Shown piece by piece: positions 1 through 61,330 of a stretch of DNA of 61,330 bases. A program made the translations under genes and the position numbers. The stretch covers positions 1-61,330 of the forward strand of contig CAYZYX010000004.1 of NCBI GenBank assembly GCA_964482715.1, read 5' to 3'. This stretch comes from an uncultured Clostridia bacterium. Its GTDB lineage: Bacteria; Aerophobota; Aerophobia; Aerophobales; B3-G15. The stretch's first letter is position 1. Each line of letters begins with the position of its first letter. The notes beneath the pieces were generated by a model, which had not been told where the DNA came from, ran no database searches, and was given only the letters and a program-made list of their open reading frames with translations.

Positions 1-2694
1 AATCCCATTGAGGCCATAACCGGTCAGACGGTGAGGGGTGATAACACAGATCCAGAGGTTGATAGTATAACTGTAAGTCCTTCCTGCTGTGTGAGCTCCG
101 CTACTGTAGAAATTACCGTGGAATTTAACGAGTGCATGGCAACTCCGGTTACTGTAAGTGTTGGTCTTGAGAGCCCGTATGATACCTATGCTGTCTCGGG
201 TAGCCTCAGCGGATCTTCTACCTGGGTAGGTCAGATAACTCCTGGTGTGGTACGTGAGATGGCTGATGGTTACTACGGTGTTTCTGTGAATGCTAAGGAT
301 AGGGCTCAAAATTCAGTATCGCATTTGGCAGCAGATAAATTCAAGATAGATCATGAGCCTCCCACAGTTTCAGTTAATGTAACCCCAAAACCTGTATTTG
401 CTGGTGAGGAAGTCCATGCCAGTCTGCATTTCAGCGAGCCAGTTTCGGGTTCCGTTGTGGTGTATATTGCCCTGAACGGTGAGAACGTAAAACAGTTTAA
501 TGGAAGCTGGACAAGTACACCAATTGATGTCTGTGGTGAAACCTATTATGATGAGTGGGGTGGAATTTCTACAGCACCTCTTACTCCTGCGACTTACTCG
601 ATTCAGATAACAGGTAGTGTCGTGGATTGTGCAGGTTATCCACTTTCCTACACCCCGGTTACTTTCCAGGTTCTCGCACGTGATGATACACCTCCAGTGA
701 TTGACAACATGTCTCCTACTGGAATTATCTCTGATGCGACACCCACTATAAGTGCCTCCTTCAGTGATGCAGGCTCTGGCATTAGCACAGGAAGCGCCAG
801 AATGGTTGTGGATGGTGTGGATGTAACAGCATCTGCCAGTGTCACAACCTCCGGTATTACCTACACTCCCGCCTCTGCTCTAAGTGAAGGTGTGCATGTA
901 GTTGCCGTTGATGTTGCTGACCTTGCAGGTAACTGGGCCAATCAGGCAAGCTGGCAGTTTGTCGTGGATACGCAGGGTGCAGAATCTATTTACATCATAT
1001 CACCTCTTGCTAACTCTTATGTAAAGGGTGATATGAATGTGGAAGCTGTTGTATCTGATGTCTGGTCTGGTGCCAATCAGATAAGCTTCTTTGCCACCGG
1101 CGCTTCAGTGGCTGTTGGTGGTGTATCCCTGGGAGTTGCTACTGCTCAACCATGGGCTATAACCTGCGATACAACTTCCCTTTCTGATGGTGCCTGGTAT
1201 CTCTACGCTGTGGTAAGTGATGTTGCAGGAAATGCTGCTACAAGCTCTACAGTAAAAGTAACTATTGATAATACCACTCCAGCAATCTCTATCACCGGCA
1301 CATGGCCTATCTGGGCTAAAGCTGGAGATAGTAAGTTTGTGGAGTTTACCTATACCGAGGATAATCCATCAAGCGTTGTTCTGGAAGTTATCTCCGGAAC
1401 AACCGTTTACAGCAGGGCTGAAATTACCACTGGACTTTCAGGTGGTACTAACGTATCAAGAGGTATTCTGGGTGTCCTGCCTTCAGATCTACCAGAGGGA
1501 GTTTATGACCTGAAGGTAACCATGACCGATGCCGCTGGATCTTCTGCNNNNNNNNNNNNNNNNNNNNNNNNNNNNNNNNNNNNNNNNNNNNNNNNNNNNN
1601 NNNNNNNNNNNNNNNNNNNNNNNNNNNNNNNNNNNNNNNNNNNNNNNGTTGACAATACTTCTCCTGTGGTTGAAGTAGTTGATCCTGTAAGCTCCAACGT
1701 TGCTTATGTCCAGCCCGGTGACAACTTGAAGATAACTTACACCTATCAGGAAGCTTATCCTTACTCAATTGATATAGAGATTAAGAACGCTGATGGTGAG
1801 CTTGCAGGTTCTGCTCATGTTGAGAACCTGCCTGGTGTAACCTCACCAGTTACTGTTACAACTACTGTTCCCATCTTCAGCGAGCCAGATGTAGGAGTTG
1901 GAACATATGATGTGATTGTGACCATCACCGATTATGCCGGACAGACCGCAACCTACACTGCCGAAGATGCCGTCTGCGTATTCCTGCCTAAGATTCAGAA
2001 AGTTGTGGGCAGCGCAGGTGGGACGGTAGAGCTTGGTGACGGAACCAAGGTCGAGATACCCGCAGGTGCCGTGGATACCAATACCCTGATTACCATAGAG
2101 GCTCTCGAGCCACAGGATATACCTGAACTTGACCTGACAGGAGTTACTCCTACTGACGTTGCCAGATTCTTCGGTCCTGAAGGTTTTGTCTTTGCCAAGC
2201 TTGTTACAGTCACCATTCCTTACACCGAGAGAGATATAGCTGGTCTTGATGAAAGTAAGTTAGCCCTGTATGTCTGGGATGGAGGTGGCTGGTACAGAGT
2301 CGGTGATGAAACAATAAATAGTACAAATAATACTATTTCCGCGAAAGTGAATCACTTCAGTATCTACAGAATCGTGGAGGATACCACCGAGGTTAGCGGA
2401 TTCAAGGTCTATCTGACTAAGAATCCATTCAGAAGTGGTGAAGGAACCATCTTCGTCTATAGTCTACCCAAGGCTGGAAAGGTTACCCTGAAGATTTACG
2501 ATGCCACTGGTGACCTGGTGAGGACTCTCCTTGATGGTGAGACTCAGAGTGCTGGCTGGCATAACGTGAAGTGGGACGGCGACAATGACTTCTTCAGCTT
2601 CGTTGGTTCTGGTATCTATCTCTACAGGTTTGAGGTAGAATACACCGCCGGTGGTTCCGATAAAGTAATCAAGACCGTGGGTGTGATAAAGTAA
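1..2694 (+). CDS. Large secreted/surface protein (5'-partial): tandem bacterial Ig-like domains, ZU5-like domain, C-terminal FlgD-Ig/T9SS-type sorting domain
   Basis: Frame is open from base 1, so the start lies upstream of the window. Repeated 'D-x-AGN...VD(N/T)TxP' Ig junctions; 'GGTVELGDGTKVEIPAGAV...FGPEG..FAKLVTVTIPY...ISAKVNHFSIY' is ZU5-like; tail 'NPF..TLKIYDATGDLVRTL..WDG..GIYLYR..VIKTVGVIK'. Spans an N-gap. Confidence 0.8.
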   Translation, partial: NPIEAITGQTVRGDNTDPEVDSITVSPSCCVSSATVEITVEFNECMATPVTVSVGLESPYDTYAVSGSLSGSSTWVGQITPGVVREMADGYYGVSVNAKDRAQNSVSHLAADKFKIDHEPPTVSVNVTPKPVFAGEEVHASLHFSEPVSGSVVVYIALNGENVKQFNGSWTSTPIDVCGETYYDEWGGISTAPLTPATYSIQITGSVVDCAGYPLSYTPVTFQVLARDDTPPVIDNMSPTGIISDATPTISASFSDAGSGISTGSARMVVDGVDVTASASVTTSGITYTPASALSEGVHVVAVDVADLAGNWANQASWQFVVDTQGAESIYIISPLANSYVKGDMNVEAVVSDVWSGANQISFFATGASVAVGGVSLGVATAQPWAITCDTTSLSDGAWYLYAVVSDVAGNAATSSTVKVTIDNTTPAISITGTWPIWAKAGDSKFVEFTYTEDNPSSVVLEVISGTTVYSRAEITTGLSGGTNVSRGILGVLPSDLPEGVYDLKVTMTDAAGSSXXXXXXXXXXXXXXXXXXXXXXXXXXXXXXXXXXVDNTSPVVEVVDPVSSNVAYVQPGDNLKITYTYQEAYPYSIDIEIKNADGELAGSAHVENLPGVTSPVTVTTTVPIFSEPDVGVGTYDVIVTITDYAGQTATYTAEDAVCVFLPKIQKVVGSAGGTVELGDGTKVEIPAGAVDTNTLITIEALEPQDIPELDLTGVTPTDVARFFGPEGFVFAKLVTVTIPYTERDIAGLDESKLALYVWDGGGWYRVGDETINSTNNTISAKVNHFSIYRIVEDTTEVSGFKVYLTKNPFRSGEGTIFVYSLPKAGKVTLKIYDATGDLVRTLLDGETQSAGWHNVKWDGDNDFFSFVGSGIYLYRFEVEYTAGGSDKVIKTVGVIK

Positions 2695-2705
2695 GGTTAT
2701 ATAAA

Positions 2706-2746
2706 GGAGCGGCTCCTATAGAGAGCCGCTCCCCCTTTTTGTTTTC
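2706..2746 (+). terminator. Rho-independent terminator
   Basis: 10-bp stem GGAGCGGCTC/GAGCCGCTCC followed by a T-rich tract just after the stop codon. Confidence 0.8.
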
Positions 2747-2856
2747 TTGGCAATTTTAGAGATTCTTGGGAAAGGTAATTAAAAGATCTGTTATTTCTCA
2801 ACCTGACAAAATTCATTTACTTAATAAGAAATTTTTAAAGCAAAGGAGGAATCTAA

Positions 2857-3783
2857 ATGGTGAAGATGAGAAAGCGAGTAGGATTAGTTGTGTTTGCGGG
2901 AATTGCTCTTCTTGTAACTGGAAGTGTTGCTCTGGCTAATGTGGCCGCTGACCTACAGGTTGGTTGCAGGCCTCAAGGAATGGGAGGAGCTTTTGTAGCT
3001 GTAGCAGATGATGTAAATGCAGCCTGGTGGAATCCTGCGGGTATTGCCCAGGTAGAAAAAGGTGCTTTTTCTTTTCTTCATTCCAACCCATTTGGGGTGT
3101 CAAATTTTAGTCTCGATTATTTAACCTATGCAGCTCCGGGGACTTTGAGCTTCATAAAGGGTGGTTTTGCTCTGAGTTACTTAAAACAGGCAGCTAAGTT
3201 AGAAGAGGGTGCGGATGGAACAAGCAACGAAATGGTTGCACCTGAAATGTACATTTTATCTGTGGGTGGAACAGCGGTAGAAAATAAGCTTTATTATGGC
3301 CTTAATTTTAAAGGTATAGCTTTATCGGCTGAGGTTACCGGTGAAGGAGATGTAAGAAAAGGTGGTTTCGCTGCTGATATTGGTATTTTATACTGGATAA
3401 GCGATCGTTTCTCCATGGGGGCAGTTCGTAAGAATATGGCTGCATCCCTGGGAAATGAAGGATTTCCGGGTTCTTTGAGATTGGGTTTTGCCGGTAAATT
3501 CCTTGATGATAAACTTATTCTGGCAGCGGATTTCAATTCCAAGGAAGATATTGAGGGAGAAGAGGGTACAACCTGGCAGTCTCATTTTGGTGTTGAATGG
3601 AAGGTGATGCCCTCTTTTGCTTTAAGGCTTGGTTCAGATAAAGGTAATTTTACTGCCGGGTTTGGTTTTAAGTTTGGGCTTCCAGGAAAACTTGCCCCCG
3701 AGGGTGTTTTAGATTATTCCTATGCTTCTGATGAGGAGCTGGGAAGTACAAGTCGCTTCTCCTTCACCATTTTATTTAAATAA
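2857..3783 (+). CDS. PorV/PorQ-like (UPF0164) outer-membrane beta-barrel protein
   Basis: Signal peptide, 'GMGGAFVAVADDVNAAWWNPAG' plug motif, alternating beta-strands, C-terminal 'RFSFTILFK'; SD AAGGAGG. Confidence 0.8.
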   Translation: MVKMRKRVGLVVFAGIALLVTGSVALANVAADLQVGCRPQGMGGAFVAVADDVNAAWWNPAGIAQVEKGAFSFLHSNPFGVSNFSLDYLTYAAPGTLSFIKGGFALSYLKQAAKLEEGADGTSNEMVAPEMYILSVGGTAVENKLYYGLNFKGIALSAEVTGEGDVRKGGFAADIGILYWISDRFSMGAVRKNMAASLGNEGFPGSLRLGFAGKFLDDKLILAADFNSKEDIEGEEGTTWQSHFGVEWKVMPSFALRLGSDKGNFTAGFGFKFGLPGKLAPEGVLDYSYASDEELGSTSRFSFTILFK

Positions 3784-3813
3784 ATTATCAGAAAGTTTCT
3801 GTTTTTGGCAAGC

Positions 3814-3849
3814 AAAAGGGGAAGGTCAGCTATGACCTTCCCCTTTTTT
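3814..3849. terminator. Bidirectional Rho-independent terminator
   Basis: AAAAGGGGAAGGTCA-gcta-TGACCTTCCCCTTTTTT. Confidence 0.85.
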
Positions 3850-3860
3850 ATTATAAATTC

Positions 3861-3888
3861 TTGACTTGTAAAGTAGGGGTGTTAAATT
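3861..3888 (+). promoter_or_regulatory. Putative sigma70 promoter of the MntA-HepT pair
   Basis: TTGACT-16 nt-TAAATT with TGn extension. Confidence 0.45.
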
Positions 3889-3999
3889 TATACAACAGAT
3901 TTAATGAAAGTTCACGAAAATAGTATTTTAAAATGGAGAACTTGCTTTGACAAAGCTCAAAAAACTTTGTCAAGTGGAGAGATATTACCAAGAGAAAAA

Positions 4000-4428
4000 A
4001 TGGTTTTGACTGAAGAGAAAAAGATAAAACTTCGAGATTTTTTTCTTGACAAAGAGCAAATTTTGGTGGTATATATTTTTGGTTCTCAGGTTAAAGAAAG
4101 ACCTTCTTGTTTGAGCGATGTAGATATAGCCGTTTATTTGGATGAAAGATTAAGTAAAAGTGAACGTTTTGATCTGCGTCTTCGTTTAATTACCAAGGCA
4201 TGTGAGATTCTTGGCTCTAAAGAAGTTGATCTTATTGTATTAAATGATGCTCCCCTGGGGTTATATTATACTGTTCTGAAAGAAGGAATGGTACTCTACT
4301 GTCGAGATGAGGTAAAACGTATTGATACTGAAGTAAAAGTTATGTCACAGTATCTGGATCAGAAATACTATCAGAAGCGTCATTATGAAATTTTATTGCA
4401 GCAGATCAGGAAAGAGGGCATTTTGTGA
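4000..4428 (+). CDS. mntA: MntA-type minimal nucleotidyltransferase antitoxin
   Basis: 'VYIFGSQV..SDVDIAV' (GS-x10-DxD) and 'VDLIVLNDAP' motifs. ATG 4000 preferred over 3904. Overlaps the HepT start (GTGA). Confidence 0.8.
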   Translation: MVLTEEKKIKLRDFFLDKEQILVVYIFGSQVKERPSCLSDVDIAVYLDERLSKSERFDLRLRLITKACEILGSKEVDLIVLNDAPLGLYYTVLKEGMVLYCRDEVKRIDTEVKVMSQYLDQKYYQKRHYEILLQQIRKEGIL

Positions 4429-4631
4429 CTGTTAGAGAGAATATTCTGCAAAAGCTGGAACTTTTACGAGAATATGTGGGTTACTTAAAAGAATACCGGA
4501 AATATACTCTGGAGGACCTGCAGAAAGATCATACCCTGAGAGGTGCAGTGGAGAGATATTTTCAGAAGGATCTACCAGATTTTGACAGGTTTGCCGGTTA
4601 CATAGCAGATTATCTTTCTCAGAAAAAATGA
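4425..4631 (+). pseudogene. hepT: HepT/DUF86 HEPN RNase toxin with in-frame internal deletion
   Basis: N-terminus '...LRGAVERYFQ' joins directly to the C-terminus 'KDLPDFDRFAGYIADYL'. The central part with the R-x4-H active site is absent; only 68 aa. Confidence 0.75.
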
Positions 4632-4972
4632 GACAGGGCAGCATTTATACTGTTCTTACGGGAGATTTGGTATCCTCCAGGAAGGTAGATAATAGAGCTG
4701 CTGTACAGGAGAGAATCCAGACAGTAAGTAATGAATGAGATCAATAGAGAGTTTAAATCTTACCTTGTTGTTCCTTTTAATTTTACCACGGGAGATGAAT
4801 TTCAGGGACTTATGAATGAGCTTAAAGTGAGTTTTGATTTAGCACAATGGTGGATAAAAGAACTTTTTCCCTACAGAGTTCGTATGGGAATTGGTGCAGG
4901 CAGACTTTTCTGTTGATAGAGGCTATTCAGAAAAGTTGGAAGGAAATCCACTACAGAAGATACTGGCTATAT
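4628..4972 (+). pseudogene. SatD-family protein remnant (frameshifted, internally deleted, runs into N-gap)
   Basis: 'MRQGSIYTVLTGDLVSSRKV' from 4628; frameshift at duplicated gtaa-gtaa (~4723-4730); then 'FTTGDEFQGL...RMGIGAG'; a C-terminal piece lies in another frame. Confidence 0.65.
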
Positions 4973-5072
4973 NNNNNNNNNNNNNNNNNNNNNNNNNNNN
5001 NNNNNNNNNNNNNNNNNNNNNNNNNNNNNNNNNNNNNNNNNNNNNNNNNNNNNNNNNNNNNNNNNNNNNNNN

Positions 5073-8000
5073 AATGATATTCTGGCACTAACCAGTGGGG
5101 AAACTGCAACCATATCCTGTGATCTTGATGGGGATGACAATTCAGGTACCCATCAAATTACTGCTGATTATTCTCCCCCTGATCATGAGCCTCCTGAGGT
5201 GGGTTTTTTTGAGGTAAATCCCAATGCCTTCTCACCCAATCAAGATAATATACAGGATACAACCACTATTTCTTATTCTGTAGGAGATAATCAGTCTACT
5301 CAGGTAACCGTAAGACTGGAAATTCGCACGGTAGCAAATACCATAGTCAAAACACTGGTGGATGCTGAAACTCAGGATACCGGTGTTGCTTACAGCTATC
5401 CCTGGGACGGGACTGCTGACAACGGAAATCCTGTGGCTGAGGGGAACTATATTTGTAGAATTTTTGTGCTTGATGGTTCAGGGAACAGTAAAGAAGAAAC
5501 TCTTGGGGTAACCATTGACACCTCTCCTCCTGTTATTAGTGGGGTATCTGCTATTCCCACCCCCTTTTCCCCCAATAATGACTCGGTAAAAGATACCACC
5601 ACCATAACTTTTTCTCTCTCGGGAGCAACTGCGGGTTCTAACCGTGTAGAAATCAGGGATACCCGGGGATTTCTGGTGAGAACCCTGGTTGATGAAATTT
5701 CACCAACTCCTGGAGCAACAAATGGGACAAATACAGTCATCTGGAATGGTAAAGATCTAACAGGAACAGTTGTTCCAGATGACTCTTATTTTTATGAAAT
5801 AATTGCTGTGGATGATGCCGGGAATACCGCTTCGTTCACCGGACAGGTAGTCGTAGATACCACTCCCCCCACCACCGCTATCCAGGTTCTGGACAATACC
5901 GGGACCCATACTTCTCCTTTTGATTTAAGTGATCTGGGGGCTACTCCTCCCACTGGAATTTATATCTCTGATGTTCAGGTAAACGGTGAGTGGCAAACCA
6001 CTGATCCTTCAGGGATTTCAGAAGTTCAGCTTTACATTAATGGAGATCTATTCATTCCTCAAAATCCCAATGGAAACTGGCAGGGCTGGTATCTTTACTG
6101 GACTCCCTCTGCCAGTGATGGGACCTACAATATCCTGGTAAGAGCAGTGGACAATGTAGGATGTGACACTGGTGCCTCCGGTGCTACTGCGTCTATCATA
6201 TATGACAACACGCCTCCCTCAGCAGAGATCAGTTCCCCTCCTGATGGCATAAAATTTAACACAACTGCCCTTCTTATAAGTGGTGTGGCAAGTGATGGAG
6301 CAGAAGGTGTCGGGGTGGAAGAAGTTCAGATTCAGGTGACCAATTTAAGTACCTCCACCGTTATTATAAGTTTTACAACCACAGGGGTTACCGACACAAG
6401 CACTGAAGGAGACTGGTCTACCTGGGAGTATGTGTTTACTCCTCCTGATCCTGGTTCACCTCCGGTAACCTATCGTATTGAATGTCGTGCTCTGGACAGT
6501 CTGTACGATCCACTCTCTCCCACCTCTTCATCTCACATTCAACTTAGCCCTGATTCTATAACCGTTACCTATGATACCAAGAACCCTCCCTATCACCCCA
6601 CCGATTTAAGAGACGATGGAACACCTCTTTCTACCGGGCATATTTTCGGGACCACCAATGTATTGACAGCAAATCAGGAGTATTTCTCTGGTCTTCAGGA
6701 GGTTCGCTTTGAGTATAAAGTTGAGCCTTCGGGAAGCTGGCAGGTTATTGGTTCTGATTCTTGCCCTGGAACCTCATATACCCCCACTGTAACCTGGAAC
6801 ACCCTGGGTCTTTCAACAGATGTTACCTATTCGTTTAGAGCTGTAGCTGTGGGAAATGGAAGCGAGATCCCCTCTGGTGTTTTTAGCAGCTGTCAAATAG
6901 ACAATGTCACTCCCGATGCTCCAGGTAATTTGAAAGATGATGGAGTTTTAATAGAAGATGGTCATATTTTTGGTCGCCTCAATGTTCTTTCAGCAGAAGC
7001 TGATACATCCGATTCTTCCCTTCTGGGTGTAAGATTTGAGTACAGGGACTATACCACATCTTCTACCTGGCAAACTATCGGGATGGATACATCACCACAG
7101 GGAAATGTTTTCAGTGTTAACTGGGATACTTCAACACTTGATCCCACACATACCTATGGAATCAGAGCAGTTTCTGTAGATGCCGGTGGAAATGAAACTT
7201 CTTCTACTGAATTTACTGGATGTGCCATCCAGTTTGGGGCGCCCGTTTTTCAATCTCTTTTTACTGACAGATCAGCCTATAAAAATGGAGATACTATTAA
7301 CATTACGGCTAACCTCGATAACTCTGGATACACTTTATCCTGTAATTTTTCCCCTGTTGATTCAGAATATGGAGAAGGAAACAACGTGGAATGGGTTGAG
7401 GATAATCTTGATTCTACCTATACGATCACTTACACCATATCTTCCTATAACACCAGAGAAGATTCTTCTTATACAGTGATAGTTCAGGCACAGGACAATG
7501 TGGGAAATACCGCTACATCTTCTGTTACAGTCATTCTTGACAATACTTCTCCTACCGGAAGCATCAGTTCGCCTACATCGGGATCAAGCTTATCTGGAAC
7601 CTGCACTTTTTTAATTGTAGATAGTGGGCAGGTTGATTCTGATGTATCCTCGTTTACTCTGGAATATACACCTTCAGGACAGGTTAACTGGTCAACCTGT
7701 CCGGGGCAGGTGCAGGGTAGCTGGACACCTGGAGGGGTCTCTTCCATAGATTTTGACACCACAGCCTGTGGTGATGGAACTTATAATTTCCGTGTCAAAC
7801 TGGAAGATATTGCCGGTAATGCAGGATATACAGACCCAGTATACCTGGTAGTTCTTGACAATGGCTCTCCTCCTGTACCTGCTCAGCTTGAGGCTACACC
7901 AATTTCAGGTGCAAGGGTTAAGTTAACCTGGACCGCTTCTTCCCCTGAAGATGACGTTGATCATTACAACATTTACCGTTCTACGTTTCCTTATACTTAC

Positions 8001-10943
8001 ACCTTTGCCAAAGTAGGAGAGATTCCCAGGGGAACCTATCCCCTCCAGTTTATTGATGGTCCATTAAGTGATGATATGACCTATTACTTTTATGTCACCT
8101 CTGAAGATGGAATCGGGAATGAGTCTTCTCCTTCAAATATAGTTTCAGCAACAGCTCGCTCCACTCCACCTGTCTTTGAATCCCCTGTTCAGGCTGATAG
8201 AGAAGCTTATAAAAATGGCAGCACTATTTCGCTTTTCTGTGATCTGGATGCTTCTGGCTATACTCTCTCCTGTGATTTTTCGCCCCTTGATTCAGAATAC
8301 GGTGAGGGAAGTAACGTGGAGTCCTTTGAAGACCTGGGAGACAGTACTTACCGGATAACCTATACAATTTCTCCCTATAATCAAAGAGAAGATTCCACCT
8401 ATAATCTGGTAGTTGTAGCCTCCGATGAGGCAGGAAATTCTGCCACCTCAGGGGTAAGTATTATTCTTGATAATACTCCTCCTCAGTTTACCTCATCACC
8501 GGTTTCTGCCAGGGAGGTTTACAAAAATGGTGATACCATGACTCTTACTCTTTATCTTGATGCACCGGGCTACACCATTCACTGCAGTTTTGACAGCATA
8601 GATACAACTTACTCTCGGGGTTCAGAAAGTGTGGAAGATAGAGGAGACGGAAGCTATCAGGTTACCTACGAGATTGGTGAGGAAAATGCAAAGGATGATG
8701 GAAGTTATTATGTTTCAGTCACTGCGGAAGATGGAGCGGGAAATACAGCATCGGTTAATGTCCAGCTCAGCCTGGATAATACTCCTCCTCAATTAATGGA
8801 GGAAATAAAAGTAGGAAGATTTTCTGATGATAATTCAAATGGGTGGATAGAAGAGAGCGAGGTTAGCTGGGATGTAAATTATTTCAAAAATGGCGATATT
8901 GTTCTTTTCCAGATTCACCTTGATGGAACCGATTATGCCAGTTCAGACCGGATTCAGGCTAACTTTGTCTATCTGGATAGTGAATACACTAAAGGGGATG
9001 AACAGCTACCCGTCCCTGGTGATGGAAGTGGTACTGGAGGAGGAGTTTTAAATTTAAGGGATAGTCTTGACAACAATCAGGACGGAGAAATTAACGATTC
9101 CGGAGAGGCTTTTTACTATCTTGTTGCCTACAGGATAAATGAGAATAATACAAGAGAGGATTCCACCTATCAGGTGCCCATAACTGTAAACGATGCTGCC
9201 GGTAATTCTACTTCTCTGGGTGAAGATTCACCCACCTGCAGGCTGGACAACACACCTCCCTGGGTAGATAATATTTATTTGACTTTTATAACCAATCCAT
9301 CTGAAGAAGAGCCACTGGATGAAAACCCGAGTATAAATCAACAGATAACCAGACTTTCTCTGACTTTTTCCGATGGAGAGGGCTCCGGGTTAAATATTGC
9401 CAGTTCAGATGCTGTCCTTCTTGATCCTCAAGGAGGTCTCATTCAAGCAGACCAAATTGAAAAAGAAGATAATGAGATTTCTCTGGAATGGTCACTTTCC
9501 AATTTACCTCTGGAGACAGAGGGATATTATACCATCAGGATAAATGTCCTGGATCTTGCTGGTAATGTTGGGGAATATGTAGAATATGGCTTTATTTACG
9601 ATTTACAGGCTCCCCATCTTGTATCCATTTATCCAGATAACCTTTCCACTATTACTGAACCTTTAACTCATATAACAGCTGTTATTTCTGAAGATACCTC
9701 TCAAACTCAGGAAATTGCTGGAGTTGATATTTTAAACTGTCTTATAACTCTTAAAAATGAAAATGGACAGGTTATAGCAAGTGGTGGAAGTCCTCTTGAT
9801 GGTTCGACTATAATCCTTCAATCAGATGAGGGGGAAGCTCTCACTCTTACAAGTGGCACTTACTTTGTGGAGGTAAAATGCGTGGATTTTGCTGGTAACT
9901 TTAGAATCCGGACTACAAAATTTTACCTTCAGATTGATCCCATCCAGACTGTTGGCCAGGCCCATCTTGAATATCAGGGTCAGGCAGTTTACGATCTTAC
10001 GACCTCCACTCAACCTGCAAGTCCTTCTGTCTTTGCCAGTTCTGCAATAGATACCATTTATGTCAGGGTCAATTTAAATGAAAATGTTACCTGTGACGAG
10101 GAAAAAACCTCCATTTCCTTTTTGAAAGTAACAAAGATTTATACTGACCATGTGGAGGCTACACCGGTTGATGGTTCATCTACTGTAAATTATAACCAGC
10201 TTGAAAACCGGGTAGAGTTTTACTTTTACCTCTCTTCTCCTTTTAATCCACAGACAGACGACTCCGAAAAAGATGGATTATATCAGGTTAAAATTGTGGT
10301 TGTTGATGAGGCTGAAAATGAAAGTGAACTTAACCTTTTCTTCAGATATGACACCACTCCTCCTGACACACCTCAATTTGAGTTTCAATCATTTGACTCC
10401 ACCACAGGTGTCTTAACCTTAACCGGGACTACACCTCCTGAAAGTTCTGAACCTTCGTTTATTCAGGCCTTTGTCAATGGGAAATTGAAAAATGAAGTTC
10501 AGGCAAACGATGACCGAACTTTCACCATTCAGATTCAGCTTGATAGGGGAAAAAATTCGATTGCTCTCAGGACTAAGGATAGAGCTGGCAATACAGGTGA
10601 TTTTGCTTCAAAACTCAATTTAACCTATAATCCTGAAAAGCTCCTGGTTATTACTTTCCGTTCTTCGCGCGTCTTGAGAGAGAGTTCCGGGACCTCCCCG
10701 GTCAAGCTTGTTTACTGTCTCAGTGAACCAGCCCGGGTTGAAATCAGGATTTACAGTCTTGTTGGTGATATAGTCTATAGCTGGAGTCGGCAAGTTACAC
10801 CTGGAGATGAAGAAGAATGGTCATGGTGGGGTGAAAACATGTATGGCCAGAGAGTAAACAATGGTGTTTACATCATGACCATTACCGCAACCTCATCCAG
10901 TAGAAAAGAGCAGGTGATAAAACTTGTGGGAGTTCTAAGATAA
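5073..10943 (+). CDS. Giant Ig-repeat surface protein (>1950 aa, 5' end lost in N-gap) with two internal FlgD-Ig modules, a Fn3 domain and a C-terminal T9SS-type sorting domain
   Basis: Frame is open from the gap edge at 5073. 'PNAFSPNQDNIQD' and 'PTPFSPNNDSVKD' modules; Fn3 'VKLTWTAS..YNIYRS..YYFYVTSED.IGNESSPS'; tail 'IRIYSLVGDIV..W.GEN..G.RVNNGVYI..VIKLVGVLR'. Confidence 0.85.
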   Translation, partial: NDILALTSGETATISCDLDGDDNSGTHQITADYSPPDHEPPEVGFFEVNPNAFSPNQDNIQDTTTISYSVGDNQSTQVTVRLEIRTVANTIVKTLVDAETQDTGVAYSYPWDGTADNGNPVAEGNYICRIFVLDGSGNSKEETLGVTIDTSPPVISGVSAIPTPFSPNNDSVKDTTTITFSLSGATAGSNRVEIRDTRGFLVRTLVDEISPTPGATNGTNTVIWNGKDLTGTVVPDDSYFYEIIAVDDAGNTASFTGQVVVDTTPPTTAIQVLDNTGTHTSPFDLSDLGATPPTGIYISDVQVNGEWQTTDPSGISEVQLYINGDLFIPQNPNGNWQGWYLYWTPSASDGTYNILVRAVDNVGCDTGASGATASIIYDNTPPSAEISSPPDGIKFNTTALLISGVASDGAEGVGVEEVQIQVTNLSTSTVIISFTTTGVTDTSTEGDWSTWEYVFTPPDPGSPPVTYRIECRALDSLYDPLSPTSSSHIQLSPDSITVTYDTKNPPYHPTDLRDDGTPLSTGHIFGTTNVLTANQEYFSGLQEVRFEYKVEPSGSWQVIGSDSCPGTSYTPTVTWNTLGLSTDVTYSFRAVAVGNGSEIPSGVFSSCQIDNVTPDAPGNLKDDGVLIEDGHIFGRLNVLSAEADTSDSSLLGVRFEYRDYTTSSTWQTIGMDTSPQGNVFSVNWDTSTLDPTHTYGIRAVSVDAGGNETSSTEFTGCAIQFGAPVFQSLFTDRSAYKNGDTINITANLDNSGYTLSCNFSPVDSEYGEGNNVEWVEDNLDSTYTITYTISSYNTREDSSYTVIVQAQDNVGNTATSSVTVILDNTSPTGSISSPTSGSSLSGTCTFLIVDSGQVDSDVSSFTLEYTPSGQVNWSTCPGQVQGSWTPGGVSSIDFDTTACGDGTYNFRVKLEDIAGNAGYTDPVYLVVLDNGSPPVPAQLEATPISGARVKLTWTASSPEDDVDHYNIYRSTFPYTYTFAKVGEIPRGTYPLQFIDGPLSDDMTYYFYVTSEDGIGNESSPSNIVSATARSTPPVFESPVQADREAYKNGSTISLFCDLDASGYTLSCDFSPLDSEYGEGSNVESFEDLGDSTYRITYTISPYNQREDSTYNLVVVASDEAGNSATSGVSIILDNTPPQFTSSPVSAREVYKNGDTMTLTLYLDAPGYTIHCSFDSIDTTYSRGSESVEDRGDGSYQVTYEIGEENAKDDGSYYVSVTAEDGAGNTASVNVQLSLDNTPPQLMEEIKVGRFSDDNSNGWIEESEVSWDVNYFKNGDIVLFQIHLDGTDYASSDRIQANFVYLDSEYTKGDEQLPVPGDGSGTGGGVLNLRDSLDNNQDGEINDSGEAFYYLVAYRINENNTREDSTYQVPITVNDAAGNSTSLGEDSPTCRLDNTPPWVDNIYLTFITNPSEEEPLDENPSINQQITRLSLTFSDGEGSGLNIASSDAVLLDPQGGLIQADQIEKEDNEISLEWSLSNLPLETEGYYTIRINVLDLAGNVGEYVEYGFIYDLQAPHLVSIYPDNLSTITEPLTHITAVISEDTSQTQEIAGVDILNCLITLKNENGQVIASGGSPLDGSTIILQSDEGEALTLTSGTYFVEVKCVDFAGNFRIRTTKFYLQIDPIQTVGQAHLEYQGQAVYDLTTSTQPASPSVFASSAIDTIYVRVNLNENVTCDEEKTSISFLKVTKIYTDHVEATPVDGSSTVNYNQLENRVEFYFYLSSPFNPQTDDSEKDGLYQVKIVVVDEAENESELNLFFRYDTTPPDTPQFEFQSFDSTTGVLTLTGTTPPESSEPSFIQAFVNGKLKNEVQANDDRTFTIQIQLDRGKNSIALRTKDRAGNTGDFASKLNLTYNPEKLLVITFRSSRVLRESSGTSPVKLVYCLSEPARVEIRIYSLVGDIVYSWSRQVTPGDEEEWSWWGENMYGQRVNNGVYIMTITATSSSRKEQVIKLVGVLR

Positions 10944-10955
10944 TTAAGGTAAAAG

Positions 10956-10983
10956 TTGATTCCAGAATAGTTTATGATATACT
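10956..10983 (+). promoter_or_regulatory. Putative sigma70 promoter upstream of Uma2
   Basis: TTGATT-16 nt-TATACT with TGn extension. Confidence 0.5.
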
Positions 10984-11021
10984 AAATTAGAGGTTCTTAC
11001 TAACTATTAGAGTGTTTCGAA

Positions 11022-11141
11022 AATAACATTACATTTTGCTTGTCATTAGCGAGGAGCAAAGCAAGGAAGCAATCCCTTAATTTACAAGGGCTTAAGATTG
11101 CTTCGCTATCGCTCGCAATGACAAATCGGTGTAACATTATT
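11022..11141. repeat. Palindromic REP/RPE-like element
   Basis: Nested inverted repeats: TTGTCATT(a)GCGAG...CTCGCAATGACAA, GAAGCAATC...GATTGCTTC, CCCTT...AAGGG, plus outer AATAACATTACA/TGTAACATTATT. Confidence 0.75.
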
Positions 11142-11180
11142 AAGAAATGAGCTAAAATAAATAAGGGAGGTCCGGAATTT

Positions 11181-11738
11181 ATGAAAAAAACAGTAAATTT
11201 AGACGAAGAGATATGGACCTACGAAGATTATCTTAAGCTTCCCCCTGATGGTAAGACCTATCAGATTATAGGAGGTAAACTGTTTATGGCTCCAGCCCCC
11301 ACACCCTATCATCAAAAGGTTTCCAGGAATCTTGAGTTTATACTCTGGAGTTGGGTTAAGGAAAATAATTTAGGAGAGGTGCTTTATGCTCCTGTAGATG
11401 TAGTTTTTTCTTCGGTAAATGTAGTTCAGCCAGATATAATATTTATAAGTAAGAACAAGATAGAAATATTAAAAGAAAGAGGAATTTTTGGAGCGCCTGA
11501 TTTAATTGTAGAGATAATCTCCCCTTCTACCTCCGAGCTGGACATAAAATTAAAAAAAGACCTTTATCAGCGATTTGGGGTAAAAGAATATTGGATAGTT
11601 TATCCCCGGGAGAAAAAGATACAAGTTTACCAGTTAAAAGGTGGCACCTATAGGCTAAAAGGAGTTTTCTTAGGAGAAGATATCATAAGATCAGAGCTTA
11701 TAAAGGGTCTTGAGATTAACTTAAAGGAAGTTTTTTAA
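11181..11738 (+). CDS. Uma2 family (DUF820) endonuclease
   Basis: 'TYEDY..LP', 'MAPAP...HQ', 'VQPDI', 'GAPDLIVEIISPST..D...K..LY..GVKEYWIV'. Confidence 0.92.
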   Translation: MKKTVNLDEEIWTYEDYLKLPPDGKTYQIIGGKLFMAPAPTPYHQKVSRNLEFILWSWVKENNLGEVLYAPVDVVFSSVNVVQPDIIFISKNKIEILKERGIFGAPDLIVEIISPSTSELDIKLKKDLYQRFGVKEYWIVYPREKKIQVYQLKGGTYRLKGVFLGEDIIRSELIKGLEINLKEVF

Positions 11739-11755
11739 TAAAGAGAGATTCAAGA

Positions 11756-11783
11756 TTGACAGAAGGGGCTGATTTAATATAAT
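11756..11783 (+). promoter_or_regulatory. sigma70 promoter of panD-def-lrp
   Basis: Consensus TTGACA-16 nt-TATAAT. Confidence 0.7.
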
Positions 11784-11809
11784 TTTACCCGATAAAGGAA
11801 AGAAAAATC

Positions 11810-12172
11810 ATGCTCAGGATTATATGTCGGGCTAAAATTCATCGTGCCAGGGTAACAGAAACCAATTTAAACTATGAAGGAAGTATAACCCTCGATGTGA
11901 ACTTAATGCGGGCAGCAGGTATTTTTCCCGGAGAAAAAGTTGAAGTTTTCAATCTCAATAATGGGGCAAGGTTTAATACCTATACTATAGAGGGAGAACC
12001 TGACTCTGGTAAGGTTTGTATTAATGGAGCTGCAGCGCGTCTTGCTCAGGTAGGTGATGAGGTGATTATTGTTTCCTATGCACTGGTTGACGAGGAAGAA
12101 ATTGAAGGTGTAAATACCCGGGTCTTGTTTGTGGATCAAAATAACAGACCCACTCATGTAAGGGAAAGTTAA
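11810..12172 (+). CDS. panD: Aspartate 1-decarboxylase
   Basis: '[18 protein letters not shown]' (GS self-cleavage site), 'NGARFNTY', 'INGAAARL'. Confidence 0.96.
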
Positions 12173-12733
12173 ATGCCTGTTCTTAAAATATATAAATATC
12201 CAGATCCTGTTTTGAGGAAAAATTGCAGGAAGGTAGAAAAGGTTGGAGCAAGGGAAAGAAAGATTCTCTCCCAAATGGTTGAGACCATGTATGTCTATGA
12301 AGGTGTGGGTCTTGCTGCTCCTCAGGTAGGTATAGATTTTCAAATGGTAGTGGCTGGTGTCGGGGGAGAGTTATACAAACTGGTAAACCCTTTAATTATT
12401 TACCAGGAAGGAGAGAGTAAAATGGAAGAGGGTTGTCTTTCTCTTCCGGGTGTAACGGTAAAGATAAAAAGGGCTAAAAAAATTCTGGTTGAAGCTTTAA
12501 ATGAAAGAGGTGAACCTGTAAAGATAGAAGCTGAGGATCTTCTGGCTCATGTGTTGCAGCATGAAATAGACCATCTTCAGGGGACACTGATAATTGATTA
12601 TTTAAGTCAGAGAGAATTGAAGAAAATATCTCCAAAGCTAAAAGATTTAGAAGAAGAATTTCAGAAGTCTGAAGATTACGTATCAGGAAGGCAAGTATTA
12701 AAGGATAATGATAAAACGCTTTACAGGAGGTGA
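12173..12733 (+). CDS. def: Peptide deformylase
   Basis: GVGLAAPQVG, EGCLS and QHEIDHL motifs. Confidence 0.96.
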   Translation: MPVLKIYKYPDPVLRKNCRKVEKVGARERKILSQMVETMYVYEGVGLAAPQVGIDFQMVVAGVGGELYKLVNPLIIYQEGESKMEEGCLSLPGVTVKIKRAKKILVEALNERGEPVKIEAEDLLAHVLQHEIDHLQGTLIIDYLSQRELKKISPKLKDLEEEFQKSEDYVSGRQVLKDNDKTLYRR

Positions 12734-12737
12734 TTTA

Positions 12738-12968
12738 ATGGCCAAAGCTTATCTCAAAATTAAAGTCGAGATGGGAAGAGAAAGGGCAGTAAGAGATGCT
12801 TTGTTACGTTTTACTGAAGTAAAGTCAGCAGAACTTACAACCGGAGATCAGGACATTCTGGCTTTAGTTGAAGCTGACAGTTACGAAGATATACTTTTAG
12901 CAGTTGTGGACAGATTAAGAGCACTTAAAGGCATAAAAAGCACTGTTACTGACCTTGTTCTCGAATAA
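12738..12968 (+). CDS. Stand-alone Lrp/AsnC ligand-binding domain protein
   Basis: SD GGAGGTG before ATG 12738; 'AYLKIKVE.G..TGDQDILALVEA..LRALKGIKSTVT'; no HTH. Confidence 0.8.
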   Translation: MAKAYLKIKVEMGRERAVRDALLRFTEVKSAELTTGDQDILALVEADSYEDILLAVVDRLRALKGIKSTVTDLVLE

Positions 12969-12987
12969 TCCGGTTTTTATTTTGAAT

Positions 12988-13022
12988 TGGGGCGTGGCGG
13001 AGCACCAGCACGGCAGGCTTTG
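12988..13022 (+). repeat. Degenerate 5' half of tRNA-Gln(UUG); putative left attachment site
   Basis: Ungapped alignment to 24966-25000 gives 26/35 identities, ending at the anticodon loop CTTTG; 8 of 9 mismatches are transitions. Confidence 0.7.
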
Positions 13023-13125
13023 AGTGTGATTTCAGCTGGCCAGCAAAAATGAAGCTGTTATGAAAATCCTCCTTACCAGCCATCCATCCCATAATTTTTT
13101 TTGTACCAATTATAATCACGCTTTT

Positions 13126-14355
13126 TTAGTCAAGGTGCATTCTTCTTGGCACAATCACTACCCCACCCGGTGAAATTAGAAATTTCTTTGCATCTTCCTC
13201 AAATCTATAGCCTATAGCGTATCCATCAGGCACAAAAACCTCCTCATCAATTATTGTTTTTCTTATGAGAACGTTTTTGCCAATTTTTACACCCCTCATT
13301 AAAATGGAACTTTCTATTCTGCTTCCTCTACCAATATAAACCCGTGGTGAGAGGATAGATCTTTCCACTATTGCCTCGTCTATTATACAGCCTGCAGATA
13401 TAAGAGAATTTAAAACCTCGCACTGCAAAGGAAATCTTTTTGAGGAAATAATTCTTGCAGGAGGATTTTGCTCCTGGTAGGTCCTGAGAGGCCAACCTGG
13501 ATGATAGAGGTCAAATTTTGAGGGAATATCAAGAAGTTCCATGCTTGCCTCCCAGTAAGAATCAATAGTCCCAATATCTTTCCAGTATCCTTCTCCTTTT
13601 TCAGAAAAATTATAACAGCAAACAAGTTTTTCATCCTCCAGCATCTGAGGAATAATATCTCTACCAAAATCATGGCTTGTATTTTTCTTTTTGGCATCTT
13701 TTATTAAGGCTCTTACAATTTCTTCAGTATCAAAAATATAAACTCCCATAGAGACAAGGCATTTTTCAGCCTTTCCGGGTAAAATCTTTGGTCTGGAAGG
13801 TTTCTCCTCAAAAGAAACAATCCTTTCTGCTTCATCAACCTCAAGCACTCCAAATCTTTCTGCCTCTTTTTTATCCACCTCCACACATCCTACAGTAAGA
13901 TGAGCTTTCTTTTCCCTATGAAACTGGAACATATCTGCATAGTTCATCCTGTAAACATGATCTCCTGAGAGAATAAGAACATAGAGAGGTTTTTCCTCCT
14001 GCAAAATGTAGAGGTTCTGAAAAACAGCATCAGCTGTTCCCTCATACCACCTTTCTGCAGTTCTTCTCTGGGGAGGGATGGTTTGAATAAACTCTCCAAG
14101 TTCCCTTGAAAATATACTCCACCCTTCTCTTATATGGGTTTCAAGAGTTGTGGACATATACTGGGTGAGCACGTATATTCTTCTTATCCCGGAGTTAACA
14201 CAGTTTGAAAGAGTAAAATCTATGAGACGGAAAATTCCAGCAAAAGGACATGCTGGTTTTGCTCTTTCTTTGGTGAGAGGATAAAGCCTTTCTCCCTGGC
14301 CTCCTGCCAGAATCAGAGTAAGAAAACCTTCAGGTTTTTGATGCAAAAAAACCAC
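13126..14355 (-). CDS. glgC: Glucose-1-phosphate adenylyltransferase
   Basis: 'ILAGGQGERLYPLTKERAKPA', 'WYEGTADAVFQN', 'LSGDHVYRMNY', 'DFGRDIIP', 'YWKDIGT'; exact start uncertain. Confidence 0.95.
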   Translation of the reverse strand: MVFLHQKPEGFLTLILAGGQGERLYPLTKERAKPACPFAGIFRLIDFTLSNCVNSGIRRIYVLTQYMSTTLETHIREGWSIFSRELGEFIQTIPPQRRTAERWYEGTADAVFQNLYILQEEKPLYVLILSGDHVYRMNYADMFQFHREKKAHLTVGCVEVDKKEAERFGVLEVDEAERIVSFEEKPSRPKILPGKAEKCLVSMGVYIFDTEEIVRALIKDAKKKNTSHDFGRDIIPQMLEDEKLVCCYNFSEKGEGYWKDIGTIDSYWEASMELLDIPSKFDLYHPGWPLRTYQEQNPPARIISSKRFPLQCEVLNSLISAGCIIDEAIVERSILSPRVYIGRGSRIESSILMRGVKIGKNVLIRKTIIDEEVFVPDGYAIGYRFEEDAKKFLISPGGVVIVPRRMHLD

Positions 14356-14360
14356 CCATT

Positions 14361-15845
14361 TTATTTTATTTTATCGAGAATAATTTTGTATATTTTAATA
14401 TATTCCTCAGCAGATTTTCTCCAGGAAAAGTCCTTACTCATTCCACTTTGAACAAGGCTTTTCCAGAGCTTTTTATCCCTGTAAAAAAAGAAAGCTTTTT
14501 TTAAAGCAGAAAGCATCCCCTCTGGAGAGTATTCTCCAAAAAGAAATCCATCTCCCTTTTGAGTTAAAGGGTTAAACTCCTCAACGGTATCGGCAAGACC
14601 TCCTGTTTTTCTGACAACTGGAACTGTCCCAAATCGAAAGCTTATCATCTGTCCAAGCCCACAGGGCTCATACCGGGAAGGCATAAGAAACATGTCACTT
14701 CCTGCATAAATCCTCTTTGCCATCTTAAGATCAAAGGCAATATGAAGGGCCACCTTGCCAGGATATCTTGCTGCTATCTCCTCCAGCATCTTCTGGTATT
14801 TATAATCACCTTTGCCAAGAATAACAAGCTGCACAGGAATATTTACCATCTCCTCTGCTGCTTTACAGATTAAATCAATTCCCTTCTGCTCGGCAAGACG
14901 AGAAACAAAACCTACAACAGGAATATCTTCTACAGGAAATCCATTTTCCTGTTGAAGATATCTTTTATTTTCTCTTTTCCCTTCAAGATTATCTCTGGAA
15001 TAATTTCGGACAATATCTTTATCCGTTGCAGGATTCCAGACATCGTAGTCTATTCCATTTAAAATTCCATAGAGACTATCTCTTCGCCTTCTCAAAACCC
15101 CATCAAGTCCAAAACCAAATTCAGGGGTCTGTATTTCTTTGCTGTAAGTAGGGCTTACCGTATTTACAAGATCAGCATAAAGAAGACCTGCCTTCATCAG
15201 ATTAATTTTTCCCCAAAACTCAAGCCTGGTAAAGGTAAAAAATTCCTCTCCGAGACCTAAAGCCTTCAGCTTTTCCTTTGAGAAAATTCCCTGATAGGCA
15301 AGGTTATGAATGGTAAAAAGGATCCCTGTATTCTTATAACACTCCTTATCAGAGAAAAATTCCTTAAGATAAAGGGGAACAAGAGCAGTTTGCCAGTCAT
15401 TGCAGTGAATAATCCAGGGTTTGTAAGCTGTGCGGGGGATAATAGAAAGAGCTGCCCGACAGAAAAAAGAGAATCTCTCAGCATTATCAGGAAAATCTCC
15501 GTGTTCATCTCCGTAAAGATTTTCTCTATCAAAATATTCCTTTTGCCAGATAAGAAAAACAGGTATCTTTTTCTCCAAATCAAGGAAACTTCTGTACACC
15601 CTGCCTTTTTTAATCTCATCTCCCACAGGAACATCAATTTCAAAAAGCTCTTCCAGGGGAAAATTTTCAGAAAAAATCCTTTTGTATAAAGGAAGCATAA
15701 CACAAACTCTGCAACCTGCCTCAGATAAAGCCCCGGGAAGAGAACCTGCAACATCCGCAAGTCCTCCTGTTTTAGCAAAAGGATAAACCTCCGAAGATAG
15801 AAAAAATACACTTAAATTATTTTCTTTCATCTTTTTTCTCTCCAT
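14361..15845 (-). CDS. glgA: Glycogen synthase
   Basis: 'KTGGLADV', 'HCNDWQT', 'TIHNLAYQG', 'PSRYEPCGLGQM'. Confidence 0.96.
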   Translation of the reverse strand: MERKKMKENNLSVFFLSSEVYPFAKTGGLADVAGSLPGALSEAGCRVCVMLPLYKRIFSENFPLEELFEIDVPVGDEIKKGRVYRSFLDLEKKIPVFLIWQKEYFDRENLYGDEHGDFPDNAERFSFFCRAALSIIPRTAYKPWIIHCNDWQTALVPLYLKEFFSDKECYKNTGILFTIHNLAYQGIFSKEKLKALGLGEEFFTFTRLEFWGKINLMKAGLLYADLVNTVSPTYSKEIQTPEFGFGLDGVLRRRRDSLYGILNGIDYDVWNPATDKDIVRNYSRDNLEGKRENKRYLQQENGFPVEDIPVVGFVSRLAEQKGIDLICKAAEEMVNIPVQLVILGKGDYKYQKMLEEIAARYPGKVALHIAFDLKMAKRIYAGSDMFLMPSRYEPCGLGQMISFRFGTVPVVRKTGGLADTVEEFNPLTQKGDGFLFGEYSPEGMLSALKKAFFFYRDKKLWKSLVQSGMSKDFSWRKSAEEYIKIYKIILDKIK

Positions 15846-15959
15846 ATTCTTCTCTTTTCCGGGAGGTTCAATTTCTCCTTTTGAAGGAATACCTTACTTG
15901 CACAGGAATGACAGGAAAATATATAAAAACAGATGTTCCTCTGTCGTCTCTTGTCTCAA

Positions 15960-16091
15960 GCCTCAAAATATCTTTTTGCACCTTCCATTTTCTCTTCTGT
16001 TAAGTTCACCCTCCACTCTTAAAGCGGGAAACTCGTTGGGCCCACCTCTTATCCATCTTCCAGTAAGGGGATCCCTTCTAAGTTCGTTTAT
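15960..16091 (-). pseudogene. galT: Galactose-1-phosphate uridylyltransferase (GalT-like) remnant
   Basis: Minus strand reads (ATA)NELRRDPLTGRWI-RGG-PNEFPALRVEGELNRR: two GalT N-terminal motifs joined by a deletion; no ATG; early stop. Confidence 0.65.
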
Positions 16092-18589
16092 CCTGTTACC
16101 TTTTTTATTCTTTCTTTCAGTATTTCCCCATCAAAATTTAGCTCCTGTGCAAGAAGAATGAACATCTCGAGAAGACTCTTTTCCTTCTTATTGGAAAAAA
16201 TATTCATCTTCTGGAGAATCATCTCATTAAAAATCTCCCAGATTTTATTTTGAGTCTCATATGTTCTGAAAAAAACCCCAAGAGAGGTCAGGTATTTTTT
16301 AAATTTTACAATTATTTCAACTCTCCCCGGGTCAAGACCTTTCTCCAGCATCCTCACAAGCTGAATTATCTTTTTTTCTGCAATTTTTGCAAGAGGTAAA
16401 GTATCAAGTTTTAGCCCCACATCATCAGCTATTTCTTTTATGCTCTTTGCTCTTTCCAGATACTCAAAATCTTCATCCACCTCAAATTTTTCAAACTCCT
16501 CAACTATCCTGCTGTTAAGCACGTCGGTTAAGAAAAAAGAAAATTCAGAGGGAATCTGCCAACCAAGACGGACAAATTCCCTTATAAGCTGAATATGCCT
16601 GTCAAAAAGAGTGCTGCTTATTTTCCTTATCTCATCAATCCTCTCTTCCATAAGGTAAGAGAGGATTTTCTCTCTGTCCTCGCCGGGCAAGTCCTTCAAA
16701 GTGAAATATTTCTTAAAAAAGGGGGAAACCACATTTATTATTCCCTGAAAATTAAGATCCACCTCCTCGGAAAAAACTTTTTCTTTAAAAGAAAGATATT
16801 CATCATCATTTAAATTATCAGCAACAAAACAGTAAATTTTATGCTTCCCAAAATTAACAAGAAAAAACACACCCTCTTTTTCCTCCCGGGTTGGAAGGTG
16901 AAAAGTTCCACCCCTTCCTGTTTTAAGAAAAACCCCCGGTATTTCTTTTTCTTCAGTTTGAGCTGTCTTAATGCTATAAGTTGGAAAAAAAACATATTCT
17001 TTTTCTTCAAGAAATGTCTCCAGAATAAGGTGTCTTGCAAAGGCTTTCTGCCAGTCTACCACTGAAGGTCTTACAAGCTTTTCATAAACTCCCTTTCCAT
17101 CCTTAAATTCTTCAATATTACTTTTTGCTTCAGATAACCTTATTAAAAAATCCTCCTCAAGTTCCCTACCCGTAAGATCTTTTACATATTGAATAGCCGA
17201 GCCAGCATATCTCAGATTTTGAACTGTCTGAATTTCCGAAATCTCATCAAAAAACCATCCACAGCTTGTAAACATAAGCATACCAAATTTTTGCATCTCA
17301 AGGAGTTTAAGTGCTTTTGTTTTCTTAAAAGGGTCATCTTTACTCTTAAGATGAGAACTCAAAAATCTCTCCACGTTCCCTGGAGAAGGATCAACTATCA
17401 CCTCTATATAGTCATCTCTTGCCTGCCAGGAGTCTTTAAAAACATCTGCACCTTCTCTTTCAAAAATACTGTCAAGTTCACCTTTAAGCCAGTTCAGGGT
17501 ATCTCTTAAGGGTTTTCGCCATTTTTGATTCCAATCAGGATGTGCGCCAGTGTTGCACCCACAATCTTCCTTCCACCTTCCCAATCCATGAACACAACTC
17601 CAGGAGGTTCCCTCTTTTATCTCTACCTCATAAGTGGGAGGATTGTTTTTTAAATACCAGGAATAATTTACAGGTTTAATACCTCTTCTGGCAAGTTCGT
17701 ATTTTACAAGATAAGCAATACACATCTCGCTGAAAGGATGATGGTGTCCAAATGTCTCTCCATCTGTTGCAATGCTGACAAGATAGGGAGAGTATTTTCT
17801 TTCCTTGATGACTTCCTCGATCTTGTTGGCACAAGAAATAGAATCCTTTAAAAGTTTCTCAAAGGAAATTGCATGTGAAAGAGAATGGTGAAAGAAAAAG
17901 ACATCTATGAATTTTTCCTTTATTTTACTTCCTTTCTCATTTTTTAAAAAAAGCCTGTAGGGCATTCCTGTATCTATATTTCCATCTGAAACATCCACCC
18001 AGGAAGACTCGTCAGCATCAATTGGTTTTATTCTTTTTGCCTGCAGAGGGGACAAAATAACAAATTTCATACCACACTCAATTAAAACCCGAGCTGTGGG
18101 ATAGTCTATTGCAGTCTCAGGAAGCCACATCGCCTCGGGCAGACGTCCAAATTTTTTTTCAAAAAATCTTATCCCCCACCTTACCTGAGTAAACCTGTCT
18201 TTTTCTTCTGCAAGAGGCATTATCATATGATTATACACCTGAGCAATAGCATTTCCACAACGATCATTTTTTTCAAGACTCTCCCTGTCTGCCTGAAGAA
18301 CCCTTTCTATCACAGAAGGAAAATTCTTCTCCAGCCAGGAAAAAAGTGTGGGCCCAAAATTAAAGTTGATGTAGGAATAGTTATTTATAATATCAACAAT
18401 TTTGTTTTTCTCATTTAAAACTCTTGCCCAGGCATTAGGAATATAGCACTGGTAGGTTATAAGTTCATTCCAGTTGTGGTAGGGAAATGTCTCTTTTTGT
18501 CTTTCTACAAGTTCTGTCCAGGGATTTTCCCTTGGCGGCTGGTAAAAATGCCCATGAATTACAATATAAGATGAAGTTTCCTGATTCAT
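16088..18589 (-). CDS. GH57-family DUF3536 glycoside hydrolase
   Basis: 'IHGHFYQPPRENPW', 'FNFGPTL', 'AMWLPETA', 'ATDGETFGHH', 'SWSCVHGLGRW..DCGC', 'MFTSCGWFFD'. Confidence 0.92.
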   Translation of the reverse strand: MNQETSSYIVIHGHFYQPPRENPWTELVERQKETFPYHNWNELITYQCYIPNAWARVLNEKNKIVDIINNYSYINFNFGPTLFSWLEKNFPSVIERVLQADRESLEKNDRCGNAIAQVYNHMIMPLAEEKDRFTQVRWGIRFFEKKFGRLPEAMWLPETAIDYPTARVLIECGMKFVILSPLQAKRIKPIDADESSWVDVSDGNIDTGMPYRLFLKNEKGSKIKEKFIDVFFFHHSLSHAISFEKLLKDSISCANKIEEVIKERKYSPYLVSIATDGETFGHHHPFSEMCIAYLVKYELARRGIKPVNYSWYLKNNPPTYEVEIKEGTSWSCVHGLGRWKEDCGCNTGAHPDWNQKWRKPLRDTLNWLKGELDSIFEREGADVFKDSWQARDDYIEVIVDPSPGNVERFLSSHLKSKDDPFKKTKALKLLEMQKFGMLMFTSCGWFFDEISEIQTVQNLRYAGSAIQYVKDLTGRELEEDFLIRLSEAKSNIEEFKDGKGVYEKLVRPSVVDWQKAFARHLILETFLEEKEYVFFPTYSIKTAQTEEKEIPGVFLKTGRGGTFHLPTREEKEGVFFLVNFGKHKIYCFVADNLNDDEYLSFKEKVFSEEVDLNFQGIINVVSPFFKKYFTLKDLPGEDREKILSYLMEERIDEIRKISSTLFDRHIQLIREFVRLGWQIPSEFSFFLTDVLNSRIVEEFEKFEVDEDFEYLERAKSIKEIADDVGLKLDTLPLAKIAEKKIIQLVRMLEKGLDPGRVEIIVKFKKYLTSLGVFFRTYETQNKIWEIFNEMILQKMNIFSNKKEKSLLEMFILLAQELNFDGEILKERIKKVTG

Positions 18590-18739
18590 ATTTTATTTTC
18601 TTTTANNNNNNNNNNNNNNNNNNNNNNNNNNNNNNNNNNNNNNNNNNNNNNNNNNNNNNNNNNNNNNNNNNNNNNNNNNNNNNNNNNNNNNNNNNNNNNN
18701 NNNNNAAAAAACGCTTTCTAATTATATCAGTTTTTTTTC

Positions 18740-20245
18740 TTACTTCAAACATCTTCCGTATATTCTGGTAAGTCCCCTGAGGTGAAAACTAACCTCATCT
18801 TTCATCTGCTCAAGTGAAAGTCGCCACTCCCAGTTTCCCTTTGAGGTTGAGGGAGTATTCATTCTTGCTTTACTTCCAAGACCAAGGACATCCTGCATGG
18901 GTAAAATGGAAAGGTCTGCAACGGACATCATGGCAAGACGTATAAACTCTTTTGAAACTTCTCCTGGGGAAATTTCTCTTCCGATATAATGGAAAAGCCT
19001 TTCTTTTTCCTCAGAGGATGCCTCCTCTTCAAACCACCCCCTTGCAGTATTGGTATCGTGAGTCCCCGTGTAAACCACACAATTTCTCACATAGTTGTGA
19101 GGAGCATAGGGGTGTCTTGCGGTATCCTCTCCAAAGGCAAAAAGAAGAATTTTCATTCCCGGTATATTGAATTTCTGCATGATATACTCCACATCAGGTG
19201 TAATAAATCCGAGGTCCTCGGCAATAAAGGGAAGATGGGGAAATTCTTTAGAAATAGTTTTAAAGAAATCCTCTGCTGGGACTTCAATCCACCTTCCTGC
19301 CATGGCTGTCTTTTCTCCTGCAGGGACTTCCCAGAAGCTCACAAATCCACGAAAATGGTCAATTCTTACAATATCAAACAAGCAGAGACTGTGCCTGATC
19401 CTGTTTATCCACCATCTGTATTTTTGTTCCTTCAATACATCCCATTTATAAACAGGGTTTCCCCACAATTGTCCTGTGTTGCTGAAATAATCAGGAGGAA
19501 CACCCGCCACAAAAACAGGTCTTTTTTCCTTATCCAGTTTAAAAATTTCCGGATTTGCCCACACATCAACACTATCACATGTTGGATATATGGGAAGATC
19601 CCCAATTATACGTATTCTTTTCAGACTGCAGTATTTTTTTAAAGAAAACCACTGCTTGAAAAAAAGAAATTGAAAAAATTTTTCTCTCTGAATATCCTGA
19701 TCAAGCTTATTTTTTAGGAAATTAAGAGCACAAGGTTCTCTATCCCGAAATTCAGAAGGCCACTTATTCCAGGAAGCTTTATTAAAATAACTTTTTAGAG
19801 CTATAAACAGGGAAAAATCATCAAGCCAGGATGCATTTTTCTGGCAGAATTTTCCAAATTCATCTTTTGCCTGTTTTTTTCTTTTAAAATTTTCCCATGC
19901 TTCATTCAGAAGCCTTCTTTTATAAGAAAAAGCGAGAGGATAGTTACATTTTTCTTTCGGGAAAGGGGGAAGGGAAGCCACATCTTTTTCCAGTAGAAGC
20001 CCCTCCTTAACAAGAATGGAAGGGCTTATAAATAAGGGATTACCAGCAAAAAGAGAGAAACTGCTGTAGGGAGAGTTGCCAAAGAGAAGATCGGTAGGAG
20101 AAAAAGGAAGGACCTGCCAGAAACTCTGTTTGCTCTCAGCAAGAAAATCGATAAACCTGTAGGCCCCAGGACCAAAATCTCCTATTTCAAAAGGAGAGGG
20201 AAGAGAAGTTATATGAAGGAGTATCCCGCTTGCCCTTTTTCTCAT
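18740..20245 (-). CDS. malQ: 4-alpha-glucanotransferase (GH77)
   Basis: 'SGILLHITSLP', 'GVPPDYFS.TGQLWGNP', 'RIDHFRGF', 'IAEDLG', 'YTGTHD'; ATG 20245 with SD GGGAGA. Confidence 0.95.
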   Translation of the reverse strand: MRKRASGILLHITSLPSPFEIGDFGPGAYRFIDFLAESKQSFWQVLPFSPTDLLFGNSPYSSFSLFAGNPLFISPSILVKEGLLLEKDVASLPPFPKEKCNYPLAFSYKRRLLNEAWENFKRKKQAKDEFGKFCQKNASWLDDFSLFIALKSYFNKASWNKWPSEFRDREPCALNFLKNKLDQDIQREKFFQFLFFKQWFSLKKYCSLKRIRIIGDLPIYPTCDSVDVWANPEIFKLDKEKRPVFVAGVPPDYFSNTGQLWGNPVYKWDVLKEQKYRWWINRIRHSLCLFDIVRIDHFRGFVSFWEVPAGEKTAMAGRWIEVPAEDFFKTISKEFPHLPFIAEDLGFITPDVEYIMQKFNIPGMKILLFAFGEDTARHPYAPHNYVRNCVVYTGTHDTNTARGWFEEEASSEEKERLFHYIGREISPGEVSKEFIRLAMMSVADLSILPMQDVLGLGSKARMNTPSTSKGNWEWRLSLEQMKDEVSFHLRGLTRIYGRCLK

Positions 20246-20249
20246 TTTT

Positions 20250-20330
20250 CTCCCTTTCAAGCATAATCTTCGCTTCTTCAAGAGTCTCTCTGGCTCTTTG
20301 TCTTCTATAGTTGATAATCTCCTTTCTCAT
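20250..20330 (-). pseudogene. HEPN-domain protein N-terminal fragment
   Basis: 'MRKEIINYRRQRARETLEEAKIMLE' begins at an ATGA overlap with the MNT stop and is cut off at the malQ RBS. Confidence 0.55.
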
Positions 20331-20674
20331 CTTAAAATTATCCCTTCCCTGTCAATATTCCAGTGTATAGGCATTGCCTTTGCCAGAGAAGAATTCCAGA
20401 AAGTTCTGGATTCAACAAGAATCCCAAACACAACGTCGTATTTTAGTTCAATCTCAAAACTTAAGGCAAAAATATCCTCCCCCAATCTATCATCCACATC
20501 TCTGTTTAATAAAATAAGAACATCAATATCAGATTCCTCGCCAGCATCTCCTCTTGCTTTTGAACCATAAAGAATAATTTCTACATCAGAAAACCTTTCG
20601 GTTATCTTTTTTTAGCTCATCCAGTGCTTTTTTTCATTTTCCTTAAGATTTAACTTCTTCTTTAACGACTTCAT
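20327..20674 (-). pseudogene. Minimal nucleotidyltransferase (MNT) pseudogene
   Basis: 'IILYGSKARGDAGEESDIDVLIL...NIDREGIILR'; an early in-frame TAA between two A7 runs; not in the ORF track. Confidence 0.75.
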
Positions 20675-20826
20675 TTTTTCCTTCCATTAAATAAACCCTA
20701 TTTTTAAATTCTTTCCACGAGAGTGTTAAAAAGCCGTGGTGAGTGTCATGAGTAATTATAAAGGTAAACTACGAGAAAGTCAAAGAAATAGGAGCGATAA
20801 GATAACAGGAAAAAATACGCAGACTG

Positions 20827-20854
20827 TTGACATTTGAGTATATAGACTTATAAT
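20827..20854 (+). promoter_or_regulatory. sigma70 promoter of the SAP-glgB unit
   Basis: TTGACA-16 nt-TATAAT. Confidence 0.7.
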
Positions 20855-20874
20855 TTCCCCAAAGGTGGAAATTA

Positions 20875-21057
20875 ATGAACATCGCAAAAATAAGAAAAAT
20901 GGCAAAAAACATGGGAATAAATACCTACCGGAAGAAGAAACAGGAGATAATCCATCTTATCCAGACAAAGGAAGGAAATTTCCCCTGCTTTGGAACAGCA
21001 AAAGATTTCTGTAATAGGTTTGACTGTTTGTGGCGGGAAGACTGCCTGAAAAAATAA
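20875..21057 (+). CDS. Small SAP/Rho-N-like protein with four C-terminal cysteines
   Basis: 'IRKMAK.MGI...KKK.EIIHLIQ..EGN.PCFGT...C....CLWREDC'; 3 nt before glgB. Confidence 0.75.
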   Translation: MNIAKIRKMAKNMGINTYRKKKQEIIHLIQTKEGNFPCFGTAKDFCNRFDCLWREDCLKK

Positions 21058-21060
21058 AAA

Positions 21061-23079
21061 ATGTCCCGGCAGAAAAATAAAAATCCCCAGAATTCCTCCT
21101 CTATCTCGCCCTTCCTGAGTGACTTTGAGCTTTACCTTTTTGGGAAAGGGGATTATCACAGAGTTTATGAAAAAATGGGAGCCCACCTGAGAGAGGTAAA
21201 GGGCAAAGTTGGTGTAAATTTTGCTGTCTGGGCTCCAAATGCAAAAAAAGTAAGTGTGGTAGGTGACTTCAATGAATGGGACAGTAATGCCCATCCAATG
21301 ACACCCAGGAAAAACTCAGGTGTATGGGAGATATTTATACCCGGAGTAAAAAAAGGTTCTCTTTATAAATACCACATCCTCACCTGTGAAGGTGATATAA
21401 AAATTAAAGCAGATCCCTGTGCTTTTTTCTGCGAATCTCCCCCCAGAACAGCCTCCATCGTATGGGAAATTGACAGCTATAAATGGAAGGACAGAGACTG
21501 GATGGAGAAAAGGAGACACCAAAATCCACTTGAGATGCCACTTTCTATATACGAGGTTCACACTGGATCCTGGATGAGAATACCGGAGGAGAAAAACAGA
21601 GTTTTAACCTATACAGAACTTGCTGAAAAACTTATTCCTTATGTAAAGGAAATGGGATTTACTCATATTGAACTTCTGCCCATAATGGCACATCCCTATG
21701 ATGCTTCCTGGGGATATCAGGTTACAGGATATTATTCGCCTACTCCAGGGCATGGAACTCCACAGCAACTTATGGAATTTATTGATACTTGTCACCAAAA
21801 TGAAATTGGAGTAATCCTTGATTGGGTTCCAGGTCATTTCCCCAAAGATGACTTTGCACTTGCAAGATTTGACGGAACCTGTCTTTATGAACATCTTGAC
21901 CCAAGAAAGGCGGAACACAAAGACTGGGGCACTCTTATCTTTAACCATGGGAGGTGTGAGGTTGCCAATTTTCTTCTTGGTAGTGCTCTTTTCTGGCTGG
22001 AAAAATACCATGCTGATGGTCTGAGGGTGGATGCCGTTGCCTCCATGCTTTATCTTGACTTTTCCAGAAAAGAGGGTGAATGGGTGCCAAACAAATTTGG
22101 AGGAAGAGAAAATCTTGAGGCAATTGATTTTTTAAAAAAATTAAATACCCTCACCCACCACTATTTTCCAGGAGTCCTGATGATTGCTGAGGAATCAACT
22201 GCCTGGCCTGGTGTTACAAAACCAGCTCATCTTGGAGGACTTGGATTTGGATTTAAATGGAATATGGGATGGATGCATGATACCCTTTGCTACATGTCCA
22301 AAGACCCGATTTACCGAAAATACTGTCATGACAACCTGACCTTTAGTCTCCTTTACGCCTTCCAGGAAAACTTTATCCTTCCTTTATCTCATGATGAGGT
22401 TGTCCATGGAAAAGGCTCGCTCATTGCTAAAATGCCAGGAGATGTTTGGCAGAAATTTGCTAATTTGAGACTCCTTTTTGGTTTAATGTATGCACATCCT
22501 GGGAAAAAACTTCTCTTTATGGGTCAGGAAATAGCTCAGTGGAGAGAATGGGATTACAAAAGTAGCCTTGACTGGCATCTTCTTAACCATGAACTTCACA
22601 AAAAGCTGCAAAAATTTGTAAAAGACCTCAATACCCTTTACAAAAAAGAGCCCTCTTTGTATCTTGTTGATTTTCAACCTGATGGCTTTGAATGGATAGA
22701 TTTTCATGATGTTGAAAAAAGCATAATCTCTTTTATAAGAAAGGAAAAAGATGTCCGGGATCTTCTAATTTTTGTTTTTAATTTCACACCTGTTCCAAGG
22801 GAAAACTATAAAGTAGGAGTGCCTTTTGGGGGATTTTACAGGGAGATATTAAACAGCGATTCACGAATTTACGGTGGGTCAAATACTGGAAATATGGGAG
22901 GAGTATTTGCAGAAAATCTCCCTTTTCATGGAAGACTTTTCTCTCTCACCTTAACCCTTCCTCCCCTTGGAATGGTAGTCCTGAAACCAGAAGAAGAAAA
23001 TCTTCAACGGAAAGATGAAGGTAGAAAAAATGAACCTTGCCCATGTTTGCCACCTGATTCCGGAAACCCGCGTGAATAA
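21061..23079 (+). CDS. glgB: 1,4-alpha-glucan branching enzyme (GH13)
   Basis: 'FAVWAPNA', 'IYEVHTGSW', '[10 protein letters not shown]', '[12 protein letters not shown]', 'IAEESTAWP', '[12 protein letters not shown]'. Confidence 0.97.
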
Positions 23080-23136
23080 AGGATAAAATTTTTATCTGGC
23101 ACTACAAAATGCCAAAAGCCGCTTCAATTCTTTATT

Positions 23137-23391
23137 TCAGGGATTAAGATCCTTTATCTCAAGAGCCTCTTTGTAGCTTTGCATGGCTTTAGCTCGCACT
23201 ATTTCCTCATATTCTTTTCTTTCTCTGGATTCTACCACAAAAACTCTTTTTCCATCATCTGTTAAAGTTTCCTGGAACCGGGTATTATCATCTATTCTCT
23301 GCCAGGTATCTTTTAACTTTTCAAAATACTTTTCTGTTTTCTTTGATCTTCTTCGGGGATGCCCCAGTCCTTCCGGTAGGGAGAATGTCAC
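23137..23391 (-). CDS. Hypothetical protein, probably the 3' fragment of a longer gene
   Basis: Protein-like charged composition; the frame stays open upstream of the GTG with no clear start. Confidence 0.35.
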   Translation of the reverse strand: MTFSLPEGLGHPRRRSKKTEKYFEKLKDTWQRIDDNTRFQETLTDDGKRVFVVESRERKEYEEIVRAKAMQSYKEALEIKDLNP

Positions 23392-23516
23392 ATAGGTAAT
23401 AAGGAAACTATTCTCCTTATCGCACTCAAAATGAAGTTTTAACCGGTATCTTCTTGAAAATGCAAGATAAATTAAGAATAATATAGAACAAATAACTATT
23501 ATAAGGAGATAACAAA

Positions 23517-23732
23517 ATGATCAAAAAGAAAACTGCTATCTTTGGACATTTCTGTATTATATTAGGCTGCTATTTGGTAACTTGGGGAATTTATCTATTA
23601 CCAGTAAGTAAGCCAACTTTTGTGGGGATTTTGACAGGGCCCTTATTCTGGGGATTGTTTTCAATATTTGGAGGTATCTGTGCCAATGTGCATTCCTATT
23701 GTAAATGTATTCAAGGGCAAAGATGTAGTTGA
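23517..23732 (+). CDS. Small two-helix membrane protein with Cys-rich tail
   Basis: SD TAAGGAG; two hydrophobic segments; 'C..H..C.C' ending. Confidence 0.6.
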   Translation: MIKKKTAIFGHFCIILGCYLVTWGIYLLPVSKPTFVGILTGPLFWGLFSIFGGICANVHSYCKCIQGQRCS

Positions 23733-23798
23733 GGCTTTGTGGCGAGAGCTTTAGATTTAGAAGAAGACTTACTCTGATAGTCTTCTTTGAACATCCTG

Positions 23799-24300
23799 TC
23801 ATACTTTTACGGGAACACTTAAAAAAACCTCCACCACCCCTGGATCAAACTGAGTGCCAGAGCATCTTTTTATTTCCTTTCTTGCCTCCCCAAGGGATAT
23901 TTTCTTTCTGTAGGGGCGGTTAGTTGTCATGGCATCAGAGGCATCTGCAACCTGGAAAATTCTTGCCGAAAGAGAAATCTTATTACCTGAAAGACCAAAA
24001 GGATAGCCTTTTCCATGCACGCATCTTATTTCTCCCTCTTTATGTCCGAAGTATCGTTGCATCTTTTAAAATTGTCTATATCAAGGTAAAGAAGCGAAAA
24101 AACCTCTTTGTATCTTTTAAACCCTTTAGAATTTTTTCTGCAAGCTGCTTTACAGTTTTAGACCTGTTGATTGCCCTTCCAAGTAACCTGTAGAATTTAT
24201 CAAGTTTTTCACTTTCCTCTTGCCCGGTTATATCTTTGGTCATGGAAATAACAATTTGGTTTTCTCCTTCATCCCGTAAACAACAAAACGGTCTTGTCAT
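23799..24300 (-). pseudogene. Collapsed sensor/GGDEF/HD-GYP c-di-GMP enzyme remnant
   Basis: Successive frames give a PAS-C-like 'KDIT', GGDEF start 'SLLYLDIDNFKRCNDT/FGHKEGE', and HD-GYP end 'GKGYPFGLSG..I.L.ARI.QVADA.DAMTTNRPYRK...SGTQFDP.VV..FL'. Confidence 0.75.
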
Positions 24301-24477
24301 TTGATGAATGAGGATCTCTGGTGTATTCTTCTTAGAGTTTTAGGGCCATAAGTCAATGCAAATTTTTTATCATTTGAGTATTAACTAAAAGCAAGAAATT
24401 TTATTTTTCAATTATTAGAGTCTCAAAGTCAGCTGTCAAGAAGCAATCTTTTTACACAGAAATTATAGGACATAATC

Positions 24478-24893
24478 GAAAATATTGACTTTAGGCAGAA
24501 ACTTATATATATTATGAATAGCAAAAGCAAAGAAAAACGGGAAATACCAATGAATGATTTGGTAGTTAGGCTATTGGCGAAGCAGAGGCAAAAAAAGCAG
24601 GAGGAGTATGTATTCTGCGGAAAAACGGTTCCCCTCTTAAAAGCATCCAGACAGGATTTAAAGCTGCCTGCAGAAAAGCAGGCATAGAAAACTTCAGGTT
24701 TCACGACTTAAGGCACACTTTTGCTTCGCACCTTGTTATGAATGGGATAGACCTGAGGACGGTCCAGGGGCTTATGGGACACAAATCGTTCAACATGTCC
24801 TTGAGGTGCACGACCTTTCTCCTGATCATAAAAGAAGTGCGGTGAGCCTTCTGGGTGAAAAAATGCAGAAGGTAGTCACAATTTGGTCACAAT
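24478..24893 (+). pseudogene. Tyrosine integrase C-terminal remnant
   Basis: 'ENIDF....I...SKSKEKREIPMN', frameshift, 'FKAACRKAGIENFRFHDLRHTFASHLVMNGIDLRTVQGLMGHKS'; the catalytic Tyr region is disrupted. Confidence 0.85.
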
Positions 24894-24965
24894 ACCGGGA
24901 ATGAGAAGCCAACATTTATTTTCAAGAACTGCTGTAAGAATAGAAAAAGTACCCGGGAAACTATT

Positions 24966-25040
24966 TGGGGCGTGGCGAAGCGGTAACGCAGCGGACTTTG
25001 GATCCGCCATTCGGAGGTTCGAATCCTCCCGCCCCAACCA
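24966..25040 (+). tRNA. tRNA-Gln(UUG)
   Basis: Acceptor stem TGGGGCG/CGCCCCA, anticodon stem GCGGA-CTTTGGA-TCCGC, T-arm GGAGG-TTCGAAT-CCTCC, encoded CCA. Confidence 0.96.
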
Positions 25041-25070
25041 CTTCCCCGCTAATTTGAAGAAAAGAGGATA

Positions 25071-26054
25071 ATGCAAGAGGGTGAATTTGATTTTATCCGG
25101 CAAATCAGAAAACTTGTGGCTGATTCCAAAAAGAGAACTCTAATAGGAATCGGAGATGATGCGGCTGTTATAAGGGGAAGAAGAAAGAGAGTCTATCTTT
25201 TTACTACTGACACTTTAGTTGAGGATGTTCACTTTAAGTGGAGGTTTACAACTGCCCGGCAAATTGGGTGGCGAGCTCTGGCAGTAAATGTCTCCGATAT
25301 TGCTGCCATGGGGGGCTGTCCAGCAGTTGCTCTTGTGACACTGGGACTTCCACGAGGTACCTCCAGTAGCAAAATTGATGAAATTTACAGAGGAATATTA
25401 GATCTATCCTCAAGATTAGACATAGAGATAGCCGGAGGGGATATTGTTCGTTCCCCTATTTTTTTTATTACTATATCTCTCCTGGGAGAAGCCGAAGCTG
25501 ACAAAGTAGTCTTGAGAAAAGGGGCAAAGCCCGGAGATATTATTTATGTTACCGGCTCGATAGGTTCAGCAGCTACCGGACTTATTTGTCTTATGCGGAA
25601 GGATGTTCCTTTAAGAAGTGAGGTGAGAGATTTTCTGGAAGGAAAATGGCTTTTTCCTATTCCAAAAGTGGAAGAAGCCCGTCAAATTGCCACCAGAAAC
25701 TTATCCACGGCAATGATTGATATAAGCGATGGATTGAGTGCCGATCTTTATCACATTCTTGAAGAAAGTGAAGTTGGAGCAGAATTATGGATGAATAAAA
25801 TCCCTGTCGATGAGCGGACAAAGGAAGCTCTTCCTAAGTTAGGTAAATCATTTTATGATGTTGTGCTGGAAGGAGGGGAGGACTATGAGCTTCTATTTAC
25901 TTCCTCGGCAGACAGAGATGTTGAAAAAAGCCTTGATTTTCCTGTTTGTGCTATTGGAAAGATTGTTCCTGACAGGCTAAAACTGTGGCTCATTGACGAG
26001 AAAGGTGAAAAAAGAGAAATTTTTCCCAGAGGATGGGACCATTTTTTATCCTGA
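25071..26054 (+). CDS. thiL: Thiamine-monophosphate kinase
   Basis: 'GIGDDAAV', 'TDTLVEDVHF', 'NVSDIAAMGG', 'MIDISDGL', 'GGEDYELLFT', 'GWDHF'. Confidence 0.95.
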   Translation: MQEGEFDFIRQIRKLVADSKKRTLIGIGDDAAVIRGRRKRVYLFTTDTLVEDVHFKWRFTTARQIGWRALAVNVSDIAAMGGCPAVALVTLGLPRGTSSSKIDEIYRGILDLSSRLDIEIAGGDIVRSPIFFITISLLGEAEADKVVLRKGAKPGDIIYVTGSIGSAATGLICLMRKDVPLRSEVRDFLEGKWLFPIPKVEEARQIATRNLSTAMIDISDGLSADLYHILEESEVGAELWMNKIPVDERTKEALPKLGKSFYDVVLEGGEDYELLFTSSADRDVEKSLDFPVCAIGKIVPDRLKLWLIDEKGEKREIFPRGWDHFLS

Positions 26055-26095
26055 ATGCCAAATTATTACCAGTATCAGTTTAGCTTCTGAAATTA

Positions 26096-26174
26096 GGACA
26101 GTTTTTCTCATGAAGATAAAGGCTCCCTGAGATACCCGGGAGCCTGAAGAAAAAGATACAGGTAAAAACTGTCC
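26096..26174. repeat. 79-bp element with 11-bp terminal inverted repeats and an internal hairpin
   Basis: GGACAGTTTTT...AAAAACTGTCC enclosing AGGCTCCC/GGGAGCCT. Confidence 0.55.
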
Positions 26175-26196
26175 CGATGTGAGGGTTGGGCTTTGC

Positions 26197-26224
26197 TTGA
26201 CATAGAGGTGAAACTAACTATCAT
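26197..26224 (+). promoter_or_regulatory. sigma70 promoter of the gap operon
   Basis: TTGACA-16 nt-TATCAT. Confidence 0.6.
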
Positions 26225-26273
26225 ATAGATTTAAATCTGTCTCAATTATTTTGATGTTAAAAGGAGGTAGCAA

Positions 26274-27284
26274 ATGGCAAAAGTAGCTATAAACGGATTT
26301 GGGAGAATCGGCAGGCTTACCCTGAGAGCGGCTCTGGATAAAGGTTCCAATCTTGAATTTGTTGCTGTAAACGACCTGGTAGATGCAAAAACTCTGGCTC
26401 ATCTTTTCAAGTGGGATTCTGTTCATGGACCTTATCGTGGAGAAGTAAAATCAGAAGGAGATTATCTGGTAATTGATGGAAATAAAATCCAGGTCTGTTC
26501 AGAAAAAGATCCTGGTAAACTTCCCTGGAAGGATCTTGGAGTCGACATTGTAATAGAATCAACCGGCATTTTTAGAAAAAAAGAGCAGGCTGCCCTTCAT
26601 CTCGAGGCAGGGGCTAAAAAGGTAATTATCACTGCACCTGCCAGAGGTGGTGAGGTTCCTACTTTTGTGATGGGTGTTAATGAATCTTCCTATGATCCGT
26701 CTAATCATGATGTTGTTTCCAATGCGAGCTGTACCACTAACTGTCTTGCCCCTATAGCCAAGGTTCTGATGGACAATTTTGGAATAAAAAGAGGTATTAT
26801 GACCACCATCCATGCCTATACCAATGACCAGATGTTACTGGATGGTCCCCACAAGGATCTGAGGAGGGCAAGAGCAGCAGCTATGGCTATGGTTCCCACA
26901 ACTACAGGTGCAGCTGAGGCAGTTGGAAAAGTGATTCCCGAGCTAAATGGTAAATTAACGGGAGTTGCTATAAGAGTTCCCACTCCTGATGTTTCCCTTG
27001 TTGATCTGGTTGCAGAGCTTGACAGGGACGTTACGGTTGATGAAATTAATGCTGCCTTCAAGAAGGCAAGTGAGGGAGAGCTTGAAGGAATTCTCGTCTA
27101 TTGTGAAGAGCCTCTTGTCTCTGTTGATTTCACTACCAATCCTGCTTCTTGCATATTTGATGCTCTCTCGACAAGGGTCATTGAGAAGCGAATGACTAAA
27201 GTATTTGGATGGTATGATAATGAATGGGGATACTCTTACAGAGTGATAGACCTTGCCGAGTATATGGCAGAGAAAATGAGTTGA
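26274..27284 (+). CDS. gap: Glyceraldehyde-3-phosphate dehydrogenase, type I
   Basis: 'INGFGRIGR', '[12 protein letters not shown]', 'WYDNEWGYS'. Confidence 0.98.
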
Positions 27285-27294
27285 GGAGTATAAA

Positions 27295-28491
27295 ATGACC
27301 AAACTTTCTGTCCGGGATGTTGACCTTTCGGGTAAGAAAGTATTGATGCGGGTTGATTTTAATGTTTCACTGGACAAGAAAACTGGCGAAATTACTGATG
27401 ATACGAGAATAAGGGCAGCTCTTCCCACTATAAAGTATGTGCTGGACCAGGGTGCATCTCTTATACTCATGTCTCATCTTGGAAGACCCAAGGGAAAAGT
27501 GGTTCCTGAATTAAAAATGGATGGAGTAGCCGAGCGTCTCTCCCAGCTTTTAAATAAAAAAGTAAAAAAACTGGATGCCTGCGTTGGAAATGAGGTAAAA
27601 GCGGCTGTTTCTGCACTAAAACCTGGTGAAGTGATCCTGCTGGAAAATACTCGCTTTTATCCCGAAGAAACCAGTAATGACCCGGATTTTGCCCGCGAAC
27701 TTGCCAGTTTAGGGGACATTTTTGTCAACGATGCTTTTGGAACTGCCCACCGGGCTCATGCTTCAACTGTTGGTGTGGCTAAGTATTTACCTGCTGTAGC
27801 CGGACTTCTCATGTCTAAGGAACTCGAGATCCTTGGTGGTATTTTAACCAATCCCACTCCTCCCTTTTTTGCTATTCTGGGTGGTGCTAAAGTTTCCGAC
27901 AAGATAGGGGTTCTCAAGAATCTTTTAAATAAGTGCCAGAAAATTCTTATTGGTGGCGGAATGGCTTATACCTTCCTGCGAGCACAGAATCTTCCTACCG
28001 GAAAATCGCTGGTGGAGGAAGATAAAATAACTGAAGCTTCGGGAATTTTGGAAGAAGCTAAAAAAACAGGGTGCGAGATTGTTCTTCCGCTTGATCACGT
28101 TGTAGCTCCAGAGCCAAAATCAGGTGTAGAGATAAAGGTTGTAGATAAAGAAAAGATTCCTGCAGAGTGGATGGCTCTTGATATAGGACCGATAACTGTA
28201 GAGAGATTTAATCAGCTTATTGAACAGGCTAAAACCATCTTCTGGAATGGACCGCTGGGATATTTTGAAATAGATGAGTTCAGCAAGGGAACAAGAGAAA
28301 TAGCCAGAAAACTTGCTCAGGTGGAAGCCACAGTTGTAGTAGGAGGTGGAGACTCCATAGCTGCCTTAAGGAAAGAAAATCTTCTTGACAAAATGACCCA
28401 CGTTTCAACAGGTGGAGGAGCATCCCTTGAGTTTCTTGAGGGAAAAGAACTTCCCGGGGTAGCTGTATTGAAAGACAAAGAGGAGGGATAG
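27295..28491 (+). CDS. pgk: Phosphoglycerate kinase
   Basis: 'RVDFNV', 'SHLGRP', '[12 protein letters not shown]', '[13 protein letters not shown]'. Confidence 0.98.
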
Positions 28492-28492
28492 A

Positions 28493-29251
28493 TTGCGAAA
28501 ACCCATCATTGGTGGCAACTGGAAAATGAACAAAACTTTGAAGGAAGCGATTGATTTGGCTGAGGAACTGGTGTTAAGTCTTAAAGACTATGATCCGGTG
28601 GAAGTGGTTATTTTCCCACCTTTTACCTGTCTACACGAAGTGCATAAGATTGTGGAAGGGACATCAATTGGGTTAGGGGCGCAAAACATGTTCTGGGAGG
28701 AAAAGGGGGCTTATACGGGAGAAATATCGCCTTCCATGCTGGTTGATGTTGGATGTAGCTATGTCATTCTTGGCCATTCGGAAAGAAGAAACTATTTTAA
28801 GGAGACAGATGCCGAGATCAATAAGAAGATAAAAGCCGCCCTAAAGTTTGATTTAACACCAGTTGTCTGTGTTGGGGAAAAGCTGGAGGAGAGAAAAAAG
28901 GGTCTTGCTGAAAAAGTGGTAGAATCTCAACTTAAAGGGTGTTTTTCCGGACTTGATCCCTCCCAGATTGAAAGGGTTGTTATAGCCTATGAGCCGGTTT
29001 GGGCTATTGGAACTGGTGAAACAGCAACTCCTGAACAAGCTCAGAAGATACATGAGTTCATCAGAAAGGTTTTGAGGGAACTTGCAGGAGAAAAAGTGGC
29101 AAATTCTGTTCGGGTTAAATACGGGGGTAGTGTTAAACCAGATAATATAAAAGACCTCATGGCTGAAGAAGATATTGACGGAGCTTTAGTTGGTGGAGCC
29201 AGTTTAAATTTAGACTCCTTTATAAAGATAGTAAAATACAGGGAGATTTAA
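28493..29251 (+). CDS. tpiA: Triosephosphate isomerase
   Basis: 'GNWKMN', 'GHSERR', '[11 protein letters not shown]', 'YGGSV'; TTG start. Confidence 0.98.
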
Positions 29252-29565
29252 TGGGAGCGCTTTTAATTGTTCAGATAATTGTTTGTGTTTTGTTGATAGG
29301 AGCTGTTTTGCTTCAGGTTGGTAGAGGTGCAAGTACTGGGGCTTCTTTTGGAGGGGGAGTTGGGGCTTTTTTTGGTCCTTCCGGAGAGGTCACTTTCTTA
29401 GGTAAGGTGATTATAGTCTTAAGTATAATATTTGTGGTTAACACGGTACTTCTTTACATTTTCTCTCGAAAAACTCCTCCTCCTCTTCCAGCAGAACAGA
29501 CTTCTCAGATGATTGAATACTTAAGATACGCTTTCAGTATCCAGGGAAAGATGATCGTATCTTAA
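29251..29565 (+). CDS. secG: Preprotein translocase subunit SecG
   Basis: Two TM helices separated by 'LLQVGRGASTGASFGGG'; typical position after tpiA. Confidence 0.88.
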   Translation: MGALLIVQIIVCVLLIGAVLLQVGRGASTGASFGGGVGAFFGPSGEVTFLGKVIIVLSIIFVVNTVLLYIFSRKTPPPLPAEQTSQMIEYLRYAFSIQGKMIVS

Positions 29566-30712
29566 AACAGCTTTTTTCTCCCGCTTTTTTCTGGATGAAA
29601 AGGCGAGGTACCCTTTTTTTATCTACCATGGTGACAACTTCATAGACAATCGTTCCTATTTTTTTAGCTACCTCATTCAGAGAAATAAATTCATTTTCTT
29701 GTTTTCCCCATAAAACTGCCTCGTCTCCCACCTGAACTTCGGGAATATCAGTAACATCAATCATACAATGATCCATGCAGATTCTTCCAATAATGGGCAC
29801 ACGCTTGCCCTTAACTAAAACCTGACCCCGATTGGATAAAACGCGGGGAAGACCATCAGCATACCCTATTGGGAGAGTGGCAACCAGTGTAGACCTTTTG
29901 GCCTCAAAAGTACCACCATAGCTTACCCTGGCTCCTGGTGGGATTTTTCTTAGAGAGATAATTTTAGTTTTTAGGGTGGATATCTGCTGGAGGGGCAGTC
30001 TATTTTTTACATTTTCTGAAGGATAGGAACCGTAAATGGCAATTCCTGGTCTTACCATATCAAGATGCAAGGAGGGGCAATCCAAAAGTGTGGCACTATC
30101 GGCAACATGAGTTAAAGGAATATTAATTTTTTGTTTTTTCAGTTTTTCTAAAACCTGTTTAAATCTTCCAAATTGTTCGTAAGTTGAAGTCTTATTGATC
30201 TCTCCGGAAGAAGTAAAATGAGTGAATATCCCTTCCAGTATAAGGTCAGGAAAGCTGGTGATTTTTGTAACAAGATGAAAAGCTTTCTCTACCTGAACCC
30301 CCATCCTTGACATACCTGTATCCACATTAATATGCACCTTCACCTTTTTGCCATAGTTTCTGGCAATTTGTGACAGCTTCTCCGCCACCTCAATTTCCCC
30401 CAGACCGGCCGTTAAATCATAGTAAATGAGAGCCTCCAGATCATCTTGAGTAGAAACTCCCAGAATAAGAACAGGTACGTTAATACCGGCCTCTCTTAAT
30501 TCAGCACCCTCCTCCCAGGTGGCAACAGCAAGTCTTGTTGCTCCATTCTTGAGAGCAACTCGAGAAACCTCTACCGCACCATGACCGTAGGCATTAGCTT
30601 TGACTACTGCCATTAATTCCGTTTTGGCTCCTATACGAGATTTGAGTAATCTTACATTATTGGCGATAGCATCAACATCTATCTCCAGCCAGGTTGGACG
30701 CAGGTTAAACAT
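29534..30712 (-). CDS. alr: Alanine racemase
   Basis: 'AVVKANAYGHG' (PLP Lys), 'VDTGMSRMG', 'IGYADG', 'GRICMD'. Confidence 0.96.
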   Translation of the reverse strand: MFNLRPTWLEIDVDAIANNVRLLKSRIGAKTELMAVVKANAYGHGAVEVSRVALKNGATRLAVATWEEGAELREAGINVPVLILGVSTQDDLEALIYYDLTAGLGEIEVAEKLSQIARNYGKKVKVHINVDTGMSRMGVQVEKAFHLVTKITSFPDLILEGIFTHFTSSGEINKTSTYEQFGRFKQVLEKLKKQKINIPLTHVADSATLLDCPSLHLDMVRPGIAIYGSYPSENVKNRLPLQQISTLKTKIISLRKIPPGARVSYGGTFEAKRSTLVATLPIGYADGLPRVLSNRGQVLVKGKRVPIIGRICMDHCMIDVTDIPEVQVGDEAVLWGKQENEFISLNEVAKKIGTIVYEVVTMVDKKRVPRLFIQKKAGEKSCFKIRSSFPGY

Positions 30713-30803
30713 TTCTTTTTCCTAACTTACCTTTTTACCAATCCCATATAATTAAATATTCCCGATAAAAGTCAAGAGAATTTCTGGTTGAGACTCCAGT
30801 TGT

Positions 30804-30831
30804 TTGACTTTAGGATTTTTTCTGGTATAAA
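30804..30831 (+). promoter_or_regulatory. Putative sigma70 promoter
   Basis: TTGACT-16 nt-TATAAA with TGn extension. Confidence 0.55.
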
Positions 30832-30852
30832 GATCTGTTCACCTCGAATAAA

Positions 30853-31234
30853 ATGAAGTTAAAACATTCTCTAAAGATAGGCTTTAGTTTTGGTTTGGCC
30901 TCCGGAATAATCACCACACTTGGTTTAATTGTGGGTCTTCACTCCGGAACCCATTCTAAAAAAGTGGTTATCGGAGGTATATTGACCATAGCTATTGCTG
31001 ATGCTTTTTCTGATGCTTTGGGCATTCATCTTTCCCATTATTTTTTTAGACTTTCCTTTATCAATTGGAGTAAGCATAATCTGGGGGTTTTCATTACTCA
31101 GTATATTTAGTTTCTGTATGGCAAGACACCAGAAAGTGAAACCCTGGAAGGTGATTGCAGAGCATCTGATTATTGCCTCAGTGGTGATTGTTATAGCCCA
31201 TTATGCGGGGGACTTAATTTCTAAATTTTTCTAA
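30853..31234 (+). pseudogene. VIT1/CCC1-like membrane protein pseudogene (deletion plus frameshift)
   Basis: 'GFSFGLASGIITTLGL..IAIADAFSDALGIHLS' in one frame; C-terminal 'IIWGFSLL..KPWKVIAEHL' in another. Confidence 0.65.
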
Positions 31235-31247
31235 TATTGCCAAAAAA

Positions 31248-31940
31248 TTACTTTTGACAGGCCTCTATCGCCTTTTTGACTATACTCATGGTTATATTTG
31301 CCGAGTAATGCAGGAGAGAATCTTTAAACCCGACTCCCACTTTAGTTGAAGCGAGGCAGGGATAATAGTGGTGGAAAAGCGCTGCTTTTCTTTCTGCCTC
31401 ATCAACATGAATCCCCACGAGTTTTTGTGCGATAAATTTTGTGCATCCGCAGGGAGTTCCCCGGTGAATTGTAACTTTGCTGATTTTTCCAGCATTGCAG
31501 ACCACAGTAATCTCCGGTTTGCCGAAAAATCTGGCAAATGCTCTTATATATTCGTTATTACTGGACTTATCAGTGAGACAGCAAAAAGGTGAGGGGAAGA
31601 CAGAGTCAACCTGAAGACTACTTAATTCTTTTTTTATTTGATTTTTAAGTCCTGCAGGTAACCAGCCTGGATTATCACAGGGTAAAATAGCTGCTTTTGC
31701 TCTTGATAGCTTCACAAGATCCGGGATAAGTTCTGCTACTCCCGGATTTTCACCCAGCGAGAGAAGAAGATCAACCTGGGGAATAGTTTCAGGTAAAAAT
31801 TCCTCTGGTTCATCAATAACCGGTGGAAGGCGAGAAGGAACTTCCTGGATGTAAAACCTCCAGACTTTGGGAGCATGAGAGGAAAGGTTATCAACTATTC
31901 TCTTACCGTAATTTCCCTGAATTACTACCAATATACGCAT
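31248..31940 (-). CDS. DUF166 family protein
   Basis: 'G.YG.RI', 'IDEPEEFLP', 'P.PFC.L', 'RGTPCGCT.FIA', 'HHYYPCLAS'. Confidence 0.75.
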   Translation of the reverse strand: MRILVVIQGNYGKRIVDNLSSHAPKVWRFYIQEVPSRLPPVIDEPEEFLPETIPQVDLLLSLGENPGVAELIPDLVKLSRAKAAILPCDNPGWLPAGLKNQIKKELSSLQVDSVFPSPFCCLTDKSSNNEYIRAFARFFGKPEITVVCNAGKISKVTIHRGTPCGCTKFIAQKLVGIHVDEAERKAALFHHYYPCLASTKVGVGFKDSLLHYSANITMSIVKKAIEACQK

Positions 31941-32056
31941 TCTACTTTACATTATAGCAAATTTGAATCTATTTGAAAGTGCTCCACCCCTCAAGAGAGA
32001 TGGTACATCGTATCAGATCAAAATATGGAGTAACCTAAATAAAAATCATTGTATAA

Positions 32057-32084
32057 TTGACAAAATTTTTTTTTGTGGTATAAA
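32057..32084 (+). promoter_or_regulatory. sigma70 promoter of mtrB (probably leaderless)
   Basis: TTGACA-16 nt-TATAAA with TGn extension; ATG 9 nt downstream, no SD. Confidence 0.65.
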
Positions 32085-32093
32085 AATATCATC

Positions 32094-32345
32094 ATGGAAA
32101 AAGATATAGCTACTGAAGTTGTGGCTGCAGATTATATTGTGGTAAAAGCCCTGGAAAAAGGCGTTACTATTATCGGTTTAACTCGAGGAGAGCTAACCAA
32201 AATTCACCACACGGAAAAGCTTGATAAAGGTGAGATGATGGTGGCTCAGTTTACCGAGCACACATCAGCCATAAAAGTGAGGGGAAAAGCAGAAATTTTA
32301 ACCAAGTATGGAAAAGTTGTCCTGGAGGGTGAGGAAAAGGAGTAA
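32094..32345 (+). CDS. mtrB: trp RNA-binding attenuation protein TRAP
   Basis: 'DYIVVKALE.GV.IIGLTRG..TK.HHTEKLDKGE..VAQFTEHTSAIKVRGKA.I.T..G' matches the TRAP signature. Confidence 0.96.
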   Translation: MEKDIATEVVAADYIVVKALEKGVTIIGLTRGELTKIHHTEKLDKGEMMVAQFTEHTSAIKVRGKAEILTKYGKVVLEGEEKE

Positions 32346-32399
32346 GGATAAATAAAAATAGCAAAAGTCAATATTAGTTTGCATATTTTGACACTAAAA

Positions 32400-32464
32400 A
32401 AGGTGAGAGTAGGGTAGAAAAGATAAGTAAAGGAGAGAAAGAGATGAGGCTGCAGGAAAAGAAG
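32400..32464 (+). promoter_or_regulatory. TRAP-binding NAG repeat array (trp leader)
   Basis: NAG triplets at 32400, 05, 10, 15, 20, 25, 30, 35 (exact 5-nt period), then 41, 46, 53, 59/62. Confidence 0.85.
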
Positions 32465-32488
32465 GCCCGTCTCGGGCCATTTTTTTTT
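32464..32488 (+). terminator. trp attenuator terminator
   Basis: GGCCCG-TCT-CGGGCC-A-T9, 12 nt before the trpE ATG. Confidence 0.8.
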
Positions 32489-32500
32489 GAAAGTGGTAAC

Positions 32501-34003
32501 ATGGTTTATCCCTCAAGGGCTGAATTTGAGCGACTATCCAGAGAAAATAATTTGATCCCTCTTTATAGTGAAATTCTCGCCGATTTAGATACTCCTGTTT
32601 CTGCTTTTCTGAAGCTCGATGATGGGAACTACTCTTATCTCCTGGAGAGTGTTGAAAGAGGAGAAAAACTGGGCAGATATTCTTTTATCGGTATTGATCC
32701 TTTCCTCGTATTCCAGAGCATGAGCAGAAAAGCCTCTGTCTTCTACCCTACAGGTAAAAGTGAAGAGTATGAGATAGATAAGGATCCTCTTGATTTTTTA
32801 AAGCAGATTATGAGAAGGTTCAGGGTCGTTTCATTGCCACAATTGCCCATTTTCTTTGGAGGAGCGGTTGGTTATGTGGGATACGATGTGATAAGATTCT
32901 GGGAGAAAATTCCTCATGTAGGAAAGGAAGATTTAAACCTGCCAGAGTGTTTTTTTATCTTAACAAAGAATGTGATTATTTTTGATCACCTTGACCATAA
33001 AATAAAACTTGTGGGTTATGCTTTTTTAAACGGAGAATCTCCAGCAAAAATCTATCAACAGACAGCTGAGAGGATCGAGAAGATAATTTATAAACTCTCT
33101 CGCCGTTTACCTCAAATTTCGCAGACAAGGGTTTGCCCTCAAAACAAGAGTCAGAAAGAAAAGGTTCTGTCTAATTTTACCCCTCAGGAATTTGAAGGTT
33201 GTGTAAGAGAAGCCAAAGAATTCATAAAAGCAGGTGACATTTTTCAGGTAGTTTTGTCTCAGAGATTCAGTAGAAAAATAGATGTTTCTCCTTTTGAAAT
33301 ATATCGAGTTCTAAGGTCTCTAAATCCATCTCCATACATGTATTATCTAAAATGTGGTGATTTTTCCCTGGTAGGTTCTTCGCCAGAGATACTTGTGCGT
33401 AAAGAGGGTAAACGAGTGGTTCTGAGACCTATTGCCGGGACAAGACCGAGGGGAAAAAGCGATCAGGAAGATACAAAATTAGCATCCAGCCTGTTGAATG
33501 ACGAAAAAGAAAAAGCAGAGCATATTATGTTGGTTGATCTTGGTCGTAATGATCTGGGAAGAGTTTGTCAGTATGGAACGGTAAAAGTTAAAGAGCTTTT
33601 TTCCCTGGAAAGATATTCTCACGTTATACATCTTGTATCTGAAGTAGAAGGGATGCTCAGGAAAGAGGTTGATCAGTTTGACCTTCTCCGGGCTTGTTTT
33701 CCAGCTGGGACTGTCTCTGGAGCTCCTAAGGTTAGAGCTATGCAGATAATAGAAGAGCTGGAGCCCTCTAAGCGGGGACCCTATGCAGGAGCCCTTGGAT
33801 ATTTTAGTTTTTCTGGAAACATGGATACCTGTATAATTATCAGAACTGTTATAGTGTCTGGTGATACAGCCTATATTCAAGCTGGAGCAGGAATTGTGGC
33901 TGATTCTATCCCTGAAAGAGAATTTGAAGAAACTCAGAACAAAGCAAAGGCTTTGATAAGAGCCATAGAAATTGCGGAGGAGAAAAAAGAATGGTTCTGG
34001 TAA
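32501..34003 (+). CDS. trpE: Anthranilate synthase component I
   Basis: 'LLESVE..GRYSFIG', 'GDIFQVVLSQ', 'NPSPYMY', 'PIAGTR.RG', 'AEHIMLVDLGRND'; start set at ATG 32501, after the attenuator. Confidence 0.96.
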   Translation: MVYPSRAEFERLSRENNLIPLYSEILADLDTPVSAFLKLDDGNYSYLLESVERGEKLGRYSFIGIDPFLVFQSMSRKASVFYPTGKSEEYEIDKDPLDFLKQIMRRFRVVSLPQLPIFFGGAVGYVGYDVIRFWEKIPHVGKEDLNLPECFFILTKNVIIFDHLDHKIKLVGYAFLNGESPAKIYQQTAERIEKIIYKLSRRLPQISQTRVCPQNKSQKEKVLSNFTPQEFEGCVREAKEFIKAGDIFQVVLSQRFSRKIDVSPFEIYRVLRSLNPSPYMYYLKCGDFSLVGSSPEILVRKEGKRVVLRPIAGTRPRGKSDQEDTKLASSLLNDEKEKAEHIMLVDLGRNDLGRVCQYGTVKVKELFSLERYSHVIHLVSEVEGMLRKEVDQFDLLRACFPAGTVSGAPKVRAMQIIEELEPSKRGPYAGALGYFSFSGNMDTCIIIRTVIVSGDTAYIQAGAGIVADSIPEREFEETQNKAKALIRAIEIAEEKKEWFW

Positions 34004-34596
34004 TTGATAACTATGATTCTTTTGTTTACAATCTGGTTCAGTATCTGGGTGAGATGGGTGAGGTGGTAGAGGTTTATCGCAATGACAGGATTTCTCTACA
34101 GGAGATAAAGCATAAAAATCCGAAAGCCATAGTGATTTCTCCAGGTCCTGGGAGACCTTCAGATGCTGGCATATCCAAGGCGGTAATTGAGTATTTTGCC
34201 GGTATTATTCCCATTCTGGGAGTCTGTTTGGGTCATCAGTGTATTGGGGAGGTCTTTGGAGCCAAAATAGTGCGAGCTAAAAATTTGATGCACGGAAAAA
34301 CCTCTCTAATCCACCATTGGGGTAAGGACATCTATCACGGAGTGGAAAATCCTTTTGTGGCTACACGTTATCATTCTCTGTTGATTAAGGAAGATACTCT
34401 TCCTTCCTGTCTGGTTTTAACTGCCTGGACAAAGGAAGAAGAGATTATGGGTATAAGACATAAAAAATATCCTATTTTTGGAATGCAATACCATCCTGAA
34501 TCTATTCTGACAAAAGTTGGAAAAAAACTTTTAAGGAATTTTCTAAGTTTAAAAGAGTGTATATATAAAAAGTTGTGGTTTATTCCTGAACCTTAA
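33991..34596 (+). CDS. trpG: Anthranilate synthase component II (glutamine amidotransferase)
   Basis: 'IDNYDSFVYNL', 'ISPGPG', 'GVCLGHQ', 'QYHPES'. Confidence 0.95.
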   Translation: MVLVIDNYDSFVYNLVQYLGEMGEVVEVYRNDRISLQEIKHKNPKAIVISPGPGRPSDAGISKAVIEYFAGIIPILGVCLGHQCIGEVFGAKIVRAKNLMHGKTSLIHHWGKDIYHGVENPFVATRYHSLLIKEDTLPSCLVLTAWTKEEEIMGIRHKKYPIFGMQYHPESILTKVGKKLLRNFLSLKECIYKKLWFIPEP

Positions 34597-34615
34597 ATAT
34601 ATAATTTTCTATTTT

Positions 34616-34642
34616 TAGCCGAGATTAGAAAGAAAAGAGTAG
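34616..34642 (+). promoter_or_regulatory. Second putative TRAP site over the trpD translation initiation region
   Basis: TAG-cc-GAG-at-TAG-a-AAG-aa-AAG-ag-TAG, ending 5 nt before ATG 34648. Confidence 0.55.
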
Positions 34643-34647
34643 TAAAA

Positions 34648-35670
34648 ATGGTGGGAGAAGCTATTAAGTTACTTGTTGACAGAAAGCATCTGAGCGAGAA
34701 TCAGGCAAGAGAAGTTATGAAGGAGATAATGGAAGGGAAGGTGACCCCAGCTCAAATTGCTGCCCTTCTTGTTGCTTTAAGGTTAAAGGGAGAGGAGGAA
34801 GGAGAAATAGCAGGATTTGCTCGAGCAATGATGGAAAAGGTAGTGACTTTTCCATGGGAAGGAGAAATTCTGGTGGATACCTGTGGAACGGGTGGAGATG
34901 GACTTAAAACATTCAATATCTCAACCACATGTGCCTTTGTTGTTGCTGGAGCTGGGGTTAAGGTGGCCAAACATGGCAATCGTGCTCTTTCAAGTAACTG
35001 TGGTAGCGCCGATGTTTTAGAGGAAATCGGGGTAAAAATTGATCTTTCCCCTGAACTGGTTAAAAGAGCGCTTGATAAGGTGGGAATTGCTTTCCTTTTT
35101 GCTCCTCTTTTCCATCAAGCAATGAAATATGCTCTTTCACCTCGGAAAGAAATTGGAATAAGAACAGTATTTAACATTCTTGGTCCTTTAACAAATCCCT
35201 TAAGTGCTAATGTTCGTCTCATGGGAGTATATGACCCTTTGCTCACCGAGACTCTGGCTCGGGTAATGGCCCATTTAAAAGTTAAAAGAGCTTTTGTTGT
35301 CTGGAGTGAAGATGGTATGGACGAGGTAAGCTTGAGTAGCAAGACGAAGGTATCTGAATTAAAAAATGGCGAAGTCCAGACTTACTGGTTTAGGCCAGAA
35401 GAGCTTAATTTAGAGAGATCTTCTTTGAGTGATATCAAAGGTGGTAACAGAAAAACAAATGCCGCTATTATGCTTGATATTTTGAGAGGCAAGGAAAGGG
35501 GAGCAAAACGGGAGGTGGTTCTTCTCAATTCAGCTTTTTGTCTGTTGGGGACTGGTATGGTTAGCAGCTTAAAAGAGGGTGTAAAACTGGCTGCCGAATT
35601 GATAGATTCAGGGAAAGCGATAGATAAGTTGAACCAATTGATAGAGTTCAGCCGGAGTTTTAATTCATAG
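34648..35670 (+). CDS. trpD: Anthranilate phosphoribosyltransferase
   Basis: 'DTCGTGGDG..TFNIST', 'KHGNR..SS.CGSAD', 'RTVFNILGPLTNP'. Confidence 0.97.
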   Translation: MVGEAIKLLVDRKHLSENQAREVMKEIMEGKVTPAQIAALLVALRLKGEEEGEIAGFARAMMEKVVTFPWEGEILVDTCGTGGDGLKTFNISTTCAFVVAGAGVKVAKHGNRALSSNCGSADVLEEIGVKIDLSPELVKRALDKVGIAFLFAPLFHQAMKYALSPRKEIGIRTVFNILGPLTNPLSANVRLMGVYDPLLTETLARVMAHLKVKRAFVVWSEDGMDEVSLSSKTKVSELKNGEVQTYWFRPEELNLERSSLSDIKGGNRKTNAAIMLDILRGKERGAKREVVLLNSAFCLLGTGMVSSLKEGVKLAAELIDSGKAIDKLNQLIEFSRSFNS

Positions 35671-35680
35671 TTAAATTGAA

Positions 35681-36475
35681 ATGAAAAACACCATTCTTGA
35701 TGAGATTATAAAATTCAAACTTCAGGAAATTACTGAGAGAAAAAAACTTTTCCCCTTACGGGAACTAAAAAAAGAAACCTTGAAGGTATCGGCCTGTCGG
35801 GATTTCAGGAGCGCTGTCTTTAACTTTGAAGAAAAAAGTGTAAGTATAGTTGCGGAAATAAAGAGATTTTCTCCTTCCAGAGGAATATTGAGAAGCGATC
35901 TTGATCCGGTGAAAATGGCAAGTTTGTATGGGAAAAGTGGAGCATCAGCCATATCCGTACTGCTGGACAGTAAATTTTTTGGGGGAAGCCTGGATGATTT
36001 AAAATTGGTAAGAGACGCGGTTTCCCTACCAATTCTGGCTAAAGAGTTTATTATCGACGAATATCAAATTTACGAGGCAAAACTTGCAGGTGCAGATGCA
36101 GTTCTTTTAATTGCTCGGATACTTGAGAAAGAGAATCTTCTACGGCTCTATGAGGTAGCTGAGGATTTGGGTCTGGCCTGCATTGTTGAGATTCATACAT
36201 CTGGGGAGTTATCCAGGATAAGATCTTTACCTCCCTCAGTGATAATAGGGATAAATAATCGCAATCTGGAAAATTTTAAAGTGGATTTAGGGGTGACCAG
36301 GTCAATTTTAAGGTTTTTTCCTTCTTCCCGAAATATTATAAGCGAAAGCGGGATAAAAAATGTTCAAGACATAATAGAGTTGAAGAAAATGGGAGTTAAA
36401 GCATTTCTAATTGGGGAAGCTATTTTAAAAAGCAAAGATCCAGCCAGAAAATTAAAGGAGTTTTGCAGTGGTTAA
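35681..36475 (+). CDS. trpC: Indole-3-glycerol-phosphate synthase
   Basis: 'AEIKR.SPS.G', 'GINNRNL', 'SESGI'. Confidence 0.95.
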   Translation: MKNTILDEIIKFKLQEITERKKLFPLRELKKETLKVSACRDFRSAVFNFEEKSVSIVAEIKRFSPSRGILRSDLDPVKMASLYGKSGASAISVLLDSKFFGGSLDDLKLVRDAVSLPILAKEFIIDEYQIYEAKLAGADAVLLIARILEKENLLRLYEVAEDLGLACIVEIHTSGELSRIRSLPPSVIIGINNRNLENFKVDLGVTRSILRFFPSSRNIISESGIKNVQDIIELKKMGVKAFLIGEAILKSKDPARKLKEFCSG

Positions 36476-37079
36476 AGTAAAAATATGTGGTATTACCAAT
36501 GAAGAAGATGCACTTATTGCCACCCATATGGGGGCAGATGCACTGGGCTTTATTTTTGCACCCAGTCCTCGAAGAATTACTCCTTTAAAAGCCAAGAAAA
36601 TCATTGAAATCTTACCCCCTTTTATCGAAAAAGTGGGGGTTTTTGTAAATGAGGATATTTCCAGAGTTAAAGAAATTGCAGAGTTTTGTCAACTATCCTG
36701 TCTGCAGTTTCACGGCGAGGAATCACCTGAGTATTGTAATCAATTCACTCTAAAAGTGATCAAGTCCTTTTCCATCAATAATGAAGTTCCTCCTAATATG
36801 ACTAGTTATAAGGCAGATGCCTATCTTCTTGATACTTACTCTGAAATAAAAAAGGGAGGAACGGGCAAAATTTTCAACTGGGATGTTGCTCTTAAAGTAA
36901 AAGAGTTTAATATACCTCTTATTCTTTCAGGGGGATTAACCAGTGATAATGTAAAAGAGGCTGTAGAGAAAGTGAAGCCTTATGCCGTTGATGTGGCAAG
37001 TGGGGTAGAAATATGGCCCGGCAAAAAATCTGAGGAAAAAATAAGAAAATTTATTTTAAATGCAAAGGGGATTATATGA
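36468..37079 (+). CDS. trpF: Phosphoribosylanthranilate isomerase
   Basis: 'VKICGIT', 'QFHGEE', 'GGTG..F.W', 'VDVASGVE'. Confidence 0.96.
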
Positions 37080-38302
37080 GACATTACCGTTTACCAGATT
37101 CCAATGGTCATTTTGGTAATTTTGGAGGGAAATTTGTTCCCGAAACTTTAATGCCTGCCCTTGAGGAACTTGAGAGGGCCTACCGGGAAGCTAAAAAAGA
37201 TAAAAAGGGTTTTCAGCAGGAACTTAAACTGCTCCTTTCCAAATATGCGGGGAGACCGACACCTCTTTATTTTGCCTCTCGTCTGAGCCATTACCTTGGA
37301 GGGGCAAAGATATATTTAAAAAGAGAAGATTTAGCTCATACCGGCTCTCACAAGATCAACAACACTCTGGGTCAGGCTCTTCTGGCCAGGAGAATGGGGA
37401 AGAAAAGAATAATTGCGGAAACCGGAGCAGGACAGCATGGTGTGGCAACAGCTACCGCCTCTTCTCTTTTAGGATTTCCCTGTGATATATACATGGGGGA
37501 GGAAGACATAAAAAGACAAAGGTTAAACGTGTTCAGGATGAGACTTCTGGGGGCCAGAGTTATTCCGGTTAAATCGGGAAGTAAAACCCTTAAAGACGCT
37601 ATTAATGAAACTATTAGAGATTGGGTGACCAACGTTAAAACTACCTACTATGTTTTGGGATCAGTTGTAGGGCCTCATCCTTACCCCATGATGGTTAGAG
37701 ACTTTCAGTCTGTTATCGGTCGTGAGGTTAAAAAACAGATTTTACAGGTAGAAAAAAGACTACCTGATTTTCTAATTGCCTGTGTTGGAGGAGGAAGTAA
37801 TTCTCTTGGAATGTTTTATCCGTTTTTGAAAGACGAAAATGTTAGTCTAATTGGTGTAGAAGCAGGAGGGTTTGGACTAAGTTCCTCCAGGCATGGAGCT
37901 ACCCTATGCAAGGGAAAAGTTGGTGTTCTTCACGGGAGCAAGAGTTTTCTTCTTCAGGATGAAAATGGGCAGATACAATCCACTCACTCTATTGCTGCAG
38001 GACTTGACTATCCAGGTGTTGGTCCTGAACATGCTTATCTAAAAATTACCGGTCGGGTAAATTACACTGCTGTTGAAGATGAAGAGGCACTTGAGGCTTT
38101 TAAATTGCTTTCTCGAATTGAAGGCATTATTCCTGCTCTTGAAAGTGCCCATGCTCTGGCTTATGCAGTTAAAATTGCTCCCAGGATGAGTAAAGATAAA
38201 GTCATAGTGGTAAATCTTTCTGGTAGGGGAGACAAAGATGTTGAGCAGGTGGCTCAAATTATGAAGACAAAAAAACTGGTTAAGAAGAGGATGAAAATAT
38301 GA
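37076..38302 (+). CDS. trpB: Tryptophan synthase beta chain
   Basis: 'HTGSHKINN', '[11 protein letters not shown]', '[11 protein letters not shown]', 'NLSGRGDKD'. Confidence 0.98.
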
Positions 38303-39105
38303 ACCGCATAGATCAGGTATTTAAAAGATTACAGCAGAGAAAAGAAAGAGCCTTTATTCCCTTTCTAACCCTCGGTTACCCAGATGTTGATTCTACTTTC
38401 CGACTTGTATTGGAACTGGAAAAAAGAGGAGCCGATATAATTGAGCTTGGTGTACCTTTCTCTGATCCGCTGGCTGATGGAAGAGTAATTCAAACTGCAT
38501 CTTATGAAGCCTTGAAAAACGGTGTCAACTTAAGGCAAGCTCTAAAGTTTGTTCGAAGGATAAGAGAAAAATCCCGGGTCCCTCTTTTATTTATGGGTTA
38601 CTACAATCCTGTTTTTCGAATGGGCGAGGAAAATTTTATCCGTGAGGCTAATCAGGCAGGGTTAGATGGACTGATCATAGCTGACCTTCCTCCCGAAGAG
38701 GCAAAAGATCTGGTTAAAAGAACCAGAAAGAACAATCTTGCACTCATCTTTCTTATCACTCCAGTAAGCTCAGACCATAGAATAAAGCTTATTTGCAAAT
38801 TAAGTCAGGGCTTTATATACTGTGTCTCCTATACCGGGGTAACCGGTGAGCGAAAAGCAGAGATTAAGAAATTGAAGATTTTACTGAAAAAAATACATTC
38901 TCTGTCTTCCATCCCTGTAGCTGTAGGTTTCGGTATCTCTTCAGCCAGGGAGGCCAGATCCATTTCCTCTTTTGCCGATGGTGTTATTGTAGGCTCAGCA
39001 ATTATCCGCAAAATTAAGGAGAGTAAAAGCAAAAAAGATATGGTTAAAAAAGTGGGCGAGTTTGCCCTTTCCCTTTCCCAGGCTATCAAAAACAAAAAAC
39101 CTTGA
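38299..39105 (+). CDS. trpA: Tryptophan synthase alpha chain
   Basis: '[13 protein letters not shown]', 'DLPPEEA', 'GVTG', 'VGFGIS', 'DGVIVGSA'. Confidence 0.97.
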
Positions 39106-39243
39106 GATTGGGACCCAGAAAAAAGCTATGGGAAAACTGTCTCAACTTCAGCAAAAAACTGATTGACACTTTCCAATAAAATTTTTAATATATCTATCCA
39201 TCAAATTTAAATTGGGTTTCCAAAAAATTTGGAGGAGGACAGG

Positions 39244-40302
39244 ATGAAGGAAGATTCCTTTTTGTTTTTAAAGAAGTTAATTGAGGCTCCCAGTCCCTCG
39301 GGTTTTGAAGTCCCTATCCAGCGAGTTATCAGAGAAGAGATGGCAAAATTTGCCGATGAAGTGAAAACAGACATTCATGGTAATGTTACTGGCATTAAAA
39401 ATCCTGAGGGTAGTCCTCGTTTAATGTTAGCCGGTCACTGTGATGAGATAGGATTCATGGTGAAGTATATTGACGAGAATGGTTTCCTGTATTTTTCTTC
39501 TATAGGAGGAGTGGATGCTCACATAGTACCCGGTCAGAGGGTTAAGATTCATACGTCAAGCGGACCCGTGCTCGGCGTAGTTGGTAAAAAACCAATCCAT
39601 GCTCTTGAAGAGGAGGAAAGAAAAAAGGTATCCAAATTGTCCGAACAATGGATAGATATTGGTGTGACAGGTAAAAAGGAGGCGGAAGAAAAGGTAAGGA
39701 TTGGTGATCCTGTAACCTTTGCCGTGGAACTTGAGAGATTAAATCAGGATAAACTCGTAGCACGTGGATTTGATGATAAAATAGGGGCATTTATTGTTTG
39801 CGAAGTTTTAAGGTTCTGTTCTAATGAATCTTTCTCTGCAGCTCTTTTTGCCACATCCACTGTCCAGGAAGAAGTTGGGTTAAGGGGAGCACGCACAGCC
39901 ACCTACTCCATAAATCCTGATCTCGGTGTAGCTATTGATGCTGATTTAGCTACTGATTTTCCAGGGATGGATAAAAAGAAAGAAGGTGAAATAAAAGTAG
40001 GTGCAGGACCTGTGTTATTTCGAGGACCCAACATAAATCCTAAGTTAGGGGAGATGTTGATTAAAATTGCCGAGGAGAATAACATTCCTTATCAGCTGGC
40101 TGGTGAGTCAAGAGCTACCCCAACTGATGCCAATGTAATTCAGATTAGCCGGGCTGGAGTTGCAGCTGCCCTTGTTTCCATTCCAGTAAGGTACTTACAT
40201 ACTCCTGTAGAACTTCTTTCCGTGAGCGATGTGGAAAATGCCATCAAGCTTCTGAGTCTTTTTGTTTTAAGGCTGGAAAAAGATAATTTTATTCCTTTTT
40301 AG
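39244..40302 (+). CDS. M42 family aminopeptidase
   Basis: 'PSPSGFE', 'AGHCDEIG', 'DDKIG', 'QEEVGLRGA', 'RYLHTP'; SD GGAGGAGG before ATG 39244. Confidence 0.93.
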   Translation: MKEDSFLFLKKLIEAPSPSGFEVPIQRVIREEMAKFADEVKTDIHGNVTGIKNPEGSPRLMLAGHCDEIGFMVKYIDENGFLYFSSIGGVDAHIVPGQRVKIHTSSGPVLGVVGKKPIHALEEEERKKVSKLSEQWIDIGVTGKKEAEEKVRIGDPVTFAVELERLNQDKLVARGFDDKIGAFIVCEVLRFCSNESFSAALFATSTVQEEVGLRGARTATYSINPDLGVAIDADLATDFPGMDKKKEGEIKVGAGPVLFRGPNINPKLGEMLIKIAEENNIPYQLAGESRATPTDANVIQISRAGVAAALVSIPVRYLHTPVELLSVSDVENAIKLLSLFVLRLEKDNFIPF

Positions 40303-40309
40303 TTTCAAT

Positions 40310-41215
40310 CTAAAATATTAAAGAAAAAGAAAAGTAATGACTGCTGGAAAGTTCCTGGTTGGTGACAAAAGCATAATCCAGGTTAAAGCCGTTTTTCTGG
40401 GAAAATTTTATTTTAAGCCCAAGTCCTGCTGTTATTATTAATTTTTCTTCGGGTTGAAATTTGTTAATAAGTCCGGCTCGAAGGGCAAATAGCTTTCCCA
40501 TTTTAAGTTCGCTTCCCAGTTGAACACTCCGGGGTAAATCCTCCAAGGTAAAGTCAGTATCAAGGGCAATCAAGATCGATGGGGTCGGTTTAAAGGAAAA
40601 ACCGACTTTTAAAGTGGAGGGTATTGTTTCTTTATGACCGGTGCCCCATTCGATTTTGGAGTATATATCTTGCAGACACACCCCAAAGGACATTTTTTCC
40701 TGTCTCATAATGTAACCAAGATCAAAACTGTAGCCAGTGGCGTCTTCCCAGGATGTTGTTTGTTTTAAGTATTTTAAATTGATTCCCCAGCTACTTGCTG
40801 CTCCAATTTCTCTTGCATAGGAGTAAGACCACAGATCATAAAGCCACTCTTCTGGTTCAAGATCAGCAGAAAGGTGGTTCCAGCTAACACCCCCACTTCC
40901 CAGTCCGGTGTCAGGTTCAACAAAAGTGAGATAGCTTTGCGAAAGTAAACCCAGCCCATAGAGATTAGTGTACATTGAACCAAGTTCTCGCTGCTTAACA
41001 CCGGAAAGTCCGGCAGGATTATAATAGCAAGCACTGTAATCATCAGCCACAGCTACAAAAGCTCCTCCCATCCCCATAGCCCGTGCACTTATAGAAAGTT
41101 TTGTAAATCCACTATCCTTCACGTGCAGATATTCGCAGCTACCCTGGAAAGGAAGAGAGCTTGTGCCTGCGAGGATTATTAAAGAAAAAATAATTAAAAT
41201 TTTTGCTTTTTGCAT
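40310..41215 (-). CDS. PorV/PorQ-like (UPF0164) outer-membrane beta-barrel protein, second paralog
   Basis: Signal peptide; 'SARAMGMGGAFVAVADD.SA.YYNPAGL'; ends 'HYFSFSLIF'. Confidence 0.8.
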   Translation of the reverse strand: MQKAKILIIFSLIILAGTSSLPFQGSCEYLHVKDSGFTKLSISARAMGMGGAFVAVADDYSACYYNPAGLSGVKQRELGSMYTNLYGLGLLSQSYLTFVEPDTGLGSGGVSWNHLSADLEPEEWLYDLWSYSYAREIGAASSWGINLKYLKQTTSWEDATGYSFDLGYIMRQEKMSFGVCLQDIYSKIEWGTGHKETIPSTLKVGFSFKPTPSILIALDTDFTLEDLPRSVQLGSELKMGKLFALRAGLINKFQPEEKLIITAGLGLKIKFSQKNGFNLDYAFVTNQELSSSHYFSFSLIF

Positions 41216-41264
41216 TTTCTTTTATACTTTTACCAGCAAAAACCAATTTTGTCAAATTATAATT

Positions 41265-42197
41265 TTAGATTATTCCAAGTTCATCGAGATATTTACCGGC
41301 ACTAAATGCAGCCTGAGCTCCCTCAGAGCAGGCAACCACTACCTGTTTGAGAAGATTAGCTCTCACGTCACCACAGGCAAATACCCCCTTCACGTTTGTT
41401 TCCATTTTTTCGTTGGTTAAAATAAATCCCTTCTCATCCAGTTTAACCCATCCTTTTACAGGATCGCTGTTTGGTTTAAGTCCCACGAATATAAAGACTC
41501 CCTCACAGGGAAGATTTTTTATTGTTTGCTCTTTTAGGTTTCTAACCACCACACCTTTTACCTGTCCATCACCGTATATTTTCTCCACCACTGTAGACCA
41601 GAAAACCTGAATTTTTCTGTTAGTTAAAATTTTTTCCTGTAATATCTTATCTGCCCTTAGTTTCTCTCTTCTATGAATGAGATAAACTCTGCTGGCAAAT
41701 CGTGTAAGATAAAGTGCTTCTTCTGCAGCTGCATTTCCCCCTCCAACTACTACTACCTCCCGATCTTTAAAAAAGGGTGCATCACAGGTGGCGCAGTAGC
41801 TTACTCCTCGTCCTGTAAATTCTTTCTCCCCCGGGACACCAAGATGTCGAGCACCGGCCCCTGTGGCCAGAATAACTGAATGACTTGTATAGATTTTTCC
41901 TGAGCTGGTTATAATTTTTTTCTCCTGATTCCCTTCTATTTTTTCCACTTCTTCGCTTTTAAGCTCCATCCCGAGATTTTCAGCTTGAAGAACCATTCGG
42001 GAGATTAATTCTTGTGTGAAAACAGGATGAGGAAATCCAGGATAATTCTCAATTTTTTCTGATAGTAAAATCTGCCCCCCTGGAGTCAACTTTTCCAAAA
42101 CAAGGATTTTTATGCCCGCTCTTCTTGCGTAGATGGCAGCGGAGAGTCCTGCTGGCCCAGCCCCGACAATTATCAGTGGATAGTTTTGCTCTCTCAT
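41265..42197 (-). CDS. trxB: Thioredoxin-disulfide reductase
   Basis: 'GAGPAGLSAA', 'ENYPG', 'GVSYCATCD', 'VGGGN'. Confidence 0.96.
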   Translation of the reverse strand: MREQNYPLIIVGAGPAGLSAAIYARRAGIKILVLEKLTPGGQILLSEKIENYPGFPHPVFTQELISRMVLQAENLGMELKSEEVEKIEGNQEKKIITSSGKIYTSHSVILATGAGARHLGVPGEKEFTGRGVSYCATCDAPFFKDREVVVVGGGNAAAEEALYLTRFASRVYLIHRREKLRADKILQEKILTNRKIQVFWSTVVEKIYGDGQVKGVVVRNLKEQTIKNLPCEGVFIFVGLKPNSDPVKGWVKLDEKGFILTNEKMETNVKGVFACGDVRANLLKQVVVACSEGAQAAFSAGKYLDELGII

Positions 42198-43093
42198 TTT
42201 ACTTTGACACCTCCGTTTGTATCAATATAATGGGTTAAAAGGCGGATTTTAGTTTTTGCAGTTTCAATCTTCTGGCGGTAAAAATTATACTGCTCCCATT
42301 TCCCTCTTTTACTGCAGCCTCTTGCTAAAATCTCGGATTTTCTTATTATTTCTTTTAAGGTGGCGATTTTCCAGGAAAGAGGGAGTTCGGTCTTTTCAGC
42401 CATTTTCTCTAAGGCTTGTAAACGAAAGCGGTCAATTCCCCAGTATTTTTTAGATAATTGATCTGGATGCCCCCCTCTTTTGATAATTAAAGGTTTTCTG
42501 ATTAGTTTTACAGGATAGATGGAACAGATTCGCAGCCAGAAGTCATAGTCTTCAGCTACAGGTAGTCTTGGATCAAAGTATCCGACTCTGGAAAATACAG
42601 AGCGGTGAATTATTACTGAAGAAGGAGATATGATACAAAGAGGCAGGCATTGAAGGTATATCCATCCGGAATGTTTAGCATGTTTTTTCCTTGGGTTTAC
42701 AAATTTTCCATTTCTTATCCATTTTTCTTCGGTATAACAGATCTTAAATTCAGGCTCTTGTTGCAGAGCGTCCATTTGTTTTTCCAGTTTTTTTCTTTCC
42801 CAGAGATCATCAGAATCCAGAAAAGTCATCCATTCTCCCCGAGAAAGGTAAATTCCGGTGTTTCGGGCAACAGAAGGCCCAAAGTTAGGTTGATAAATAT
42901 ATTTAATTTTCTTAACTCTTTCCGGGCCAAGTATTTCCAGGGTATTATCTGTAGATCCATCATCTATAACTATCAATTCATAGTCAGAATAAGTCTGACT
43001 GAGAACCGAGTCTACAGCTTCGACCAAAAATTTCCCCCTATTGTAGGTAGGAATTACAACACTTACTTTTGGATTATTAATGGATTGGCTCAT
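42194..43093 (-). CDS. Glycosyltransferase family 2
   Basis: 'VSVVIPTYNR', 'DDGSTD', 'ARNTG', 'FLDSDD', 'EDYDFWLR'. Confidence 0.92.
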   Translation of the reverse strand: MSQSINNPKVSVVIPTYNRGKFLVEAVDSVLSQTYSDYELIVIDDGSTDNTLEILGPERVKKIKYIYQPNFGPSVARNTGIYLSRGEWMTFLDSDDLWERKKLEKQMDALQQEPEFKICYTEEKWIRNGKFVNPRKKHAKHSGWIYLQCLPLCIISPSSVIIHRSVFSRVGYFDPRLPVAEDYDFWLRICSIYPVKLIRKPLIIKRGGHPDQLSKKYWGIDRFRLQALEKMAEKTELPLSWKIATLKEIIRKSEILARGCSKRGKWEQYNFYRQKIETAKTKIRLLTHYIDTNGGVKVK

Positions 43094-44096
43094 TAAACCT
43101 CAAATGAAGTTTAAGATGAACCTGGAAAATGTAAAGTTAAATCTTATTGATGAAGATCCCCTTTTCCGTTTTTCTGATGAAGAGCCAGCTAAAATTGAGA
43201 TGCTAAAACGCTCTATTGAAACAGTGGGGATTTTGAAACCTCTTATTTTACTGCCTGTGGCTAAAAAGTACAAGATTGTAGATGGATTTAAGCGTTTCGT
43301 TGTAGCCAGAGAATCTGGAATTTGTCATCTTCCCGCCTGGATTGTGATAGAGAAAACTTCCATGCCCCGACTTTTATCTTTAAGTATACTGGCCAATTAT
43401 CGCAATTTTTCCATTTCTGAGAAAGCCCGAATTATTCGTATACTTCGTAATCTTGGACTAACCTCTCTCCAAATTCTGGAAAAATTTGGAAATTTGATCG
43501 GCATTTCTGCTGAGCAGTTTGATTCTTACTTAAAGATATCTTATTACCCTGATTTTCTCCTTTCCTATATTAGTAGAAATAACCTTTCTCTTAAGCAAGC
43601 TCTTTCTTTTGACGGTCTTTGTGACAGTGAGCAAAAAGCCTTGTTTAAAATAGTCTCTTCTCTCAATTTTAAAGGGTTTGATGTGTATAATATACTAACA
43701 GATTTGAAAGAAATAGCAATAAAGGAGAAAACGAGAGTGGGTAGGTTAATTGAGGAACTGGAACTATCTTCTCTGGTACAGAAAAAAGAATTCACTCGCT
43801 CGGAAAAAACAGAGAAGATAAAAAGTAGAATTAAAGAAAGAAAATACCCCCTTTTAACTAAGATTAATGCTGAGCTTGTCAAGTTGAAGGGAAAATTAAA
43901 ACCCGGTAAAGGAATTGAAGTTAACTGGGATGAAAGATTGGAAACATCAGGATTGAAGCTTATTATTACCATTTCTCATCCTCAAATACTGGAAGAAATA
44001 TCCCGGTTTTTATCCCGACAAGAAACACGGAAAATACTTTCTGTTATGCTAAGGGTCTACCATGAGGGATTACCAAATAAGAAAAATACTGATTGA
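43080..44096 (+). CDS. ParB/Srx N-terminal domain protein
   Basis: 'LKRSIETVGILKPLIL....YKIVDGFKRF'; the true start may be ATG 43104 or 43116. Confidence 0.75.
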   Translation: MDWLIKPQMKFKMNLENVKLNLIDEDPLFRFSDEEPAKIEMLKRSIETVGILKPLILLPVAKKYKIVDGFKRFVVARESGICHLPAWIVIEKTSMPRLLSLSILANYRNFSISEKARIIRILRNLGLTSLQILEKFGNLIGISAEQFDSYLKISYYPDFLLSYISRNNLSLKQALSFDGLCDSEQKALFKIVSSLNFKGFDVYNILTDLKEIAIKEKTRVGRLIEELELSSLVQKKEFTRSEKTEKIKSRIKERKYPLLTKINAELVKLKGKLKPGKGIEVNWDERLETSGLKLIITISHPQILEEISRFLSRQETRKILSVMLRVYHEGLPNKKNTD

Positions 44097-45171
44097 CTCA
44101 AAAGTTAAACATAATTCTCTGGTTAAGGAAATTATTAAAAAAAATAACAACAGTAAGGTATATTTGATTGATTTACGGGATAAATCTATTATTTCAAGAT
44201 TCTCTTTTAGGGAAGGCAAAGAAACCCTTCTTTTAACAGAGTTCCCAGGGGATTTTATAAAACCTTGTCCTGGAACCGGAGGAGGTTATCTTTGCTGTGG
44301 CTATCTTGTCATAAATCAACCCATTAACTGTCCAATGGACTGCACTTATTGTATCCTGCAGGACTATCTTGGACCTTCTCCTTTAATTTTATACGTTAAT
44401 TTTGAAAAGTTAATCCAGGAGATAGATATGCTGAATAAAAAGGCAGACGCAGAAGGCAGGATTTTCAGGATAGGAAATGGAGAACTTTCTGACAGTCTGG
44501 CTCTGGATTATATTGGTGATTTTTCCTCTTTTTTTATCCGTAATTTTAGAGAAAAGAAAAATTTAATATTTGAGTTTAAAACCAAAACCGACGAAGTGGA
44601 AAAGATTCTTAGACTCTCTCCAGCTGAAAATATCGTCATATCCTGGTCACTTAATCCCCAGAATATTATGGAGAAAGAAGAGCTTTTCACCGCCACTCTG
44701 GAACGAAGAATAAAGGCTGCTAAACTTGTTCAGGAGAGAGGCTTTAAAGTTGGTTTTCACTTTGATCCTCTCATATTTTATCCTGAGTGGCAAACCGGTT
44801 ACCGCAAACTAATCGAGAACCTTTTTTCTTCAATTGACACTTCAGGTATTTTCTGGATCTCTCTTGGGGCTTTGAGATTTCCCTCTTCTCTCAAAGAACT
44901 GATTAAAAAGAGATTCCCTCACAGTGACATAATTTATCAGGAGATGATCAGAGGTATGGATGGTAAATTACGTTACATAAAACCGTTGCGTATAAAAATA
45001 TTCAGGGAAATTTATCGTTTAATTAAAGAAGCTGCCCCTCAAGTTTTTTGTTATTTTTGCATGGAAAGTCCTGATGTTTGGGAAAAAGTTATGGGATTTT
45101 CACCTTCCTCTAATTTACATTTTCAAAGCATATTTGAAAATTACTGTAAAGAGAAAATGAAAAAATTTTAA
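44062..45171 (+). CDS. Spore photoproduct lyase-like radical SAM protein
   Basis: 'CPMDCTYC' CxxxCxxC motif, 'EFKTK', 'SWSLNP', 'GFHFDP', 'YFCMES'. Confidence 0.85.
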   Translation: MRDYQIRKILIDSKVKHNSLVKEIIKKNNNSKVYLIDLRDKSIISRFSFREGKETLLLTEFPGDFIKPCPGTGGGYLCCGYLVINQPINCPMDCTYCILQDYLGPSPLILYVNFEKLIQEIDMLNKKADAEGRIFRIGNGELSDSLALDYIGDFSSFFIRNFREKKNLIFEFKTKTDEVEKILRLSPAENIVISWSLNPQNIMEKEELFTATLERRIKAAKLVQERGFKVGFHFDPLIFYPEWQTGYRKLIENLFSSIDTSGIFWISLGALRFPSSLKELIKKRFPHSDIIYQEMIRGMDGKLRYIKPLRIKIFREIYRLIKEAAPQVFCYFCMESPDVWEKVMGFSPSSNLHFQSIFENYCKEKMKKF

Positions 45172-46895
45172 ACCCTAAATTGAAGCTCCCACAACTTCCT
45201 GTAGTAACCTGATTTTTTAATTAATTCCTTATGTCTTCCCACTTCTACAATTTCACCATCTTTAATGACTACTATTTTATCAGCGTTCTTAATGGTGGAC
45301 AGACGGTGAGCAATTATTATTGCTGTGCGAGATTTAAGCAGCCTGCTTAAAGCTTCCTGAATTAGGGTCTCTGATTCAGAATCCATGTCGCTGGTGGCTT
45401 CATCAAGAATCAAGATGGCCGGGTCTTTTAAAATTGCCCTGGCAATGGCGATCCGCTGTCCTTCTCCTCCTGAAAGTCTTTCTCCTCTTTCCTGAATGTA
45501 AGTTCGATACCCATCTTTCATTTTCTGAATGAAGGAATGTGCATTTGCAGCTTTTGATGCTTCAATTACCTCTTCCAGTGTAGCTCCTGGTTTTCCATAA
45601 CTTATGTTATTGTAAACAGTATCATTAAAAAGTATGGTATCCTGGGTTACGATACCCATAAGCTGACGAAGAGAAGAAAGATCAATTTCTCTTAGGTCTT
45701 TACCATCTATCAATATTCTACCCTCGTGAGGGTCATAGAATCTGGCTAAAAGGTTAACCAGAGTGGTTTTTCCCGCTCCAGAGGGGCCGACAAGTGCAAC
45801 AATCTCTCCTTTTTTAATTTCCAGGTTTATGTTTTTTAGGACTATTTCATTTTCATAACGAAATGATACGTTTTCAAACTTTATACTCCCTCTAAATTCA
45901 TTTAAATAAACCGGGTTGGAAGAATTTTTGATCTGAGGAGCTGTATCCAGTATTTCAAATACCCTCTCTCCTGAAGCAAGAGCTTGCTGAATAATTGAAT
46001 TTACATCTCCCAATCTTGAAAGAGGTCTATAAAGAGATATAAGACCCCCCATGAAAGCTATAAATTCTCCTGCGGTCATGGCTCCTTCAATTACCAGTTT
46101 ACCCCCGAACCACACAATAAAAGCAATACCAAAGCTGGAAATAAAACCTATTAGAGGCCCAATGAGAGCTGCTATCCTTCTTGATTTCATTTCTGCTGTA
46201 AAATACTCTTTACTTCGTTCTTTAAACTTTTCTCTCTCATACCCTTCCATGGAAAAAGCTTTTATGATTCTTATAGCTGAAAGACTTTCCTGCAGGACAG
46301 AGGTTAACACGGCCATTTCTTTTCTGACTCTTCGAGACATCCTTCTGAGCTGACTGCTTAACCTGGCTGTAATTTTCACCAGAAAAGGTAAAATAGCCAG
46401 GGAAATAAGGGTTAGCTGCCAATTAAAATAAAAAAGAAGGCCCAGAAGAACGGCAACTGTAACGCCTTCCTTTATAATATCTCCAATAGCTCGAGAAAGA
46501 GCATTTTGCATGGTAGTTATATCACTTGTGAGTCGAGAAATAAGTTCTCCCACAGGTTTGCGGGAAAAAAAGGAAAGGGAGAGTCTCTGTAAGTGGGCGT
46601 AAAGTACATTTCTTATGTCAAAAACCACCTTTTGACCAATCCAGTACATGAGATACTTCTGGCCGTAGTTAAAAATACCCTGAAAGAAAAATACTCCCAC
46701 AATGAAAAGGGGAATTAAGCTCAGCATCAGGGTGTCCTTCGAGAGCAAAACTTTATCCACCATGTCTTTTATAATCCAGAGAAGCGCTGCCGATAAAGAG
46801 CCCGACAAAACCATACACAAAAGAGCCAGTATTAATTTTTTCCAGTAAGGCTTCACGAAGACAAGCAGACGTGAATATATATTTCTTTTGCTCAT
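45168..46895 (-). CDS. MsbA-like ABC exporter (fused permease/ATPase)
   Basis: N-terminal TM domain plus 'GPSGAGKTT', 'LSGGE.QR', 'ILDEATS'; ATG 46895 coupled to the upstream stop. Confidence 0.88.
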   Translation of the reverse strand: MSKRNIYSRLLVFVKPYWKKLILALLCMVLSGSLSAALLWIIKDMVDKVLLSKDTLMLSLIPLFIVGVFFFQGIFNYGQKYLMYWIGQKVVFDIRNVLYAHLQRLSLSFFSRKPVGELISRLTSDITTMQNALSRAIGDIIKEGVTVAVLLGLLFYFNWQLTLISLAILPFLVKITARLSSQLRRMSRRVRKEMAVLTSVLQESLSAIRIIKAFSMEGYEREKFKERSKEYFTAEMKSRRIAALIGPLIGFISSFGIAFIVWFGGKLVIEGAMTAGEFIAFMGGLISLYRPLSRLGDVNSIIQQALASGERVFEILDTAPQIKNSSNPVYLNEFRGSIKFENVSFRYENEIVLKNINLEIKKGEIVALVGPSGAGKTTLVNLLARFYDPHEGRILIDGKDLREIDLSSLRQLMGIVTQDTILFNDTVYNNISYGKPGATLEEVIEASKAANAHSFIQKMKDGYRTYIQERGERLSGGEGQRIAIARAILKDPAILILDEATSDMDSESETLIQEALSRLLKSRTAIIIAHRLSTIKNADKIVVIKDGEIVEVGRHKELIKKSGYYRKLWELQFRV

Positions 46896-47659
46896 AACTC
46901 TCTTCTCCTGAAGAGAAAATAGGAAAGAATCAACATAGCACTGATATAACAAAAAGCATATCCTGTCACTTTAAGAGTGTATTTGAGTCCAATTATGTTT
47001 CCCTTTACCACTTCTTCCCTCACATTAAAGTATTCAAGGTTTGGTAAGACAAAACAGATAAAATGTATTGTGCTTTTCAGCATCTTATCGGAGATTAATT
47101 TACTCAGATTGTAAAGTTGAGGGTTGAGGTGCCCCAGAGCATAGAAGAAAAGACAGAAAAGCACGCTTGTCAGGATGGAGGATGAAAATGAGGAAAACAT
47201 TATCCCGAAAGAGATGATTACAAGAGTCTCCAGAAACATAAAAATCAGGGCTATTAGTATTTTTGAATCAAAATAGCCATGCTTTAAAAAAAGCATAATC
47301 AAAAATATTGTTCCTGTAGTAATTATAGCAAGTCCTGTAGTCCAGGCTATACCTATAAAATTACCAATCAAAAAATGCAATTTATTTATTGGTTTAGAAA
47401 ACAGCACGTATATAGTTTTTCTCTCTAATTCCCCTACTATGGCTTCTCCTGAGAGAAAAACCGCTATTAGGGCTGTAAAAACCGAGATACTTGCAAGCCC
47501 TGTATCCTTAACTATTTTGAGTTTTGCCGTGAAGGTTAAAGACTCAAGCAATAGAGAAAAGAGAATAAGTCCTATACCAAAAAATAAAAACAGGTTAAAT
47601 ATTTTACTGTTAATAGCCTGGTAAAAAGATTTACGTGAGAGAGCTAAAACTTTTCGCAT
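46892..47659 (-). CDS. ABC-2 type transporter permease
   Basis: About six TM helices; 'ELERKTIYVLFSKP' motif. Confidence 0.8.
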   Translation of the reverse strand: MRKVLALSRKSFYQAINSKIFNLFLFFGIGLILFSLLLESLTFTAKLKIVKDTGLASISVFTALIAVFLSGEAIVGELERKTIYVLFSKPINKLHFLIGNFIGIAWTTGLAIITTGTIFLIMLFLKHGYFDSKILIALIFMFLETLVIISFGIMFSSFSSSILTSVLFCLFFYALGHLNPQLYNLSKLISDKMLKSTIHFICFVLPNLEYFNVREEVVKGNIIGLKYTLKVTGYAFCYISAMLILSYFLFRRREL

Positions 47660-48541
47660 TTAAGATTCACTACTCTTAAAAGAAATTCCACTCCAGCCCA
47701 GCTTGGATCTGAGTATCTTAAAAAAAGATTTTTCCTTAAGTCTCACCAGTTTCGCCTGATGGGGACTTTTTCTTACCTCAATTTTATCTCCCTCTTTTAT
47801 TGAATGACCGATTTGGCCATCTATGGTAAGAAGTATATCTTTTACTGGTGGTTCCGGAACAACCTTTACTGACTCCTGGTCAGAAATTATGAGGGGTCTT
47901 ATGGCGAGAGTATGGGCACATATGGGAGATAAGATTATTGCTTTCAGATCGGGATGGACAACAGGGCCACCAGCAGACAGAGAATAGGCAGTGGATCCAG
48001 TTGGTGTGGAAATAATCAGTCCATCCGCTGAATATGTGGTTACGAATTCACCAGAAATAAAAGTCTTTAAGGAAACTATTCTGGGCAGATATACTTTACT
48101 TATTACCACATCATTTAAAGCAATAAAATTTAAAGTTTTTTGAGTTGAACTTATTATAAATGCTTCCAGCATCATTCTCTTCTCTATGGTGTAATTTTTG
48201 GATAAGACACTCTCCAGGCCTTCTTCAAATTTGTTAAGAGCAATCTCGGTGAGAAAACCAAGGCCTCCCAGGTTGATCCCCAGAATGGGAATTCCCCAGG
48301 GAGAAAAATCACGAGCTGCTCTAAAGAGAGTTCCGTCACCCCCCAGAGAGATAATCAGTTCCGCTTCCTTTCTAATATCCTCATTAGTTGTAAGTTCCGC
48401 TTGATTAAAACTGGTTGGAAAAATATCTCTTGACACCAAAATGTCCACCTTTTTCTTTTGTAACCATTTGAAAACAGGTTTTGCTTTTTCGAACACGTCC
48501 TTTCTTGCCGGATTAAGTGTTACCGCCACTTTTTTAATCAT
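47660..48541 (-). CDS. nadK: NAD kinase
   Basis: 'LGGDGT', 'LNDVV', 'DGLIISTPTGSTAYSLSAGGP'. Confidence 0.96.
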   Translation of the reverse strand: MIKKVAVTLNPARKDVFEKAKPVFKWLQKKKVDILVSRDIFPTSFNQAELTTNEDIRKEAELIISLGGDGTLFRAARDFSPWGIPILGINLGGLGFLTEIALNKFEEGLESVLSKNYTIEKRMMLEAFIISSTQKTLNFIALNDVVISKVYLPRIVSLKTFISGEFVTTYSADGLIISTPTGSTAYSLSAGGPVVHPDLKAIILSPICAHTLAIRPLIISDQESVKVVPEPPVKDILLTIDGQIGHSIKEGDKIEVRKSPHQAKLVRLKEKSFFKILRSKLGWSGISFKSSES

Positions 48542-48561
48542 TTCTACTTTTTACCTATTTT

Positions 48562-49002
48562 TTACCTGAGCCAGAGCAGGCTTATAAAAAATCCAATTAA
48601 AGAACCCACCACAACATCAAGAGGTTTATGTCCCAGAGTTTCCTGAAGATTTTTTTTGACTTTACCTGTATAAACTTCATTGGTCAGTTTATTTAATAGC
48701 TTGGCCTGTTGCTCTACTTTTTTTCTCACTCCAACAGCTTCATATATTATAGCTAAAGAGAACACCAGGGTGATGGTGAAAAGATTAGATGAAATTCCTT
48801 CTTTTATACCAATCCCTGTAAGTAAAGCTATAACCATAGCTGCATGTGAAGAAGGCATTCCGCCTGGTTCGATGAAACGATGCCAATTCCACTTTCTATC
48901 CTGAAAAAAAGTAACCACCAATTTTAACCCTTGAGTCAAAAACCAGGCTGATCCAACAGCCCAGAGTAATTTATTGGTTAAAAAGGATATAAAAAAACTC
49001 AT
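48562..49002 (-). CDS. Divergent PAP2 family (DUF212) membrane protein
   Basis: 'GGMPSSHAA', 'L.E.LGH.P'. Confidence 0.9.
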   Translation of the reverse strand: MSFFISFLTNKLLWAVGSAWFLTQGLKLVVTFFQDRKWNWHRFIEPGGMPSSHAAMVIALLTGIGIKEGISSNLFTITLVFSLAIIYEAVGVRKKVEQQAKLLNKLTNEVYTGKVKKNLQETLGHKPLDVVVGSLIGFFISLLWLR

Positions 49003-49007
49003 TATTC

Positions 49008-49289
49008 TTATTCATATTCTTTAAAAAGGCTTCCGTAATCCTCCTTTTCACCCATAGAAGAACTGTTTTCCTGGGGAAGTTGCCAGGGTTCGAGTTTGAA
49101 TTTTTCATTTTCCTTCACCAGCAGACTTATTCTCTTCTCCACTTCCTCAAGTTTCCGTTCACAGAAATTCACAAGTTTCATACCTTCTTCAAATTTTTTA
49201 ATGGAATCCTCCAGAGATAGGTTCCCCTCTTCTAATTCCTTGGTTATTTTTTCTAATTGCTCCATAGCTTCCTCAAAATTCACCTTCAT
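49008..49289 (-). CDS. xseB: Exodeoxyribonuclease VII small subunit
   Basis: 'FEEAM..LE.I...LE.G.LSLE.SI..FEEG..L...C...L...E'. Confidence 0.93.
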   Translation of the reverse strand: MKVNFEEAMEQLEKITKELEEGNLSLEDSIKKFEEGMKLVNFCERKLEEVEKRISLLVKENEKFKLEPWQLPQENSSSMGEKEDYGSLFKEYE

Positions 49290-50631
49290 CCTCCTCACTT
49301 TTATATATCTTTCCGTAAAGATTCCCTTTATATAATTTTATTTTTACCCTCTCACCAGGCCTAATCTGGGTGTTTTCTTTAACCACTTTCTCTTCAGGAT
49401 AGGTAAAACAGATACTATAGCCCCTTTTTAAAACAGAATAGGGGGATAAAGCTTCAATTTTATTTTGAAGACTCAAAAGCTGGCTTCTTTTTCTGTCAAG
49501 AGCGGTATCTATTGATTTTTTCAGTTTTTCCTTCAGAGTTTTTATTTTCTCCCTGATCAGGTTGAAACGGTTAAAGGGAGAATTCTGAATGATGCCCTGG
49601 TTGAGGCGAAAGAATTTGTGTCTTGAATTTTGAAAAATCAAAGTTATAGAGTGAAATAATCTTCTTCTGTTGTCGTCCACCCTCTGTTTTAATTCCTGGA
49701 GGATAAAGCGTGGGTGCTTTATCTGAAGCAATCTCTTAAATTTAGCAATTTCCTGTTCCCAGCTTTTCCTTTTTTGATTGATCAGCGTTTTTAATTTCCC
49801 CTTTTTTTCCATAATTTTTAAAAGGAGGTCATCCTTTCGAGGCACCACTATCTCAGCAGCAGCTGAAGGAGTCGGTGCTCTCTGATCGGCCACAAGGTCA
49901 GCTATAGTAAGGTCAATTTCGTGACCGACTGCCGAGATGATGGGGATTCGTGAATTATAAATAGCATCGGCCACTATCTTTTCATTAAATGCAAAGAGGT
50001 CTTCAATAGACCCACCTCCTCTTCCCACAATTATCACGTCCACTTTTCCGTATTCGTTTAAATTCTCAATTGCCTCAGCAATTTCCGTAGGAGCTTCTTC
50101 TCCTTGAACCCGGCAGGGAGAAATGACTATTTCCAGATTAGGAAATCTATCACCCAGAACCTTTAAGATGTCCTTTATAGCTGCCCCTCTTGCTGAAGTT
50201 ACCACGCCGATTCTTTGGGGCAAAAAAGGAAGTGGAAGTTTATGAGAAGGATCAAAGTAACCCTTTTTTTGTAGTTCTTCTTTTAACTTCTCAAAAGCAA
50301 GGTAGAGAAGACCCTTACCAAGAGGAAACAGCTCTTCTACGTAAAGTTGATATCTGCCCTTTGGAGGATAGACTCCTATATTACCTCTTGCTACAACCTC
50401 CAGACCATTTTGAAGATCAAATTTCAGGTTCTGGAATTTGTCCTCAAACATTACGCAGGAAAGAATTCCTCCGCTATCCTTTAAAGAAAAATAGAGATGT
50501 TTGCCCGGGACTCTATAGTTGGAGATTTCTCCTTTAACCAGAATATCCTGAAGCCTTATATCTTCTTCAAGAGTTCCCTTTATGTAAGCGGTTATTTCAG
50601 ATACAGTATGAATACGAAGATCTTGCCTCAT
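49273..50631 (-). CDS. xseA: Exodeoxyribonuclease VII large subunit
   Basis: 'GEISN', 'YFSLKD', 'RGGGSIEDL', 'SAVGHEID', 'APTPSAAAE'. Confidence 0.96.
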   Translation of the reverse strand: MRQDLRIHTVSEITAYIKGTLEEDIRLQDILVKGEISNYRVPGKHLYFSLKDSGGILSCVMFEDKFQNLKFDLQNGLEVVARGNIGVYPPKGRYQLYVEELFPLGKGLLYLAFEKLKEELQKKGYFDPSHKLPLPFLPQRIGVVTSARGAAIKDILKVLGDRFPNLEIVISPCRVQGEEAPTEIAEAIENLNEYGKVDVIIVGRGGGSIEDLFAFNEKIVADAIYNSRIPIISAVGHEIDLTIADLVADQRAPTPSAAAEIVVPRKDDLLLKIMEKKGKLKTLINQKRKSWEQEIAKFKRLLQIKHPRFILQELKQRVDDNRRRLFHSITLIFQNSRHKFFRLNQGIIQNSPFNRFNLIREKIKTLKEKLKKSIDTALDRKRSQLLSLQNKIEALSPYSVLKRGYSICFTYPEEKVVKENTQIRPGERVKIKLYKGNLYGKIYKSEEDEGEF

Positions 50632-50640
50632 TGCTTTTAT

Positions 50641-50668
50641 AAAATAGCAGAGGGTAAGTGCGTGTCAA
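50641..50668 (-). promoter_or_regulatory. Putative sigma70 promoter of xseA (probably leaderless)
   Basis: Minus-strand TTGACA-16 nt-TATTTT with TGn extension; ATG 9 nt downstream. Confidence 0.5.
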
Positions 50669-50693
50669 GGATGTCATTCCTGAAACTTAAGGA

Positions 50694-51605
50694 TTATCCT
50701 GCCAATTTTCTTTTCCAGAAATCAACACTCTCCTTTAGGTCGGATAGAACTTTATTTTCATCCTCTTCAAAGGGATGGATGATCTCCAGAATAAGAATCA
50801 CCTCTTCGGCTTTTGAATTTTCAATAGTCTCTATCAACTTTTCTGGCTTAATTATACCTTTTCTATTGTATTCGTCTGTGAATGGCCAGTGTCGATCGTA
50901 TACTCCATCTGTTTGCTGAATGTGAATTACAGGAGAAATGTGAGCAAATTCCTTTACCCATACATAAGGATCCTTATCCTCTTTCAAACCAGATCTTAAA
51001 CACTGATGACCTACATCAAGACAGAAAAGTACGGGAACTTTTGCTCTTTTATTTACCCTTTCGTAAAATTTTCTAGCTTTTTCTCTGGTCTCAGTTAGTT
51101 CCCGGGATATGGGTGTTGGTTCCCAGAGTAAAAACTTCTGTCCCAGCGATGAGGCAATCTCTGAGAGATACTGGATACTCTCTATGAGGCAATCGGTAAG
51201 ATATTCCTTACGGGAAGGATCATGAAAATCTTTAAAAGAGAGAGATCCGAGGGGACCACCTGTTGCTTTCACGTTCATTTCACCAGTCATGAGGATAGCT
51301 TCTTCACAAAAACGTAAAGCTCTTTCTCGAATTCTTGGATTTGGGTGGAGAAGTTGATTAAAGCTGTAGAAGGAAAGCCCGGTAAAGGTGGAACAAATGG
51401 TAATTCCAAAATTACTGGCCACTTTCGCTATATCCTGACTTATTCTGGGACGAACTGATTTACTGAGTAAGGGATCGGCAAGGTCAAAACTGAATTGCAC
51501 AACTTCAAGACCAAATTCTTCGACGATTATTCGTGACCACTCTTCAGGTTCTGGCCACCTTTTTGCTGCAAAACAATTATTTATTCCAAGTTTCACTTTG
51601 GCCAA
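50694..51605 (-). CDS. Sugar-phosphate isomerase/epimerase TIM barrel (EryC-like)
   Basis: 'LGINNCFAAKRWPEP', 'WEP', 'LDVGH', 'IHIQQTDG..DRHWPF', 'LEI'; TTG start with SD GGAG. Confidence 0.75.
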   Translation of the reverse strand: MAKVKLGINNCFAAKRWPEPEEWSRIIVEEFGLEVVQFSFDLADPLLSKSVRPRISQDIAKVASNFGITICSTFTGLSFYSFNQLLHPNPRIRERALRFCEEAILMTGEMNVKATGGPLGSLSFKDFHDPSRKEYLTDCLIESIQYLSEIASSLGQKFLLWEPTPISRELTETREKARKFYERVNKRAKVPVLFCLDVGHQCLRSGLKEDKDPYVWVKEFAHISPVIHIQQTDGVYDRHWPFTDEYNRKGIIKPEKLIETIENSKAEEVILILEIIHPFEEDENKVLSDLKESVDFWKRKLAG

Positions 51606-51638
51606 TTTATTCTCCTTGCAACAATTTTATGTGATAAC

Positions 51639-52208
51639 TTAGTCTGATCTTTTCTTACCTTCTTTCCATAGTAGGTCAAAATAATCTTCCAAGTCTTTAA
51701 CCAGTAAAGGGTGAGTAAGAAGCACCGAGATTTCCCTGTTTTGAGTAAGAGAATAATATGTCCAGTTGTTACTTCCCAGGATGGCGATGGAGGAGTCTAC
51801 TATCACCAATTTGGCATGACAGGTTATTTTTGGTGAATCAAAAACTACTTTTATCCCATTTTTACCCAGAATTTTTCCTGAAAGAGTATTTTTTCTGGTC
51901 AATCTTTCATTCCATTCACTCACCTCCAGTATAACTTTAACATCAACCCCTCTTTTTCCAGCAGCAATTAATTCCTGGATCAGGATGTTGCTCGGACTTA
52001 AGGGGTAGTCTGGATAATAGGCCATTTCAAAAGCTATTATTTTTATGGAACGTCTGGCTTCTTTGATGACTTCTTTTACCACGGGGAAATATTCCTGGTC
52101 TTTTATTATCCTGGATTTTAAAGCAGTGAGTCCGGAAAAGGATGAAACTACTAAAATAGAAAAGGTAAGGCAAATAAGGAGTAAAATTCTTAACTTCTTT
52201 AAGGTCAT
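51639..52208 (-). CDS. Exported phospholipase D/Nuc-like protein (single HKD)
   Basis: Signal/TM helix; 'HAKLVIVD....LGSNNWT...L.QNRE'. Confidence 0.88.
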   Translation of the reverse strand: MTLKKLRILLLICLTFSILVVSSFSGLTALKSRIIKDQEYFPVVKEVIKEARRSIKIIAFEMAYYPDYPLSPSNILIQELIAAGKRGVDVKVILEVSEWNERLTRKNTLSGKILGKNGIKVVFDSPKITCHAKLVIVDSSIAILGSNNWTYYSLTQNREISVLLTHPLLVKDLEDYFDLLWKEGKKRSD

Positions 52209-52220
52209 ATTCTTTAAAAA

Positions 52221-53381
52221 TTAGATTTGGAAAGCTTTTTTATATATTGCAATTACTTCTTTAAGGTCCATTTCCTTTGGATTGTTGCTCATTTTTGTTT
52301 TATCTGCTACCACTTCCCTGGCAAATTCAAAAAGACGTTCCTCTTTTACTGGCACTTTTTCTAAGACAAAGCCAGATCTTCGCAGGAAATTTTCTATCAC
52401 CAGGGCACTCTCATGGGGATCATTTTTTTGTTTTTCTGAGACATTTTTATCAAGAAGACTTAAAACATGTGAAAATTTATCGGGATTTGCTGAAAAGTTT
52501 GCTTCCCAGAACCAGGGAAAAAGAATGCCATTTGCCCGACCATGAGGAATACCAAAATCTGAAGTTAGACGATATCCCATGGCATGAAGCAAGGTAGTAC
52601 CAGTCTGGGCAATAGCTATTCCAGCTAAAGTAGAGGCATAAAGTAAAAGAGAACGTATCTTCTGGTTTTGAGGCTGACAAAAAACTTCTGGTAAATTTTT
52701 TCCCAGAATTTTAATTGCCTCAAGAGCGATAGTTTCACTTAAGAGAGAAGATCGGCATGAGATGTAACTTTCAAAGGCATGAGAGAGGGCATCTATTCCT
52801 GTGCTGGAGGTCAGATCAGGAGGAAGGTTAAAGGTCAGAGATGGGTCCAGCAGAGCCTCTCGCGGAAATAGATGAGGGTCGCCTATTATTTTTTTACGAT
52901 GTTCCCCCTCTTTAGTATCGGTAATCACGGCATAAGGAGTTACCTCGCTTCCCGTTCCTGCAGTCGTGGGAATAGCTATAAGAGGTGGGATTTCATTTTT
53001 TACTCTGTTTTTCCCATAGTAAAAATCAAGAGGCCCTGGGCCAGTGGCCAGAATTCCTATGGCCTTGGCAGCGTCAAGTGGACTTCCTCCTCCCAGGGCT
53101 ACTATAAATTCACATTTTTCTTTTTTGAAAAGATCTGCCCCTTCTTCTACCGTAATTGAAGAAGGATTAGGCTCAACTCTCTCAAAAAGAACGGGTTCAA
53201 CATTTTCTTTTTTTAGTACCTCTTCCAAAAGACTTAAAAACCCGAGTCTTCTGGCAGAACTTCTTCCAGTAACTACCAATGCTCTTTTTCCATACCTACT
53301 GGCTATCCTGCCAGCCTCTTTTAACTTTCCCAATCCGAAGTGAATACGCGTTGGCAAATAAAAGGCAAAATTTAAAGACAA
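52221..53381 (-). CDS. Iron-containing alcohol dehydrogenase family protein
   Basis: 'EPNP', 'LGGGSPLDAAK', 'PTTAGTGSEVT', 'DALSHAFE', 'HAM', 'PHG'. Confidence 0.93.
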   Translation of the reverse strand: MSLNFAFYLPTRIHFGLGKLKEAGRIASRYGKRALVVTGRSSARRLGFLSLLEEVLKKENVEPVLFERVEPNPSSITVEEGADLFKKEKCEFIVALGGGSPLDAAKAIGILATGPGPLDFYYGKNRVKNEIPPLIAIPTTAGTGSEVTPYAVITDTKEGEHRKKIIGDPHLFPREALLDPSLTFNLPPDLTSSTGIDALSHAFESYISCRSSLLSETIALEAIKILGKNLPEVFCQPQNQKIRSLLLYASTLAGIAIAQTGTTLLHAMGYRLTSDFGIPHGRANGILFPWFWEANFSANPDKFSHVLSLLDKNVSEKQKNDPHESALVIENFLRRSGFVLEKVPVKEERLFEFAREVVADKTKMSNNPKEMDLKEVIAIYKKAFQI

Positions 53382-53394
53382 ATTCGCCCTCCCC

Positions 53395-55428
53395 TTATTT
53401 TATCTCTGTTACTATGGTGTATCGACCTTCTCTTTTCAGGGGTTCAAATCTTTTACCCCCTCCCTCATAAAACTTGGTGAAAAATTCAACAAATTGTAAT
53501 CTCGCCGTGTGAATGAAACCTGACAGACAGTTTATCAGGAGATTTCCCAGGTGGCCAAGAACTAAAATCAATACCAGAGCAACTGGACCCAAAACAGGGA
53601 TTCCCCCAGCCATTTGGGCAATTGTGTTTACTACAGTGGCTATAACACTGGTAGCAAGTCCAAGAGCCAGAAGTCGGGAGTAAGATAAAATATCGGCAAA
53701 TAACTGAATAATTCCGTATACCTCATAAGCTCCTTTAGCAAGCCTTTTCCCAATATTCTTGCTTTTTCTTCCTGAAAAAAAGAAAAGTATAGCCGCTGCT
53801 CCCAGTGTAAAGATAGATCCTATCCTGGAGTATAAAGGAGATTTTTTCCAGAGTTCCAGAATCTGACCTGGAGATAGACTCAAGGCCAATCCTCCCCCCT
53901 CTCCCGAGAGGAATCCTTTTATCTGAGGAAGAAAAGCCAGAAGCAATCCAATTATAAGAACAATCCAGGTAAATTGGTCTAAAAAAGCACCCCCCACATC
54001 CCCTCTTCTTAACTTATCCTTCATTTCGAGAGCAATACCTGTTAGGAGATGAATTACTCCCATTGCCAGGGCAATCATGAGAAAAGTCATGGGCTCGTTT
54101 ATGGGATTAAAGAGAGCCAGCTTCTTAAGTGGAAGAAGAAATTCAGGGAGTTTTTGTAGTTCAACACCAAAAAGTCCCCCAGTGACTGTTCCTATTACAA
54201 TCGTTACGAGACCACTTATAAAAAGAAGAGAAAATAGTTTCCTTCCCCCTTCAGTTACCTGGACTTTTTTGGGAATAAGATAAGCCAAAAGGGCCAGTAT
54301 AATGCCGTATCCCCCATCAGTTAAACAGAAAGCCAGAAAGAGAGCAAAGAAAGGGGCTAAGAAAGGTGTAGGGTCTATCTCAACGTATCTGGGAAGTCCA
54401 TAAAGTTCGGTGATGAGTTCAAAGGGTTTAAATATTCTGGAATTGGAAAGTGCAATGGGGATCCTGGATTGTTCTTTTTTAGTGGGTTTTTTTATTATGA
54501 CTTCTATTTGATTAAACGCAGTTAAAGCTTCCTTTAAAACAGGAAGATCCTCCTTTCGAACCCATCCCTCCAGCAAAAACGTATAACGGCTTACCCGTGA
54601 ATGTAAATGGGCTTTTTTTTCCTGAAGAAGGTCATAGAAATGGTCATATAAAGTCATAAGTTTTATCTTCTCTTTGGTCAAATTAGCTGCTTCTTCAAGC
54701 AGGTCTTTTCTTTTTTTCTCCAGATTTTCTATTTCCTGTTTAATCTTCCCCAGACGATGAGAAGGCATCACTTCCTCGGTTAGCTTAACCTTCTCTCCCT
54801 TTAATTTGTGGATTAGCTGATCTACATGTTCCCTCTTATCTTTAAGAAAAATGAGTAAAATATAGACCTTTCTACCAACTTCCCCCAGAATCTGAGCGTG
54901 AATCGGAACCTTTTCGGTTAATTTAAAGAGAAGAGGTCTACTTTCTTGAGGTATTATCAGGGGTTGTGCTTCCACATACTTTGATGTTTTCAGATCTTTT
55001 AGAGCCAGAGGGAGTTTTCGCCAAGGTGAAAGATTCAAATACTCTTCTCTTAAAGAAAATATCCTTTCCTTTGTCTTTTCAATTTCCTCCTGTATTTTTT
55101 GACATTTTTGACATATCCTTTTCCAGTTAAAATTTTTCACCCAATTATTATAATCTGCTGGTTTTACTACAACCCTGGTAGGAAAAAAACCAAGTTCAAA
55201 TTTTTTCTCTTCAAACTGACTTAAAAAATTTATTCCTTCTTCAAGTCTGGAAAGATTTTCCTGAAGAGACTCAAGTTCTACCTCTGTCTTTTGAAAAAAA
55301 TCAGCTACTGATTCCTTCCCTGGAGGTGTGGCCTGAAATATACCAAGCTGCTGTAACTTTTTAACCACCTTCTCTCTTAAACTACTTTCACCAATAAGGA
55401 GAATTTTTCTCATCTCTGCAATAGCCAT
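53395..55428 (-). CDS. V/A-type ATP synthase subunit I (a)
   Basis: 'PFE....YGLP.Y.EIDPT', 'SYSRLLALGLA' (conserved Arg), 'RLQFVEFFTKFYEGGG..F.P'. Confidence 0.95.
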   Translation of the reverse strand: MAIAEMRKILLIGESSLREKVVKKLQQLGIFQATPPGKESVADFFQKTEVELESLQENLSRLEEGINFLSQFEEKKFELGFFPTRVVVKPADYNNWVKNFNWKRICQKCQKIQEEIEKTKERIFSLREEYLNLSPWRKLPLALKDLKTSKYVEAQPLIIPQESRPLLFKLTEKVPIHAQILGEVGRKVYILLIFLKDKREHVDQLIHKLKGEKVKLTEEVMPSHRLGKIKQEIENLEKKRKDLLEEAANLTKEKIKLMTLYDHFYDLLQEKKAHLHSRVSRYTFLLEGWVRKEDLPVLKEALTAFNQIEVIIKKPTKKEQSRIPIALSNSRIFKPFELITELYGLPRYVEIDPTPFLAPFFALFLAFCLTDGGYGIILALLAYLIPKKVQVTEGGRKLFSLLFISGLVTIVIGTVTGGLFGVELQKLPEFLLPLKKLALFNPINEPMTFLMIALAMGVIHLLTGIALEMKDKLRRGDVGGAFLDQFTWIVLIIGLLLAFLPQIKGFLSGEGGGLALSLSPGQILELWKKSPLYSRIGSIFTLGAAAILFFFSGRKSKNIGKRLAKGAYEVYGIIQLFADILSYSRLLALGLATSVIATVVNTIAQMAGGIPVLGPVALVLILVLGHLGNLLINCLSGFIHTARLQFVEFFTKFYEGGGKRFEPLKREGRYTIVTEIK

Positions 55429-55441
55429 GAGACTCCCCCTG

Positions 55442-55771
55442 CTATTTTAATTCTTTCCAGAGTTTTTTGGCTTCACTTAGTATATATTTGATAACCTTTT
55501 CTTTTTTTTCCTCTACTTTTTTTTGCAGGTTTTCTCTCTCTTTTTGAGCCGCCTGCCTTATCTTTTTGATGTTTTCTTCCGTGGCAAGATCTATTTTTTC
55601 TTTATACTTCTCTATTTCCCTTTTCGCTTCTGCTTCTGCCTCTTTTAGTATTTTTTCAGCCTCTCTTCCCGCCTCTTCTAAATTTCTCTCTTTCTCCAGG
55701 GCTGCTTTTTTTAAAGTCTCCTCAGCTTCCCGCTCCTTATCCTGTATTTTCTTCAGGGCATCTTGAGACAT
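55442..55771 (-). CDS. V/A-type ATP synthase peripheral stalk subunit H/G
   Basis: Charged coiled-coil 109-aa protein immediately upstream of subunit I. Confidence 0.75.
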
Positions 55772-56241
55772 TTTTCCTCTCCAAATCTTACTAACTTTAC
55801 TTTTGCCTCGGTTAGCATCTTAACCGCCAAAGCATCAGGATAACTGCCCTTAAAAATAACTTTGGTTATTCCAGCATTAATTATCATTTTACTGCAGGTT
55901 ACACAGGGTTGATGGGTACAGTAAAGGATAGAATTTTTTATCCCAATTCCATGAAGTGCTGCCTGAATTATAGCATTTTGTTCGGCATGTAGTCCTCTGC
56001 ATATCTCCTGTCTCTCTCCTGAAGGTATATTCAACTTTTCTCGCAGACATCCAATTTGGGAGCAATGAGGTAATCCTTGAGGTGGACCGTTATAACCGGT
56101 GCAAAGGATCCTTTTATCTCTTACCAGCACAGCTCCCACCTTTCTCCGGAGGCACGTTGACCTTTTGGCTACCAGTTCCGCTATTTGCATAAAATACTCA
56201 TCCCAGCCGGGTCTTTGATCGTGATTTAATTTAGTTTCCAA
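55753..56241 (-). CDS. dCMP deaminase family protein
   Basis: 'RPGWDEYFM', '[11 protein letters not shown]', 'HAEQNAI', 'PCVTC'. Confidence 0.93.
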
Positions 56242-57316
56242 TGAGTCGCTCCAGTATTTTTGGTATTTCAGCCTCTATTTCCTGACAGGTTTTTTCGTAA
56301 GAGCTTTCATCTCCACCAGCAGGATCCAGAATGTCCTCCTCCTTTCCTCTGGTAAATTCCCTGAGCGTCCATATCTTCATCGCTGCTCCAGGGCTGAGTT
56401 TTATCAGGTGTTGAACATGTTTTTTTTCCATGGTGAGCACAAGATCTGATTGTTCAATGAGATTACTTTCAGCCAGAGTGCTTCTATGGGAGCTTACATC
56501 AATTCCTCTTTTTCTTAAAACCCTTTGAGTAAAAGTAGAAGCAGGCGAAAAACCAGAAGCAAAGATACCCGCGGAATTTACCTCTATTTTTTCCTGATAC
56601 TTTGAGGGTAACATTTTTTTAAAAAGCGCCTCAGCCATGACGCTCCTGCAGGTATTCCCTGAACAGACAAAGGTAACCTTCAGCTTTTCCTTTAGCGCTT
56701 TGTTTATTTCACTGCTGGTTATATAGCCTTCTCTTACGGTCTGAGGAGAAGAAGTGGTAACATCCACTATAGTAGATTCTTTCCCCAGGGGAGTTTCTCC
56801 AGCATCGATTAAAGCGTCCAATCCATTTTTTATCTCGGGAGATAACCTTTCAGGTGAAGTTATGGACATTTCTCCAGATAAATTAGCACTTGTGGTGGCA
56901 AGAGAGATTTTCCCTCTTTCACAGATTGTTCTAAGAAGAGTGTGAGCAGGAATCCTGACTCCAATTTTTCCTTCTTCTCCTGTCAACCACCATGGTTCTC
57001 TAAGACTGGTCTTAAATAAAATGGTTAAAGGTCCAGGCCAGAATTTACCTATTAATTTAATCCCGGAAAGGGAAATTTTACAGGTTAAATTGGTTAATTC
57101 TTTTTTATTTTCAGGAAAAATTATCAGTGGTTTTTGCCGGGATCTTTTCTTAAGATTGTATATTCGAGTAACTGCCTCTTCATTTTCAGCATGAGATGCT
57201 AAGCCATAAACAGTATCTGTGGGGATGCAAATTACCCCTCCTTCACGCAAAATTTCAATAATTTTGTCTACCTGTCCCGGATTTTTCGCCAATGAATCAA
57301 CTTTAATGGTCAGCAT
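56231..57316 (-). CDS. tsaC: Threonylcarbamoyl-AMP synthase fused to a low-molecular-weight protein Arg/Tyr phosphatase (YwlC-YwlE-like)
   Basis: N-terminal 'PTDTVYGL', 'FWPGPLT', 'TSANLSG'; C-terminal '[10 protein letters not shown]' P-loop and 'I.DP.G'. Confidence 0.9.
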
Positions 57317-57317
57317 T

Positions 57318-58574
57318 TCATTCTCTTATCTGTCCATCTCCCAAAATAATGAATTTACGTGAAGTAAGTTCGCCTACACTCATAGGACCTCTGGCATGGA
57401 GCTTCTGGGTGGAGATCCCAATTTCCGCTCCCATTCCAAATTCTCCCCCATCGGTAAACCTGGTAGAAGCATTCACATAAACGGCAGCAGAGTCTACCTC
57501 TTGAAGAAATTTTTTAGCTTTACTGTAGTTTTTTGTCACTATGGCGTCAGAATGATGCGAGCCATAAAAATTTATGTGCCAAATAGCTTCATCCAGTCCA
57601 TCCACTACTTTCACAGAAAGGATAAGATCAAGATACTCACAGAACCAGTCCTCTTCTGTAGCAGGTTTCACATCAGGGACAATCCTTCTGACCTCTTCAT
57701 CTCCTCTTATTTCTACACCCCCTTCCCGAAATTTTCGTATCATGGCTGGAAGAAATGTTGAGGCTATTTTTTTATCTACCAGAAGAGTTTCCATGGCATT
57801 GCAGACTCCCGGACGTTGGACTTTTGCGTTAAAACAGATTTTTTCCGCCATGGCAAGATCAGCTTCAGCATCAACAAAAACATGACAGACCCCTTTATAA
57901 TGTTTTATAACCGGTATGATGGAGTTTTCCGTAACTGTCCGAATAAGACTTTCCCCACCTCTCGGAATAATTACGTCAATGTAATCATCAAGCCTGAGCA
58001 TTTCCTTTACCGCTTCACGGGAAGTGGTTCTTATAAGTTGAACGGAAAAGACAGGAACTTTGGTTTTACTCAGTGCAGAGCTTATAATATCTACCAGGAC
58101 GCAGTTTGAATTGATGGCTTCAGATCCACCCCGGAGTATTACAGCATTTCCGGCCTTAAGACAAAGACCGGCAGCATCAACGGTAACATTAGGTCTTGAT
58201 TCATAGATGATGCCAATTACCCCCAGAGGAACGACCATTTTTCCTATTAAAAGTCCATTTGGTCTTCTCCACATGCTTTCTATTTTGCCTATAGGATCTT
58301 CCAGGGAAGCTATTTCTCTTAAACCTTTGGAAAGCTGGACTATTCTTTTGTCATTTAAAGTTAGTCTATCTATAAGGGCAGCAGAAAGACCTTTTTCTTT
58401 CGCCTGCCTGATATCTTTTTGATTTTCTTCCTTTATTTTTTTGCTTTCTCTTTCCAGCTCAGACGCAATCTTCTCAAGAGCCTGGTTTTTTTCATCTGAA
58501 GAAAGACTGGCAACTACCTGCGCCGCCTCTTTGGCCTTCTTTCCCATACTTAAAATTTCCTCTTTTATACTCAT
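57318..58574 (-). CDS. proA: Gamma-glutamyl phosphate reductase
   Basis: '[10 protein letters not shown]', 'CNAMET', '[30 protein letters not shown]'. Confidence 0.97.
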
Positions 58575-58674
58575 ATCTACTCCTTACAGGATTAGTAACT
58601 TCTTCTAATTTTAATTTGCTCGTCCTCAAAAGTCAAGAAAACCTCTTTTTGATAAAAACTTTCTTTTACATTAC

Positions 58675-58702
58675 TTGTCAATTTAATTGCTTATAGTATA
58701 CT
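58675..58702 (+). promoter_or_regulatory. Putative sigma70 promoter of hflKC
   Basis: TTGTCA-16 nt-TATACT. Confidence 0.55.
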
Positions 58703-58745
58703 GGAGTTAGTATAAATTAATTAAATAAGAAGAGGAGATTAGGCT

Positions 58746-59711
58746 ATGGAAGAAGATCTGGATTTTAAAGTTAATCCTCCCTGGCCTCCCTTTCGAAAAT
58801 GGTATGGATTGATAATCCTTGGAATTGTGGTGCTTGTTATTTTATTTTCCACTTTTTACGCCGTAGGACCGGAAGAGGTTGGAGTTATCAAGAGGTTCGG
58901 TAGATATGTGAGAATGACAGACCCGGGGCTACATGTTAAGATTCCTTTTGCCGAGACGGTTACCAGAGTTAAGGTAAAACGCATCTTCAAGGAAGAGTTT
59001 GGTTTCAGGACTCTTCGGCCGGGAGTAAAGACCCTTTATGCTCCAGAAAAATGGGAGGACGAATCTTTGATATTAACCGGTGATTTAAATGTAGCTGTAG
59101 TGGAGTGGATTGTTCAATATAAAATTGTGGATCCCTACAATTATCTTTTTAAAGTTCGAGATGTTCAAAAGACCATCAGAGATATGGCTGAATCTGCTGT
59201 GCGCCTTGTGGTTGGGGACAGAAGTGTAGACGAGGTATTGACTGTAGGTCGAATGGAAGTAGCAACTGAGGCTCAAAAAAAACTTCAGGAAATACTCGAC
59301 TTTTACCAGACAGGAATTAAGATAGTGACTTTAAAGTTAAAAGACGTTAACCCACCAGATCCAGTAAAGCCATCATTTAATGAGGTAAATGAAGCACGAC
59401 AGGATAGGGAGAGATTCATAAATGAAGCCTGGCGGGCTTACAACAAGGTCATCCCTAAGGCCAAGGGAGAAGCAGAAAAAATAATAGCTGAGGCTGAAGG
59501 TTACGCTATTAACCGTGTAAATCGAGCTAAAGGAGAGGCTGAGAGATTCCTGGCTTTGTGGTCGGAGTATAAAAAAGTTCCAGAGGTCACTCGAAGGAGA
59601 CTTTATTTGGAAACATTGGCCAAGGTGCTACCTCAAGTTGGTAAAGTATATGTGGTAGATTCGGAGCAGAAGACCATCTTACCACTTCTTTCTCTGGAGG
59701 GTGAAAAATGA
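58746..59711 (+). CDS. hflK: FtsH modulator HflK
   Basis: N-terminal TM plus SPFH domain; 'LTGDLN', 'VIPKAKGEA', 'VTRRRLYLET'. Confidence 0.93.
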   Translation: MEEDLDFKVNPPWPPFRKWYGLIILGIVVLVILFSTFYAVGPEEVGVIKRFGRYVRMTDPGLHVKIPFAETVTRVKVKRIFKEEFGFRTLRPGVKTLYAPEKWEDESLILTGDLNVAVVEWIVQYKIVDPYNYLFKVRDVQKTIRDMAESAVRLVVGDRSVDEVLTVGRMEVATEAQKKLQEILDFYQTGIKIVTLKLKDVNPPDPVKPSFNEVNEARQDRERFINEAWRAYNKVIPKAKGEAEKIIAEAEGYAINRVNRAKGEAERFLALWSEYKKVPEVTRRRLYLETLAKVLPQVGKVYVVDSEQKTILPLLSLEGEK

Positions 59712-60655
59712 GAATAGAAAAATGGGTGGCCCTGGGAGTGGTGATCATAATCGGGTTGGTGGTTTTAAGTAGCGCCCTTTATATAGTTGATGAGACTCAA
59801 CAGGTTGTCATAACTGAATTTGGTCAGCCAGTAGGAAAGCCAATTACTCGAGCCGGCCTTTACATAAAAAAGCCTTTTATTCAGAAGGTGAATTATTTCG
59901 AGAAAAGACTGCTTACCTGGGATGGGAGTCCTACTCAGATTCCCACGGGGGACAAAAAATATATCTGGGTTGATACTACAGCTCGCTGGAAAATTGTGGA
60001 TCCTCTTAAATTTCTGCAATCGGTGGGAAATGAAAGAGGAGCTCATGCACGACTTGATGACATAATAGACTCTGCAACCAGAGATAGAATTACAGCATAT
60101 TCTCTGTATGAGATAGTGAGAAATTCCAATCGTGAATTTGTTAGCACTGAGATCTTTATTCAAAAAGAAGAAGAAATTAAAGAGGTAAAAAAGGGAAGAG
60201 AGCATATTTCTCGCGAGATTCTTAAGGAAGCAGCTAAAATTGTTCCCCAGTACGGAATTGAACTGGTAGATGTCCGCATAAAGAGGCTTAACTATGTGGA
60301 AGCGGTGAGGGAAAAGGTTTACACCAGAATGATTTCTGAAAGAAAAAGGGTGGCTGAACAGTACCGTTCAGAAGGAGAGGGTAAAAAAGCGGAAATAGAA
60401 GGGATGAGAGAAAAAGAATTGCAGAAAATTACCTCTGAAGCCTATAGAAAAGCACAGATTATAAAAGGCCAGGCTGATGCAGAAGCAATAAAAATATATG
60501 CTCAGGCTTATTCTAAAGACCCTGATTTTTACTCCTTTCTGAAAACTTTAGAAACCTATGAAAAGACCTTAACCGAAAAAGATACTCTGATACTTACCAC
60601 TGATAGTGAAATTTATCGCTACCTGAAGGGTGTTTTACCTGGTGAGAAAAAATAG
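59708..60655 (+). CDS. hflC: FtsH modulator HflC
   Basis: TM plus SPFH domain; 'DVRIKR', 'RMISER...A..YRSEG', 'DPDFY.F.K.LE.Y'. Confidence 0.93.
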   Translation: MRIEKWVALGVVIIIGLVVLSSALYIVDETQQVVITEFGQPVGKPITRAGLYIKKPFIQKVNYFEKRLLTWDGSPTQIPTGDKKYIWVDTTARWKIVDPLKFLQSVGNERGAHARLDDIIDSATRDRITAYSLYEIVRNSNREFVSTEIFIQKEEEIKEVKKGREHISREILKEAAKIVPQYGIELVDVRIKRLNYVEAVREKVYTRMISERKRVAEQYRSEGEGKKAEIEGMREKELQKITSEAYRKAQIIKGQADAEAIKIYAQAYSKDPDFYSFLKTLETYEKTLTEKDTLILTTDSEIYRYLKGVLPGEKK

Positions 60656-60700
60656 TGAGTAATTTAATATCAATAAGGTAAAAAATAAGGAGAGGACGAA

Positions 60701-61330
60701 ATGGCGGTTAAAATCACCTGGTTGGGTCATGCCAGTTTTAAGATTGAAGGTGAAGAAGGCCTTACGATTTACCTTGATCCCTGGAAAATAAAGGCTAAAG
60801 ATGAGGCTGATTTGATTTTTATCTCTCACTCACATTATGATCACCTTTCACCTGACGATGTGAATAGAATCCAGGGTAAGGCAACCACTATTCTGGTTCC
60901 CACCGATGGAGTGGGGAAGCTTCGAGGTGAAGTTCGAGCAGTAAAACCGGGTGACAGTCTTTCTTTAAAAGGAATAAATGTACGAGCTGTTCCTGCCTAT
61001 AATTTAAATAAGCCTTACCACCCCAAGGAAAATGGATGGGTAGGATATTTTTTTGAAGTAGAGACAATTTCGATTTATCATGCCGGGGATACCGATTTTG
61101 TTCCTGAGATGAATGATTTAAAACCATCGGTAGCCCTTTTACCTATTGGTGGGACTTACACTATGGATGTGGAAAATGCTCTGGCAGCCGTTGAAGCCAT
61201 AAAACCCAGAATGATTATCCCGATGCACTTTGGGGATATTGTGGGCACCTTGAATGATGCAAAAAGATTTGCCGAAAAGTGTCCCGTCGAAGTAAGAATA
61301 CTTGGCAAGGGTGAAAGTATAAGTGTAAAA
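60701..61330 (+). CDS. MBL-fold metallo-hydrolase (3'-partial)
   Basis: SD AGGAG; 'ITWLGHASF..E....YLDP', 'SHSHYDH', 'YHAGDT', 'LPIGG.YTM', 'IPMHF'; no stop before the window end, so absent from the ORF track. Confidence 0.9.
   Translation, partial: MAVKITWLGHASFKIEGEEGLTIYLDPWKIKAKDEADLIFISHSHYDHLSPDDVNRIQGKATTILVPTDGVGKLRGEVRAVKPGDSLSLKGINVRAVPAYNLNKPYHPKENGWVGYFFEVETISIYHAGDTDFVPEMNDLKPSVALLPIGGTYTMDVENALAAVEAIKPRMIIPMHFGDIVGTLNDAKRFAEKCPVEVRILGKGESISVK

Follow-up and report, generated by a model that had tools for sequence, protein, structure and literature searches.

Two questions are raised by this locus, which lies in a stretch of 61,330 nucleotides (the window) from an uncultured bacterium of the phylum Aerophobota. 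What placed a set of glycogen genes between a fragment and an intact copy of tRNA-Gln, and from where is that tRNA now transcribed? Islands in reverse orientation must give the tRNA that they restore a promoter, whose place and fate are not mapped in the literature we examined.

A reversed island in tRNA-Gln(TTG)

An 11.98-kb decayed island sits in the tRNA-Gln(TTG) gene, and its orientation is confirmed as reverse, the tRNA's 5' half having come from the element. Its ends and flanks comprise the following features.

11756..11783, + strand: match to a host sigma70-type promoter (12/12) upstream of panD-def-lrp, putative function
11810..12968, + strand: panD, def and an lrp/AsnC-domain gene, all of the host, on the island's left flank (Pfam; order conserved in relatives)
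12988..13025, + strand: left att site, the displaced 5' half of the original tRNA-Gln(TTG), reaching through the anticodon loop and by now decayed to 27/38
13026..13122, + strand: decayed left att arm of the element (pairwise alignment to the arm of the relative G001 at the same tRNA)
18606..18705, no strand: N gap, true length about zero (contigs of runs X1, X2 and X3 join 18604 to 18706)
24478..24894, + strand: frameshifted tyrosine integrase remnant, about codons 202-340 of a 344-aa intact relative (PF00589, E 9e-18)
24875..24891, + strand: tandem arm-type repeat in the final integrase codons (right att arm; synonymous-conservation peak)
24966..25040, + strand: intact hybrid tRNA-Gln(TTG), element-derived in its 5' half and host-derived in its 3' half (ARAGORN)
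25071..26054, + strand: thiL, host gene right of the island, then gap-pgk-tpi-secG (Pfam; relatives)

The fragment and the hybrid gene, which is the sole Gln(TTG) gene of the assembly, lie 11,978 bp apart from start to start. The original prediction aligned 12988-13022 without gaps to the first 35 nt of the tRNA (24966-25000) at 26/35, and this match was borne out: across both strands of the 1.57-Mb genome it is the best apart from the self match (runner-up 23/35); its mismatches are indeed almost all transitions, eight with one transversion. Similarity does not stop at the anticodon, as had been proposed, but continues to position 38, through the whole anticodon loop, at 27/38 with two further transitions. 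An allele at 13017 (G>A, runs X1 and X3) gives back the tRNA base. Directly after this block come about 100 bp of decayed element arm, whose top local alignment is to the arm of G001 (score 77 versus a shuffle mean of 52.4, sd 6.0, maximum 73 of 300); pairwise alignment alone detects it, the family left-arm profile giving no detection of the window's left arm. The left arm repeats, expected about 160 nt past the fragment start, are gone from the window. An arm-like 7/8 match at 13148, the exact place expected of an arm repeat, was rejected as GlgC coding sequence, the C-terminus being conserved in homologs. The right-arm repeat is the strongest synonymous-conservation peak of the integrase clade, and 28 of 31 genomes from the phylum contain it.

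This arrangement is that of the Islander class with a 5' tDNA fragment, to which 159 of 3919 islands belong (PMC4383910). The fragment includes the gene end, shares replicon and orientation with the intact gene and lies upstream of it, the length is within 2-200 kb, the interval holds a tyrosine integrase (PF00589), here a frameshifted remnant scoring 65 bits against a cut-off of 27, and related genomes have an empty site (18/30). Crossover would have been in the anticodon loop (A site), judging from where identity stops, at position 38 in G001 and just past the loop in other fresh fragments. The element is no longer active: its integrase is frameshifted and truncated and its left arm repeats are lost, in keeping with the predicted decay of mobility genes. 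No structural or conjugation genes of a prophage or ICE occur in the window's island, nor among the 16 ORFs of an intact island in another genome (G017:C183).

That no island exists at all, and that the left copy arose by chance, from a decayed tandem tRNA or through mis-assembly, is very improbable. An identity of just 26/35 would suit such a reading, as would the IS remnant at 23071-23339, for which no bridging contig was found among the pieces listed; but the left copy is the best match genome-wide, occupies the tRNA's exact position in relatives, and has no 3' half, continuing instead into element arm, as befits a displaced half and not a tandem tRNA. Contigs of other runs bridge both island junctions and the N gap, which refutes a mis-join of the junctions. 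The 100-N gap, correctly noticed beforehand, is a scaffolding placeholder, since contigs of three of the four runs join 18604 directly to 18706 without missing bases. The only lrp-tRNA joints in the four runs have a different spacer and fit another species.

An integrase clade that integrates in reverse

The check for an empty site gave a clear result: 18 of 30 relatives have lrp and tRNA-Gln side by side, no more than 180 nt apart, and in five of seven genomes of the same family the spacing is 11-18 nt. Vertically inherited glg genes at this locus, which would have spoken against insertion, are not found there in the relatives. G001 carries its own independent island at the same tRNA, whose fragment matches at 38/38 and whose integrase and arms are orthologous, and its integrase remnant is 83% identical in DNA to that of the window. 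Together, empty sites and the G001 island uphold the prediction of an old island whose element supplied a new 5' half and upstream region.

Reverse orientation is a habit of a phylum-wide integrase clade that uses 12 or more kinds of tRNA. DNA of the phylum was searched by pattern. Of 23 clade integrases that were scored, 17 terminate 136-168 nt, counted from the RYxH codon, ahead of a co-oriented tRNA, with 12 anticodons represented, and 22 of the 25 fresh 5' fragments lie 158-162 nt ahead of an arm repeat. The original prediction contained neither this clade-wide habit nor the promoter-like site in the integrase remnant described below. Viral contigs scanned with one intact clade integrase as query yielded no relative, and the closest integrases in a phage collection are 34% identical to the clade.

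The nearest known systems share parts of this layout. As in the Islander 5' fragment class, there is an upstream 5' fragment, an intact downstream gene, a tyrosine integrase and an anticodon-loop crossover; unlike there, the orientation is a clade-wide habit and the relics appear to be whittled down convergently to a promoter-like part of the integrase gene. For pTN3-like integrases of Thermococcales, the accessible portions of two sources state that attB is the tRNA 5' half, that the integrase promoter is said to drive expression of the restored tRNA, seldom so in bacteria (PMC8371274), and that the tRNA is separated from its original promoter (PMC5495485). The use of the tRNA 5' half and, probably, the loss of the original promoter are common to both, whereas the pTN3 integrase is split in two by integration and uses its own upstream promoter. 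In the present clade, by contrast, the entire catalytic domain lies on one side, upstream of the tRNA, the core has arm-type repeats on its flanks, and the coding sequence itself contains the candidate promoter; att does not split the gene as in suicidal integrases of the pTN3/SSV type, and at 9 of 17 loci the C-terminal tail alone extends into the tRNA. HTVC019P-type pelagiphages, as far as the main text of their description goes, likewise have attP downstream of the integrase, and several rebuild tRNA-Cys, -Leu or -Arg at the 5' end (bioRxiv 10.1101/410191); they are active SAR11 phages, and the word "promoter" is absent from that main text.

A candidate promoter within the integrase remnant

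The remnant ends 72 bp before the tRNA, close to the 70 bp or so predicted, and a candidate site stands at its very start.

24485..24513, + strand: sigma70-like site TTGACT-17-TATATT in integrase coding sequence, facing the tRNA, candidate (10/12 consensus)

Its spacer of 17 nt falls within the 16-18 nt of sigma70 -35/-10 boxes, and host promoters are of the TTGACA/TATAAT type. What draws attention to the site is its recurrence, which is new: decayed integrase relics in the phylum appear to converge on a retained sigma70-like stretch at codons 204-213. Among the matches listed, 17 of 21 relics ahead of intact tRNAs keep these codons, while HDLRH is kept in 8, RYAH in 10 and the arm in 13, and none of 20000 circular shifts reaches 17 retained. 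Ten left edges fall within codons 186-204 and six right edges within 216-224. A whole-genome scan of the window's own genome (G000) found three relics, all beginning at codons 186-204 with the site kept. Of 20 longer integrases, eight have the sigma70-like site, versus 1.6 +/- 1.2 by synonymous resampling (0 of 300 reach it). The relic count covers relics preceding an intact gene; those preceding a tRNA fragment are reported separately, and it leaves out relics cut by contig ends (G002:C14, G005:C68, G006:C106, G010:C107 and G018:C237), relics with no downstream tRNA, and one integrase downstream of a tRNA (G012:C45).

We consider it unlikely, though with evidence in its favour, that within the same island the remnant of the integrase amounts to neutral debris, with read-through into the tRNA from upstream, be it from the glgB promoter or another site, and that the retained stretch reflects detection bias or deletion hot spots. 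The plus strand offers a 12/12 promoter match at 20827, with others at 23454 and 24167, that could read through to the tRNA, and no terminator-like site was called on it from 21000 to 25400. Synonymous conservation in a sliding window over codons 202-213 is at background (0.03-0.06 versus 0.30-0.35 at the arm) and does not single out a promoter; several breakpoints lie close to codons 221-224; and the relics were mostly found via protein hits, a possible bias of the set. Counting one relic per tRNA locus weakens the significance of retention: 8-9 of 11 loci retain the stretch, with P(max anywhere) at a median of 0.01 and up to 0.16, and P = 0.11 under the least favourable per-locus choice. Yet the stretch survives more often than the catalytic motifs, although these are better conserved and nearer to the tRNA; relics such as G004:C207 (codons 197-216), G022:C13 (193-223) and G029:C370 (199-224) retain it in isolation, with a deletion on either side; and an arm-anchored search, independent of protein hits, added one more supporting relic.

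Other observations also tell against a promoter. Two Leu(CAG) relics are without the stretch and have another promoter match instead, 4 of 15 retainers in one relic count fail a strict consensus rule, and in G019:C43 the codons are kept, as judged by eye, with a poor consensus. A conserved V/I-D-F motif by itself favours TTGAC, and the window's site lies 452 nt from the tRNA. Overall, we believe that the promoter-like stretch in the integrase gene probably transcribes the host tRNA, and the comparisons suggest that such elements decay across the phylum to little beyond it.

The account that we prefer, in which a reverse island swapped the tRNA promoter and the integrase remnant was kept as the new one, is in our view rather likely. 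The original promoter of tRNA-Gln and thiL is inferred to be 11756..11783, gap-pgk-tpi-secG having a separate match at 26197-26224. As comparison with relatives shows, an element with a tyrosine integrase crossed over in the anticodon loop; its attP bore the tRNA 5' half, so that it landed upstream of the restored gene. Integration would have severed the only Gln(TTG) gene, with thiL, from the promoter before panD, and the element would have provided transcription through a sigma70-type promoter within its integrase coding sequence. The element then died, leaving the integrase frameshifted and truncated, the left arm repeats lost and the displaced tRNA half decaying. Deletions may have pared the integrase away as far as the -35 box of the promoter and stopped there because, as the recurrence suggests, the remaining piece now drives a host gene. 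The literature searched, to which subscription papers mostly did not belong, held no report of an integrase-internal promoter retained before tRNAs. Zhao & Williams 2002 (J Bacteriol 184:859) reportedly treats tRNA islands in reverse orientation and may already discuss the promoter.

The glycogen genes and their origin

Pfam confirms the predicted glgC, glgA, GH57, malQ and glgB between the tRNA copies, and the expectation of at least five pseudogenes holds with galT, the MNT antitoxin, an IS1634-like transposase (weak), HD-GYP and the integrase.

13126..14355, - strand: glgC, ADP-glucose pyrophosphorylase (Pfam; homologs; motifs)
14361..15845, - strand: glgA, glycogen synthase (Pfam; homologs; tree)
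15984..16061, - strand: galT remnant, best piece of a gene that has undergone several deletions within 15846-16087 (tblastn with GalT of G003, 69% over 26 aa, E 2e-7)
16088..18589, - strand: GH57 + DUF3536 glycoside hydrolase (Pfam)
18740..20281, - strand: malQ, 4-alpha-glucanotransferase (GH77; Pfam)
20330..20648, - strand: MNT-type nucleotidyltransferase antitoxin pseudogene, frameshift near its start (homology)
20755..20854, no strand: putative divergent sigma70-type promoter matches, 11/12 towards malQ-GH57-glgA-glgC and 12/12 towards the small ORF and glgB
20875..21057, + strand: small Rho_N-like protein, between malQ and glgB in G019 too (72%)
21061..23079, + strand: glgB, branching enzyme (Pfam; motifs)
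23044..23520, - strand: possible IS1634-like transposase remnant (NCBIfam E 0.025 only), second copy on contig C39
23799..24339, - strand: HD-GYP gene fragment (Pfam HD_5 for 23799-24062; no family match for its upstream frame)

The glycogen genes look intact and host-like, and the nearest named relatives belong to the family of the window's own genome. They correspond to the GlgC-GlgA-GlgB pathway with MalQ and a GH57 hydrolase, with standard synthesis genes and catalytic motifs present, unlike in being within a tRNA island, and with their own divergent promoter matches they probably form a host pathway of synthesis and recycling. Glycogen phosphorylase (PF00343) was not found in G000, in a search that also missed a phosphorylase-like ORF beside pyk in G019.

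Whether the genes came with the element or later is closely balanced, with later arrival at least as likely. Of the predicted kept cargo, the island and its decay stand; that the cargo was the element's own is now contested. Arrival with the element, the genes being kept while mobility genes decayed, comes close to an even chance. The cluster lies entirely between the att sites, among 30 other genomes of the phylum glgC occurs in one, glgA in two and glgB in three, and an intact family island of 22.8 kb shows room enough. Composition points both ways: the island's tetranucleotide distance, at the 99th percentile of 183 genome windows, favours arrival with the element, and codon adaptation, which ranks at the 84th-99th percentile among host genes, speaks against it. 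Two other family islands that were examined hold defence and unknown genes, and in the proposed tree comparison (a quick tree for GlgA, FastTree for GlgC) the closest named GlgA is that of G003, in the same family, at a housekeeping-level 64%, inside the 41-83% range of other best matches between G003 and G000.

We give an even chance to the glycogen genes having already been in the lineage, or in another Aerophobota, and later moved into the dead island. Where left arm repeats belong, the 3' end of glgC is found instead, and this junction is therefore younger than the integration, although a post-integration deletion accounts equally well for the lost repeats. The IS1634-like remnant adjoins glgB; the cluster unites blocks that are separate elsewhere (GH57-galT-(...)-glgA in G003, malQ / small ORF-glgB in G019); and the type of pyk found next to glg genes in G003 and G019 sits on another contig in G000. 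Against this, no glg remnant is found near pyk or elsewhere in G000, and glgA and glgB were not seen in six of seven family genomes (57-92% complete). A GlgC homolog from an Aerophobetes is 82% identical; a metagenome scan with GlgC returned relatives at 44-52% only and no congeneric locus, and the literature searched, mostly outside subscription papers, held nothing on glycogen genes of Aerophobota.

Regardless of how the glycogen genes arrived, the attP layout of an uncharacterised integrase clade is now defined and a dozen tRNAs are named as its targets, and recurrent deletions in 12 genomes pin down a 29-bp candidate promoter. With some reserve we lean towards a wider hypothesis, in which a host-tRNA promoter is overprinted in the coding sequence of this Aerophobota integrase clade, each reverse integration swaps the promoter and decay prunes the element down to it, so that many tRNA promoters of the phylum would be domesticated integrase fragments, replaced at each new integration, and the island end would be undeletable. 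If true, this would be a repeated, dateable case of mobile-element coding sequence turned into a host regulatory part, and it would explain the persistence of dead integrase stubs before tRNA genes. An undeletable island end may, in turn, shelter genes such as this glycogen cluster, a carbon-storage pathway rare in this sediment phylum.

The tRNA-Gln island and the corresponding sites in relatives

The tRNA-Gln island, at about 12988-25040, is real, and it is of a known but uncommon kind: it fits the 5'-fragment definition of Islander, in which such islands account for 159 of 3919 (PMC4383910). The ungapped match between the block at 12988 and the start of tRNA-Gln(TTG) was borne out at 26 of 35 positions, with the runner-up across the genome (54 contigs, both strands) at no more than 23/35, and the mismatches are indeed mostly transitions (8 of 9). 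The original prediction placed the end of similarity at the anticodon; the block instead reaches position 38, through the anticodon loop. At the mismatch at 13017 the tRNA base is present in two of four public sequencing runs, and decay of the fragment is therefore ongoing.

The sides of the N-gap are directly joined, with zero bases between them, in contigs of three of the four runs, and each island junction is spanned by single contigs of the public runs; among the contig pieces listed, none bridges the repeated IS remnant at 23071-23339. All 16 runs holding at least a fifth of the stretch are labelled as hydrothermal vent, sediment or marine metagenomes. The island contains every gene claimed for the glycogen cluster and the expected five or more pseudogenes, namely galT, an MNT antitoxin, an IS1634-like transposase (weakly supported), an HD-GYP fragment and the integrase.

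By the named relatives of its integrase, GlgC and GlgA, the host belongs to Aerophobota. Across the phylum (31 genomes, the window's own and 30 others), empty sites are common, with lrp and an intact tRNA-Gln at most 180 nt apart in 18 of the 30. In the remaining 12 the spacing is 1.1-1.4 kb (four), the site is occupied (one, G001), the contig ends (two) or there is no tRNA match (five). None of the four 1.1-1.4 kb intervals (sequence stretches L011, L014, L018 and L022) contains an integrase match. Five of seven family members have a spacer of just 11-18 nt, too short to hold a promoter, and from this we infer that tRNA-Gln is probably co-transcribed from a perfect promoter match before panD. 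Window 5199-10943 encodes a 1914-aa protein, conserved upstream of panD in relatives, that carries FlgD-Ig and numerous Ig-like domains.

G001 has its own, independent tRNA-Gln island, with a 38/38 fragment after lrp and cargo that differs from the window's; the integrase remnant and arm (the tandem repeat in the last integrase codons) that precede its intact tRNA share 83% DNA identity with those of the window. A large serine recombinase lies just inside its left end (G001 stretch L021, 5005-6612). The 100 bp after the window's fragment align best to the G001 left arm (score 77, versus 52 +/- 6 in 300 shuffles). Together with the empty sites, this island and this alignment uphold the proposal that the element supplied a new 5' half: the left copy is what the host's own 5' half became once displaced, and the half now in use is element-derived.

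Origin of the glycogen genes

All five glycogen cluster genes are full length, and the catalytic motifs of these families that were checked are present in the proteins, except for one unmatched GH57 pattern. Of 14 strain variants listed in these genes 10 are synonymous (there are 210 further variants). The genes also have promoter matches in divergent orientation, at 11/12 and 12/12. The genes are rare in the other phylum genomes (glgC in 1/30, glgA in 2/30, glgB in 3/30). GlgA clusters with the G003 GlgA and unnamed proteins, apart from that of G019, and the nearest match of GlgC is an Aerophobetes protein at 82%.

The glycogen genes had been proposed as cargo of the element. Their position between the att sites and the high tetranucleotide distance of the island stand in favor of this; against it, identity to the G003 proteins (55-64%) falls within the span seen for other shared genes, and their codon usage resembles the host's; by these measures the genes do not appear clearly foreign. 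The window cluster unites blocks found apart in G003 and G019, the end of glgC stands in place of the left arm repeats, and glgB is adjoined by an IS remnant. We consider arrival together with the element and arrival after it about equally likely.

The phylum has two types of pyruvate kinase (30022-31434 on contig C15 of the window's genome, G000, and stretches L212-L229). One type (66-70%) occurs in G000, G003, G011, G017 and G019, largely the glg-bearing genomes; the second (43-47%) occurs in 13 genomes. G003 also encodes a 994-aa RtcB-like protein (L165, 6958-9942) with a long insertion that resembles an intein.

An integrase clade at tRNA 5' ends

Integrases of this clade are found throughout the phylum (identity 36-90%, median 56%). 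At 17 of 23 scored loci, the integrase stops immediately short of the 5' end of a tRNA in the same orientation, and 12 kinds of tRNA are involved; six are without such a tRNA, one of these for lack of contig. The arm, the strongest peak of synonymous conservation, was detected in 28 of the 31 genomes, far more often than a reversed-pattern control. Its distance to a following intact tRNA is 73-96 nt; in 22 of 25 fresh, little-decayed 5' fragments it is found 158-162 nt from the fragment start (three rows being copies of one sequence). Four arm matches face an opposite-strand tRNA, so not all clade members are reversed, that is, supply the 5' half and sit upstream of the restored tRNA. One complete reverse island was found, and five tRNA loci have been visited in G000 itself.

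Complete reverse island and further visited loci
G017 contig C183 (L077; L084 1-4100): intact 22.8-kb reverse island at tRNA-Gly with restriction and other defence-type genes; its genes include Eco57I-like methylase, SNF2-PLD helicase, HerA-like ATPase, Schlafen domain, ParA and MNT
G000 contigs C20 180-347, C45 9709-10066, C2 74309-74448, C15 start, C49 17-156: four further tRNA loci visited by the clade, Arg(CCT), Val-Asp, Leu(CAA) and Lys(CTT)

On six G017 contigs (C58, C87, C114, C124, C137, C183), integrase stubs truncated without catalytic end and arm precede left att sites, as would be expected if one tRNA were entered again and again, with truncation of the resident element between integrations.

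A promoter-like stretch retained in integrase relics

The window's integrase remnant begins 7 nt before a TTGACT-17-TATATT site oriented toward the tRNA. The idea of promoter retention was formed on two cases and then tested: a DNA profile served to map which codons survive in decayed relics that immediately precede an intact tRNA. Codons 204-217 are kept in 15 of 16 relics found by protein search, and in 11 of those 15 the site passes a strict consensus rule; the sole exception, whose codons are kept by eye with a poor consensus, was scored negative. Five more relics came from scanning the whole genome of G000 and from a search anchored on the arm. The stretch is kept in two of these, a third has a matching site whose origin is uncertain, and two Leu-CAG relics are without the stretch and have a different promoter match instead. 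Overall, 17 of 21 relics retain it (12 genomes among 15 of the retainers), a number reached by none of 20000 circular shifts, while the same relics keep the integrase catalytic motifs HDLRH and RYAH in 8 and 10 cases and the arm in 13. Relics that stand before a tRNA fragment, as earlier occupants, also keep it in all five distinct cases, and the site occurs in 8 of 20 longer integrases versus 1.6 expected from synonymous resampling.

At the same time, several observations count against a promoter. Windowed synonymous conservation over the stretch is at background level only; counted per tRNA locus, retention falls to 8-9 of 11 (P 0 to 0.16, median 0.01); the Leu-CAA branch apparently uses a different site, located between arm and tRNA; and further plus-strand promoter matches lie upstream in the window. 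On balance, the sequence patterns make it reasonably probable that the integrase-internal stretch is a promoter. Elsewhere in G000 (C6, C11 in two places, C38, C49), TTGAC -35 boxes share a motif with the core GAAACTGGA at 10-15 nt on their upstream side; four of these sites precede tRNA genes, and the motif may be where an activator of stable-RNA promoters binds.

Use of the tRNA 5' half has precedents. According to a review, pTN3-like integrases use it, the integrase promoter then drives expression of the restored tRNA, and such integration is seldom seen in bacteria (PMC8371274); pelagiphages provide bacterial examples (10.1101/410191). A search of mostly freely accessible literature returned no description of relics that selectively keep a promoter lying within the integrase gene. 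What is new here, and can be tested, is that a promoter-like stretch within the integrase is retained time and again.
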